Origin: Candidatus Bathyarchaeia archaeon
Lineage (GTDB): Archaea; Thermoproteota; Bathyarchaeia; 40CM-2-53-6
Length of the DNA stretch: 47,458 bases
Direction of reading: 5' to 3'
Assembly: GCA_049517415.1 (NCBI GenBank)
Contig: JBEKSC010000022.1
Span: 1 to 47,458 of the forward strand
Positions 1 through 47,458 of this stretch are shown here, one piece after another. The notes below the pieces were generated by a model that had not been told where the DNA came from, searched no databases, and saw nothing but the letters and a program-made list of their open reading frames with translations. The translations under genes and the position numbers were made by a program. Positions within the stretch are counted from its first letter, which is position 1, and each line of letters starts with the position of its first letter.

Positions 1-202
<202 letters not shown>

Positions 203-340
203 TAGTAAATTCGAGCGGACTGGAAGGCAAACGAAATGTGACTGCGAGCCAAGACGCGATAATGCAGCTTCCGAGGTAACTCAGAAGCGAAGGGTGAAGT
301 GATCATTCACTCCGAAAAGGATGATCATGATGAACACCGT

Positions 341-378
341 GCATAGGCCTCAAACGTCCAGACGAGTGTGGGTTCCAT
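341..378 (+). other. 5' arm of the 23S pre-rRNA BHB processing stem (pairs with 3438-3475)
   Basis: GCATAGGCCTCAAACGTCCA-GACG-agt-GTGGGTTCCAT pairs with ATGGAATCCAC-CGTC-aaa-TGGACGTTCGAGGCCTATGC, giving a 4-bp helix between two 3-nt bulges. Confidence 0.9.
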
Positions 379-384
379 AGTAAG

Positions 385-3300
385 TTTGGCATGATAAGCC
401 ACCTGAAGGATGGCTGGGCTTGGGCACTGAAGAAGGGCGTGGCAAGCTGCGATATGCTCCGGGTAGCCGCATGCAGGCTTCGATCCGGAGATACCCGAAT
501 AGGACTTCCTGCCGCGGATGAAACCTGCGGCGCTCCGACAAGGAGCGGGAACCTCCCGAACGGAAGCATCCAAGTAGGGAGAGGAAGAGAAATCAATTGA
601 GATTCCCCCAGTAGCAGCGAGCGAAGAGGGAACAGCTCAAACTGAACCCGCATGGGAAACTATGTGGGAATGTGGGGTTATAGGGCCCGACCGCGCCCTC
701 GCTCGAGAAGTTGAAGTGGCCTGGAAAGGCCCACCGCAGAGGGTGAAAGTCCCGTAAACGTGATCGAGCAAGGTTTGGGTTGGGATCCCTGAGTACTACG
801 CCCCAGAATGGGCGTAGAAATTTGGGAGGAAACAACTTCCAAAGCTAAACATGCCCCAAGACCGATAGCGCACTAGTACCGTGAGGGAAAGCTGAAAAGT
901 ACCCCGGAAGGGGGGTGAAAAGAGCCTGAAATCAGGTGGTGACAGTTGTGCACAGCCCGAAAGGGTAGATCCCCTCCGAAGGAGACCGCGGCAACGCGGC
1001 AGTACGCAAGAGGGGGGACTAGGGTTGTGCGTTCCGTTTTGTACCACGGACCGGGGAGTTCATTTTCGTGGTGAGGCTAAGAGTGTGATGCTCGAAGCCG
1101 TAGGGAAACCGACAAGTTCGCAACGTCGCAAGACGCGAGGAACGAGATCTGAAAGGGTCTGAAATCACGGGAATGACACTAGAAACCGAGTGATCTAGCC
1201 TTGGGCAGGGCGAAGCCGGGCGAAAGCCCGGTGGAGGCCCGTATGGGTGTTGACGTGCAACTCACTCCGTTGACCTGGGGCTAGGAGTAAAAGGCCAATC
1301 TAACTCGGTGATAGCTAGTTCCCGCCGAAATATCTCTAAGGATAGTCTGGCTGGAGGTTGCCAGCGGGGTAGAGTACTGATTGAAAAACAAGGATTCGAA
1401 AGGGTCCACTTTTCATTCAAACTCCGAATTCGCTGGCGCCGTAGAAGGCCGGAAACGGATGTGGGGGGTAAGCTCCCATGTCGCGAGGGGAACAACCCAG
1501 ACTAGGGTTAAGGTCCCAAAATCCTGGCTAAGTGTAGAAATAGAAAGCGGTCCTCAACCACAGACAGCTGGAAGGTAGGCTTAGAAGCAGCCATCCTCCA
1601 AGCAGTGCGTAACAGCTGACCAGCCGAGGTTGGGGGCGCCGAAAACGAACGGGGCTAAGCCAGGTACCGTTACCCTAGAACACGATGCATAGTCGTGTTG
1701 GTAGGCGGGCGTTGTGGCTGGGCGGAAGCTGGGTTTTGAGATCCAGTGGACCGGCCACAAGTGTAGATCCCGGTGGTAGTAACAGCCATAGAGGGGTGAG
1801 AATCCCCTCCGTCGAAGGGGCAAGGGTTCCCCGGCAATGCGTCGTCAGCCGGGGGTAAGTCGGTCCTAAGGCAACCCTTAACCGGATGAGCCGAAAGGGA
1901 AACCGGTTAAAATTCCGGTACCACGGAGGTACGTGCGGCAACGCAAGTCCGCGATCTGACGCTTGGGGATAAGTTGAGTGGGGCCGTCGCCCCATTTAAC
2001 CTGTCAAGGCCGGGAAGTACCATAATGGTGAGAACCGGCCGAAGCGGGAAATAGCCGCCCGTTTTAGGGTGGTTCAGCCGATTCCTCGAGCCAATGAAAA
2101 GGAGCGCGGAATGGATCCTCCGTGCCCGTACCTAGATCCGACACAGGTGTCCCTAGGTGAGCAGCCTTAGACGTATCGGGTGGAACTTAGGCGAGGGAAC
2201 TCGGCAAATTAGCCCCGTAACTTCGGAAAAAGGGGTGCCTGACGTTTTGGCGCAAGCTGGAACGCTAGGTCGCAGTGACAAGGGGGAGGCGACTGTTTAA
2301 TAAAAACATAGGGAACCGCCAGCCCGAAAGGGTGTGAACGGTTCTTGAGTCCTGGCCAGTGGCGGTACCTGAAACTCGGGTTCAACCGAGCCAAGGGCCG
2401 CTAAACGCCGGGAGTAACTCTGACTCTCTTAAGGTAGCCAAATGCCTTGTCGGGTAAGTTCCGACGTGCATGAATGGATTAACGACCCCCCCGCTGTCCC
2501 CGCCTAGGGCCCGGTGAACCCACAACCTGGACGAACAGTCCAAGGTCTTCCAGCGGGGCGAGAAGTCCCCGTGGAGTTTTACTGCATCCTGTCGCTGGGA
2601 TGTGATTGCGGGTACAGAGTGTAGGTGGGAGCCTTCGAAGTCAACTCTTCGGGGTTGATGGAGGCAACAATGTAACACCACCTATCTGCGATCGCATCTC
2701 TAACTGTACCTTAGTGTACAGGACAACGGCTGGTGGGCAGTTCGGCTGGGGCGGCACCCCCTTGAAAAGATATCAAGGGGGCCCAAAGCTTGGCTCATCC
2801 GGGACAGAAACCCGGAGTAGAGGGCAAGACCAAAAGCCAGGCTGACTGGATGCTCATCAGCAAGGCATCCAGAGGCGAAAGCCGGGTCTAGCGATCATTC
2901 ATGTCCCCATTGTTGGGGGCTGGATGTGACAGAAAAATTACCCCGGGAGTAATTGGCTCGTCTCCTCTGAGAGTCCCCATCGACGAGGAGGATTGGTTCT
3001 CCGCCGTCGTCCCTTCCCATCCTGGGCCCGCAGCAGGGTCCAAGGGCGCGGCTGTTCGCCGATCAAAGGGGAATGCGAGATGGGTTTAGACCGTCGCGAG
3101 ACAGGTCGGCCTCTACCTGCTGGAAGTGCTGGTTGCCTGAGGGGAAGGCGCCCCTAGTACGAGAGGAACGGGGTATCGCAGCCTCTAGTTTACCGGTTGT
3201 CCGACAGGGCACTGCCGGGCAGCCACGCTGTCGAGGATAAGGGCTGAAAGCATCTAAGCCTGAAGCCTCTCCCGAAAATAGGCAGCCATTCTAACCCAAG

Positions 3301-3430
3301 ACACTCGGTAACGGGCGTCAGGGTTGGACGAGGGCTCCCAAAGAAGATGGGTTTGATGGAGCAGGCGTGTACGCACGAAGACTTCGGTCGACGTGTTTAG
3401 CGTGCTGCCCCCAATCGCTCAAGGTGCTGA
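385..3430 (+). rRNA. rrl: 23S rRNA (ends approximate)
   Basis: Conserved LSU motifs (GATAGCTAGTTCCCGCCGAAA, CTCTTAAGGTAGCCAAATGCC, sarcin-ricin loop AGTACGAGAGGAAC at about 3156-3169). Bounded by a processing stem. Confidence 0.97.
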
Positions 3431-3437
3431 ACTGAAA

Positions 3438-3475
3438 ATGGAATCCACCGTCAAATGGACGTTCGAGGCCTATGC
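3438..3475 (+). other. 3' arm of the 23S pre-rRNA BHB processing stem
   Basis: Reverse-complementary to 341-378, with an AAA bulge at 3453-3455. Confidence 0.9.
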
Positions 3476-3770
3476 ACAGTGCGAACCATTTTTTCTCATT
3501 TAGCCAAGACCCAGTGAAGAAACGGAAAACCGATCGTGCCACACAAAACCTTATGACTTATCCTCCCTGAACCACGCCAATCCTTAGCGCGTCAACCTCC
3601 GTTGAGCCCGATTCCCAGAGCCACTTCGAAAATTCCGAGCAGCGGGACGGTATTTTTCCAAGGACGGAACCAGTCTTAGTTTTGTATTTAGAATATGTAA
3701 AACATTTGCCCAGCACCTATATGGAAACTGTGCGGCGCAGCGAGGTATATACCTTGTTGGGCGATGCAAT

Positions 3771-4619
3771 ATGGCGAGAAACGCGACAATAGCGCTGATT
3801 TTGATCTTTGCCGTAATCGGTTTTGTTGTAGCTTCCGGAATGCCTGTTTGGAGCAGCGAGACCGGTACGAAAGATATTACTCAAGTTGGGCAACTCCAAT
3901 TGAAACAGCAGCCTCCCTCGGCAGCTACTGGTAGCAACAGCACACCCTATATGGTAACGTTGCTTGAAACGATGGGTAATGAATGGAACTCAACCGCTCC
4001 GGAATCGCAACCTAAGTTCTTCGTAGCGGGACCCACAGGCTTAGAGTCCTCAGCGAATATTTCTCTGCCATCCCACAGATTGATAGAGATGGTCATAATT
4101 TCCTACGATACGCCTACGCCACCGCCCGCGCAGTACTCGAATATCACAGGGACAGTTGGGGGTAAAATGTATCTTATCAACGGCACAAGCGCGTCCATGA
4201 GCACACCCGAGTCATGGGGAGCGGGGGTCTCATCTGTGCCTACGGCCCAAATAGCTCATACCTTCACTGTGCAGTCCCTGGGCATCAACATACCAATCGT
4301 TGGAGGCGATACAGAGATAGCGTTTCTGTACTTCAACGAAACTGGAATGTTCACGTGGCAGTGCTACACGCCATGCGGCTTTGCCAACGTTAACGGCGGG
4401 TGGTCGGGTGCAATGGTCACTCCGGGCTGGATGATGGGAACAATCGCCGTCCTGCCTCCGGCGAGCACACCCACCCAGTCATCCATAACAGTAACGACCG
4501 TCAGCGGAACCAGCCTCGAAACAACAGCCATGGTAAGCTTCGGCATGGTAATAGTGGGCTTCTTAGCGGGACTAATAGTTCTAAGCCGGTTTGCTTTCCC
4601 AAAGAAGAAGGAAAGCTGA
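3771..4619 (+). CDS. Membrane-anchored cupredoxin-like copper protein (COX2/sulfocyanin-like domain)
   Basis: N-terminal signal/TM segment; AHTF...FTWQCYTPCG...GAM...WMMG; Ser/Thr linker; C-terminal TM. Lies upstream of Rieske and cytochrome b genes. Confidence 0.65.
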   Translation: MARNATIALILIFAVIGFVVASGMPVWSSETGTKDITQVGQLQLKQQPPSAATGSNSTPYMVTLLETMGNEWNSTAPESQPKFFVAGPTGLESSANISLPSHRLIEMVIISYDTPTPPPAQYSNITGTVGGKMYLINGTSASMSTPESWGAGVSSVPTAQIAHTFTVQSLGINIPIVGGDTEIAFLYFNETGMFTWQCYTPCGFANVNGGWSGAMVTPGWMMGTIAVLPPASTPTQSSITVTTVSGTSLETTAMVSFGMVIVGFLAGLIVLSRFAFPKKKES

Positions 4620-4624
4620 ATTGC

Positions 4625-5296
4625 ATGACACGCAGGGACGAGTCACGCAGGCCTGAAGGAAGAAGGAATTTCCTCAAGATACTTCTGGCGGCTGGCTGGG
4701 TTTCAACGATCGCTGCGACAGCCAGCATATTCCGCTTCCTATCATACATACCCCCCGCAAACCCAACGGAAACAACCACTCAACTTTCGTGGCCTAGGAT
4801 CAAACTGGCCAACATCAGTTCACTGGAAACACTGAAGCCTCTCAGCTTCAACTATCCATTGGTGAACACCCCGAACGTGCTTGTGAAGCTAGGCATCAAA
4901 GCCGAAAACGGGGCTGGGCCAGACGGCGATATTGTCGCTTACAGTATCATCTGCCAACACCTTGGCTGCTATTTCGCGTTTCAACCACCCGGCGCATCTC
5001 CACCATGCAATTCATCGTTCAAGGCGTCTTTGCCAGAGGGCTACTGCTGCTGTCACGGCGGTCAATACGATTTCACACAGAACGCGAACGTGATTGGTGG
5101 TCCTCCGCCAAGGCCAGTTCCAGCTGTGCAACTCGAATTTGATTCCGCAACTGGGGATATCTATGCTGTAGGCATGGGGCCGCCGACAATATTCGGACAT
5201 GGCCCGCCAGGAACGACCGATCTAGGCTCAGTCCTCAATTTCGATCTTCAAGGTGGAGAAGTTGTGACTCAGGAAACGGCGCTCTCGGGGTCGTAG
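4625..5296 (+). CDS. Rieske [2Fe-2S] protein with Tat signal (SoxL/PetC-like)
   Basis: RRNFLK Tat motif; CQHLGC and CCCHGGQY boxes; GPPPRP. Start placed at ATG 4625, just after the upstream stop. Confidence 0.92.
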   Translation: MTRRDESRRPEGRRNFLKILLAAGWVSTIAATASIFRFLSYIPPANPTETTTQLSWPRIKLANISSLETLKPLSFNYPLVNTPNVLVKLGIKAENGAGPDGDIVAYSIICQHLGCYFAFQPPGASPPCNSSFKASLPEGYCCCHGGQYDFTQNANVIGGPPPRPVPAVQLEFDSATGDIYAVGMGPPTIFGHGPPGTTDLGSVLNFDLQGGEVVTQETALSGS

Positions 5297-5298
5297 AG

Positions 5299-6717
5299 AT
5301 GCCAAAAGTGAGTCGAGTTCAGAAGTTAGCTGAATGGATTGACTCACGGGTAGGCCTCACAACCACGATGCTGAGGCCGGGCCCAGATTACAGTCTGAAT
5401 CTATTCTATTGGCTTGGCGCACTCATGGTGATGGTTTTCATCCTTCAAGGGATAACTGGGCTTCTGATGCTTCTCCACTACACACCCACCGTAAGTCAAG
5501 CTTACGCGTCTACGCTTTTCATCATCAATTTTGTCCCTCTGGGTAATGTAATTGAGACAATTCATCTCTACTCTGCTTACTCGATGATACTGCTAGCGTT
5601 CATGCACCTGATGCGCGGCTATTTTGTTAGCGCGCAAAAGAGACCTCGGGAGTTAATGTGGGTCGTCGGAATGCTCATGGGACTTGTCGTCTTAGGATTC
5701 GGTTTGACGGGTTATCTTCTACCTTGGACTGTTGTCTCAAAATCGGCTACTGATGTCACCATCGGCATGCTCAGCTTCCTACCCGGACAATTGGGGCCCA
5801 CAATGAAGTTCCTTATAGCAGGTCCGGGAAGCGACGCAGAAGAACTCGCACGATTCTTCGACCTCCATATCGTAGTTCTTCCAGCCGTGTTCGTCGTTCT
5901 TCTCGTCTTCAAAATGTACATGTTCGAGATCCATGGCGCCGCAGAACCTGCGACACGAGTAAAGGGCAACGTGCGCAACATTCCCTGGTTCCCCGATATT
6001 TTCCTCTACTTTTCAATGATTAGCGGAGTATTTCTGGCATTCCTCATAGCGATCTCCGCAATCTTTCCGATTTCACTGCCACCACAATTCACACCTGAAG
6101 CCGCAGCCCTATCCACTCCGCAACCCGAATGGTACTTCCTGTGGATGTACCAGATTCTGAAATTCTCCGTCTTTGAAGGCGCATGGATCGCTGTCGCGCT
6201 AGTGGCAATCACCGTATTGCTCGCAGTCGTGATACTCATTCCGTTTTTCGACACTGGTAAGGAAAGAAACCCAGCTAGGAGACCGATCTACACAACATTG
6301 GGAGTGATAATGGTCGTCGAAGTAGTGGTGCTAACTGTATGGGGTTACCTAACACCAGGCCAAGTGATCCCTGACTCCGATGCCGCAGTAATAGTCGCGG
6401 GAATCGCCATAGTCATATCAGTTCTCTCGAGGCTCACTTACAGAACGAGAAATCAAGTGCAATTGAGACTGACGCATGGTGGTTCGATTTTCCGATTCAT
6501 GAACACCCCATTTCGTTACCCGATCCTGACAGGGGGCTTCGTTCTATTGCTCGCAGTTTCCTCGGCAACCTTAGCGACATCAGTGAATCTTCTTTCATCA
6601 CCATGGCCGAATCTGTCACCTCTGGCTGCAAACCTATCAGTTGCTCTACTTTCAGTGTATTTCATGGGCGCGTTCGTGAAGAAACTCGCACTCAACCGGA
6701 CGATACAGAGGGGCTGA
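5299..6717 (+). CDS. petB: Cytochrome b (fused b6 + subunit IV) of a Rieske/cytb complex
   Basis: Heme ligands in IHLYSA...MHLMR and LHIV; GYLLPW; PEWY Qo motif. Confidence 0.93.
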   Translation: MPKVSRVQKLAEWIDSRVGLTTTMLRPGPDYSLNLFYWLGALMVMVFILQGITGLLMLLHYTPTVSQAYASTLFIINFVPLGNVIETIHLYSAYSMILLAFMHLMRGYFVSAQKRPRELMWVVGMLMGLVVLGFGLTGYLLPWTVVSKSATDVTIGMLSFLPGQLGPTMKFLIAGPGSDAEELARFFDLHIVVLPAVFVVLLVFKMYMFEIHGAAEPATRVKGNVRNIPWFPDIFLYFSMISGVFLAFLIAISAIFPISLPPQFTPEAAALSTPQPEWYFLWMYQILKFSVFEGAWIAVALVAITVLLAVVILIPFFDTGKERNPARRPIYTTLGVIMVVEVVVLTVWGYLTPGQVIPDSDAAVIVAGIAIVISVLSRLTYRTRNQVQLRLTHGGSIFRFMNTPFRYPILTGGFVLLLAVSSATLATSVNLLSSPWPNLSPLAANLSVALLSVYFMGAFVKKLALNRTIQRG

Positions 6718-6720
6718 CCA

Positions 6721-6981
6721 TTGAGATTGCAGGAGGAAGGAGTCAGGATTCTGATTGAAGCGGCGCTGGTCTGTTTCCTCGCCGTGTTCGCTGTCCACAT
6801 GTGGTTCATCGACCTGCTTACACAGCAGAGAGAGTTCGGTGCTCTTCTTGCAGCTGAACTGATGGCCTTCTCAATGCTCGTCTACTTGTCCACAAAATCG
6901 GACTTAGGAGAGGTCAAGAAATCGTGGCTCTTAGGGGGTTGCGTGGGTCTTGCGGTGTTTCTGGCCCTAGCGCTTCTCTGA
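6721..6981 (+). CDS. Small 3-TM membrane protein, possible accessory subunit of the complex
   Basis: Hydrophobic 86-aa ORF starting 3 nt after the cytb stop. Confidence 0.65.
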   Translation: MRLQEEGVRILIEAALVCFLAVFAVHMWFIDLLTQQREFGALLAAELMAFSMLVYLSTKSDLGEVKKSWLLGGCVGLAVFLALALL

Positions 6982-7093
6982 CTTACAGGCTGGCAATAAT
7001 CAGACCAAGTAAAGGTATACTGAGGCAGTTGTTCAGAGAAAGATGCATATCAAAATAAAGAAGAATTCACTTAGACAGAGGTGATGTCAGAGT

Positions 7094-7549
7094 ATGTCAG
7101 CAGAAGAGAAACCTACGGTTGCTTTCGTCCTCTCACTGATTGGAGGCATATTCGTTCTGTTGGGGGGAGGAATGCTGACCATGATGGGGCCATTCGGCTA
7201 TGGCGGGATGATGAATGGCTACTCACCGTATGGCGGATACGGTGGATATGGATGGGGTATGATGGGTCGATACTCGTATGGCCCCGGGTTCGGAATGATG
7301 GGAGGGTACGGGTTCGGCGGAATATTCGGCCTTGCCGGCATACTGTTCGGAATAGCGGTGATGGTCAGCAGCCTAATGCTCTACAACAACCCAATTGATC
7401 ACTCGAAATGGGGGCTGCTAATCCTAATCTTCTCTGTCCTGAGCATATTTGGCAGTGCGATGGCAGGCTTCGGAGTAGGCTTGATCCTCGGAGTTCTCGG
7501 CGGAATACTCGCTTTGACTTGGAAGCCACCAACCAGACCGAAAGTGTAA
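7094..7549 (+). CDS. Gly/Met/Tyr-rich membrane protein
   Basis: GAGGTGA SD upstream; TM segments flank a GGYG/GMM low-complexity loop; C-terminal GLILGVLGGILAL. Confidence 0.8.
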   Translation: MSAEEKPTVAFVLSLIGGIFVLLGGGMLTMMGPFGYGGMMNGYSPYGGYGGYGWGMMGRYSYGPGFGMMGGYGFGGIFGLAGILFGIAVMVSSLMLYNNPIDHSKWGLLILIFSVLSIFGSAMAGFGVGLILGVLGGILALTWKPPTRPKV

Positions 7550-7658
7550 CTTCGAATCTCAGAATTTCAAGAAACGTTTGTATCCCATTCTGGTGCTTCC
7601 TTCTGCCACTTTCTTGCTGCGATTTTCTACCTAATACGCCGACGAATGATCAAGAATT

Positions 7659-7751
7659 TGGTGGGCCTGGCCGGATTCGAACCGGCGACCCCACGATTTC
7701 TGAGATGCATCCTATCAGTCGTGTGCTCCAGCCAAGCTGAGCTACAGGCCC
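7659..7751 (-). tRNA. tRNA-Ile(GAU) with a 15-nt intron at 37/38 (7698-7712); CCA encoded
   Basis: Cloverleaf GGGCCUG...CAGGCCC-A-CCA; anticodon stem CACGA/UCGUG; BHB helix CUGA/UCAG. Confidence 0.95.
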
Positions 7752-8042
7752 TGCCGTGCCGTGTTCGAGTCTTTTGTTTTAAGGATTTGTTCGACCTTTA
7801 CCTCGCGTGGAGTGCAGTTGTGAACTACTTTTCGCAGAGTTCGCCGGATTTGGCCAGTTGAAGAAGCCGCGAAGGCAAGTCATGACTTATGCAACAATGG
7901 GCTGATTGTCATTGCGTAATCCACGATCGCGCCTCGGGAGGTCAGTTCGTGGCCTATCGTATAGTTCACTCTATACAATCCATACGCCACTATAATTAGC
8001 ATATACTTACAGGTTGGCGGTATCAATTGGAGTCTGAAACTA

Positions 8043-8597
8043 GTGCATGAAGTTAGATTTCACGGCAGAGCAGGTCAAGGTATCCTGACTGCCAGCCGCT
8101 TGGTCGCACAGGCCGCAATTCTAGACGGGAAATACGCACAGGCCTTCCCTGACTTTGGCCCAGAAAGATTGGGATCGCCCGTAGCAGCATTCGCCCGCAT
8201 AGATGACCAACCTATCGAAATCAGGAGCCAAATCTACACACCGACCGCCGTCGCCGTCTTCGAAAAAAGCTTACTGGCCACGGTACCTGTAACACGAGGC
8301 CTCATACAAAAGGGGAATTTCGTCGTAAACTCGACAGATTCAGAGGCTTCCGTTGTCAAGAAGATGAGTGATGAGTCTAAGGCCTCCGCTTTCGTTGTCG
8401 ACGCTTCTAGGATCGCAAGGGAGCTAGTCGGCACCCCGACCGTGAGCACAATCATGCTTGGGGCATTGGCGAGCGCGTCAGGGTGTATAGGCATTGAAGC
8501 TTTGGAGGCCGCTGTGAAACAGAGGTTCCATGGCGATTCGGGAGAAGTTAACGCGAAGATGGTTAGGATGGGTTTCAAAGAGGTCAAACAAATTTGA
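8043..8597 (+). CDS. porC: Pyruvate/2-oxoacid:ferredoxin oxidoreductase gamma subunit
   Basis: EVRFHGRAGQG; FGPERLGSPV. Confidence 0.92.
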   Translation: MHEVRFHGRAGQGILTASRLVAQAAILDGKYAQAFPDFGPERLGSPVAAFARIDDQPIEIRSQIYTPTAVAVFEKSLLATVPVTRGLIQKGNFVVNSTDSEASVVKKMSDESKASAFVVDASRIARELVGTPTVSTIMLGALASASGCIGIEALEAAVKQRFHGDSGEVNAKMVRMGFKEVKQI

Positions 8598-8875
8598 AGA
8601 CGGCGACAAAGCCAGGATGGCGCACGATGGTTCGCGGCGCTGTAATCGTCGAACCTGGTTCAGCGAGAGAATTCAGGACCGGCGACTGGAAGACCAAGAA
8701 ACCTGTTTTGAATGAGGCGAAGTGTACCAACTGCCTCTTTTGTTGGATTTGGTGCCCCGAGCCAGCAGTCTCGCGCGGGCCGAAAGCAATCTCCTTCGAC
8801 TACAACTATTGCAAGGGTTGCGGCATATGCGCAGTTGAATGCCCAGTGAAAGCAATCACGATGGAGGAAGCATGA
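8594..8875 (+). CDS. porD: 2-oxoacid:ferredoxin oxidoreductase delta subunit (2x[4Fe-4S])
   Basis: TGDWK; CTNCLFCWIWCP; YCKGCGICAVECP. Confidence 0.93.
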   Translation: MKTATKPGWRTMVRGAVIVEPGSAREFRTGDWKTKKPVLNEAKCTNCLFCWIWCPEPAVSRGPKAISFDYNYCKGCGICAVECPVKAITMEEA

Positions 8876-8878
8876 ACG

Positions 8879-10069
8879 ATGCAAAATACGCAAAAGACCC
8901 AACTGGTTCCGATGAGCGGTTCGGAAGCAATTGCCAAAGCAGTGATCCAGTCAAACGTGGATTTCATCTCTGCCTACCCGATCACACCACAGACAATAAT
9001 CGTCGAACGCCTCGCCGATCTAGTAGCGAGCGGTGAGACCAAAGCAAAGTTCGTGAATGTCGAATCAGAGCACTCAGCCCTCTCAGCGTGCGTTGGGGCA
9101 AGCCTGGCTGGTGGACGCGTCTTTACCGCAACCTCAAGCCAAGGATTAGCTTTGATGCATGAAGTCCTCTACCTCACGTCTGGTCTCAGATGCCCAATCG
9201 TAACGGCGGTCGCGAACCGAGCACTCTCTGCTCCGATCAACATTCACGGCGATCACTCCGACATGATGGGATCAAGAGATTCCGGATGGATACAACTCTA
9301 CGTTGAAAACGCACAGGAAGGATACGATTGGGTGATGCAAGCCTACAGGATCGCAGAGGACGAACGTGTTGCGCTACCTTTTACAGTAAACATGGACGGT
9401 TACGTGATAACACATTCAGTTGAACCCTTAGCGCTAATCGATCAAACCGACGCGAACCAGTTTCTACCCCCGAGACAATCCCTCATAAAGCTCGACGTGC
9501 AGAAACCAATGACGTTCGGGACGCTAACACTGCCTGACTACTATTCTGAGTTCAAGAAGCAACAAGACGAAGCGATGCGAGCCGTGCCGGAAGTCTTCGG
9601 TGAAGTGACGCGGGAATTTGCTAAACTAACAAACCGCGCCTACGATCAACTTACTCCTTACGCTCTGGAAGATGCGAAGGTCGCGATTGTTTCCCTAGGT
9701 AGTGCCTCGGGAACAGTGAGGTGGGTTGTACGGAACCTGCGAAAACAAGGACTACCCGTGGGCGCTTTGAAAATTGCGCTGTACAGGCCCTTCCCGCATG
9801 AGCAGGTAGGAGAACTCCTCGAGCATCTCGACGTCGTAATAGTCTTGGAACGTGCCCTTAGCCTAGGCGCGCATTGCGGGCCACTCGGGAACGACGTAGT
9901 CTGCTCCTTATACAACCGTTCAGGTCAACCAAAAATCTTGGACATTGTCGCTGGTTTGGGAGGACGCGACCTCTCGCCTGATAGCATCGAGCAGATCTTC
10001 AGGACCGGACTGGAAGCCACGTCAAGGCCTACGGGCTTAGAGATGGAGTTTGCGGGGGTGCGAGAGTAG
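8879..10069 (+). CDS. porA: 2-oxoacid:ferredoxin oxidoreductase alpha subunit
   Basis: AYPITPQT; VESEHSA; TATSSQGL. Confidence 0.94.
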   Translation: MQNTQKTQLVPMSGSEAIAKAVIQSNVDFISAYPITPQTIIVERLADLVASGETKAKFVNVESEHSALSACVGASLAGGRVFTATSSQGLALMHEVLYLTSGLRCPIVTAVANRALSAPINIHGDHSDMMGSRDSGWIQLYVENAQEGYDWVMQAYRIAEDERVALPFTVNMDGYVITHSVEPLALIDQTDANQFLPPRQSLIKLDVQKPMTFGTLTLPDYYSEFKKQQDEAMRAVPEVFGEVTREFAKLTNRAYDQLTPYALEDAKVAIVSLGSASGTVRWVVRNLRKQGLPVGALKIALYRPFPHEQVGELLEHLDVVIVLERALSLGAHCGPLGNDVVCSLYNRSGQPKILDIVAGLGGRDLSPDSIEQIFRTGLEATSRPTGLEMEFAGVRE

Positions 10070-10990
10070 ATGCCAACGCTAAGAGAACTACAAGTCGAAG
10101 AACTCTACGGCCCAGGCCATCGCCTCTGCGCTGGATGCGGCGCATCGATTACAGCTAGGATGACGCTGAAAGCAATGAAGCGACCGACGTATGTTGTAAA
10201 CGCAACCGGTTGTCTTGAAGTGGCAACCACAATTTACCCCTACACCGCTTGGCGTGTTCCTTGGGTTCACGGACTTTTCGAAAACGCCCCGGCTATAGCG
10301 AGCGGAGTCGAGACATACCTCAAATCAAGAAACGACGGCAAACTGGATTCAGACATCATAATATTCGGCGGCGATGGAGGAACTTTCGATATTGGCCTAC
10401 AAGCACTGTCAGGTGCCTTTGAAAGAAGACACGACTTCGTGTACATATGCTACGACAACGAGGCATACATGAATACCGGAATTCAACGTTCAAGCGCAAC
10501 CCCAGAAGGAGCATGGACAACAACCACACCAGTAGGCGTGGCTTCGCCTGGGAAGACAGGGCCAAAGAAGGATCTAATCGCGTTCGCACTAGCACACCAC
10601 GTGGATTACGCAGCTACCGCCTCAACCGCTTACTGGAGTGATTTCATCACGAAAGTACAGAAAGCAGCGGCGGTCGAAGGCCCAGCACTAGTTCATGCCA
10701 TAGCCCCATGCCCACTGGGATGGCACTTCAAGACTGAGCAAACAATCCAGATGGGAAGACTCGCAGTACAAACGCGCTACTTCCCCCTGTACGAGGTCGA
10801 GAAAGGGAAGTACAAACTCAGCGTAAACCCACATGCTGAGCCTCTTGAGACTTTCCTCCGGATGCAGGGCCGATTCAGCCACCTCTTCCAGCCACAGTAT
10901 GCCGACGAGCTAAACACGCTGAAAACTCAAGTAGACCAGAAGTGGGCTGCACTCCAAGAGCTCTGTCAGGGAAGACACCCAACGTGGTGA
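10070..10990 (+). CDS. porB: 2-oxoacid:ferredoxin oxidoreductase beta subunit (TPP-binding)
   Basis: GHRLCAGCG; GGDGG...YDNEAYMNTG; PCPLGW. Confidence 0.94.
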   Translation: MPTLRELQVEELYGPGHRLCAGCGASITARMTLKAMKRPTYVVNATGCLEVATTIYPYTAWRVPWVHGLFENAPAIASGVETYLKSRNDGKLDSDIIIFGGDGGTFDIGLQALSGAFERRHDFVYICYDNEAYMNTGIQRSSATPEGAWTTTTPVGVASPGKTGPKKDLIAFALAHHVDYAATASTAYWSDFITKVQKAAAVEGPALVHAIAPCPLGWHFKTEQTIQMGRLAVQTRYFPLYEVEKGKYKLSVNPHAEPLETFLRMQGRFSHLFQPQYADELNTLKTQVDQKWAALQELCQGRHPTW

Positions 10991-11030
10991 CGTAGTCAAG
11001 TCGAACTCAGATGTATGGAGGTGAAAATGA

Positions 11031-11162
11031 TTGGGAACGATCGGAAGGTGCGCTGAGTGCCGGGATTGTTATGGCAATAATTGTTCACAATGCACAATTT
11101 GCGGAGCATCAGCATACGACGTGTGCCTTCACTGCCCACCGAGCATGATACTTGGAGGGTAA
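11031..11162 (+). CDS. 43-aa cysteine-rich microprotein with C-terminal GG (below the ORF-track cutoff)
   Basis: Perfect SD GGAGGTGA (11017-11024) 6 nt before a TTG start; reads MGTIGRCAECRDCYGNNCSQCTICGASAYDVCLHCPPSMILGG*. Confidence 0.6.
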   Translation: MGTIGRCAECRDCYGNNCSQCTICGASAYDVCLHCPPSMILGG

Positions 11163-11247
11163 GAACGCCAGACGTACCATCATTTTCTTCTCACTTCGTA
11201 CTGCCTCGAATAAACCGTTTAAAGGAGAGCTGGTTTTCTAGGTCTCA

Positions 11248-11365
11248 GGGCCGGTAGTTCAGCCTGGTATACTCAACTTGTGGCTGAGGCCAAAGAACGT
11301 CCGGTTCGCATTCACCTGAAAGAAAAACCGGAAGGCCGCGGGTTCAAATCCCGCCCGGTCCACCA
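11248..11365 (+). tRNA. tRNA-Ala(CGC) with two introns: 21/22 (11271-11294) and 37/38 (11311-11326); CCA encoded
   Basis: Acceptor GGGCCGG/CCGGUCC with G3:U70; anticodon stem UCCGG/CCGGA; both inserts form BHB-like motifs. Confidence 0.9.
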
Positions 11366-11480
11366 TCAACTGAAGCGGAGTTCGACTTCATTCTTCAGAG
11401 CAATGGATTAGCCTATTCCAGAAAGCGAAAGTAACATTAGGGCTGGGTCCAAAAGAATTCCAAGTTGGGTTTAGCGTCTT

Positions 11481-11876
11481 ATGGCAAAGTCGGACAGATG
11501 GCTCTCTCTTCTGCTGATTGTGATGGCGTTGCTGAGTCTTGGCGGCTTAATGTATCCGTCAACTCCAGGTAAATCGACGGCCACATATTTCACCACCTAC
11601 ACTGAATCCACAACATATTCGCATATATTGGGTCCGATTCTTGTGACGGTTACACTTGCTACCGGAATGTACTTCGAGACCTCCGTGCCAATCCCGCTCT
11701 CCTTCATGATAAGTTACTACGATTCAGTGCACACTGCATTTTCGATTCTGACGTTCAACGCACCCTATGCGGCGGTTGGACCATTTGGTCTTCTGGCAAC
11801 CTTAGCAGCAGTCTTGGTTTTCGCGGTGGGTATTGGACTGCTATTGAGAAGCCGGCAGAAGCCTAAGCGCAAGTAG
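11481..11876 (+). CDS. Hypothetical membrane protein
   Basis: N- and C-terminal hydrophobic segments; basic tail. Confidence 0.6.
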   Translation: MAKSDRWLSLLLIVMALLSLGGLMYPSTPGKSTATYFTTYTESTTYSHILGPILVTVTLATGMYFETSVPIPLSFMISYYDSVHTAFSILTFNAPYAAVGPFGLLATLAAVLVFAVGIGLLLRSRQKPKRK

Positions 11877-12308
11877 AATCAAGCTTCGACTACGTGTGTG
11901 ACCATTCGTGACCGTTCAAATGTGTTTCGAGTAACTCTATTAGCAAGTGAGTGAGATTCGCCTTCCATTCATTCATTGTGAGGAGTTGCCGATATGGTGA
12001 GGCCAAAGGTGGCAGATGAAAATTCATCTAGAGAGAGGTTGACTCAACCATCCATTATCCTCACAATTCTTGCGTCGTTGATCGCATTCGCGTTTGCATT
12101 CAAGTCGCCAGAACTGACCGCGTTCTTCTTATCCACCTTCACGAGAGTTCAGCAATTCTCTGAGCTTTATGCTCACTTCGATTTCGCATTTGTCCGCACG
12201 CAGGCGGAGATGCTGCAGAATTTCTCTGGTCAAATGATAGGCAAAGGAGATTTGTCATCATTCGACCTTCGGCCTCAGCCTTCGTCAATAGGAGTGAGGC
12301 TTCGGTAC

Positions 12309-13028
12309 ATGTTCATGGTTGCGGCGACCGACATTTCAATTATCATCCCAACTCTGAACGAGGAGAAATACCTGCCTAGATGCCTCAGCTCTCTCAATAA
12401 CCAGTCACGGAAAGAAATCCGCGAAGTCATAGTTGTAGATGGAGGTAGCACTGACGGGACCGTTGAGGTGGCACGAAAACACTCGGACAAGGTTTTGGTC
12501 AAGCCCGGGGAAGCCGTGGGAGCATCTCGGAATATCGGTGCGACAGAGGCCAAGGGAGAAATTCTCGCCTTCATCGACGCTGACACAGTAGCATCTGTTG
12601 ACTGGCTCGAGGAAATTGCCCGCTCATTCCAAGACGACCCCACCGCGGTTGGAGTAACGGGCCCAACAATACCATATGGTGGGACCAAGTTAGACGAGCT
12701 CGCTTACCATGTAGCGACGGGATGGGCCCAGCGTTTGTCACTGAAACTCGGTTTACCACATGTTGCTGGCTTCAACTGCGCCTACAAGAAGGGAGCGTTT
12801 TGGAAGGCCGGAGGATTCGACGAGAACAGGGAACTATCCGAGGACGTAATGCTCAGCCTGAGAATTCGCCATGAAGGACGAATCCTATTCAACCCTGACA
12901 TGGTGGCCTACACCTCGCTCCGTAGAATCAAGAAATATGGTTACCCTTACTTGACGACGTACTATGGGATCAACGCTGGCATGCTGCTACTATTCAACAG
13001 AAGCCTTGCCTACCCGAAGATCCGCTGA
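12309..13028 (+). CDS. Glycosyltransferase family 2 (frame is open back to 11994; start uncertain)
   Basis: ISIIIPTLNEE; VVDGGSTDGT; FIDAD; ED motif. Confidence 0.9.
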   Translation: MFMVAATDISIIIPTLNEEKYLPRCLSSLNNQSRKEIREVIVVDGGSTDGTVEVARKHSDKVLVKPGEAVGASRNIGATEAKGEILAFIDADTVASVDWLEEIARSFQDDPTAVGVTGPTIPYGGTKLDELAYHVATGWAQRLSLKLGLPHVAGFNCAYKKGAFWKAGGFDENRELSEDVMLSLRIRHEGRILFNPDMVAYTSLRRIKKYGYPYLTTYYGINAGMLLLFNRSLAYPKIR

Positions 13029-13050
13029 GATATCTACCGAGCTTCCAGGG

Positions 13051-13674
13051 TTATCTACTTCTTCCCCACACGTTTGACACTCGTAGGGACCACATTATGA
13101 TTAAGGGAACATACCAAAAAATCACTCTCAACGGCGTTCCATCAAGCCTCCATGCAAGGAACTGAGGTAGCGTGCTTACCAAGTAAAGAAATGCCGAGAA
13201 GAAGAAAGCATTTCGATTCATCCTTTGCCGACCTACCAGGCGAGTTGGGACCAGCCTCCTCTCCTCAATAGTCAACATGTTGGTGAAGAGCCCCAAGATT
13301 GCCATAAGACCAGCTAGGTCTAAGGCGTAAACAATGGAGGCCTAATCGAACATCGAAACTGTTTCTGCAATATTAACAAGGCTGAGCAAATATGGCTCAA
13401 TGGATACTAGGAAGAGTAATGCTATGTTCAAGGAGACTGCTGTTGCAGTTTCTAGCGGGAGCGCGGACATTATCCAAGTGTAGCGTAGCCACACCGAAAT
13501 CAGAATTATGAAACTAAATCCGAAGCCGAGGACGGCACTTCGAATGTCAGCTGGCGTACTTGGGGTTTTACTGACGAGAGTCAACGCACCGATCGACAAT
13601 GCCAGGCCAAATACAAGGTCGGACAGAGTTTCAATGCGTGGTCGGGGAATCGGCCCAACTCTGTTTCGAGGCAA
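13051..13674 (-). pseudogene. TMEM175/DUF1211-family K+ channel-like gene interrupted by an in-frame TAG (13342-13344)
   Basis: RIETLSDLVFGLALSI resembles the RxxxFSD signature. The two ORFs share one frame and are joined by ASIVYALDLAGL after the amber codon. Confidence 0.7.
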
Positions 13675-13768
13675 CAGGTCTCATTCAACCAAAATGGTTC
13701 TGCAACGTTTCTTATCGCACCAGAGCCTCACCGGGAACCCCTAAAGGTCTATTTCCACGGCCGTACAC

Positions 13769-13951
13769 ATGATTCATATGCGAATCCACTTCTGGCCTCT
13801 TCTGGTTGGTGCGTTGATCCTCATTTGGGGAATCGCAACGCTGGCGAGTCAACTTCTAGGAATTAGAATACCCATATCTTGGTGGGCGGTACTCGCAATA
13901 ATCATAGGTCTTTGGATTCTCTCGCACGCCATTCGTAGACCTCAGGCATAG
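13769..13951 (+). CDS. Small 2-TM membrane protein
   Basis: Hydrophobic 60-aa ORF (GALILIWG...WWAVLAIIIGLWIL). Confidence 0.65.
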   Translation: MIHMRIHFWPLLVGALILIWGIATLASQLLGIRIPISWWAVLAIIIGLWILSHAIRRPQA

Positions 13952-14094
13952 GCATCCGAAACAGGCGCAAATCGCGCTTGTTTTTGGAGTGGCAATGCTC
14001 GGGCAAGTGTTCTCGACGATGCAGCGTTCAAGGCTTTCGGGTTCTGTCATGTTGCCGATGGGTATCTTGATGCCGTAAGGAGGTTACCGCATGG

Positions 14095-15339
14095 CTAAGA
14101 ACTTGCCAGCTGGTCGGCGCGAATCGTTATTGCTCTATGAGCCAACTTGGAGAGTTGTGATTCTAGGGCGGTTTTCTGTTTGAGTATATCCTTACCGACT
14201 TCATCGATTCTTCTTTTCACTTCCCTGTGACGTGCGTCAACTGTTTCTTTTTCGTGGCGGGCTTGGGCCAATGATTCTTCGGCTTTATCCCTTTTCTCGA
14301 GAAGCCCATTAGCGCGCAGTTGCCTGAGTGTTTCCTGAATGTTTGCCTGAATGGTCAAGTATTCTTGACGCATTGCCTCGATAGCTCCGTTCTTGACGCT
14401 CAGAATTGTTTCCTGCGCTTTTCGTTTTTTCCGTTCTTCGACGTCCAACTCATTGCGCGAAAATGCGTCATCCAACTGTCCTAGGACTTTGAGGATGGCA
14501 AACGTTTGGCCCGTTGCTAGAGTTTCAACGGGTGATTCGACCAAGCCACGCAAGGTTTGAGTGTCAAGACCAGGACTCTGCTTGGCCGATACTACTCTCT
14601 CAAGCTTGACAAGCGGCTTTATGACCGGTTGAAGGAACTGCCTCATTTCATCCTCCTTTGTACGAATCAATTCCTGGTAACGTCGCAATTCAAGAAACTC
14701 TCCTTGCGAGGTCAATTCCATCTGGTCTCGTAAGAGATCGTTTTCTCGCTGAGAGATTGAGTGCAAGGTGCTCACGCACTCCGTTTCATCTTTCCTTAGC
14801 GCGAGAAGGTCATCTAGCCTCCGCGCTAGGATGTCTGCTTCTCTTCTGATTGATTCGATCTTGGCTCCGGGTGACTCATCCAGTGCTGCGCCTAATGAGC
14901 GCACGGAGTTTTCGAGTTTTGCTAGCGCGGTGTTTAGAGCAGCCATTTCGGTCTTTAAGCCTCGGTGAAGTTTGGGAAGATACTTTCGGATAGTCACTAT
15001 GATTTTGTTGAGGGCATGAATGGATTCTTCATGGAATTTCTCAGCGTCTGTAAACTTTGTCTTGGGTTCGGCCTGGGTAAGTTCATCGACTGTTTCTTGT
15101 ATTGTGTGTGCTAAGCGCATCCCATACTCAGATGCAGCCTTGTCCATGGTTCCCCACGCATTTTTCACACTTGATTCAAATCTGCCAGCGGTGATTGAAA
15201 GTGTGCTTGAGCTTTCTCTTATCGCCTTTGTCCTTTCCGCAAAGCGTTTTTCATGATCTTTCATTACGTCTCGTGCCAGTGAGTCGCAGAACTCAATGAC
15301 TTTCTCGATGGGGACCTCGCTAGCACTCAGGATGATCAA
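14095..15339 (-). CDS. Hypothetical coiled-coil protein
   Basis: 414-aa helical, E/K/R/L-rich ORF. Confidence 0.8.
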   Translation of the reverse strand: MIILSASEVPIEKVIEFCDSLARDVMKDHEKRFAERTKAIRESSSTLSITAGRFESSVKNAWGTMDKAASEYGMRLAHTIQETVDELTQAEPKTKFTDAEKFHEESIHALNKIIVTIRKYLPKLHRGLKTEMAALNTALAKLENSVRSLGAALDESPGAKIESIRREADILARRLDDLLALRKDETECVSTLHSISQRENDLLRDQMELTSQGEFLELRRYQELIRTKEDEMRQFLQPVIKPLVKLERVVSAKQSPGLDTQTLRGLVESPVETLATGQTFAILKVLGQLDDAFSRNELDVEERKKRKAQETILSVKNGAIEAMRQEYLTIQANIQETLRQLRANGLLEKRDKAEESLAQARHEKETVDARHREVKRRIDEVGKDILKQKTALESQLSKLAHRAITIRADQLASS

Positions 15340-15380
15340 CCTGTCCGATGCCCATGAGAATCAAAGGCAGAATTAAGCTT

Positions 15381-16259
15381 CTATTGATTATCTGCATCTG
15401 GAGTAATTTGTCTTTTCGATGACCGCTCAACTGTTTGAGCCACCGCTAGGCCTAATTCTTGACAGGCGGCCTTTCTGACCTCCAGCGCGTCGTTCGATGC
15501 GGTTCTCTGGACTTCATCCAGCTTGGCCTTCAATAATTCCTGGCGCTCTCTTAGGTGTCCCCTTTTTACCTCGTAATTTGACCTCAATTCGTCTAGTTCA
15601 TTTTGAAGCAATGTCCCCTCGTGATCAAGGTGAGCTCTCTTCGATTGCAGCGCACTCGTGCTCGCGTCGAGTTTCGCGCGAGACCTTTGTAAAATTCTTT
15701 CCACAATTGAAGGTTGCTTTCGAAGAAGTTTGAGTCGTCGCTTGTCGATTGCATCAATTTCGTTCCGGATCTTCTCCAATGCCTTTTCATGTCTTTTTCT
15801 AGCTTCATACGTTACAGTTCTATACTCGTGTTCTAGTTTTGAGAGCTCAAGCTCGAATGTCCTCAATTCTTGCAGTATCTTTGATGTTTCTCCAGAACTG
15901 GTTTTCTCTGCATCGACCTGTTTGCCCAGTAGGTCCCGGAGTGAGGACAGACGGTCTTGGACGGTTACTCTGTACGCTTCGTCCGCCATTTCAGGCAGCT
16001 TCGTCTCGAATTCCATCAATACCGCCTCGACATCCTTGATCCACCGTTGAAAATGTTCGGAGAAAGGTGGAAGAGCGAAACGTTGTGTGCCTAGGTGTTC
16101 GAGGGCGTTCAAAATTCTTGAAGAAACTTGTGACGGATCGATTGGTGCTTCTTCTAGATAGGATGTCGGGGCGTCGTGTTCGCCCCTCCTCTCCTTTGAC
16201 TGTTTCTTGGTTGATGGCCTACGGAATCTTGTCCCGCGCATTCTGGGCTTGGAGCTCAT
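15381..16259 (-). CDS. Hypothetical coiled-coil protein
   Basis: 292-aa charged heptad-rich ORF with a basic N-terminus. Confidence 0.8.
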   Translation of the reverse strand: MSSKPRMRGTRFRRPSTKKQSKERRGEHDAPTSYLEEAPIDPSQVSSRILNALEHLGTQRFALPPFSEHFQRWIKDVEAVLMEFETKLPEMADEAYRVTVQDRLSSLRDLLGKQVDAEKTSSGETSKILQELRTFELELSKLEHEYRTVTYEARKRHEKALEKIRNEIDAIDKRRLKLLRKQPSIVERILQRSRAKLDASTSALQSKRAHLDHEGTLLQNELDELRSNYEVKRGHLRERQELLKAKLDEVQRTASNDALEVRKAACQELGLAVAQTVERSSKRQITPDADNQ

Positions 16260-16302
16260 GCTTGGTCAGCTTCCAGTTCATTGTATATGTGAAAACCCAT
16301 GG

Positions 16303-16860
16303 CTAGACCCTTGTTCCAAGCCGCGTTTTCTCGAGCCAAGAGTAATGCAATGCTAAACCGACAACTAAGCCACCCACGTGGGCCAAGAAACCGCCACCCG
16401 CGAAGATGTCGAGGCCTATGAAAAAGACCATTCCCACAAGGCCTTTCACGCCCCCAGCTGCTCCTAGCAATCCCCATATCGCACCAGAAGCGCCAACGCC
16501 AATTGCGTCCCCTCCTAGGAACAGGAAGGCGATGTTCCCAGCAAGCCCACTCGCAAAATATGTTATCAGCCACTTTCGGGTAGAGACATGCTCTTCCAGA
16601 GATGTTCCGAATATCAAGAGAAAAACCACGTTTCCGCCCAAGTGCGTTGGATTCGCATGTAAGAACATGGCCGTAAGCAGCATCCATACTGCGCCGTGCC
16701 ACACGTCAGCGTTAACTTGGGCCAGCGGATAGAACATTTCATAATTCAATGAAAGAATATTGCCTCCTGCAACTCCCAAGGCCAAGTAGACTATTACTAG
16801 GATTACTGACATCCAGACTGAGGGTGAATCCCTGATTCGTGAATTGTGCCCGCTTTCCAT
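16303..16860 (-). CDS. Rhomboid-family intramembrane serine protease
   Basis: TAMFLHANPTHLGGN; GASGAIWG (catalytic Ser); AHVGG (catalytic His). Confidence 0.92.
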   Translation of the reverse strand: MESGHNSRIRDSPSVWMSVILVIVYLALGVAGGNILSLNYEMFYPLAQVNADVWHGAVWMLLTAMFLHANPTHLGGNVVFLLIFGTSLEEHVSTRKWLITYFASGLAGNIAFLFLGGDAIGVGASGAIWGLLGAAGGVKGLVGMVFFIGLDIFAGGGFLAHVGGLVVGLALHYSWLEKTRLGTRV

Positions 16861-16934
16861 CGCTTTGCCTCGCCTGGGCTTTGGCACTTCCTCTAGTCCG
16901 ATTTAATAAGTGAAATCGCAATGTCAGGGAAATC

Positions 16935-17819
16935 GTGTCAACAGCTTCAGCGGAAGCATTTCAAGCTGGCGAACGCATCGCCGAGCTTTCTGTAATCACC
17001 CTAGTCAGCATCGGGTTAGTGGAGCTCACAATCGGATTCTGGACGGGGAGCCTCGGACTCAAAGCTGATGGAGCAGACTCAATCTCTGATTCTGTGATTT
17101 CTCTCATCGTATGGCTTGGGCTGCATTATTCCAGAAGGCGGCCGGATGCGCGTTTTCATTTTGGTTACCAGAAGGTGGAAAGCCTATCTGCGCTCATTGT
17201 TTCAATAGGAATGTTGGTTCTAGCAGCCTACGTAATGTTTCATGCCTACGCAGCCTTCCTAAACCCAAGAGTGATAGCCTATCCGTATCTAGCTCTCGTA
17301 ACGCTACTCGGTTGTGGAACAATCTCAACCTACCGCGCATTTCAGATGCGGAATGTGGCGAATAGGTACGGCTTACTGTCACTTCGGACAGATGCGAATA
17401 ATTCGATCAAGGATGGAACTGCCTCATTCGTAGTCTTCGCTAGTGTTCTCGGCGCGTCCCTTGGATTTCGGCAACTCGACGCCGTGGGAGGAATGATAAT
17501 CGCCGTCTACATAGTCGCCGTAGCATACATTGCCTTCAGGGAATCCTCTCTAATCCTGTTGGACGCATGCGAAAGTCCCGAGTTGACATTTGCTTTGGCT
17601 GCAGCGCTCAAGACTGTGGAAGGAATTCGAGGAGTAACAAGCATAAGGTTGCGGCCTGCCGGCCAATTTCTAACTGGAATAATCACTGTTTTAGTCGACG
17701 GTTCCAAGAGCGTGACGGAGACTGAGCATTTGCGCAGGAAGTTACTCGAGATAGTCTCAGCGGTCATCGAGCCTGTAGGTGAGATGTCTATCGTCTTTCG
17801 GACCGATCCTCAATCCTAG
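16935..17819 (+). CDS. Cation diffusion facilitator (CDF) transporter
   Basis: ADGADSISD; HFGYQKVESL; TM domain plus C-terminal dimerisation domain. Confidence 0.9.
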   Translation: MSTASAEAFQAGERIAELSVITLVSIGLVELTIGFWTGSLGLKADGADSISDSVISLIVWLGLHYSRRRPDARFHFGYQKVESLSALIVSIGMLVLAAYVMFHAYAAFLNPRVIAYPYLALVTLLGCGTISTYRAFQMRNVANRYGLLSLRTDANNSIKDGTASFVVFASVLGASLGFRQLDAVGGMIIAVYIVAVAYIAFRESSLILLDACESPELTFALAAALKTVEGIRGVTSIRLRPAGQFLTGIITVLVDGSKSVTETEHLRRKLLEIVSAVIEPVGEMSIVFRTDPQS

Positions 17820-17837
17820 CAAGAATTGAAGACATGG

Positions 17838-18473
17838 TCATAGGTGGTCTATGAACTCGTACCATGAACGCAGTTTTACAAACTTATCAGGGAACTTGTT
17901 CCCCGAATAGATCAATGGGTTGACCGCTCCGAAGACTGCAAAGTCGGCGAGGCTTGGCTTCTCAGCGACGAGGAAACGATGGTCTTTCAACATATCTTCG
18001 ACGATTTGGAAGTGGTCCTCCATGTCGGCCTTGAATTCGGGCCGTCTGGCTTCCAAGGCTTGCAGAGGACCGCGCCTTGATTCCTGCATTTCGATGAATA
18101 CCCAGCGTTCCAAATCGTCCTTGAACGTCTTGGGGAAATCGGCGACAGCATACCGCCATACAATATCCTCAAGCCGGTAATGTGCCCAGTCTTCGATCGC
18201 TTTCGTCAAAGCTTTGGTTCTGTCCGGGTAAATTGTGGGGTTGGGTTGCAGTTTTTCTAAGAAGTCGGGAACGCTTGAGTAGGTAATGACCTGGCCATCG
18301 TTCACTATGGCGGGAACATAATCCTGTCCAGTCGCCTTGATGAGTTCCCTCTTATCGTGGTAACCGACGACTTTCGTTTCGAATTTGATCCCTTTGTAAT
18401 CCATGATTTTTCTGGCTTTAACGCACCAGTGGCTGAACGGTTCTTCGAAGAAAATGAGCAATTGACAAGCCAC
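17838..18473 (-). CDS. Glutathione S-transferase family protein
   Basis: SHWCVKAR; GQDYVP; PSLADFAVFG. Confidence 0.85.
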   Translation of the reverse strand: MACQLLIFFEEPFSHWCVKARKIMDYKGIKFETKVVGYHDKRELIKATGQDYVPAIVNDGQVITYSSVPDFLEKLQPNPTIYPDRTKALTKAIEDWAHYRLEDIVWRYAVADFPKTFKDDLERWVFIEMQESRRGPLQALEARRPEFKADMEDHFQIVEDMLKDHRFLVAEKPSLADFAVFGAVNPLIYSGNKFPDKFVKLRSWYEFIDHL

Positions 18474-18481
18474 CTCGATCT

Positions 18482-19216
18482 CTAAGTTTGAATTTTCTCT
18501 ACGAGCAACATTTTTCCAAGCGTAGTTAATGTGACTTTCGTCTTTCCCCTAGCGTGCCTGGATGCTTGAGCTAGGCCTAGGTCAATTAGGCCTCGCGCGT
18601 CCTCCGAACCATGAATATGGTAGCTAAGTAGGGGCTTACCATAGTTTGTTAACTTGCTCAATTCATCTAGGCTCTCAACTTCTCCCCCAGCTTTATCCAA
18701 AGCTCTGAGTATGTTCAATTTCACGTCAGAAACCATCTCAGTATAACTGAGCTTCATTGGGGGAAGCATGACGCATGCATCTCCCTTGCAGAAGAATGCC
18801 TTAAAACCCAAGATGAACGACGTGACGGCGGCAGCGATGCAAATCATTTTATCTCCGCTGCTAACGTTTAGGAGGAAATCATCGAACTGCTCTTGGTTCT
18901 TGCGAACGATATCTGAGAAAACCTGCATGATGTCTTTGTACGAATGTTCAGGCCTAACCGTGTCGTATACCTCAACCTCAACCTTGAGTGTGTCCGAGAT
19001 CCTTGATGCCAAGCGTTTGGCGCTCTCCTTTTCGTGGTCATAACAAATCAACGCGAGCTTGTTTGCGGGGGCGTTCCTGACTCCGGCTAAGACTCCTTCT
19101 GAATCTTCGCCTACGGTAGCTATTTGTAGTGTCTTCCGGAAAGTACCCCCCGGTTCCTCCTCAGAATCCTTTGTACGCCGGCTAGCGACTTCCGCAACGC
19201 TCAACGGTTTTCGCAT
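18482..19216 (-). CDS. CARF-like (DUF6293/Csa3-like) domain plus winged-HTH transcriptional regulator
   Basis: Rossmann-like IATVG...LNVSSGDK; C-terminal wHTH (SLDELSKLT..KPLLSYHI..LIDLGL..LTTLGK). Confidence 0.75.
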   Translation of the reverse strand: MRKPLSVAEVASRRTKDSEEEPGGTFRKTLQIATVGEDSEGVLAGVRNAPANKLALICYDHEKESAKRLASRISDTLKVEVEVYDTVRPEHSYKDIMQVFSDIVRKNQEQFDDFLLNVSSGDKMICIAAAVTSFILGFKAFFCKGDACVMLPPMKLSYTEMVSDVKLNILRALDKAGGEVESLDELSKLTNYGKPLLSYHIHGSEDARGLIDLGLAQASRHARGKTKVTLTTLGKMLLVEKIQT

Positions 19217-19371
19217 CCCAATTCCTTTGAAGACCTCCTGTTGAAGTAAAGCTTGCTGGTCCTCGAAATGTCAAGTCCTCCAGACGGCCTCTAGGGCACT
19301 TCCATACGGCGTCGGTTCAGTCCCTTCCAAGACTGGATAATTCTTCTAAGTCACGGGTTACCTAACCATGT

Positions 19372-20196
19372 GTGATTGCATTGAGCCTCAAGATAGGGTG
19401 CAGCGGCTGGTCGTACGCAAATTGGGTTGGCCCATTCTACCCCAAAGATACTGCGCCGCAAGATTACTTGAAAATCTATTCACGTGTATTTGACTGCGTA
19501 GAGATTGATTCCACATTCTACCGCGCCCCATCACCAACAATGGTGCAACAATGGAACCAGATAACTCCATCCGGTTTCATTTTTGCGCCGAAACTCCCAA
19601 AACGGATTACACATGACCAGAAACTGAAGGAGGTTTCGTCTTACTTGGAGCATTTCGAAAGGACCCTAGGCCAGCTGAGGGAGAAGCTGGGCCCATTCGT
19701 CGTGCAACTGCCTCCGTCTTTCAAGTTTCCCAAATATGAAAAAGCCTTCACAGATTTCATCACAACACTCGACCCACAATACAAGTTCGCCGTAGAGTTC
19801 CGGCACAAATCGTGGTTCAACCCAACAGTGGAAAAACTACTCCAAACCAAGAAAGTCTGCCAAGTCTGGTCAGTGAACCAATACTTGACCACCCCCCCCA
19901 CTGTAACATCGGATTTCGTCTACATGCGGTTCGTTGGGGACAGGGAACTCACTCAATTCGGCAAGGTACAGAAGGATCAGTCTGAGGTAACGAAGACTTG
20001 GAGTAAGACGCTGCAAGAGGTTGGTAATGAAGTAAGGGAGCGCTTCATTTTCTTCAACAACCATTTCGCTGGTTTCGGTCCAGCCTCAGTGAACGAGTTC
20101 AGACGACTGATGGGGTTGGTTCAACTAGACTGGTCAGGACCAAAGGAAGGTGAGGGCCCGCAGAAAACGCTCTTCGACTTCTCTAAACCACGCTAA
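19372..20196 (+). CDS. DUF72 (YecE-like) protein
   Basis: IGCSGWSY; VEIDSTFY; QLPPSF; EFRH; FFNNH. Confidence 0.92.
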   Translation: MIALSLKIGCSGWSYANWVGPFYPKDTAPQDYLKIYSRVFDCVEIDSTFYRAPSPTMVQQWNQITPSGFIFAPKLPKRITHDQKLKEVSSYLEHFERTLGQLREKLGPFVVQLPPSFKFPKYEKAFTDFITTLDPQYKFAVEFRHKSWFNPTVEKLLQTKKVCQVWSVNQYLTTPPTVTSDFVYMRFVGDRELTQFGKVQKDQSEVTKTWSKTLQEVGNEVRERFIFFNNHFAGFGPASVNEFRRLMGLVQLDWSGPKEGEGPQKTLFDFSKPR

Positions 20197-20208
20197 TTTA
20201 ATGTCGGT

Positions 20209-21315
20209 GTGAAGTTGGCGCGAGTCATATTCCATGTTGACCTAGATGCGTTCTATGCTTCAGTGGAGCAAAGGGAGAATCCTTCCCTTCGTGGCGTTTC
20301 GCTTGTCATCGGCGCCGACCCTAAGGAGGGTAAAGGAAGGGGCGTTGTCGTTGCATGTTCGTACGAAGCCCGAAAGCTTGGATTGCACTCGGGCCAGCCA
20401 ATATCTAGAGCTTACAAGTTGTGTCCACATGGCGTCTACGTGCGACCCAACCTCGCTTTGTACGGCCAGGTTTCAAACGATGTTATGGAGAGAATCAAGA
20501 AATATGCTGACAGATTTGAGCAGGTTAGCATAGACGAAGCCTACTTAGATGTAACTGAGAGTTGCAAACGCCACGGCGGCCCCCTTGAATTGGCGAGTCT
20601 GATCAAAACTGAACTAAAGGAAGAGGAGGGACTTACTTGCTCGATCGGGATAGCCCCGAACAAGTCTACAGCCAAGATAGCGTCGGATTTCCAAAAACCC
20701 GACGGCCTAACTTACGTGGAAGCCGCTCACGTAAAGGAGTTCCTCGCACCCTTGCCAGTTTCCAAGATAAGTGGTGTTGGAAAAAAGACAGAGCAAACAC
20801 TTATCCAACTTGGAATCAAGAAGATTGGCGATCTTGCCAAGTATCCTCCCAAAGAATTGCTTAAGAAATTCGGCAAGCCAGCGATCTGGTTATGGGCTAT
20901 AGCCAACGCAGAGGAGCAAGTAGAAGTTCAAGAGAACTACGTGATGAAGTCTATCGGGGCCGAACACACATTTGAGGTTGATACTAATGATTGGTCTGCC
21001 ATAGACAGACAGCTCTCTGACCTGATTGACCAAGTCTACAATCGATTGATGGACGAAAACAAGGTCTTTCGAACAATAACCTTGAAGGTACGATTTACGG
21101 GCTTTCAGACCTACACCCGAGCAAAGTCACTACGATTCGCAACCTCGAGTAAGGAAGCGATATTTGAGGGAGTACGAGCCCTCGGAGCCGAATTCAGGAA
21201 TCATCCAAAGAAAGTACGGCTTGTCGGGGTCAGGCTGTCAAGTTTGGAAAATGAGAAAGTGAGGAAGCCCATCGCGAAGGGGACGTTGGATTCGTTTGCG
21301 GCGAATAGCACTTAA
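20209..21315 (+). CDS. dinB: Y-family DNA polymerase IV
   Basis: HVDLDAFYASVE; SYEAR; SIDEAYLD; little-finger domain. Confidence 0.95.
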   Translation: MKLARVIFHVDLDAFYASVEQRENPSLRGVSLVIGADPKEGKGRGVVVACSYEARKLGLHSGQPISRAYKLCPHGVYVRPNLALYGQVSNDVMERIKKYADRFEQVSIDEAYLDVTESCKRHGGPLELASLIKTELKEEEGLTCSIGIAPNKSTAKIASDFQKPDGLTYVEAAHVKEFLAPLPVSKISGVGKKTEQTLIQLGIKKIGDLAKYPPKELLKKFGKPAIWLWAIANAEEQVEVQENYVMKSIGAEHTFEVDTNDWSAIDRQLSDLIDQVYNRLMDENKVFRTITLKVRFTGFQTYTRAKSLRFATSSKEAIFEGVRALGAEFRNHPKKVRLVGVRLSSLENEKVRKPIAKGTLDSFAANST

Positions 21316-22214
21316 GCTGTTAGTTTCATCTCGGGCAGAATGCGGTTTACTGCAACGCGTAAGGCTTCTATCTCGTTAGAATGCATCGATCGTAGCGGGA
21401 GTCTAACATGGCCACTTTTCAGGCCCCGCATCTTAACAGCCTCTAGGATTGGTGTCAGAGGAGGGGTTGACAACGCATTGCGAAGGGCGCGTATTTTGAT
21501 TTGTAGAGCTTTTCCCTTCTCAAAATCCTTCGCCTTGTAAGCTTCGTACATTTCAACAAAATGTTCGGGAATTACATTTGCGGTAGCTGAAACGCCACCG
21601 TGGATACCGGCGCAGAGGGCTGAGAAAAGGTATGAGTCCGTTCCCGTGATTACGTTGAAGTCGTCGGGAACACTGCGCATGTAATCCAGAAGCTGCGTAA
21701 AGTCCCCACTGCTATCCTTGATACCAACAACTCTCGGAATTTCACTCAATTTCTGAAGTAGTTTGGGATCGACGTTAAACCCTGTATTTGGTGGAATGTT
21801 GTATACGAACAAGGGGAGGCTCGTGGTACGTGATAATTTCTGATAATACTCGATGATCGCTTCGTCCCCCGGATGATAATAGAAGGGAGTTAGGCTGGCC
21901 ACCGCGTCGGCCCCGATCTTCTCGGCGTGGCGCGCAAGATCTAGGGTGACTGTGGGCTCCGAAGCACCAATCTGCACAATGACCGGGACGCGTCCACTTG
22001 TCTCTTCCACAACAACTTCAGCGACTCGTTTTCTCTCAAATGCCTCCATTGCCGGACCCACGCCTGTAGTCCCTAGGGGATAGAAACCGTTCACTCGGGC
22101 CTTCAACTGGAATCTGAGAATTTCGCGTAATGCTTCTTCGTCAACCTCGCCGTCTTGGGTGAAGGGGGTAACGAGTGCCGTTGTGATTCCTCGGAGCTTG
22201 AAGTTGTCCGCCAT
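21312..22214 (-). CDS. Dihydrodipicolinate synthase family aldolase
   Basis: TALVTPF; GTTG; YNIP; GIKDSSGD. Confidence 0.9.
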   Translation of the reverse strand: MADNFKLRGITTALVTPFTQDGEVDEEALREILRFQLKARVNGFYPLGTTGVGPAMEAFERKRVAEVVVEETSGRVPVIVQIGASEPTVTLDLARHAEKIGADAVASLTPFYYHPGDEAIIEYYQKLSRTTSLPLFVYNIPPNTGFNVDPKLLQKLSEIPRVVGIKDSSGDFTQLLDYMRSVPDDFNVITGTDSYLFSALCAGIHGGVSATANVIPEHFVEMYEAYKAKDFEKGKALQIKIRALRNALSTPPLTPILEAVKMRGLKSGHVRLPLRSMHSNEIEALRVAVNRILPEMKLTA

Positions 22215-22305
22215 AGAGGGAGTTCGCCGCGAAAGCCGTTTGCCGGACTAACTAAAATGCGTTCGCATTGTGAACGTGGCCACTAATGCTGAACGCTTGA
22301 GCAGC

Positions 22306-22926
22306 CTATGATCGCCTATGCTCGAGGAAACGGGTTAGGCGCGTCGCCATCTTCAACGCAATTCTGCCTGGGAGGGTAATGAGGTAGCGGCCGCGGTCCC
22401 CTTCCTGCACTACGAGGCCAGCCTCTTCAAGGGTCTTGAGGTGACTAGAGATTGTGCTCGGGGAGATATCCTTGAGAACGGATTCTATCTCGCTCGCGTA
22501 CCTCCCTCCGTAAAGGAGTTCGCTCAAAATTCGAAGGCGATGCTCGCTGGCCATCGCGCCCATCAAAGTGGAAGCCCTTTCTGCCTCCGCAACGCTCATC
22601 GACCTCGCTTGCACTTTCGCCACGTGGCGATCGAACCAAGCCCCCGTGGGATCCACGAAGACTGATCGTTCAATTTCCGATGATATCCCGGACATCACGC
22701 TCTGAACAACATCGTTGACGTACTCGGATAGGGATTCGCCGAAACTTGGTCTGCTGGATTTTTCAGACTCTTTGGCTTTCTGCGGAGGAATAGCATGCGA
22801 GAGGCGCTGCACTTCCTCTCTTAACCTAGCCACTTCTTCCTTCAGGTCGCCAAAGTTGTCGGGTGATTCGTTGATTTTTTCGGGCAATTGTATCACCAAA
22901 TTGAGTTTTGGTAAAAACGAATTCAA
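22306..22926 (-). CDS. ArsR-family transcriptional regulator with N-terminal extension (start uncertain)
   Basis: RLRIL...STISSHLKTLEEAGLV..GRY. Confidence 0.85.
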   Translation of the reverse strand: MNSFLPKLNLVIQLPEKINESPDNFGDLKEEVARLREEVQRLSHAIPPQKAKESEKSSRPSFGESLSEYVNDVVQSVMSGISSEIERSVFVDPTGAWFDRHVAKVQARSMSVAEAERASTLMGAMASEHRLRILSELLYGGRYASEIESVLKDISPSTISSHLKTLEEAGLVVQEGDRGRYLITLPGRIALKMATRLTRFLEHRRS

Positions 22927-22959
22927 TTCGAATGTATTAAGCCTTGCTTATGAGAAGCG

Positions 22960-23373
22960 TTGATTGGAAATTTGGCTTGTTGTTCAGGGATAGCTTCAAA
23001 GCCATGTCCACTCCTCGCGCAGCGTCAGGGAAGGAATACGGAGTTACACTCGTCGGATTTTGAAGACGGTCGACTGAAGAGTACGGACACAATCCCCGTC
23101 CTTTTTTACGCCGAATGGTGCCCGTTCTGTAGAATTTTCTATCCGGAATTTGACAAAGCGTTGAAGGGCAAGCGAGTCCAATGGGCGAAGGTTGACATAA
23201 GTGACGATGATAATCCGCTGTGGGAAATGTTCGGGATCAGCATTGTCCCAACGGTGGTCGTCTTCAAAGACGGCCAACCGGTCTTTAGAAGAGACGGTGT
23301 GCAAGGCCGTGGTCTACCGAAGACAGCCATCGACGAGACCCTCCAAGAAATCGAGACGAATGCAACGCATTAG
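22960..23373 (+). CDS. Thioredoxin family protein (start uncertain)
   Basis: FYAEWCPFC; IVPTVVVFKDG. Confidence 0.85.
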   Translation: MIGNLACCSGIASKPCPLLAQRQGRNTELHSSDFEDGRLKSTDTIPVLFYAEWCPFCRIFYPEFDKALKGKRVQWAKVDISDDDNPLWEMFGISIVPTVVVFKDGQPVFRRDGVQGRGLPKTAIDETLQEIETNATH

Positions 23374-23378
23374 GCGCT

Positions 23379-23675
23379 TCATTCGCATTCGTACACAATT
23401 TCCTTTTCCAGTGGTTTGCCCTTCCTAAACTTCCATATCTCAACTGTTCCCCGGAAAGCTTCTCCCCAAAGCTTGAGCGTTTTGCGTTCTGTTTCGGTCG
23501 CTCTGCCTTGTCCGCTTTTGACTTGAACCATGAGTATACGTCCACCACGTCCTGCGAAAATGTCGACTGGTCCATGGGAGGCCGCGCTTCTACTGCAGAA
23601 CCACCCTTCCGCTCTTAATCGGTGTAAGGCCTGGTATTCGCGGCTTCGACCCCTAGTATACGGCGTGGACCCCAT
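23379..23675 (-). CDS. Hjc-like PD-(D/E)xK nuclease (Holliday-junction resolvase fold)
   Basis: GRSRE; RSAAS..PVDIFA; VQVKS. Confidence 0.75.
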   Translation of the reverse strand: MGSTPYTRGRSREYQALHRLRAEGWFCSRSAASHGPVDIFAGRGGRILMVQVKSGQGRATETERKTLKLWGEAFRGTVEIWKFRKGKPLEKEIVYECE

Positions 23676-23775
23676 ACTACATCAAATCCCGAGTTTTCTT
23701 CTCCCCACGATGAATCTGTGGTATTCTCATTAACGCTGGGGCTTTTTTTCAAATGGCATGCCTTTCGACCTTGGC

Positions 23776-25419
23776 CTAGTCGACTCTTGGTCCTGCCAGG
23801 AGTAGTTCTGGTGGACAGTTTGTTTCATATTTCTTGAAATTGTCTATGAACCGAAGTGCGAGTTGGTGGTATTTTTTCATGTACGCCGTTTCGCTTGGCC
23901 AAGATTCTGATGGGTTTAGAACCTTCGTGGGGATACCTTCACAGCTCTTCGGTATTTTGAAACCGAAGATAGGGTCGATGTGGAACTCGGTCTTCGCAAA
24001 GCCGCCACTCAGTGCTGTGTTGAGTAGGGTACGTGTGTATGCGATACTGATTCGTTTGCCGACGCCATATGCTCCACCGGTCCAGCCTGTGTTTACAAGC
24101 CAGCAATTTGGTTCGTGGCGGGTGATCTTGCGTTTCAGTAAATCCAAGTATGTGTTTGGGTGGTGGACCATGAAGGGTGCGCCTAGACAGGTGCTGAAGG
24201 TTATCTCGGGTTCCTTGCCAAGTTCAATTTCGGTTGCTGCAATCTTCGCTGTGTAGCCTGAGATGAATTGGTAGAGCATCTGGTCCAATGTCAGTTTCGC
24301 TATAGGCGGCATTACGCCGAAGGCATCGCAGGTTAGGATCACGATGCTTCGAGGGTGGTCTCCTCTCTTCTCTGGAACCCAGTTTTCTATATAGTCAAGC
24401 GGATAAGAGGCACGCGTGTTCTCCGTGAACGAAGCGTCATCCAAGTCGATTATGCGTGTGGCCGGGTCGACTACTACGTTCTCCAGAATCGTTCCGAATC
24501 TGTGTGTGGCCGCGTAAATTTGTGGTTCTGCAGAGGGAGATAAGCTGATGACCTTAGCGTAGCAGCCTCCTTCGAAATTGAAGACCCCATTGTCACTCCA
24601 GCCATGCTCGTCATCGCCAATCAAGCGTCGTTTAGGGTCTGCTGAGAGAGTTGTTTTTCCTGTTCCTGACAGGCCGAAGAACAGGGCGGTATCTCCGTCC
24701 TTCCCGATGTTCGCTGAGCAATGCATTGGCATGACACCGCGTAAGGGTAGTTCGTAGTTGAGAAAAGTGAAGATGGACTTCTTCATTTCGCCAGCGTAAG
24801 ATGTGTTCCCAATAATGCATAGGCCCTGCGCGAGGTTTAGGGTTATGAACGTGTCCGTCTGCACACCGTCGATTTGTGGAAGCCCGTGGAATGAGGGGAA
24901 GGCGATGACGGTGAAGTCTGGGATGTGGCGTTTGTACTCCTCTCGATTGCGAGGTAGAATGAACATGTTTCGAGCAAATAGGCTATGCCAAGCGTGTTCG
25001 GTAATGATGCGTATCGGTATCCGGTAGTTTTCATCAGCACATACAAAACAGTCTTGAACGAAGACATCTTTGGCTTGAAGGAAGGCTTGTAACCGATCGA
25101 GGAGCTCGTTGAACTTATCTGGGCTCAGAGGCCTATTGTATTCTCCCCACCAGATATGTTTCTCGGATGAGTTCTCTCTCACGATGTATTTGTCGTTTGG
25201 TGAACGGGCTGTCCGTTTTCCAGTGTTCACTACTATCGCTCCGCCTTGAGAGATCTTGCTTTCACCGCGGAAGACGCTCTCTTCGTATAATGCGGCTCTT
25301 CGCAGATTCCAGTAAGTCTCGTGTAAGTTTGTTAACCCATGATTTTCGAGACCGTAATCAGCCTGCAACGCGTGGGCTTCCTTTTGGGCGGGAGTTTGAA
25401 TGTTGAGTATGTTGTTCAT
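23776..25419 (-). CDS. pckA: Phosphoenolpyruvate carboxykinase (ATP)
   Basis: YAGEMKKS; GLSGTGKTTLS; IGDDEHGW; NFEGGCYAK; ENTR. Confidence 0.96.
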   Translation of the reverse strand: MNNILNIQTPAQKEAHALQADYGLENHGLTNLHETYWNLRRAALYEESVFRGESKISQGGAIVVNTGKRTARSPNDKYIVRENSSEKHIWWGEYNRPLSPDKFNELLDRLQAFLQAKDVFVQDCFVCADENYRIPIRIITEHAWHSLFARNMFILPRNREEYKRHIPDFTVIAFPSFHGLPQIDGVQTDTFITLNLAQGLCIIGNTSYAGEMKKSIFTFLNYELPLRGVMPMHCSANIGKDGDTALFFGLSGTGKTTLSADPKRRLIGDDEHGWSDNGVFNFEGGCYAKVISLSPSAEPQIYAATHRFGTILENVVVDPATRIIDLDDASFTENTRASYPLDYIENWVPEKRGDHPRSIVILTCDAFGVMPPIAKLTLDQMLYQFISGYTAKIAATEIELGKEPEITFSTCLGAPFMVHHPNTYLDLLKRKITRHEPNCWLVNTGWTGGAYGVGKRISIAYTRTLLNTALSGGFAKTEFHIDPIFGFKIPKSCEGIPTKVLNPSESWPSETAYMKKYHQLALRFIDNFKKYETNCPPELLLAGPRVD

Positions 25420-26633
25420 AGCCAGTCCCTGATCATTTTCTTGTCTCCGATGTATATCTCGTTAGGAGATGAAGGGTCAAGGGCCCATTTCATTCTAGCC
25501 ACACCCTCGACTAGGTCGTTTACCGAGCCGGAGAAGCTTAGGCGCAGTCGTCCTTCCATTCCAAATTCCTTGCCTGGCACAGTAACCACAAGTGCCTTCT
25601 TCAGAAGAAATTCTGATAACTTCACCGAGTCTGGTTCATAAGCCCTGAAGTCCGGGAAGCAGTAGAATGTTCCATCAGGCTCGGTGGTCTTTACGCCGTT
25701 GAATGATCTCAATTCCCGCATGATAATGTCGCGATTGTTCTGGATTGTAAGTCGGAGGTTTTCAACGATGCTTTGCAGGCCGGTGAGTGCTCCTTCGGCG
25801 GCGGCTTGAAGAATTATTGAAGCGCAAGATGTCGTCTGAGCTTGGATGTTCGTCATTACTCTAACTAGACGGGTCGGCGCAATGGCCCAACCTATTCTGA
25901 ACCCTGTCATGCCGTAAAGCTTCGAAATACCGTTGACGGATATCACCCGTGACTCGTCGATATCTCCTTGAGCGAACTCGTAGCATGACACGGCTTTCTT
26001 TCCATCAAAGACGAGTTTGTGGTAGATGTCGTCCATAATGAGGTAGATCTGTTTCTTTTCACAGAACTCGACGATTTCCTTGATGAACCCCTCTTTGAAG
26101 ACCAGTCCCGATGGGTTGTTGGGGCTGTTGACGATGATCGCTTTGGTGGACGAGCTAACGGCTTCAGTGATGTCTGTCATTCGGGGATGGAGGCCCCCGT
26201 CTTCAGGTGTGACAAATACTGGACTACCGTAGACCATCCTCGTAATTTCAGGGTAACTCACCCAGTAGGGTGCTAAGATTATGACTTCGTCTTGTGGATT
26301 CAAGAGGGTATAGAGGATGTTGTAGATAGCCTGCTTGGCACCTGACGTAACAATTATGTTTTCAGGGTCAACGACCTTATCGTAATTCTCTTCCGTGTAT
26401 CGTATGATCGCTTGCTTCAGGGAAGGGATACCGTCCGTGGGTGAATATTTGATGTCCCCCGTGTTCAGCTTAGCGGCCGAATTCAGGATTGCATTGATCG
26501 GCGCTTTGTTCTTTGGTTCACCAATCCCAAGATGAATAACTGGTTCTCCGCGTTGGCGCAGAAGTTCTGCCTCTTCATTCATCCGCAGAGTGGGGGATTC
26601 AGCGATAGATGCGGCTAAAGAGCTTACCGTCAA
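25416..26633 (-). CDS. PLP-dependent aminotransferase class I (aspartate aminotransferase-like)
   Basis: NSPNNPSG; DDIY; SKLYGMTGFRIG. Confidence 0.92.
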   Translation of the reverse strand: MTVSSLAASIAESPTLRMNEEAELLRQRGEPVIHLGIGEPKNKAPINAILNSAAKLNTGDIKYSPTDGIPSLKQAIIRYTEENYDKVVDPENIIVTSGAKQAIYNILYTLLNPQDEVIILAPYWVSYPEITRMVYGSPVFVTPEDGGLHPRMTDITEAVSSSTKAIIVNSPNNPSGLVFKEGFIKEIVEFCEKKQIYLIMDDIYHKLVFDGKKAVSCYEFAQGDIDESRVISVNGISKLYGMTGFRIGWAIAPTRLVRVMTNIQAQTTSCASIILQAAAEGALTGLQSIVENLRLTIQNNRDIIMRELRSFNGVKTTEPDGTFYCFPDFRAYEPDSVKLSEFLLKKALVVTVPGKEFGMEGRLRLSFSGSVNDLVEGVARMKWALDPSSPNEIYIGDKKMIRDWL

Positions 26634-26701
26634 GGAAAGTCAAGCATCATAGCCGGAAACGGATTTCAACTTTATGTAATGATCCGTCATCATTCTCGGG
26701 G

Positions 26702-27679
26702 TTAGAGTTCGCGGACTATTCCAGGTATTTTGGGAAACGGCTGAACTTCGCCTATGTGCCTCGCACCCACTATCCAGCTTACGAGTCTTTCGACACCTAT
26801 CCCTGCGCCGGCAGATGGCTTCAACCTCTGCTCCTTTGCCAGCTGGAGAAGGAGGGCATAGTTTTCTTTCGCGACTCCATCCCTTTGCATCTTCGCGAGG
26901 ATTTTCTCGTACTCCCATTCTCGCCTAGCCCCCGAAAGCACCTCACCGTATCTCGGCAGGTATAGGTCGTAATTATCCCACCTCTGTATCCGCAGGTCCT
27001 GGTAATCATAGAATTCCCTGGGTATATCGGTAACCCATGCGGGGTCACGAATTTCCATCGGCAATCTCGCCTCCCATGCCTCGCCGTACTTCGCAACGAG
27101 TTCCTCTCTGTCGAAGACATCGAAAGCCGCCGTTTGAAATCCGAGTCTCTCATTTCGTAGAGAGTTCAACGTTTGACTGCAATGCGCGTTCAGATCTTCC
27201 ACCATACCCCGGAGGACTGCCTCGCATAGCTGCATGATGTCGTTGGATGATGCCGACCTTGCCTCGAAATCTAACTGTGTGAACTCGTAAACATGCCACC
27301 CAGTCGATTTTCTTTCCCTCCTCTCAACTCGCACGTTGGGTGAGAGAATGAAGAACTTAGGATGTAGCAGGGAGCATGCAACGAGTTTGTGAATTATCAT
27401 ACTAAGCGTCGTTCGGACTTTCTCATCGTACAATTCGACTTCGATCCGTTTCTCTATCGACGCTCCCGGATCTGGCCAGAGCGGGTCAGTGGATTTCGAG
27501 AATATCACGGGAAGCGACCATTCGAATCCCAATGATGTGAATTTTTCAGTAAGGTATCTTAGTGCGCGCGTTGTAACCGCGGCGATCCGGCGTTTTCTCT
27601 CAAGTTCGTCCGCGGACAGTTGCTCTAAAGGCTTAGGAAATTCTCGTATCGACTGGCGTGTTTCCGTCTTAAGCAACAT
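26702..27679 (-). CDS. asnA: Archaeal asparagine synthetase A (AspRS/AsnRS catalytic-domain paralogue)
   Basis: TDPLWPD; SMIIHK; EFTQLDFE; GEVLSGARRE; GAGIGVERL; no anticodon-binding domain. Confidence 0.88.
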   Translation of the reverse strand: MLLKTETRQSIREFPKPLEQLSADELERKRRIAAVTTRALRYLTEKFTSLGFEWSLPVIFSKSTDPLWPDPGASIEKRIEVELYDEKVRTTLSMIIHKLVACSLLHPKFFILSPNVRVERRERKSTGWHVYEFTQLDFEARSASSNDIMQLCEAVLRGMVEDLNAHCSQTLNSLRNERLGFQTAAFDVFDREELVAKYGEAWEARLPMEIRDPAWVTDIPREFYDYQDLRIQRWDNYDLYLPRYGEVLSGARREWEYEKILAKMQRDGVAKENYALLLQLAKEQRLKPSAGAGIGVERLVSWIVGARHIGEVQPFPKIPGIVREL

Positions 27680-27786
27680 AGCGCACGACGTTCTCTCGTT
27701 TCACTATAAGCATATTGACGTAAGAACCGGCTTTTTACCGGAAAATAACCACAAAACTTAATCGTAATTGGCATATTGCCGGACTT

Positions 27787-28227
27787 ATGTTAAACGAGAA
27801 GGATCGCAGGATTCTTGATGAGCTGATGGAGGATGCTCGGAAGTCTGTCGTGGACATGTCGAACGACTTGGGAATTCCGCGGGCGACTGTGCAAGAACGG
27901 ATTCAGAGGATGAAGCTGACTGGAGTTATCAGGAAATTTGTTGCAATACCAGACTACTCGCTTCTCGGAAGGCCAGTAACCGCGTTCATTCTTGTCTCTT
28001 TCATGCCGGGTACTGTCTCCCAGAGGGAGCTTGGCGAGGCGATAGGCCAGTTGCCGAGGGTTGAGGAGGTTCACTTGATCACTGGAGAGTGGGATATCAT
28101 GTTGAAGGTTAGGGCCGCGTCGATGGATGAGCTAGGCAAATTGGTACTTGATAGGCTTAGGTCTATGAAAGGCGTTAGGGGAACGGTTACTTGCGTCTGC
28201 TTCAACACGTTAAAGGAACACGCCTGA
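27787..28227 (+). CDS. Lrp/AsnC-family transcriptional regulator
   Basis: DRRIL..L..DAR; HTH; ITGEWDI RAM domain. Divergent from asnA. Confidence 0.93.
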   Translation: MLNEKDRRILDELMEDARKSVVDMSNDLGIPRATVQERIQRMKLTGVIRKFVAIPDYSLLGRPVTAFILVSFMPGTVSQRELGEAIGQLPRVEEVHLITGEWDIMLKVRAASMDELGKLVLDRLRSMKGVRGTVTCVCFNTLKEHA

Positions 28228-29005
28228 TTTTCGAAACATCGAGGACTTGGGCCGGTCTACTGTACGGGGCGAACTGGCCAAGGAATCACGCACGTTTCAG
28301 ATCGCGTTACGCTCTAATGATGACTTTTCCCCGAACATTCCCGGAATGGTCCTAGTGAGTTAGCGAAAGGTGATTCTGGTTCTTCAGGGCCTTCCGTGAC
28401 GAACAAGACGAACGGCGTAGCGGCCGCCGCCAACGCGCCGTGGTGGTTCGAAGCATATCGCTGCTTCGCGTCACTTTACGTGGACTATGATTAAGTCGCC
28501 CTCTACGTCGCCGTGGGTTTGCCGCCGTAGTTACAAGAAGACTATAGCAAACCCGAGATGCAACAATCTATGAAAAGTGATTTCTTTTGGACAGTAAGAG
28601 GTTAATTCTCTTCAGCGGGACTTTACTGACAGTCTGCGCAACTGCAGGTTACCTGTATCTTCGCCATAGGCTAGATGAGTCGATGAAGGAACTCGTCCTT
28701 TAGGCTCATCTGATTCACTCTAGTGGATCCCTCAGAAGCGATACGCATACGGCATAAGGCTCACGCGCGCCATGGTGACTCCGCCCGCAAGCTTCTGCAG
28801 AAGTCAGAAGAAATAATGGAGTCTGGAAGTTATGACGCCGTTCAATCAATGTCCCCGTTGACAGCATTTTCGAAGAGAAACCTTAGGAGTTAGAATATAT
28901 TCCAGCTTAATTCTACTATACCTACTGAGCAACATCGCCGGTTGACCACGGTGCATGACCGTATCGGTTCCATGGGAATGGCTTTCAAGTTGAGTTGAAA
29001 CCTGA

Positions 29006-29995
29006 TTGGTGGAAATCAAGATATTTCCTAGGATTAGATTGGCGACACTTCCTACGCCGTTGTCCGAATTGCACAACCTTTCTACAGAGGTCGGCGCAGA
29101 GATTTGGATTAAACGCGATGACTTGACTGGTTTTGCTGGCGGGGGTAACAAGGTACGGAAGGCTGAATTTCTGCTAGCGGATGCCCAACAGAAAGGTGCG
29201 GACACAATTCTAACCGTTGGAGCAACTCAATCTAATCATACGCGTGTGATTGCGGCAGGCGCACGGATGCTCGGGAAGGAATGTCACCTTTTCCTTAATG
29301 GGCCAAAACCAGACAAATCATCCGGCAACCTGCTTCTCGACTTGCTCTCGGAAGCAACAGTGCACTGGGCCGCTGCACCCGATAGCAGAGAACATGAGAT
29401 GCTAATGTTTGCCGAAGAGCTACGGAAACAGGGACGGGAGCCGTATGCTATTGGGGTCGGAGGGTCGAACCAGATAGGCGCGTGGGGGTATGTTGAAGGA
29501 TTCTTGGAGCTCGATAGGCAATTACAGGCGTTGCCTACGAAGGCGACTACTCTTGTGTTCGCGTCGTCGAGCGGCGGCACACATGCGGGCCTCCTGGCCG
29601 GAAAAGTGATCATCTCTTCAAAAATCAAGCTTCTCGGAATCCGCATTGACTCCGATCCAGGCCTTGAGAAGAGCATCTGCTCGGTGGCAAATGGATGTTT
29701 GAAAATGCAAGGCATGGACCGAACCCTTTCCGAGGATGAAGTGCAACTCAACAATGATTACGTTGGAGACGGATATGGATTGCCAACTGCGGAATCGCAA
29801 GAGGCCTTGAGGCGGTTATGGCGTTCTGAATGCATCCTCTTGGACTTCGTATATACTGCGAAAGCAATGGCAGGCCTAATAGGCCTCGCCCGGTCCGGCG
29901 CATTCTCCAACGAACGCGTCGTCTTCCTACATAGTGGGGGAATGGCAGCGTTCTTCGGATCCACCTCCTACTCGCCTCTTGCAACACTAAGTTAG
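29006..29995 (+). CDS. D-cysteine desulfhydrase / ACC deaminase family PLP enzyme
   Basis: IKRDD..GGNKVRK; QSNH; SSGGT; YTAKA; LHSGG. Confidence 0.92.
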   Translation: MVEIKIFPRIRLATLPTPLSELHNLSTEVGAEIWIKRDDLTGFAGGGNKVRKAEFLLADAQQKGADTILTVGATQSNHTRVIAAGARMLGKECHLFLNGPKPDKSSGNLLLDLLSEATVHWAAAPDSREHEMLMFAEELRKQGREPYAIGVGGSNQIGAWGYVEGFLELDRQLQALPTKATTLVFASSSGGTHAGLLAGKVIISSKIKLLGIRIDSDPGLEKSICSVANGCLKMQGMDRTLSEDEVQLNNDYVGDGYGLPTAESQEALRRLWRSECILLDFVYTAKAMAGLIGLARSGAFSNERVVFLHSGGMAAFFGSTSYSPLATLS

Positions 29996-30288
29996 ATATT
30001 TGTCAGCCGCCGTCACAATGTTTCAAAAGGTACTTTTCTTGACCTAGAAGCTCCGAGCTACATTTCGGACAATCTAAGCTCATTCACAATACTTGAAAAA
30101 TACAAACAGATAACGAGAGAATTGTCGTCCGACCCATCGGTCAGTGAATAATGAAAGTAGAATTTCAGGTAAGGAAGAGAAGAACTCATCCTGATTTGGC
30201 TGCCCTGCCGAGATTTGAACCTAGCAATCTCGTGGGTTCAATTCAACTCGCAATGGTTCCATCCCATGGGACGGCAAATCCTGTGTTC

Positions 30289-30477
30289 TCATGATGGCAC
30301 TTTAGATGCTTGTTGTCCTCTTAGTCCCCAGTTGTTTTTTGGCACATCGTGGATTACTATATGAAGTGATTCAGGTTTTACGCCGATCTCTTCGAAAGCT
30401 TTCGTTATACCTTTGATGAGCGTCTCCTTCTGTTCGGGAGCTCTTCCTTCCCACATCTCAACTATGACTACGGGCAT
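30289..30477 (-). CDS. 4-oxalocrotonate tautomerase family protein
   Basis: N-terminal MP (catalytic Pro); GR..EQK; NWG..G; SD GGAGGTGA upstream. Confidence 0.92.
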   Translation of the reverse strand: MPVVIVEMWEGRAPEQKETLIKGITKAFEEIGVKPESLHIVIHDVPKNNWGLRGQQASKVPS

Positions 30478-31108
30478 GCAGATTCACCTCCCCAGATTAG
30501 AGGTTCAGTGTTACCGTGGACTGAAATATGTGTTACTGGCTCGGTTCGTACAAAAGAAAGGGTTTGTTCTGCGCGAAACTAAGGACTCAGTACATCTTGA
30601 ATGTGACGTCCCCCCAGAAGTTACAGATCCTTGCGGAGGTCGTCCAGAAGCTGTTTCGTGTATCTGGCCAGGCTCCGGATTAGTGGATCCTCCTCTCCGT
30701 CGGCGTCTAGGTACTTCTTGCGTCGTTCGTGATCTGTTAGTAAAAGAGACTCGGCCTTGCTGTTGAGGGACTCGAACGGACCGACCGGTTGTGGATTACC
30801 GATAGGGACAGCGCGTCGATAGGAAAGAAATCTAACGAAAATGTTCGCCGTTGAATCGTTGAAGGCCGTGGACCTATGCATTTGAAAAGCAGGGGAAGCA
30901 ATGGCCGTCTCAACGGTCCCTGAATTTCTCATAATAGACTCTTCGAGAGTCTAATCATCGCGGGCGTTCATTTATCGACTTTTTTTGAGTTACTACGTTC
31001 AAAGTAAGTTTCCATGCAGCTGAGTTCAATTTTTCATTGAATCAGCTCAAAATGAGAGGCTTTCCGCGGTTTAACCAACACTATAGTGTGCTCTAAAATA
31101 CTTAATGC

Positions 31109-32809
31109 ATGGGGCTTCGAACTCACGAGACGAGAAGACCGGGGTTGCATCTTTCCGCGCGGCCATTGTTAACGCTCGCGTTTTGCCTTGTCGTAGCTGG
31201 GCTTATCCTACCAAATGTCGGAGCCCAGCTTTCTTACTCGGCTTCAGTTACCATAGCAGGCCTTCCGTCAACCGTTAGCACTAACCTTTACGTTGATGGG
31301 CTCTTCAACACAACAATTAACGGGGGACAGACCCTTACCTTAACGTTCTCCGCTCCAAACACCGGCCATGTAATCACAGTAGATTCTTACGTACCGAATA
31401 GTGTCTTGGCGAACGGCACGCGTTTCTATGAGCCTGACGCGTCATGGGCCTTCACGGCGGCTGGCAGCCACATTTTCACTTACACCGCGCAATACTATCT
31501 GACCGTAGAAACGTCTTACGGTACCTCGACCGGTCAAGGATGGTATGAATCCGGCACGGCGGTGCATGCGACAATAAATGACTCGAATGTTGATGAGGGT
31601 CAAGGAACACGAGAAGTCTTCTCAGGATGGTCAGGAGATGCATCCGGAAGTGGTTTGACTACGGCGCAAATATTCATGACTGAGCCGAAGACCGCCATAG
31701 CGAATTGGAAGACGCAATTCCTTTTGACAGTGGGGTCCAACCCCGCCAACGTTTCCGGTCTCTCCGGCTCTGGTTGGTATGATTCGGGGAACGAAGCGAC
31801 ATTCTCAGCAGCTGCAGTTCTACCGGCCAGTGACAATACGCGTCTTATGTTTGAAAAATGGAGCGGAGACTACTCGGGTCAATCAACGACTGGGCAGCTC
31901 CTAATGGACCGGCCCGAAACAGTCCAGGCGAATTTTCTCGCTCAATATTTGCTTACGGTTCAATACAGTCCAGTAAGCATTACCTCCGGGTATAACGCAT
32001 CTCATGCAGGCTGGTATGATCTCAACACAAACGTCCAGCTTGGCCCAGCTCCAACAACTGTCAACCTGAGCTCCGTCGAGCGCCTTCGCTTTATCGGCTG
32101 GACCGACAATAATTCAACTTCTTCAAACCCGTCCTACACAGTGGTCATGAATCAACCGCGCACAATCACGCTCTCGTACAAGACACAGTATTATGTGGAT
32201 GTGCAATCTTCGCACGGTTCGGTTTCAGGTTCGGGATGGTACGACCGCGGGACCACAGCAAATATCACTGCCACTAGTGACCCCCAAACTTGGCCCATTT
32301 CATATACTCTAACTGGTTGGCAGCTCGAACCCTCGACAGGGGCGGTCACGAAGACTGATCATTCATGGAGTCTGATTGTGACTGGACCTTACGTTGTTCA
32401 AGCTGAGTGGAGCTTTGACTATCTTCCGTTTGTCGAACTCTTTGGCGGTGGCGGAATCGCAGTCGCGGTCGTCGCGGTGGCGTTCGTTCTTGCCCGTAGA
32501 CGGGGTGTCTCCGACCGTGCGCAACCAATGCCTAGTCGTCTAACTTCAGTAAGTGCGCCCGCTTCCCCGATTGTAATGCAGGTCTGCATTACCTGTGGGA
32601 ATTCTGTTCCGAAGGGGGCATTCTGTGAAAAGTGCGGAGCTCCTATGGAAGCGCCCGCGGTATCGTCATTGGATGAAAAGGTATACGATTACATCGTGAA
32701 GCATGAAGGCGTAATCTCGTTAAGCACGGCATCAGCTGAACTCGGAATTCCTATTGAAGAACTCAAGACAATAACGGGCCGGCTAAAGAATCAGGGTCGC
32801 CTAGCCTAG
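31109..32809 (+). CDS. Type I membrane/surface protein: about 4 beta-repeats, TM, Zn-ribbon, C-terminal wHTH
   Basis: Signal peptide; repeated Y/FxLTV...GWY...GW units; TM; CITCG..FCEKCG; helical HTH-like tail. Confidence 0.8.
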   Translation: MGLRTHETRRPGLHLSARPLLTLAFCLVVAGLILPNVGAQLSYSASVTIAGLPSTVSTNLYVDGLFNTTINGGQTLTLTFSAPNTGHVITVDSYVPNSVLANGTRFYEPDASWAFTAAGSHIFTYTAQYYLTVETSYGTSTGQGWYESGTAVHATINDSNVDEGQGTREVFSGWSGDASGSGLTTAQIFMTEPKTAIANWKTQFLLTVGSNPANVSGLSGSGWYDSGNEATFSAAAVLPASDNTRLMFEKWSGDYSGQSTTGQLLMDRPETVQANFLAQYLLTVQYSPVSITSGYNASHAGWYDLNTNVQLGPAPTTVNLSSVERLRFIGWTDNNSTSSNPSYTVVMNQPRTITLSYKTQYYVDVQSSHGSVSGSGWYDRGTTANITATSDPQTWPISYTLTGWQLEPSTGAVTKTDHSWSLIVTGPYVVQAEWSFDYLPFVELFGGGGIAVAVVAVAFVLARRRGVSDRAQPMPSRLTSVSAPASPIVMQVCITCGNSVPKGAFCEKCGAPMEAPAVSSLDEKVYDYIVKHEGVISLSTASAELGIPIEELKTITGRLKNQGRLA

Positions 32810-33207
32810 AAAAGCGAGAAGGGTGAACGCGCTTGCTGCTCGCCCTCCATCAAGTATTGGCCGGATTGAGACCCCAGCTTCGGCGCCAATCCCCAGTAAC
32901 ATTCGGTGCACAGGCTTAGGGCTCCATATTGTCTGTTGCAGGATGAGCAAATTGGCCTTCCACATCTTGAGCAGATGAATGAGGATGGCAGCTCAGAATG
33001 ATAGTAGCAACTACCTTGCCTCTGCACCTGCCTCGGAGTGTAGGTTGGTGTGGACATTGGAGCTGTAGGGGTTGGCTTCATGGAAGCTGTCAGAGGTGAC
33101 TTCACATCAACTTTGACAGGAGGTAAATTGAGAAGCGACACGCCGCAGCTGAAACAGTACCTTGCCTCATCGGAGTTGGTTTTGCCACAGACCTGACACA
33201 TTGGCAT
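32806..33207 (-). CDS. Zinc-ribbon plus B-box-type zinc-finger protein
   Basis: CQVCG..N...ARYCFSCG; Pro/Thr linker; CYYH-x7-CSRCGRPICSSC-x8-CTEC. Confidence 0.8.
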   Translation of the reverse strand: MPMCQVCGKTNSDEARYCFSCGVSLLNLPPVKVDVKSPLTASMKPTPTAPMSTPTYTPRQVQRQGSCYYHSELPSSFICSRCGRPICSSCNRQYGALSLCTECYWGLAPKLGSQSGQYLMEGEQQARSPFSLF

Positions 33208-33363
33208 ATTTGAACCACACATTGAATTGGTAGCAAGCATTTCTTAACGGTTACTTAAGGGCTGATGCGTTTACCCATTCAAATTCGCCGTGAAATGTGG
33301 CAATTGATGGTTATGGCAATAGGTCTCTTGCGAAAGTGTGACACGGTTGATACAAGATTCTTC

Positions 33364-34608
33364 CTACGTCAACCTTAGAATTGATTCATGAAACTCCTCG
33401 TCTTTACCGTCAGCGAAAACTCTGAGATAGTCTCCCCGACCAGCCACCTTTCCTAGCTTTGAATGCCCATCCAACATCCTTGTTCCCTCAGATGTTTCCA
33501 AGAGTATGCGCAGTGCTTCGCCATCGATTTTGGCGTGGCGACGAAGGTTTTCCTCCAAGTTCCCCTTATAACGACTGACCGTGGAGATCATTAGGTCGCC
33601 CCGTTGGGCAGGTTCCTTGGTCGTTCCCTCTTTTCCACATACGATGCATTTCTCACCTCGCTTCAAGTCCATCGGAGTGTACCGATTATTCCTCAAATCC
33701 AAGAACAGAACTGACCTTAGTGGCTGGCCGCTACTTTCTGGCCATCTAGCATTAGATCGGTATTCTTCAATTCCAATGATCAGCTTGACAGTTTCTTGGG
33801 CAAGTATTGATGAGACCAGTGAGATTGTTGTCGAGAAGGATGGGACGGCTTCCTGCTCCAACGGGGCGTCACACGGGTTTCGCAAACCTACGATCTTCGA
33901 GTATTGGTTGGGCGGAAACATGCATACAGGGCAGGCGTCATTGGGTGGGAGGTATACGTGAATTCTGCCGTTCAACCCGGTGATTCCGCCGTCAACCAAC
34001 GGGATAGAATATTTTCTGCAAATCTGAGTTAGGAAGATTCGCGAGACGACATTGTCGAGGCCGCACACTATCACGTCTGAGTCCAAATAGAATTTCAGTG
34101 GTAATCGTTCTAGGTGGCCGCGGAAGGCGGTCGTTTGGACGAAGGGATATTTCCTGTGAATATTCTTTGCAAGAGCTTCAGCCTTGTTCTTTCCAAGGTC
34201 ATTTTTTTCGAAGAAGACCATGCGGCTAATATTAGACATTTCCACGGTGTCTCTATCTACGATGATAATTCGTCCGACCCCTAGCATAGCTAGGTTCTTG
34301 GCTACCTCGTTGCCAATGGCGCCGGCGCCCGCGAGTAGCACCGACGAATCTCTTATCCTCCTTTGGCCTTCCAGACCCCAAAGGAGCAAGTGTCGCCCCC
34401 ACAGGTAGTCAATGGTCACCGTTTCGTTGATTCTTGACAGACGTGTATGATCCGGTAGCGGCTTTCCGTGGGCTAGTAGTCTAGTGAGTTCAGGTTCGAT
34501 CCCTAGTTTCTTGCAAATTATTACTTTAAGCTCTTTAGCCGTCTTGTCGGGGTTCAGCTCCACTTCGATTTGTTTGTAGGAAGGGAGGGAAGCATTCACG
34601 CGCATCAA
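33364..34608 (-). CDS. Ubiquitin-activating E1-like enzyme (ThiF family) with N-terminal ubiquitin-like domain
   Basis: GAGAIG; DRDTVEMSNISR; Zn pairs CPVC and CIVC; candidate catalytic Cys in RNPCD; N-terminal about 65 aa with Ubl pattern (TAKELKVII...RLLAHGKPL). Confidence 0.88.
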   Translation of the reverse strand: MMRVNASLPSYKQIEVELNPDKTAKELKVIICKKLGIEPELTRLLAHGKPLPDHTRLSRINETVTIDYLWGRHLLLWGLEGQRRIRDSSVLLAGAGAIGNEVAKNLAMLGVGRIIIVDRDTVEMSNISRMVFFEKNDLGKNKAEALAKNIHRKYPFVQTTAFRGHLERLPLKFYLDSDVIVCGLDNVVSRIFLTQICRKYSIPLVDGGITGLNGRIHVYLPPNDACPVCMFPPNQYSKIVGLRNPCDAPLEQEAVPSFSTTISLVSSILAQETVKLIIGIEEYRSNARWPESSGQPLRSVLFLDLRNNRYTPMDLKRGEKCIVCGKEGTTKEPAQRGDLMISTVSRYKGNLEENLRRHAKIDGEALRILLETSEGTRMLDGHSKLGKVAGRGDYLRVFADGKDEEFHESILRLT

Positions 34609-35201
34609 GAAGACGCTCGATGTGCCCGTCCAGGAAGGTCGAACCTAACGATATCCCCGGCCTCTGAAGCCGCGTCCCTCATTTGTGGGACCGGGACTAC
34701 GTCGAATCGCACAATGTCGTCGGGTTCCTTACTTTTCGGTTTGGCTTGCGTCATTTTAGGGAATCCATAGGAGCGGCAAACGTTTGCCGCTTTGAGGGCG
34801 CGCGGATTGTCGAACACGCTCTGAGGGTTCGGGTCCGTTAGCAGGTAATGTAACGCATTTACGACCGAAATGAGTTTCAATCTGGGATCCCATTTTTCCC
34901 CGAGTATTGAAACGCACACAGCATTTGGGATTTTCGGTACTATGTTGGGGTGTGAAATTTCCGTGAGCCAAGTCGCCACGGGTGGTTTCAACGGGTATTC
35001 TGGGGGAATGTCAAATCTGAACCGGTGCCAGTTGGTGTAATCAGTGAAGGGCCAGACTCCCTTCTCCGATAACTTCATGACCTCCCCTTTTTCGCACCGA
35101 ATGAGGCCTTCGAATTGGGTTGGAGGGTCGTTCATTGCGGTGACCGTGGGGAATTGGTGGTTGAGCAGGTTCTTCTCCTTGAGCAGCAGTGGGACATCCA
35201 T
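34605..35201 (-). CDS. Ubiquitin-conjugating enzyme E2 (UBC fold)
   Basis: PPEYPLKPP; HPNI; catalytic VCVSIL; W-D-P; LLTDPNP. Confidence 0.92.
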   Translation of the reverse strand: MDVPLLLKEKNLLNHQFPTVTAMNDPPTQFEGLIRCEKGEVMKLSEKGVWPFTDYTNWHRFRFDIPPEYPLKPPVATWLTEISHPNIVPKIPNAVCVSILGEKWDPRLKLISVVNALHYLLTDPNPQSVFDNPRALKAANVCRSYGFPKMTQAKPKSKEPDDIVRFDVVPVPQMRDAASEAGDIVRFDLPGRAHRASS

Positions 35202-35212
35202 TGCTAGTCAGG

Positions 35213-35479
35213 CTACCCGCCGATGATATTGTATGGCATGAGTGCAAGCTGAGCATTCTCCGGAATGCCTAACCTTGCAACAGTCGTGCTCTCGTCCAGT
35301 ATTGCGCCACCATACATGAGAGCCACAGTACTTGGGTCGACGTTGAACGACTGGCAGACCTGTTGCTTTATCTCCGCAACCGTGTGGTCTGGAATAACAT
35401 CGATTTCCGCAAGGCCTGTCTGGGGGCCAATAGGCGCTTGAACAAACAGTTTCATTTGTGACGTTTCACCTCCACTCAT
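35213..35479 (-). CDS. Ubiquitin-like modifier ending in di-glycine (alternative start 35455)
   Basis: TVAEIKQQV; LMYGGAILDESTTVARLGI; ends NIIGG-stop. Confidence 0.92.
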   Translation of the reverse strand: MSGGETSQMKLFVQAPIGPQTGLAEIDVIPDHTVAEIKQQVCQSFNVDPSTVALMYGGAILDESTTVARLGIPENAQLALMPYNIIGG

Positions 35480-35499
35480 GCTGACCTTTCATTTTCACA

Positions 35500-35516
35500 G
35501 ATGTGCTTAAACTATC
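35500..35516 (-). promoter_or_regulatory. Putative TATA box (TTTAAG, 35506-35511) for the Ub-E2-E1 transcript
   Basis: Archaeal TATA-like hexamer about 27 nt upstream of the Ub ATG. Confidence 0.45.
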
Positions 35517-35519
35517 TTG

Positions 35520-36788
35520 CTATGAGCTGGAGGGTATGGAAAAGTGCGGCACCAGCCCCCTGATTTCCGAGATATGTCGCTCGCTAAAAGGCCCCGATAT
35601 TTGAACGGGCAACTCTAGGCCTCCGGCTAACACAGCTGGGTTCGTTGACATGTTGCCTTTCGTTCTGGGAAGGATAAGCCGAATTGAGACAACCTCCATC
35701 CAGAACAAGATTGAACCAATAGACAAACGTTCGGCAAGTCCTTGGTACGGAGCGGAAATCGAGATTAGTACAAACACAGCAAGGGCGGTCGAGATCGGCA
35801 GCATTGCGATGCTGAAATGGCCGTAATGCTTCCAGTGTGGGTCGCGGCCGAAATTACGCCAAAAGAATGCCATTGCTGCCAGCGAGAGGAAGGTGACGAC
35901 TTCGGCAAGCACAACATGGATGGTGCCTGTTATCGTAACCGGAAACCCTTGGGGATAGTCCTGTGGAAACAGAAACAGGGCTAGGCCTAAGGCGCCCGTG
36001 CTCAAGAGCGAGACTGGGCCCCAAATCTGTCCGTCCTCGATTCCGTAGTAGAGGCCGACCGCCAAGAGGATTACGCAGACATTGTAGAGCCCGAAGAGGA
36101 GCAGCATTACGTCTCTGACTTGAATGGGTGAACCTGCCGAAGTGAGAGTGCTAACTGTATCGCGGTATTGTGAGTACTCGGGCCATAGAAATCCGCCAAG
36201 CAAGAGGGCTGAAAGATAAATGACGGGACCTACGGCTCCGAAAGCGCCGAGTGCTCGGGGTATCATCGATGGGGTTACTCTTTCTACTTCCGGCGTTGGA
36301 ACGTTCATGCCGCGAGCAATGTTTTCTTGGCGAGTCGCTGTATAAACTCCGGAAAAGACACTGATTCTCTCAGCGGATAAGCGTACGGCTCCACCTGTCC
36401 GATGATCCACGCGAAAGAACCCGACTTCCCCTGTCGATGTGTCCACGACCATACCCACAACCAGTTTCGAGAATTGCTGAAGGGTTCTTTGAGTTTCGAT
36501 GTCTGTTGGCGAGAAAAAAAGGCCGCCCACGGTATGTGAATGGTACCAACCCACAATGTTACCTTTTATTAGCCCAGTCACAAGCCCGTCCGCGATTTTC
36601 GCTAGCGCGTTCGAAGAGAGGCTTACCCTATGCGGCCCGGCTGAGGATTCACCTGTAATTGCGTTTTCTATTATCAGCGTATTGCCTTCAAGTCTTCCTA
36701 ACAGTAGGCCGACGATCTCATTTTTGTTGGCACGCGCAGCCTGCACTATCTTGTCGTTAACAGGTTTCCCTATGCTCACATTCGACAA
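35520..36788 (-). CDS. JAMM/MPN+ metalloprotease fused to a multi-TM DUF998-like membrane domain
   Basis: NEIVGLLLG...WYHSH-x7-SPTD (complete JAMM motif), then about 5 TMs with YSQYRDTVSTL, GTIH and GLAERL (DUF998-like). Confidence 0.85.
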   Translation of the reverse strand: MSNVSIGKPVNDKIVQAARANKNEIVGLLLGRLEGNTLIIENAITGESSAGPHRVSLSSNALAKIADGLVTGLIKGNIVGWYHSHTVGGLFFSPTDIETQRTLQQFSKLVVGMVVDTSTGEVGFFRVDHRTGGAVRLSAERISVFSGVYTATRQENIARGMNVPTPEVERVTPSMIPRALGAFGAVGPVIYLSALLLGGFLWPEYSQYRDTVSTLTSAGSPIQVRDVMLLLFGLYNVCVILLAVGLYYGIEDGQIWGPVSLLSTGALGLALFLFPQDYPQGFPVTITGTIHVVLAEVVTFLSLAAMAFFWRNFGRDPHWKHYGHFSIAMLPISTALAVFVLISISAPYQGLAERLSIGSILFWMEVVSIRLILPRTKGNMSTNPAVLAGGLELPVQISGPFSERHISEIRGLVPHFSIPSSS

Positions 36789-36886
36789 TGTCTCATCTGC
36801 TTTTCGCTATGTGTTCCTATTCGTCCTAAACTCTCTTTTTTCCAATATCATCAAACCTTCAATGGTATGTCTCGCGTGCACAATCG

Positions 36887-38293
36887 TCAGGTCGAGTCAA
36901 GTCCGAATTCTTTATGCAACGCTAGAACGGCCTTAGGTCCGTCCTTCTCAGTCACGACGAACGAGATGTTTAGCTCCGATGAACCTTGAGCAATCATCCG
37001 TACATTAACACCCGCCTTAGCAACAGCGCTAAACACTCGTGCGGCGACTCCCGGGGTCCCTTTCATTTCGGCCCCTACCGCTGCGATAATGCAGACATCG
37101 TCCTCCGTTGACATGTCCCTCACGACCTCCACCCCTAGTACGCTAAGTTCCAAAGCGCTTTTTGCTCTCTCCAAGTGATCTCTTGCAGTCACAAACGAGA
37201 TGCCTGCTTCCGAAGAACTCTGGGATATCATCAGAATGTTCACACCTGCGTCCCCCAGAACCCTAAAGACCTTAGCGGCAACTCCGGGCAACCCAGACAT
37301 GCCTGAACCGGTGACATTTATCAGCGCAAGCTTCTTGATCATTGTGATCGCCTTCACGATCTCTTTACTTCTTTCTGAGGTGTCGCCAGCGACAAGTGTT
37401 CCTTCAGAGTTGCGATTGAAAGCATTTCTGATGCGGACAGGGATTTGGCGGTCGGCCACGGGTTCTAGGGCTCGAGGGTGGATTACTTTCGTGCCGAAGT
37501 ATGCCATCTCACTTGCTTCCGCGTACGACACGTGTGGCAGAACTTTCGCACCGGCCTCTATGGTGGGGTCTGCTGTCATTAACCCGTCAACATCCTTCCA
37601 GAGGACAACTTCGTCGACCGACAGGGCGGCACCAATTATTGTCGCTGTGTAGTCCGATCCGCCTCTGCCCAGGGTAGTCGTGACTCCACGAGGGGTAGAG
37701 GCTCCGAAGCCCGCAACTATTGGCAGCGTCCGAGTCTCCAGCAAGCGCTCTAGTTTGTTCTTCACTTGACGGATTGTGATATCCATTAGTGGGGTTGAGT
37801 CTCCGTAGACCTCATTTGTTATTATGCCTGTCTCGCCACCTGTTAACCACACAGCATTAATGCCTGCATAGTTCGCTGCGCCACAGAAGATTGGAGCCGA
37901 CAATCGTTCTCCGAAGGAGAGAACAAAATCCTTTGAACGAGGTGTAAGTTCCTCCAAACGAGCAATGCTTCTTAGGATACCGCCAAGTTCCTTCGAAATC
38001 CCCTCAAGCTCACGAAGAACCATCTCAAGGGCAGACGAACCTTGAATGCACTCTGTCGCTATTCTGCGATGATGTTCCAGCTGCCTTTCTACAAATGAAT
38101 TTACCGAGCCAATGTCGCCTTCCATCGCTTTCGTGGTGATGCTCAGGAGTTCCGAGGTGACCTCAGGGAAGGCCGATACCACGACTACGAGTTGGCATCC
38201 GCTCTTCAATGATTCGTTTACGATTTCTACGGCATTTCTAATGCCTTTTGCACCAGCAAGTGAGGATCCCCCAAATTTCATTACGTATCGCAA
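36887..38293 (-). CDS. lysC: Aspartate kinase with two ACT domains
   Basis: VMKFGGSS; TTLGRGGSDYTA; DVDGLMTADP; ACT repeats. Confidence 0.94.
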   Translation of the reverse strand: MRYVMKFGGSSLAGAKGIRNAVEIVNESLKSGCQLVVVVSAFPEVTSELLSITTKAMEGDIGSVNSFVERQLEHHRRIATECIQGSSALEMVLRELEGISKELGGILRSIARLEELTPRSKDFVLSFGERLSAPIFCGAANYAGINAVWLTGGETGIITNEVYGDSTPLMDITIRQVKNKLERLLETRTLPIVAGFGASTPRGVTTTLGRGGSDYTATIIGAALSVDEVVLWKDVDGLMTADPTIEAGAKVLPHVSYAEASEMAYFGTKVIHPRALEPVADRQIPVRIRNAFNRNSEGTLVAGDTSERSKEIVKAITMIKKLALINVTGSGMSGLPGVAAKVFRVLGDAGVNILMISQSSSEAGISFVTARDHLERAKSALELSVLGVEVVRDMSTEDDVCIIAAVGAEMKGTPGVAARVFSAVAKAGVNVRMIAQGSSELNISFVVTEKDGPKAVLALHKEFGLDST

Positions 38294-38305
38294 GGTTGGA
38301 TCTTC

Positions 38306-39334
38306 TCACATCGCAAGTCTTTTCTTTATGTCGATAAGGTCGCGCAGAACCGAGCTTGCCGTCTCTCTACCGCCTGCCCCACGGCCACAAAGCGTGATCT
38401 CGCCGGCTAATTCGGTTTTGAACAAAACAGCGTTCAATATGCCGTCCACGCACAGAGGATTACTAAGAGAGATTGCTCTCGGCCGAACTGACAACTTGTA
38501 GTCCTTCGTCGAACCAACTAATTTTATCGCCTTGTTCTGTCTCTTGGATTCTTCTATCTCTTGGAATGTGACGGATGATATGCCCTCGATCATCACATCG
38601 CGGATGGAGGCACTTCCCCCCATCACCCAGTTGCTGATAATGACCAGTTTTATTGCCGTGTCGATTCCATCAATGTCAAATCTGGGATCGGCCTCGGCAT
38701 ATCCGAAGTCACGTGCCTCTTTGAGTGCGTGGCTCATGCTGACTCCTTCCTTGAACATTTGTGTGAGGATGTAGTTTGTCGTGCCGTTCAAAACTCCTTC
38801 AACAGATAGTACTCGATCTCCGGCTAAGCATTCCTTTGCGAACTTCAGGAGTTGTGTGCCCCCTCCAACTGTGCCACTGAACCTGAAGTCCACACCTTGA
38901 TAGCGAGCAAGTTCAAGTAGGGCTGGCATTGCCACTGCCAGCGGCCCCTTGTTCGTGGTGATAACGTTCAGGTCATTCTTTAGCGCCGACTCTATATGTG
39001 TAAGTCCCGGTTCTCCATCAGTCACGTTGGTGGGAGTCAGTTCTAAGAGGACATCAGCTTCTACCGTCTTGATGACATCGAGGGCGCCCACTCCTTGATG
39101 GCCGAGCGTTCTGTGTTGCGCGACGGATTCGTGTGAATTGCGTTTCGAAAGGGCCTCCGATATGTTCACACCTTTCTCGTCGATAATTGCGCCTCCTCGG
39201 TCCACGATGGCGACAACTTGTGGTGCAATGCCGTACAGCCTTCTCAACGATTCCGAACGCTCTTGAACTATTTCCGCAAACGATCTGCCAACTGTCCCGA
39301 AACCTATGATTATGATGCGCAAATCTGGTTCCAT
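38306..39334 (-). CDS. hom: Homoserine dehydrogenase
   Basis: GFGTVG; TNKGP; GVLNGTTNYIL; GYAEADP; GAGGRETAS. Confidence 0.95.
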   Translation of the reverse strand: MEPDLRIIIIGFGTVGRSFAEIVQERSESLRRLYGIAPQVVAIVDRGGAIIDEKGVNISEALSKRNSHESVAQHRTLGHQGVGALDVIKTVEADVLLELTPTNVTDGEPGLTHIESALKNDLNVITTNKGPLAVAMPALLELARYQGVDFRFSGTVGGGTQLLKFAKECLAGDRVLSVEGVLNGTTNYILTQMFKEGVSMSHALKEARDFGYAEADPRFDIDGIDTAIKLVIISNWVMGGSASIRDVMIEGISSVTFQEIEESKRQNKAIKLVGSTKDYKLSVRPRAISLSNPLCVDGILNAVLFKTELAGEITLCGRGAGGRETASSVLRDLIDIKKRLAM

Positions 39335-39780
39335 GCTCTTATGTTTTCGGTCATCTTGAGTCGGGGATTAGATACGTATCAGTTGTTGGTCTCTTATCTT
39401 TCACGGTACCGAATGATCAATTTTGTTTGGTCGCGATGACTGTGCAAACTTCTTTACCCTTCAATTCAAGGTACTTCAAAACTTCCGCCGTTGACGTCCA
39501 CCGTGTATAGTCGTTATCCGCCACGAGGATTTTCTGCGTATCCAAAATGAACTCGCTCGGTCGCTTGAGCCAGCGTGAGCACGGACTAACCAACGAGGGC
39601 ACATTAGAAACGTCTTTCATGAACTCACACAAAAGAAACGAGTGGCGCTGGGACTATTGCATCATCGATTAGAGACGTATTGAAAGAAAAGCCGCACGGC
39701 AAGGTTTAGCTTGCTGGCGGGCTAGAAGTACCAATAGAGTAAAATTATAGTTTGAAGCGTTTCGCCTAAATCTGATTAGT

Positions 39781-42700
39781 TTGCACGCGAAAGCATTGGC
39801 ATTGCTAGTCCTCGCCATATTCTTCATCGGATTAATTGGGTCTTTTCAGGTCGTTGGATCGGAAAGGACGCTCGGTAAACTGGACCCGACTCTGATAATG
39901 CGCATTGAGGGCGTTCAGCAACCGGGTTTACGAGTTCAGGGAAGTTCGGTTTTCGTCTTCGTGCGCCTTAACCCCGGCTATGCCGTAGGGGATGTTGCAA
40001 GGTACTTGTCGGCTAAGTTCACGGTTGGACCTTCCCATTCGCCATTCGCTGTTTATGGAACTGCTAGTGTTAATTCGCTCTTGCCTCTTGCTTCGTTGCC
40101 CGCCGTCTCCTACATTTTTCAGGACGTGAAGCTGGGCTCCGAGCAAATGAATGACTCAGAGGTTTACAGTCAACATTTGGCGACGGACATGTTCAAGGTT
40201 AGACAGGTTATTGGCGCTGATCGAGTGAACCAGCTTGGGATTTCAGGAAATGGGGTTACAATTGCTATCGTGGACACGGGAACTGATTTCACCATACCTG
40301 ATCTGATGGATGCGGTCGCGAGAAACGATGTGGGCCAGGCGATCTCTTTCGATGCTGACGGGCAGAGCTTTGCGATCACAAACTTAACCGTAACTCGTTT
40401 CGGTAACGTCCTCACCACCGCTGGGAAAGTTGTTAGCGTTTGGAACGCTTCTAGCTACCTCAACACCAACCCCAGTCAGCCGCAGATTGATAAGGTACGG
40501 TTGCTCTACAATTACGTAGCTCCCACCGTTTTCTCAAAGTCAGGAAATTATCACTTCGGAATCCTGAGCGAGGAAATTTCAGATGTAGTTTCAGGGGGAA
40601 CCGTTAACCTCGACTTCCCTGTAGTAGTTGTTGATGCCCATCAGTCGGGGGTATATGACACCGTCGTAGTGGATATGTCCACAGCATACTACAATTTCCT
40701 ACTAAACTACCGGGACAGTCTGAATGCAAAAGCCTCGCAACCGCTTGGCCTTAACCTCACCTGGCCTTCTCCCCAACCCGTTTGGAACGACCATGGTTTC
40801 GCCGACGAAAAACCACACACGGCAACACCAGGAAACGACCTGATATTCTTCGATCCAAACAACACTGGTGTTCCAGTGTTCAGCGCAGGCTTACTCTCCT
40901 ACGGAATTGATCTTGGCGGATACACCGGAAAGAATTTCGCTTTGCTTCCCCCAATCGATCCCAACGGGAATTTCATCAATGTCTTTTTCGATTACGAAAG
41001 CCATGGAACGAGCACTGCATCGAATGCAGCTTCACGTGGAATCCTGAAGCGAGATATCTACCAAAACGGGACTTTACTCACGTTGCCTGGCGTTGCACCA
41101 GCAGCAAAGGTGATGGGAGTGAAAGCTCTCTGGATTGGGGACATAACCTTCGCATGGTACTACGCGGCAGGATTCGACTGGGATCCGAATGATTTCAGTT
41201 TCAAATACACAGGAATGCATCGGGCTGATATCATAAGCAATAGTTGGGGAGATTCAGATCCAATTCAAGACCTAGGTTCAACTTTCGGTCTCGACTCAAT
41301 GAGTCAATTAGCCGACGCATTAACCATCCCGCATTATCTCAACCCTGCTTACCCCGGCGTTGTAATGCTCTTCGCGGCAGGCAACGGTGGATTCGGCTAC
41401 GGTACGGTGGCATCGCCCGGAGCCGCAACGCTCCCAATAACAGTAGGTGCGTCAACGAATTACGCCTACCGAGCTCAGCCTGCCTTGCGGGTAGCACATG
41501 AGATCGAGGGCAGCTATGACGAGGTTGTTCCATGGAGCGCACGCGGACCAACATCAATCGGTGAGCCAAAGCCGGATGTAGTGGATGTGGGGGCGTTCGG
41601 ATTTGCTGATCAATCGACATTTACCGGCTACGGTAACGGGACCAACGCTTACACAACATTTGGCGGAACGAGTATGGCCACACCTGTCACCGCTGGAGCC
41701 GTAGCGTTGGTTATAGAAGAATATCGAAACACTCACGGAGGCTTGACACCCGCCCCGGACCTTGTAAAAGCCATTCTGGCCAGTGGTGCCACAGATCTCT
41801 CATACGATCAATTCACACAGGGGTCGGGAAGGGTCAACGTCTGGGATGCTGTCGCTGCAGCGGCAGAGGGTCACGACAGCCGTCTCCCAACCAGATTCTA
41901 CCTATACTCGCCAGCTACTTGGGATTCCGTTAGGAAACTGCTCTCTGAGTCGTGGGCGATGAATCTACAGACTCCAATTCCAACCACGAGTAGCGTGTCA
42001 GCTAACTGGTACGCTGGAGTAGCACAGCCGGGCACTTCAGAGATCGCAACTTTCGACATACAGAACGCGAACAAACCGTCAGCGCAAGCCTATGCATACA
42101 CACTCATATCCTCAACTACATCGCGGTATACGGCGAATTCTAACGTTACGTGGATCCAGGTACCGATATACACGATTCCAACCAACGCAGACCTCATGAA
42201 GGTCACAGTCGTATACCATTTCTCAGATTTCGCCAATGCAACAAGTTGGAGCTACAGTAATCTTCTCCTAGCGCAAATGTACGACACGAATTTCGATCCT
42301 GCAGGGCATATTAGCAGAATCACTAACGGCGCACCGTACGGCACAACCTCTGAGTTAATTGTTGGGCAGCCACTAACAAAGTTCCGCGGAGTCCCGGAGG
42401 TCAGAATCGTCAAACAGGGATCAGCCTCGAAAATCGCGTTCGAATTGGTCTTCCGATACTACACGCGATCCTCGTGGAACTGGATAACCCAGCTTTCAAC
42501 CTCGCATAATTCTCTCACAGCAACACTAACCGTTCCACTGGGTACAGGCCCCGGGGTCTACGGTGGGCTAATCGCCGTATCCGACAACGGAACTGAAACC
42601 GTTATCCCAGTGTCCGTTGTGATCCCAATTGTCGTCGGAGGAACGTATGGGTTATCTTCTCCGCCAGAGAAGACGCCGTACGTTAATTTCGCAGTCTATG

Positions 42701-43059
42701 GGGCTTTCGATTGGTCATGGCGTTATGAGGCCGGGGACTGGCGAACCTTCGCAATTATCGTTCCGCCCGGCGTGAACGAGCTCAAGGTTCATTTATCCTG
42801 GTCTGACCCTCAAACTCTTATTCAAGAACATTTGACGGGGCCCGCGGGGTTTCTGGTAGCCTCCTCTGAATACCCTTCGAGCCTCTACGTTGGGAGCGGA
42901 AAGTTCCACTGGTACACGAACACTGGCGGCCCGGCAGAGGAAATCGCAGCTTCAGGCATACGGCCAGGATTATACTTTCTTGTGTTACACAACGTGCTTT
43001 TCGGCGGCTCATTTGCGAGTTATCCGGAGAACTACACCTTGAATGTCGAGATGGTTTAA
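39781..43059 (+). CDS. Secreted S8 subtilase (pyrolysin-like, large insert in the catalytic domain)
   Basis: Signal peptide; IVDTG (Asp), SHGT (His), AAGN, GTSMATP (Ser); C-terminal beta domains. Confidence 0.92.
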   Translation: MHAKALALLVLAIFFIGLIGSFQVVGSERTLGKLDPTLIMRIEGVQQPGLRVQGSSVFVFVRLNPGYAVGDVARYLSAKFTVGPSHSPFAVYGTASVNSLLPLASLPAVSYIFQDVKLGSEQMNDSEVYSQHLATDMFKVRQVIGADRVNQLGISGNGVTIAIVDTGTDFTIPDLMDAVARNDVGQAISFDADGQSFAITNLTVTRFGNVLTTAGKVVSVWNASSYLNTNPSQPQIDKVRLLYNYVAPTVFSKSGNYHFGILSEEISDVVSGGTVNLDFPVVVVDAHQSGVYDTVVVDMSTAYYNFLLNYRDSLNAKASQPLGLNLTWPSPQPVWNDHGFADEKPHTATPGNDLIFFDPNNTGVPVFSAGLLSYGIDLGGYTGKNFALLPPIDPNGNFINVFFDYESHGTSTASNAASRGILKRDIYQNGTLLTLPGVAPAAKVMGVKALWIGDITFAWYYAAGFDWDPNDFSFKYTGMHRADIISNSWGDSDPIQDLGSTFGLDSMSQLADALTIPHYLNPAYPGVVMLFAAGNGGFGYGTVASPGAATLPITVGASTNYAYRAQPALRVAHEIEGSYDEVVPWSARGPTSIGEPKPDVVDVGAFGFADQSTFTGYGNGTNAYTTFGGTSMATPVTAGAVALVIEEYRNTHGGLTPAPDLVKAILASGATDLSYDQFTQGSGRVNVWDAVAAAAEGHDSRLPTRFYLYSPATWDSVRKLLSESWAMNLQTPIPTTSSVSANWYAGVAQPGTSEIATFDIQNANKPSAQAYAYTLISSTTSRYTANSNVTWIQVPIYTIPTNADLMKVTVVYHFSDFANATSWSYSNLLLAQMYDTNFDPAGHISRITNGAPYGTTSELIVGQPLTKFRGVPEVRIVKQGSASKIAFELVFRYYTRSSWNWITQLSTSHNSLTATLTVPLGTGPGVYGGLIAVSDNGTETVIPVSVVIPIVVGGTYGLSSPPEKTPYVNFAVYGAFDWSWRYEAGDWRTFAIIVPPGVNELKVHLSWSDPQTLIQEHLTGPAGFLVASSEYPSSLYVGSGKFHWYTNTGGPAEEIAASGIRPGLYFLVLHNVLFGGSFASYPENYTLNVEMV

Positions 43060-45154
43060 GGTGAGACAGAAGACTCAAGTTCTTTTCATCGCGTTAATCA
43101 TTATTTTGATCCTCGTAGGAGAAGCGGTAGTCTACCTCCCATACCGCTCAACAACACGCAGCGTAATCATCCAATCCTATCCATCGACCACCGCATTAGT
43201 CCAGGCCCTTACGAACGACGAAGTGGATATGGCACCTATCGAAAACCCCTCACCAGAAACGCTATTGCAGCTAAAGAACAACTCCAACCTGAACGTCGTG
43301 CCAATAGGCAACTTCGGATTTACATACATCGGTTTGAACCTACGAAACCCTCCGCTCAACAACTCAGTCTTCCGACAGGCCATGCTGTACGGGTTCGACC
43401 GGGAGCGCGTACTGAATGATGTGCTTGTTGGTTACGGAGAAACTCTAACCCCAGGCCTCTTCTCATCTGCCTACGCGACTCTGGGGTGGCGGAACGAGTT
43501 AATTGACTCGTACCTATACAACCCAGGTAAAGCCTCTCAACTCCTGGATAGCATCGGATTCGTTCAATCGTCCAGTGGGGTGAGAATGAATCCGTTCACA
43601 GGCCAACGGCTACGCACCATGTTTATTTTCAGCAAATTGAGCGACCCGCAAGCAGTTGCTGCTGCAAACCTATTCGCCCAGGATATGCGATCGATAGGCC
43701 TACCAATAATCAGTTTCCCCGGAACTGACTTCGACTTCAACTCGCAAGTGAAAGTAGCATATTCTTTTGACTTATATATCGATACTGAATCTGCGGGGGC
43801 CTCACCCACCTGGCTCCACGATCTTTTCGCCGGAATAAACGACATATCTCCCGCACCGTACTCGACGAATCTGGTTGGATACCACAACTCAACTTTTGAC
43901 GAATGCTCAAAGCAGTTAATGACATCATCCGATCCTGCCTCTGCCAAAATAGCCGCCTTAAGGTGTCAGGAAGAACTCAGCTTAGATGTTCCAGCCATCC
44001 CGGTTTACTCTAAGCGCCTGCTCATCGTGACGCAGAGGAGTTTTCCGCAGATACCTCCAATCACGGGGAGCATACAGGATAGTATTGCCGCGACAATCAC
44101 GAACATGACGGGGGTAGGTCTCGTCAGGATTGGTGAGGTGTCAGGTTTGACTGATCTAAACCCGGCAACGGTTCTAGCACCCGCAGACTCGCTGACACTG
44201 AGGCTCATAACTGAACCGCTGCTAACGCATGGTGGAGACGGTTCGCCACAACCTGGATTGGTCGATCAGTGGCAAATGAGTGATAACTCTACGAATCTTA
44301 CAATTGGTCTCAGCGACGGACTGGAATTTCAAGACGGCAGCTCCATAACAGCGCATGACTTGGCTGCAACTCTCGATTGGATGATCAAAAATATGATCCC
44401 ATCTACGCCACTCTACTCAACCCTGAATGAAATCAAGAGTATTAGTGAAGTGGACGGCCGAACAATCAACATATCCTTGCGTGATTCCAATCGCTTTGAA
44501 GTAGACGCAATTGCGAACGCATTTGCCCTACCCGCTAACCGATTACCCATTACGAACGACCCTCTCGCATTGATGTTGACGGGAGCGCTAGAATCTTCGG
44601 GCGCGTTTACGTTGGCAAAGTTCGTACAAGGGTCAGGGGTTGAATTACGATCTGATCAACCTGGTAATCGCGAGGTCTTTTACGTCGTTCAAGGGCAGGA
44701 AGCCTTTGGATCGCGAATTGGCGGAAGCCAAGCTAGGATTCTTTCTCAAGCTCTAATCTACGAAGGCGAACCTATAGATAACGCCACATTCACCGTACAA
44801 ATCTACGATTCGAATGGAGCCCCCGAGGCGACGATGCATGGATCATATTTCGGGTTTGGAATCTACGGAGCAATTTTGAACCTCAATAATCAACCACTTC
44901 CTATGGGAGAACACAAAGTTACGACACAACTGTACGCGCAGCTTCCGTCAGGCGCTGTTATTCAGTTCGACGAGCAAAGCCTGAATGTCCAGCCTCCGCA
45001 ACTTCTGTTACACATCACAGCATACGTAGTAGCGCTTGTCGCGATTGGAGCTGTGATATACAACTCATCCCTCAGAAAAGCAAGGCCTCCAACGAGGAGG
45101 AGGACCACGCGGCGCCGTAGAACACGCGCTAGGAAGGTGAGAAGAAGGAAGTAG
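43043..45154 (+). CDS. Family-5 (oligopeptide) ABC substrate-binding protein, membrane-anchored
   Basis: FRQAMLYGFDRE; YNPGKASQLLD; PGLVDQW..FQDGSSITAHD; C-terminal TM and Arg-rich tail. Confidence 0.82.
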   Translation: MSRWFKVRQKTQVLFIALIIILILVGEAVVYLPYRSTTRSVIIQSYPSTTALVQALTNDEVDMAPIENPSPETLLQLKNNSNLNVVPIGNFGFTYIGLNLRNPPLNNSVFRQAMLYGFDRERVLNDVLVGYGETLTPGLFSSAYATLGWRNELIDSYLYNPGKASQLLDSIGFVQSSSGVRMNPFTGQRLRTMFIFSKLSDPQAVAAANLFAQDMRSIGLPIISFPGTDFDFNSQVKVAYSFDLYIDTESAGASPTWLHDLFAGINDISPAPYSTNLVGYHNSTFDECSKQLMTSSDPASAKIAALRCQEELSLDVPAIPVYSKRLLIVTQRSFPQIPPITGSIQDSIAATITNMTGVGLVRIGEVSGLTDLNPATVLAPADSLTLRLITEPLLTHGGDGSPQPGLVDQWQMSDNSTNLTIGLSDGLEFQDGSSITAHDLAATLDWMIKNMIPSTPLYSTLNEIKSISEVDGRTINISLRDSNRFEVDAIANAFALPANRLPITNDPLALMLTGALESSGAFTLAKFVQGSGVELRSDQPGNREVFYVVQGQEAFGSRIGGSQARILSQALIYEGEPIDNATFTVQIYDSNGAPEATMHGSYFGFGIYGAILNLNNQPLPMGEHKVTTQLYAQLPSGAVIQFDEQSLNVQPPQLLLHITAYVVALVAIGAVIYNSSLRKARPPTRRRTTRRRRTRARKVRRRK

Positions 45155-45656
45155 TTCTCAAGGTAATGTCATGGGCCGCGATGAAGCCAACGTTCAGTTC
45201 TAAAATGCACATTGACTTCATTTGGTATGATGACCGGGCAGTCATAGGTTGGGCATGGTTTTACGTCGGGTTCAGTCCGTACCGCTTGTCTAGGTGAATT
45301 GAACCAAATTATGCGGTAACAGTCTCAGCAAACACTATAGAAAAGTGAAATCGAAAAGTCAGAGAGTGCAGCGAAAGAGTGGCAGGAATCTGTAGGGCCC
45401 ACAGCGTTCTTCTTTGCAAAAGCATAAGGCAGTCAGGTTTTTCTCAGGAGTCTCTATTTATCGAATAGAGGCTAATCCTTTGCTTTCGAGAAGGGACATA
45501 CTCCTTGGACAGATAATACATCGTTCTGGCCGCGTCGTGGACTTTCTATTAGACTGAAAAGCATAGAGAAGAAAAAGCCTAGCCTATGCTCACATAGGCC
45601 AAGGCCTACGCCCAGAAATCGGAAGGAAACAAAAAAGGGGAATCTTCCTTTTGGCC

Positions 45657-46472
45657 CTAGCGTCCGAGCATGCCGAGTATTCCGCCCAGCACGCCCAAAA
45701 CGAATCCGGCCACAAACCCTCCGCCGATCAACAGGCTCAGGACCGCCAACGGAAACACTACGATGCTTCCAATTGTACCGTACCCTAGCAGCATCAGTAT
45801 CGATCCGATTACCAGTATGAGCCCGATAATCGCGCCTATCGCAAACGTTAGGCTCGGCGGGCCAACAGCTGGCAACCAGAAGAAGATGCCGGTCCATAAG
45901 CTGTAGAAACTAGGTGAGAGCAAAGCTGCTGCGTTAAGGATTACGAGGATACCTGCAAGCATTGCTAGTATGAATCCCCATAGCGCTCTCGGCGGGGACG
46001 GTTGGTAGTATGGTGGCATCGGCCCCATGAAAGCCTGAGGTGGTCCCATCTGCATAGGTGGGGGTCCCATTTGCATTTGCATAGGTGGTTGTTGCATTTG
46101 CATAGGTGGTTGTTGCATTTGCATAGGTGGTTGTTGCATTTGCGGGGCTGCTACCATTGGTACAACGCCTTGGTAACACTGCGGGCAGAGTACTAGGTCC
46201 ATGTAGGCCTTGGAGTCGTCGCGGCAAATTGATCTTCCACATCGGTTACAGACGTAGACGGCGGGTAGGTTAGGGTGATAGTAGCATTGGCCGGGTGCCG
46301 GAACCCTGATTGGGTTGCCCGGGCTGACGGGAGTCACAACGCGGACTGAAGGGACTGGTTTGAGTGCTGGCCCTATTGGCCCCACTGACCCACCGACTGA
46401 GGATCCACAACTTGAACAGAATGCTGCGTCGTCGCGGTTATTGTAGCCGCATGATGGGCATTTCTTGACCAT
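45657..46472 (-). CDS. Zinc-ribbon + B-box + Q/P/M low-complexity linker + membrane domain protein
   Basis: CPSCG..N...AFCSSCG; CYYH-x7-CNRCGRSICRDD-x8-CPQC; (MQQPPMQ)n; 3-4 TMs; SD GGAGG upstream. Confidence 0.85.
   Translation of the reverse strand: MVKKCPSCGYNNRDDAAFCSSCGSSVGGSVGPIGPALKPVPSVRVVTPVSPGNPIRVPAPGQCYYHPNLPAVYVCNRCGRSICRDDSKAYMDLVLCPQCYQGVVPMVAAPQMQQPPMQMQQPPMQMQQPPMQMQMGPPPMQMGPPQAFMGPMPPYYQPSPPRALWGFILAMLAGILVILNAAALLSPSFYSLWTGIFFWLPAVGPPSLTFAIGAIIGLILVIGSILMLLGYGTIGSIVVFPLAVLSLLIGGGFVAGFVLGVLGGILGMLGR
46071..46143. repeat. 21-bp tandem repeat, about 3.5 copies (coding, MQQPPMQ)
   Basis: Unit TTGCATTTGCATAGGTGGTTG at 46071, 46092 and 46113, partial at 46134. Confidence 0.95.
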
Positions 46473-47008
46473 TTTCCTAATTAGCCTCCTTTAGTTGAAT
46501 TAACTCGGGAATACCGTGCCGTCGTGAAAGCACTTAAGCGTTTGGATAAGCATTGTCAAATTGGTGAATGATAAAACCCTAATCATACCATTTCTTGACG
46601 CAAAAGATAGTCATTTGCACCGAATATTTCAACGAGGTGCTTCGAGGTGTGAACCAGCCGACCGGTAATACTTGCTTTTCACCAATGGCACTGATTGCAA
46701 ATCACTTCGGAACAATGAAGAATCACGTAAGCGTGCAGCGAAAGAATCTTGGGAAAGTGTCGCGCTTTTGCAGTCGTTTGATCCTGAGAAGGTCATCTAG
46801 AATAGACGCAAAGGGTAGTTCTTGGTTAACGTCTAAACACTGCGCACCATCAGCCTTTATTTCGAATTCTTGAATATCTCATGAGACGTTCAGAGTCCAG
46901 TAGCTGGCGTCCCATGAAATATATCGAATGAATTTCTAACGGTTTTTGGAGACTTGTTCTGAGTTCAGCATCTATTTAGCGAAGTTGTACATAGGGGCAG
47001 TTCGCGAA

Positions 47009-47136
47009 GCCCCGGTGGCTCAGCCTGGTAGAAATAAAGCGCCAACAGCGCCGCCTTGGTACGAATTCACAAAGAGGCGAAGGCCGCGGGTTCAAAAGCG
47101 ATCGTGCTATCGCTGAAAGTCCCGCCCGGGGCTCCA
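47009..47136 (+). tRNA. tRNA-Thr(GGU) with three introns: 22/23 (47032-47046), 37/38 (47062-47074), 59/60 (47097-47119); CCA encoded
   Basis: Acceptor GCCCCGG/CCGGGGC-U73-CCA. Removing three BHB-like inserts restores D-stem GCUC/GAGC, loop UUGGUAA and T-arm GCGGG-UUCAAAU-CCCGC. Confidence 0.87.
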
Positions 47137-47249
47137 CCGTATTTTAGAATAGACTCCCTCGCCTGGCCTTATGCGTTCTCGCATTTGGCTAGTAAGTTGG
47201 AAAAAGAGGGAATGAGTAGCGCGAATTCGAGCGATGGGAAGAGATTGGA

Positions 47250-47458
47250 TTATTTCGGATTGCGACGAGATTTTTTCTTCCGTTTGTCTGTTCTGAAGAA
47301 CTCAATCCAAATGCCGTCAGGATCCTTCACGTACGCGAGTCTTTCTCCGCCATTCGAGAATGGTGCTACGGCATTTCTAGCGCCCTTTCTGATCAGCTGA
47401 GCGTAAGTTCGGTCAACATCATCAACCCAGAATCCGAGATGGTCCATCTCCGTTCCCG
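47250..47458 (-). CDS. VOC/glyoxalase family protein (5' end outside the window)
   Basis: DHLGFWVDDVD; AYVKDPDGIWIEF. Confidence 0.88.
   Translation of the reverse strand, partial: GTEMDHLGFWVDDVDRTYAQLIRKGARNAVAPFSNGGERLAYVKDPDGIWIEFFRTDKRKKKSRRNPK

Follow-up and report, generated by a model that had tools for sequence, protein, structure and literature searches.

Eukaryote-like ubiquitin systems of archaea have been studied as sets of soluble enzymes, with Caldiarchaeum serving as the model. In the stretch of 47,458 nucleotides analyzed here (the window), which derives from a Bathyarchaeia archaeon of peat soil, the ubiquitin operon begins with a gene that joins a JAMM isopeptidase domain to a DUF998 membrane domain, and the question raised by this locus is whether the joined protein is genuine, how it arose, and what a ubiquitin-removing enzyme built into the membrane would do there.

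The fusion gene and the ubiquitin operon

The open reading frame, together with its linker, stands as the original prediction had described it, and the TTG start and the same first residues are also found in relatives of the gene. The gene is composed of the following parts.

35520..36788, minus strand: JAMM-DUF998 fusion gene, an ORF call of 422 aa with a TTG start and no interruption
36339..36788, minus strand: JAMM/MPN+ catalytic domain, Rpn11-like (residues 1-150), from Pfam JAB and structure matches
36717-36719, minus strand: catalytic E24, read off the sequence
36501..36542, minus strand: H83-S84-H85-x7-S93-x2-D96 metal/catalytic motif, read off the sequence
36258..36338, minus strand: flexible linker (residues 151-177) containing the domain-swap breakpoint, with pLDDT below 50 at residues 152-163
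35667..36257, minus strand: DUF998 six-helix membrane domain (residues 178-374), from Pfam PF06197, hydropathy and the structural model
35523..35666, minus strand: C-terminal tail (residues 375-422), predicted to be disordered (pLDDT 36-57)

The Pfam JAB model (PF01398) matches residues 3-106 (E 1.3e-10; 41.5 bits, the cut-off being 22.5), and Prok-JAB reaches 30.7 bits against a cut-off of 25. The complete E...HSH-x7-S-x2-D motif claimed beforehand is present as E24, H83/H85, S93, and D96, all of which are unchanged in 20 of 20 fusion proteins. The assignment of the membrane part to a DUF998-like domain is borne out by Pfam DUF998 (PF06197), which matches residues 186-368 (E 8.4e-18; 65.1 bits, where the cut-off is 30) over profile positions 2-182 of 184, whereas the helix count, given as about five, is corrected to six by both the hydropathy profile, with six hydrophobic segments, and the AlphaFold model. 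The C-terminal tail, in full or in part, is confined to the window protein and its closest relatives (P0002-P0005 and L004).

Downstream of the fusion gene, which comes first, the genes follow in the Caldiarchaeum-type order of JAMM, ubiquitin, E2, E1, and zinc finger.

35213..35455, minus strand: ubiquitin, 80 aa, ending in IIGG-stop (Pfam ubiquitin)
34605..35201, minus strand: E2-like protein (UQ_con, E 8.3e-17)
33364..34608, minus strand: E1-like protein (ThiF, 2.2e-50) with an N-terminal ubiquitin-like domain (residues 11-60, 3e-8)
32806..33240, minus strand: ZnF2, a soluble zinc-ribbon and B-box-like protein, candidate E3 or adaptor (below Pfam cut-offs)
45657..46472, minus strand: ZnF1, a membrane-anchored zinc-ribbon and B-box-like protein (Pfam matches; 98% identical to the ZnF1 of the related genome G014)

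The cluster thus has the full Caldiarchaeum-type content, that is, a ubiquitin whose C terminus carries GG, E2-like and E1-like proteins, a candidate-E3 zinc finger, and a JAMM protein, and the synteny of JAMM, ubiquitin, E2, E1, and zinc finger is held in 28 of 28 related loci of the order. The listed ubiquitin frame extends to 35479, although conservation places the start at the second ATG (35455), which is probably the one used, given that two of the eight codons upstream of it are stops in a relative. The mean column identity of the 80-aa ubiquitin alignment is 91%. As had been proposed, the ubiquitin of this genome is encoded in its mature form, ending in GG-stop like those of 22 of the 28 related loci, so that no precursor processing is needed here and the expected substrate of the JAMM domain is a conjugate; one to six extra residues follow the GG in the other 6 of 28, and precursor trimming may therefore remain part of the job of the family elsewhere. 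The slot of ZnF2 after the E1 gene is conserved in related loci. ZnF1, which lies directly upstream of the JAMM gene in relatives (adjoining it in G014), is about 8.9 kb away in the window. Since the zinc-finger proteins match the B-box, RING, and Prok-RING models only under the Pfam cut-offs, they are regarded as candidates only for the ligase step. A promoter and terminator scan of 32700-37000 gave matches at the level of chance (2 against 3.3 expected, and 5 against 4.3), archaeal promoters being outside the models of the scan. Among the runs listed for this stretch none was of RNA, which argues neither way.

Occurrence of the fusion and exchange of the anchor

The check for the same fusion in related genomes turned out positive: it is present in 5 of the 23 genomes of the genus and in four other species representatives, and 13 complete fusion genes occur among 80 metagenome loci. 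JAB and DUF998 are combined in 20 of the 53 matches of a protein search, and a protein 100% identical to that of the window (P0001) is found on 17 contigs. Two proteins considered as further two-domain cases, P0083 and P0137, were rejected, being actually tandem DUF998 and duplicated CSN5-like sequence. Contigs of four independent runs, none of them flagged as a possible source, span 35400-36900 with no joints and no indels; across the junction at about 36230-36350, for which read support had been called for, three of the runs supply a 345-nt piece and the fourth supplies a contig of 9877 nt. Fusion proteins as little as 54% identical still keep the reading frame and the two halves. A chimeric assembly, or a read-through joining two genes, would account for the metagenome contig L073, in which JAMM and DUF998 lie in different frames, but this shift is a single-base deletion in a T run, missing from the near-identical contigs L069 and L080; we give such an artefact practically no credence, and it is refuted as far as the sequence data reach.

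What the original prediction missed is the main point, namely that anchoring of the JAMM protein is order-wide, with DUF998 as a lineage-specific replacement. In all 28 operon JAMM genes, the JAMM domain is followed by one or more predicted membrane helices (six helices with DUF998 in 5, one helix in 21, and incomplete in 2), the one-helix proteins being 456-613 aa long by ORF call; membrane anchoring is the rule for the operon JAMM across the order (28 clusters examined). In the sister one-helix form of Bathyarchaeia, with proteins of 490-540 aa, an orthologous JAMM domain (45-62% identity) occupies the same operon slot and is followed by the same PTxEV linker motif and by a membrane helix at the matching position, but this single helix leads into an Ig-like, β-rich outer domain of about 300 aa, with weak matches to NEW3, I-set, Big_7, and PKD, in place of DUF998. 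The 15 DUF998 forms in a JAMM tree of 58 rows make up a single clade (99/95) that lies within the one-helix forms of their genus, and from this nesting it follows that DUF998 has replaced, at the C terminus, an older anchor consisting of one helix and an outer domain, the one-helix form being ancestral by the tree.

The breakpoint of the swap lies at about residues 170-177 (nucleotides about 36258-36281), where similarity to the one-helix forms stops after the PTxEV motif and similarity to standalone DUF998 proteins begins at about residues 173-178. Recombination just ahead of the first helix probably let DUF998 displace the ancestral helix and the Ig-like outer domain in one sub-lineage of one genus. 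When 41 related genomes were searched for the DUF998 donor, only the five fusion genomes had close copies, the two other matches being 27-28% identical; the closest standalone relatives are metagenome proteins (P0038, P0058, and P0064) with 47-49% identity. The dN/dS values are 0.09-0.23 for JAMM, 0.16-0.47 for DUF998, and 0.33-0.75 for the linker; both domains are under purifying selection. A literature search covering titles, the starts of abstracts, and passages returned no description of either a one-helix membrane-anchored Rpn11-like protein of Bathyarchaeia or a JAMM-DUF998 fusion.

Predicted structure, topology and function

The AlphaFold model used here was built from a 103-sequence alignment (pLDDT 87, pTM 0.63), an earlier model from 20 close homologues having been discarded (pLDDT 39.9). 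The JAMM domain (residues 1-150, pLDDT 82-97) has the fold of CsRpn11, the Rpn11-homologous JAMM protein of Candidatus Caldiarchaeum subterraneum (Foldseek match to 6fnn_A with TM 0.83 and rmsd 2.1 Å over 150 columns), and the comparison by VIA gave Z scores of 20.1 to Rpn11 (4o8x_B) and 18.5 to CsRpn11 (6fju_B). In a phmmer search of PDB sequences, CsRpn11 is also the best match (6fjv, E 7.8e-17), followed by CSN5 (2.4e-10), Rpn11 (4.1e-7), and AMSH, the weakest (1.1e-4). The fusion product is probably the Bathyarchaeia counterpart of CsRpn11. The six membrane helices are modeled at residues 176-201, 222-249, 256-273, 286-315, 317-342, and 349-372 (pLDDT 91-98). A fold search with DUF998 returned generic helical bundles only, with Z 11.4 for Ste2 and Z 10.4 for a designed six-helix barrel, whereas a Z of about 13 is advised for bundles of this kind, and no solved Frag1/DRAM/Sfk1 structure was among the matches. 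The placement of JAMM relative to DUF998 in the model is uninformative (pTM 0.63, linker pLDDT below 50).

The expectation that JAMM faces the cytoplasm agrees with the positive-inside rule, Lys and Arg being more numerous on the JAMM side in 20 of 20 sequences (5 against 1 in the window protein), and a cytoplasmic location of this domain is accordingly predicted. The residues Y205, S213, D277, H291, E353, R354, and W363, which are conserved in the DUF998 family (each present in 76% or more of the 74 standalone members), are all kept in the window protein, with departures only at less conserved positions (His to Q207 and Glu to T214). These conserved polar residues sit in outer loops or outer helix ends. 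Because the conserved site of DUF998 and the JAMM domain are on opposite faces of the membrane, chemical cooperation of the two domains is not required, and anchoring by itself could account for the fusion.

It is most likely that the product of 35520..36788 is a membrane-tethered ubiquitin isopeptidase. In the proposed mechanism, a flexible linker about 25 residues long would tie a cytoplasmic JAMM domain to the six-helix, Frag1/DRAM/Sfk1-like DUF998 domain, whose N and C termini would both be cytoplasmic. The JAMM domain would strip ubiquitin from conjugates that the E1, E2, and zinc-finger proteins encoded with it produce, ubiquitin removal being its job here because the operon ubiquitin is made already mature. 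As one of the zinc-finger proteins (ZnF1) is membrane-anchored and so is JAMM, the cycle of ubiquitin tagging and untagging would run at the membrane. DUF998 probably has a function of its own besides anchoring, as suggested by its purifying selection together with the retention of the outward polar residues. Taken as a whole, this explanation, an integral-membrane, ubiquitin-specific JAMM isopeptidase in a ubiquitin cycle at the membrane with DUF998 as a swapped anchor, is one that we consider probable.

An outward module with a function of its own could go further and act as an exchangeable input domain, the Ig-like domain or DUF998 sensing the envelope, an outer-leaflet lipid, or a ligand and controlling the cytoplasmic JAMM domain, so that ubiquitin removal inside the cell would follow outside conditions. 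Past its membrane helix, each of the 28 operon JAMM proteins carries a module outside the cytoplasm, and the conserved polar cluster of DUF998 faces outward in a domain under purifying selection; in addition, DrmA, a bacterial member of the DUF998 family, modulates a glycolipid of the membrane, according to passages of its report (PMC13370385). Moreover, a second fusion (P0022) has its JAMM domain nested in the fusion clade (100/100) with a DUF998 domain from a different branch of the family, an AU test rejects a single DUF998 clade including P0022 (p 3.6e-5), and this combination suggests repeated recruitment of DUF998-type modules. However, P0022 is one protein cluster on two contigs with a long branch, none of the 80 loci in a metagenome scan made with it has a C-terminus of its type, and the choice of the AU test followed inspection of the tree. 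There is no evident mechanism of signalling, the linker shows disorder and rapid evolution, and a six-helix bundle is unlikely to signal in the same way as a one-helix Ig-like stalk. A receptor-type eraser, in a lineage that twice recruited DUF998 and coupled the state of membrane lipid or envelope to ubiquitin removal, is therefore held to be rather unlikely, though, if true, it would mean that the control of membrane homeostasis by ubiquitin has a precedent among prokaryotes.

Doubts of another kind concern the catalytic role itself. The JAMM domain might act on another ubiquitin-like protein, serve only as a processing peptidase, or be a non-catalytic ubiquitin-binding scaffold, inasmuch as a soluble second JAMM protein of 143 aa in the genome (G000, contig C6) could in principle serve the ubiquitin and the short extensions past GG in 6 of 28 related ubiquitin genes would call for processing. 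We regard these roles as improbable in view of the invariance of all the catalytic residues, the synteny with ubiquitin, E2, and E1 in 28 of 28 loci, the low dN/dS of JAMM (0.09-0.23), and the ubiquitin specificity of its closest solved relative, CsRpn11; identity to the soluble paralogue is only 33-36%, and the gene of the latter has no ubiquitin-like neighbours within the 4 kb examined. Least favoured of the functional readings, and very unlikely in our estimation, is removal of ubiquitin from cargo at a site of ESCRT/Cdv membrane remodelling. The membrane-proximal JAMM domain would suit such a role, and the sole MIT match of the genome search, which passes the cut-off with 32.2 bits, lies on contig C29 beside a weak Snf7-like match that falls short of its own cut-off at 22.7 bits. 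Yet these Cdv/ESCRT-like genes are unlinked, on another contig, and Pfam detects no MIT or other ESCRT-binding domain in the fusion protein. The resemblance to AMSH drawn in the original prediction thus survives as a functional analogy, with AMSH at 1.1e-4 against 7.8e-17 for CsRpn11. The membrane-tethered ubiquitin isopeptidase remains our preferred reading.

Comparison with known JAMM and DUF998 systems

AMSH and AMSH-LP are eukaryotic JAMM deubiquitinases, peripheral proteins that are brought to endosomes via MIT and ESCRT-III contacts. They share with the window protein a JAMM isopeptidase near the membrane, but the latter is integral, has no MIT domain, and matches AMSH weakly; the comparison is an analogy only, as the closest relative is CsRpn11. 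Membrane-anchored JAB proteins in bacterial operons encoding Ubl, E1, E2, and RING proteins were reportedly described by Burroughs, Iyer and Aravind in 2011 (Mol Biosyst), and these would likewise be membrane-anchored JAB peptidases in a prokaryotic eukaryote-like ubiquitin operon, although they are bacterial and have other anchors; no DUF998 fusion is known to us from that work.

On the side of the membrane domain, DrmA of Enterococcus faecalis belongs to the same PF06197 family of the Frag1-like clan, is a six-helix bundle, and shares the family-conserved residues with the window protein; the passages covered state that it modulates the levels of a cationic membrane glycolipid (PMC13370385) and that DUF998 is structurally akin to Frag1/DRAM/Sfk1 (bioRxiv 10.1101/2023.03.09.531927). 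Known DUF998 proteins are standalone and about 200-240 aa long, with no ubiquitin link stated for them in those passages, whereas the DUF998 domain of the window is fused to JAMM, giving a first genomic link between this poorly understood family and protein modification. The Ig-like stalk and DUF998 constitute a natural variant pair for probing the role of the outer module.

CsRpn11 (PDB 6FJU, 6FJV, 6FNN, and 6FNO) belongs to the same JAMM subfamily and has the same catalytic motif, and its gene is grouped with those for ubiquitin, E2-like, E1-like, and zinc-finger proteins, as in the window. It cleaves the ubiquitin precursor as well as conjugates and is ubiquitin-specific, as stated in the passages covered of its report (PMC6043591), in the whole of which the words "membrane" and "transmembrane" each occur 0 times. 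The Caldiarchaeum ubiquitin requires C-terminal trimming, whereas that of the window ends in GG-stop, and the six-helix DUF998 domain is a feature of the window protein that sets it apart from CsRpn11. In these abundant archaea of soil and peat, the ubiquitin eraser is always built into the membrane and the candidate ligase usually so, and a conserved six-helix domain, akin to the eukaryotic Frag1/DRAM/Sfk1 proteins, has taken the place of the earlier anchor. Set beside the soluble Caldiarchaeum system, they offer a concrete and testable case for membrane ubiquitin signalling before eukaryotes.

Architecture and occurrence of the JAMM–DUF998 gene

35520..36788, minus strand: JAMM–DUF998 gene, a single open frame of 422 codons with a TTG start

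This frame bears out the uninterrupted 422-aa reading of the original prediction, and its TTG start is common to all four genomic relatives whose DNA was examined, the first residues being nearly identical. Pfam assigns residues 3–106 to the JAB/MPN domain (E 1.3e-10) and residues 186–368 to DUF998 (E 8.4e-18; 181 of 184 profile positions covered), both above cut-off. The full JAMM motif had also been noted correctly; the catalytic signature read from the sequence is intact (E24 and H83-S-H85-x7-S93-x2-D96), and none of E24, H83, S84, H85, S93, and D96 varies among 20 aligned fusion proteins. In the AlphaFold model (alignment of 103 sequences, mean pLDDT 87), a confident MPN domain (residues 1–150) is followed by a disordered linker (pLDDT <50 at residues 152–163), six long helices of the DUF998 part (pLDDT 91–98), and a disordered tail (residues 375–422). 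Hydropathy likewise gives six membrane segments, rather than the approximately five first proposed. A model built from 20 close sequences was discarded (pLDDT 39.9).

Of the 53 matches found by a homologue search among 5.8 billion protein clusters, 20 contain JAB and DUF998 (375–423 aa, 46–100% identity) and three others are proteins, or fragments, with DUF998 only; among 1.84 billion representatives, P0006 and P0022 are the only protein clusters with full-length JAMM and DUF998. A search of related genomes, suggested at the outset, found the same fusion in 5 of 23 genomes of the genus, in four other genomes of a species-representative scan, all labelled Bathyarchaeia or Bathyarchaeota MAGs, and, as a complete six-helix gene, in 13 of 80 metagenome loci. 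Separate genes for the two domains in all relatives, the outcome that had been named as counting against the fusion, are not what is seen: the relatives without DUF998 have the JAMM fused to another membrane module. Across the class, 22 of 151 Bathyarchaeia genomes, nearly all from the order of the window, have an Rpn11-like JAMM at E <=1e-25, and a search of these 151 genomes yielded no additional frames of DUF998-fusion length. In public annotation, the fusion proteins appear as "DUF998 domain-containing protein" or "proteasome lid subunit RPN8/RPN11".

The stretch is found nearly word for word in 20 runs from 19 studies (peat, wetland, and soil), nine of them possible assembly sources, and 35400–36900 is covered without joints or indels by contigs of four runs outside these sources; at the junction itself (36230–36350), for which a check of read support had been proposed, three of these runs have a spanning piece of 345 nt, and the remaining one has a spanning contig of 9877 nt. 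On the side of a broken gene, the two halves lie in different frames on one metagenome contig (L073) through the loss of 1 nt from a T run within the linker; since this single-base deletion is missing from two near-identical contigs, the frameshift is most likely an error. A second locus (L028, contig C2 of genome G016) also carries a frameshifted JAMM gene, with residues 1–54 and 55 onward in different frames, and the frameshifted genes of L028 and L073 are either errors or decaying copies. Several independent lines of evidence agree that the single-gene fusion is real, and JAMM–DUF998 is a conserved gene. Two contigs with the archaeal operon (L052 and L056) lie in MAGs titled bacterial (Candidatus Acidiferrales and Candidatus Methylomirabilota) and are probably mis-binned.

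Origin and orientation of the membrane anchor

All 28 operon JAMM genes examined have at least one predicted membrane helix after the JAMM domain. Five carry the six-helix DUF998, 21 carry one helix (at about residues 130–300; ORF calls of 456–613 aa, one with an over-called start and one frameshifted), and two are incomplete (one with masked bases, one of 274 aa). In every one of the 30 JAB-only proteins from the protein-cluster search (496–524 aa), a strong hydrophobic segment lies at about residues 170–210, with a second, weaker segment at threshold in four. Matches of the outer parts of the one-helix forms are Ig-like and weak throughout (NEW3, I-set, and Big_7, with PKD in a 761-aa form named by its source).

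In a maximum-likelihood tree of the JAMM domain (58 rows: 15 DUF998 forms, 41 one-helix forms, and two soluble paralogues), all 15 DUF998 forms group together as a single clade (99/95), which lies inside the one-helix forms of the same genus. Homology with the one-helix forms extends through the linker motif PTxEV (residues ~165–170), and that with standalone DUF998 proteins starts at about residues 173–178; from these sequence boundaries, it is concluded that a single replacement gave rise to the present C-terminal part, with a breakpoint at about nt 36258–36281. The DUF998 donor was not found in the 41 related genomes searched, where close copies of the fused domain are restricted to the five fusion genomes. 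The nearest standalone proteins, P0038, P0058, and P0064 from metagenome contigs (47–49% identical), cluster with the fused domains with full support in the DUF998 tree.

It is also possible, judging from the P0022 protein, that DUF998 was recruited a second time. The JAMM of P0022 is sister to the subgroup of the gene studied here (100/100), and its DUF998, about 26% identical to that of the gene studied here and 33–37% to other standalone proteins, is placed elsewhere in the DUF998 tree. An AU test on 13 fused and 35 of 74 standalone rows, chosen after the tree was seen, rejected the grouping of all fused DUF998 domains into one clade (p 3.6e-5); P0022 forms a long branch and is known here from its protein sequence. 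The DUF998 family also duplicates internally, as seen in P0083, a 434-aa metagenome protein with two DUF998 domains in tandem. A second DUF998 fusion in the genome of the window (L002, contig C31, 670–2067; 465 aa) starts with a zinc ribbon at the N terminus and continues with a proline-rich stretch and extra membrane helices before DUF998.

Loop counts give more Lys and Arg on the JAMM side than on the other in all 20 aligned fusions (5 versus 1 in the window), so that the positive-inside rule predicts a cytoplasmic position for the JAMM, as expected at the outset, and likewise for loops 2 and 4 and for the C terminus. The most conserved residues of 74 standalone DUF998 proteins are all retained (Y205, S213, D277, H291, E353, R354, and W363) and sit either in the outer loops or where helices 4 and 6 reach the outer side. 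Pairwise dN/dS values among the five genomic copies are 0.09–0.23 for the JAMM, 0.16–0.47 for DUF998, and 0.33–0.75 for the linker, indicating that both domains are maintained by selection.

The surrounding ubiquitin cluster

The minus-strand cluster begins with JAMM–DUF998 and continues as follows, with ZnF1 lying apart.

minus strand: ubiquitin (Ub) gene, C-terminus IIGG-stop
minus strand: E2-like gene (UQ_con, 8.3e-17)
33364–34608, minus strand: E1-like gene (ThiF 2.2e-50) with an N-terminal ubiquitin-like domain (Pfam ubiquitin 3e-8, residues 11–60)
minus strand, last of the cluster: ZnF2, soluble zinc-ribbon and B-box-like protein
36887–45656: JAMM–ZnF1 gap, with aspartate kinase, homoserine dehydrogenase, a 1092-aa S8 subtilase, and a 703-aa solute-binding protein
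45657..46472, minus strand: ZnF1, apart from JAMM

The order ZnF1, JAMM, Ub, E2, E1 is kept in 28 of 28 related loci from ten families of the order, and ZnF2 follows E1 in these loci wherever the flank is long enough. ZnF1 of the related loci (250–271 aa) has a zinc ribbon, a B-box-like part, and a multi-helix membrane tail, and its match lies immediately upstream of JAMM in all 27 loci with an upstream flank; the gap of ~8.9 kb is therefore an insertion or rearrangement within the cluster of this genome. The ZnF1 present here is 98% identical to the copy adjoining JAMM in a relative whose JAMM is 85% identical. Weak Ub-query matches fall within the E1 gene of four relatives and suggest that the ubiquitin-like domain is conserved there too.

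The listed Ub frame has 88 codons. Because two of the first eight codons are stops in a relative (L011) and the Ub of all relatives aligns from the second ATG, these eight codons (35455–35479) are probably untranslated and Ub is probably 80 aa, starting from 35455. A purine-rich, ribosome-binding-like stretch lies ahead of the second ATG, and an 80-aa Ub would hold only two lysines. The IIGG-stop end agrees with the original prediction that Ub is encoded mature and requires no precursor processing. Ub ends in GG-stop in 22 of 28 related loci and has a 1–6-residue extension in the other six (SC, QN, RPWITP, KPN, N, and R; loci L013, L015, L018, L023, L029, and L030); judged by these encoded ends, the extended lineages do need C-terminal trimming.

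A convergent neighbour (31109–32809, plus strand) encodes 566 aa; the outer domains of this protein are InlB B-repeats, it has a single membrane helix, and its cytoplasmic part combines a zinc ribbon with a tail resembling a winged helix. The C-terminal part is kept beside ZnF2 in 7 of 7 other-family loci with enough flank, and the protein may regulate the ubiquitin system from the membrane or be one of its substrates.

Likely function and comparison with known systems

The best solved relative of the JAMM domain is CsRpn11 of Caldiarchaeum subterraneum (sequence E 7.8e-17; for the AlphaFold model, TM 0.83, rmsd 2.1 Å over 150 columns, Z 18.5), followed in sequence by CSN5, Rpn11, and, far behind, AMSH. 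CsRpn11 is reported to cleave the CsUb precursor and conjugates and to ignore SAMPs and human di-Ub (PMC6043591). Whereas CsUb is made as a precursor cleaved by CsRpn11, the Ub encoded here ends in GG-stop and needs no trimming, so that the expected substrate is a conjugate. JAMM–DUF998 is most likely a membrane-tethered ubiquitin isopeptidase, which would work with a partly membrane-bound conjugation set; the evidence fits the "true deconjugase fixed at the membrane" originally proposed, a function that we infer.

DUF998 is described as forming a bundle of six helices and as kin to eukaryotic Frag1/DRAM/Sfk1 (bioRxiv 10.1101/2023.03.09.531927); the bacterial member DrmA reportedly modulates a cationic glycolipid (PMC13370385), and one more member was recovered in an esterase screen (PMC6302743). 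Receptor-like coupling of DUF998 to the JAMM is possible. Because the conserved DUF998 site faces away from the JAMM, we favour an anchor keeping its own function rather than direct chemical cooperation.

The genome contains a Cdv-like pair (L144/L145, contig C29, ~15054–17287), unlinked to the ubiquitin cluster, in which an MIT-domain protein (32.2 bits, over cut-off) stands beside a gene that matches Snf7 weakly (22.7 bits, under cut-off). The likeness to AMSH drawn in the original prediction is an analogy only: unlike AMSH, the protein has no MIT domain by Pfam, AMSH is its weakest JAMM match, and the MIT/Snf7-like genes are unlinked. Membrane-anchored JAB proteins in bacterial operons were reportedly noted by Burroughs et al. 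in 2011. Our literature search found no description of a JAMM–DUF998 fusion or of a membrane-anchored Rpn11-like protein of Bathyarchaeia. The archaeal Ub operon is already known from Nunoura 2011 (PMC3082918) and Hennell James 2017 (PMC5654768); the new element here is the replacement of the anchor by DUF998.
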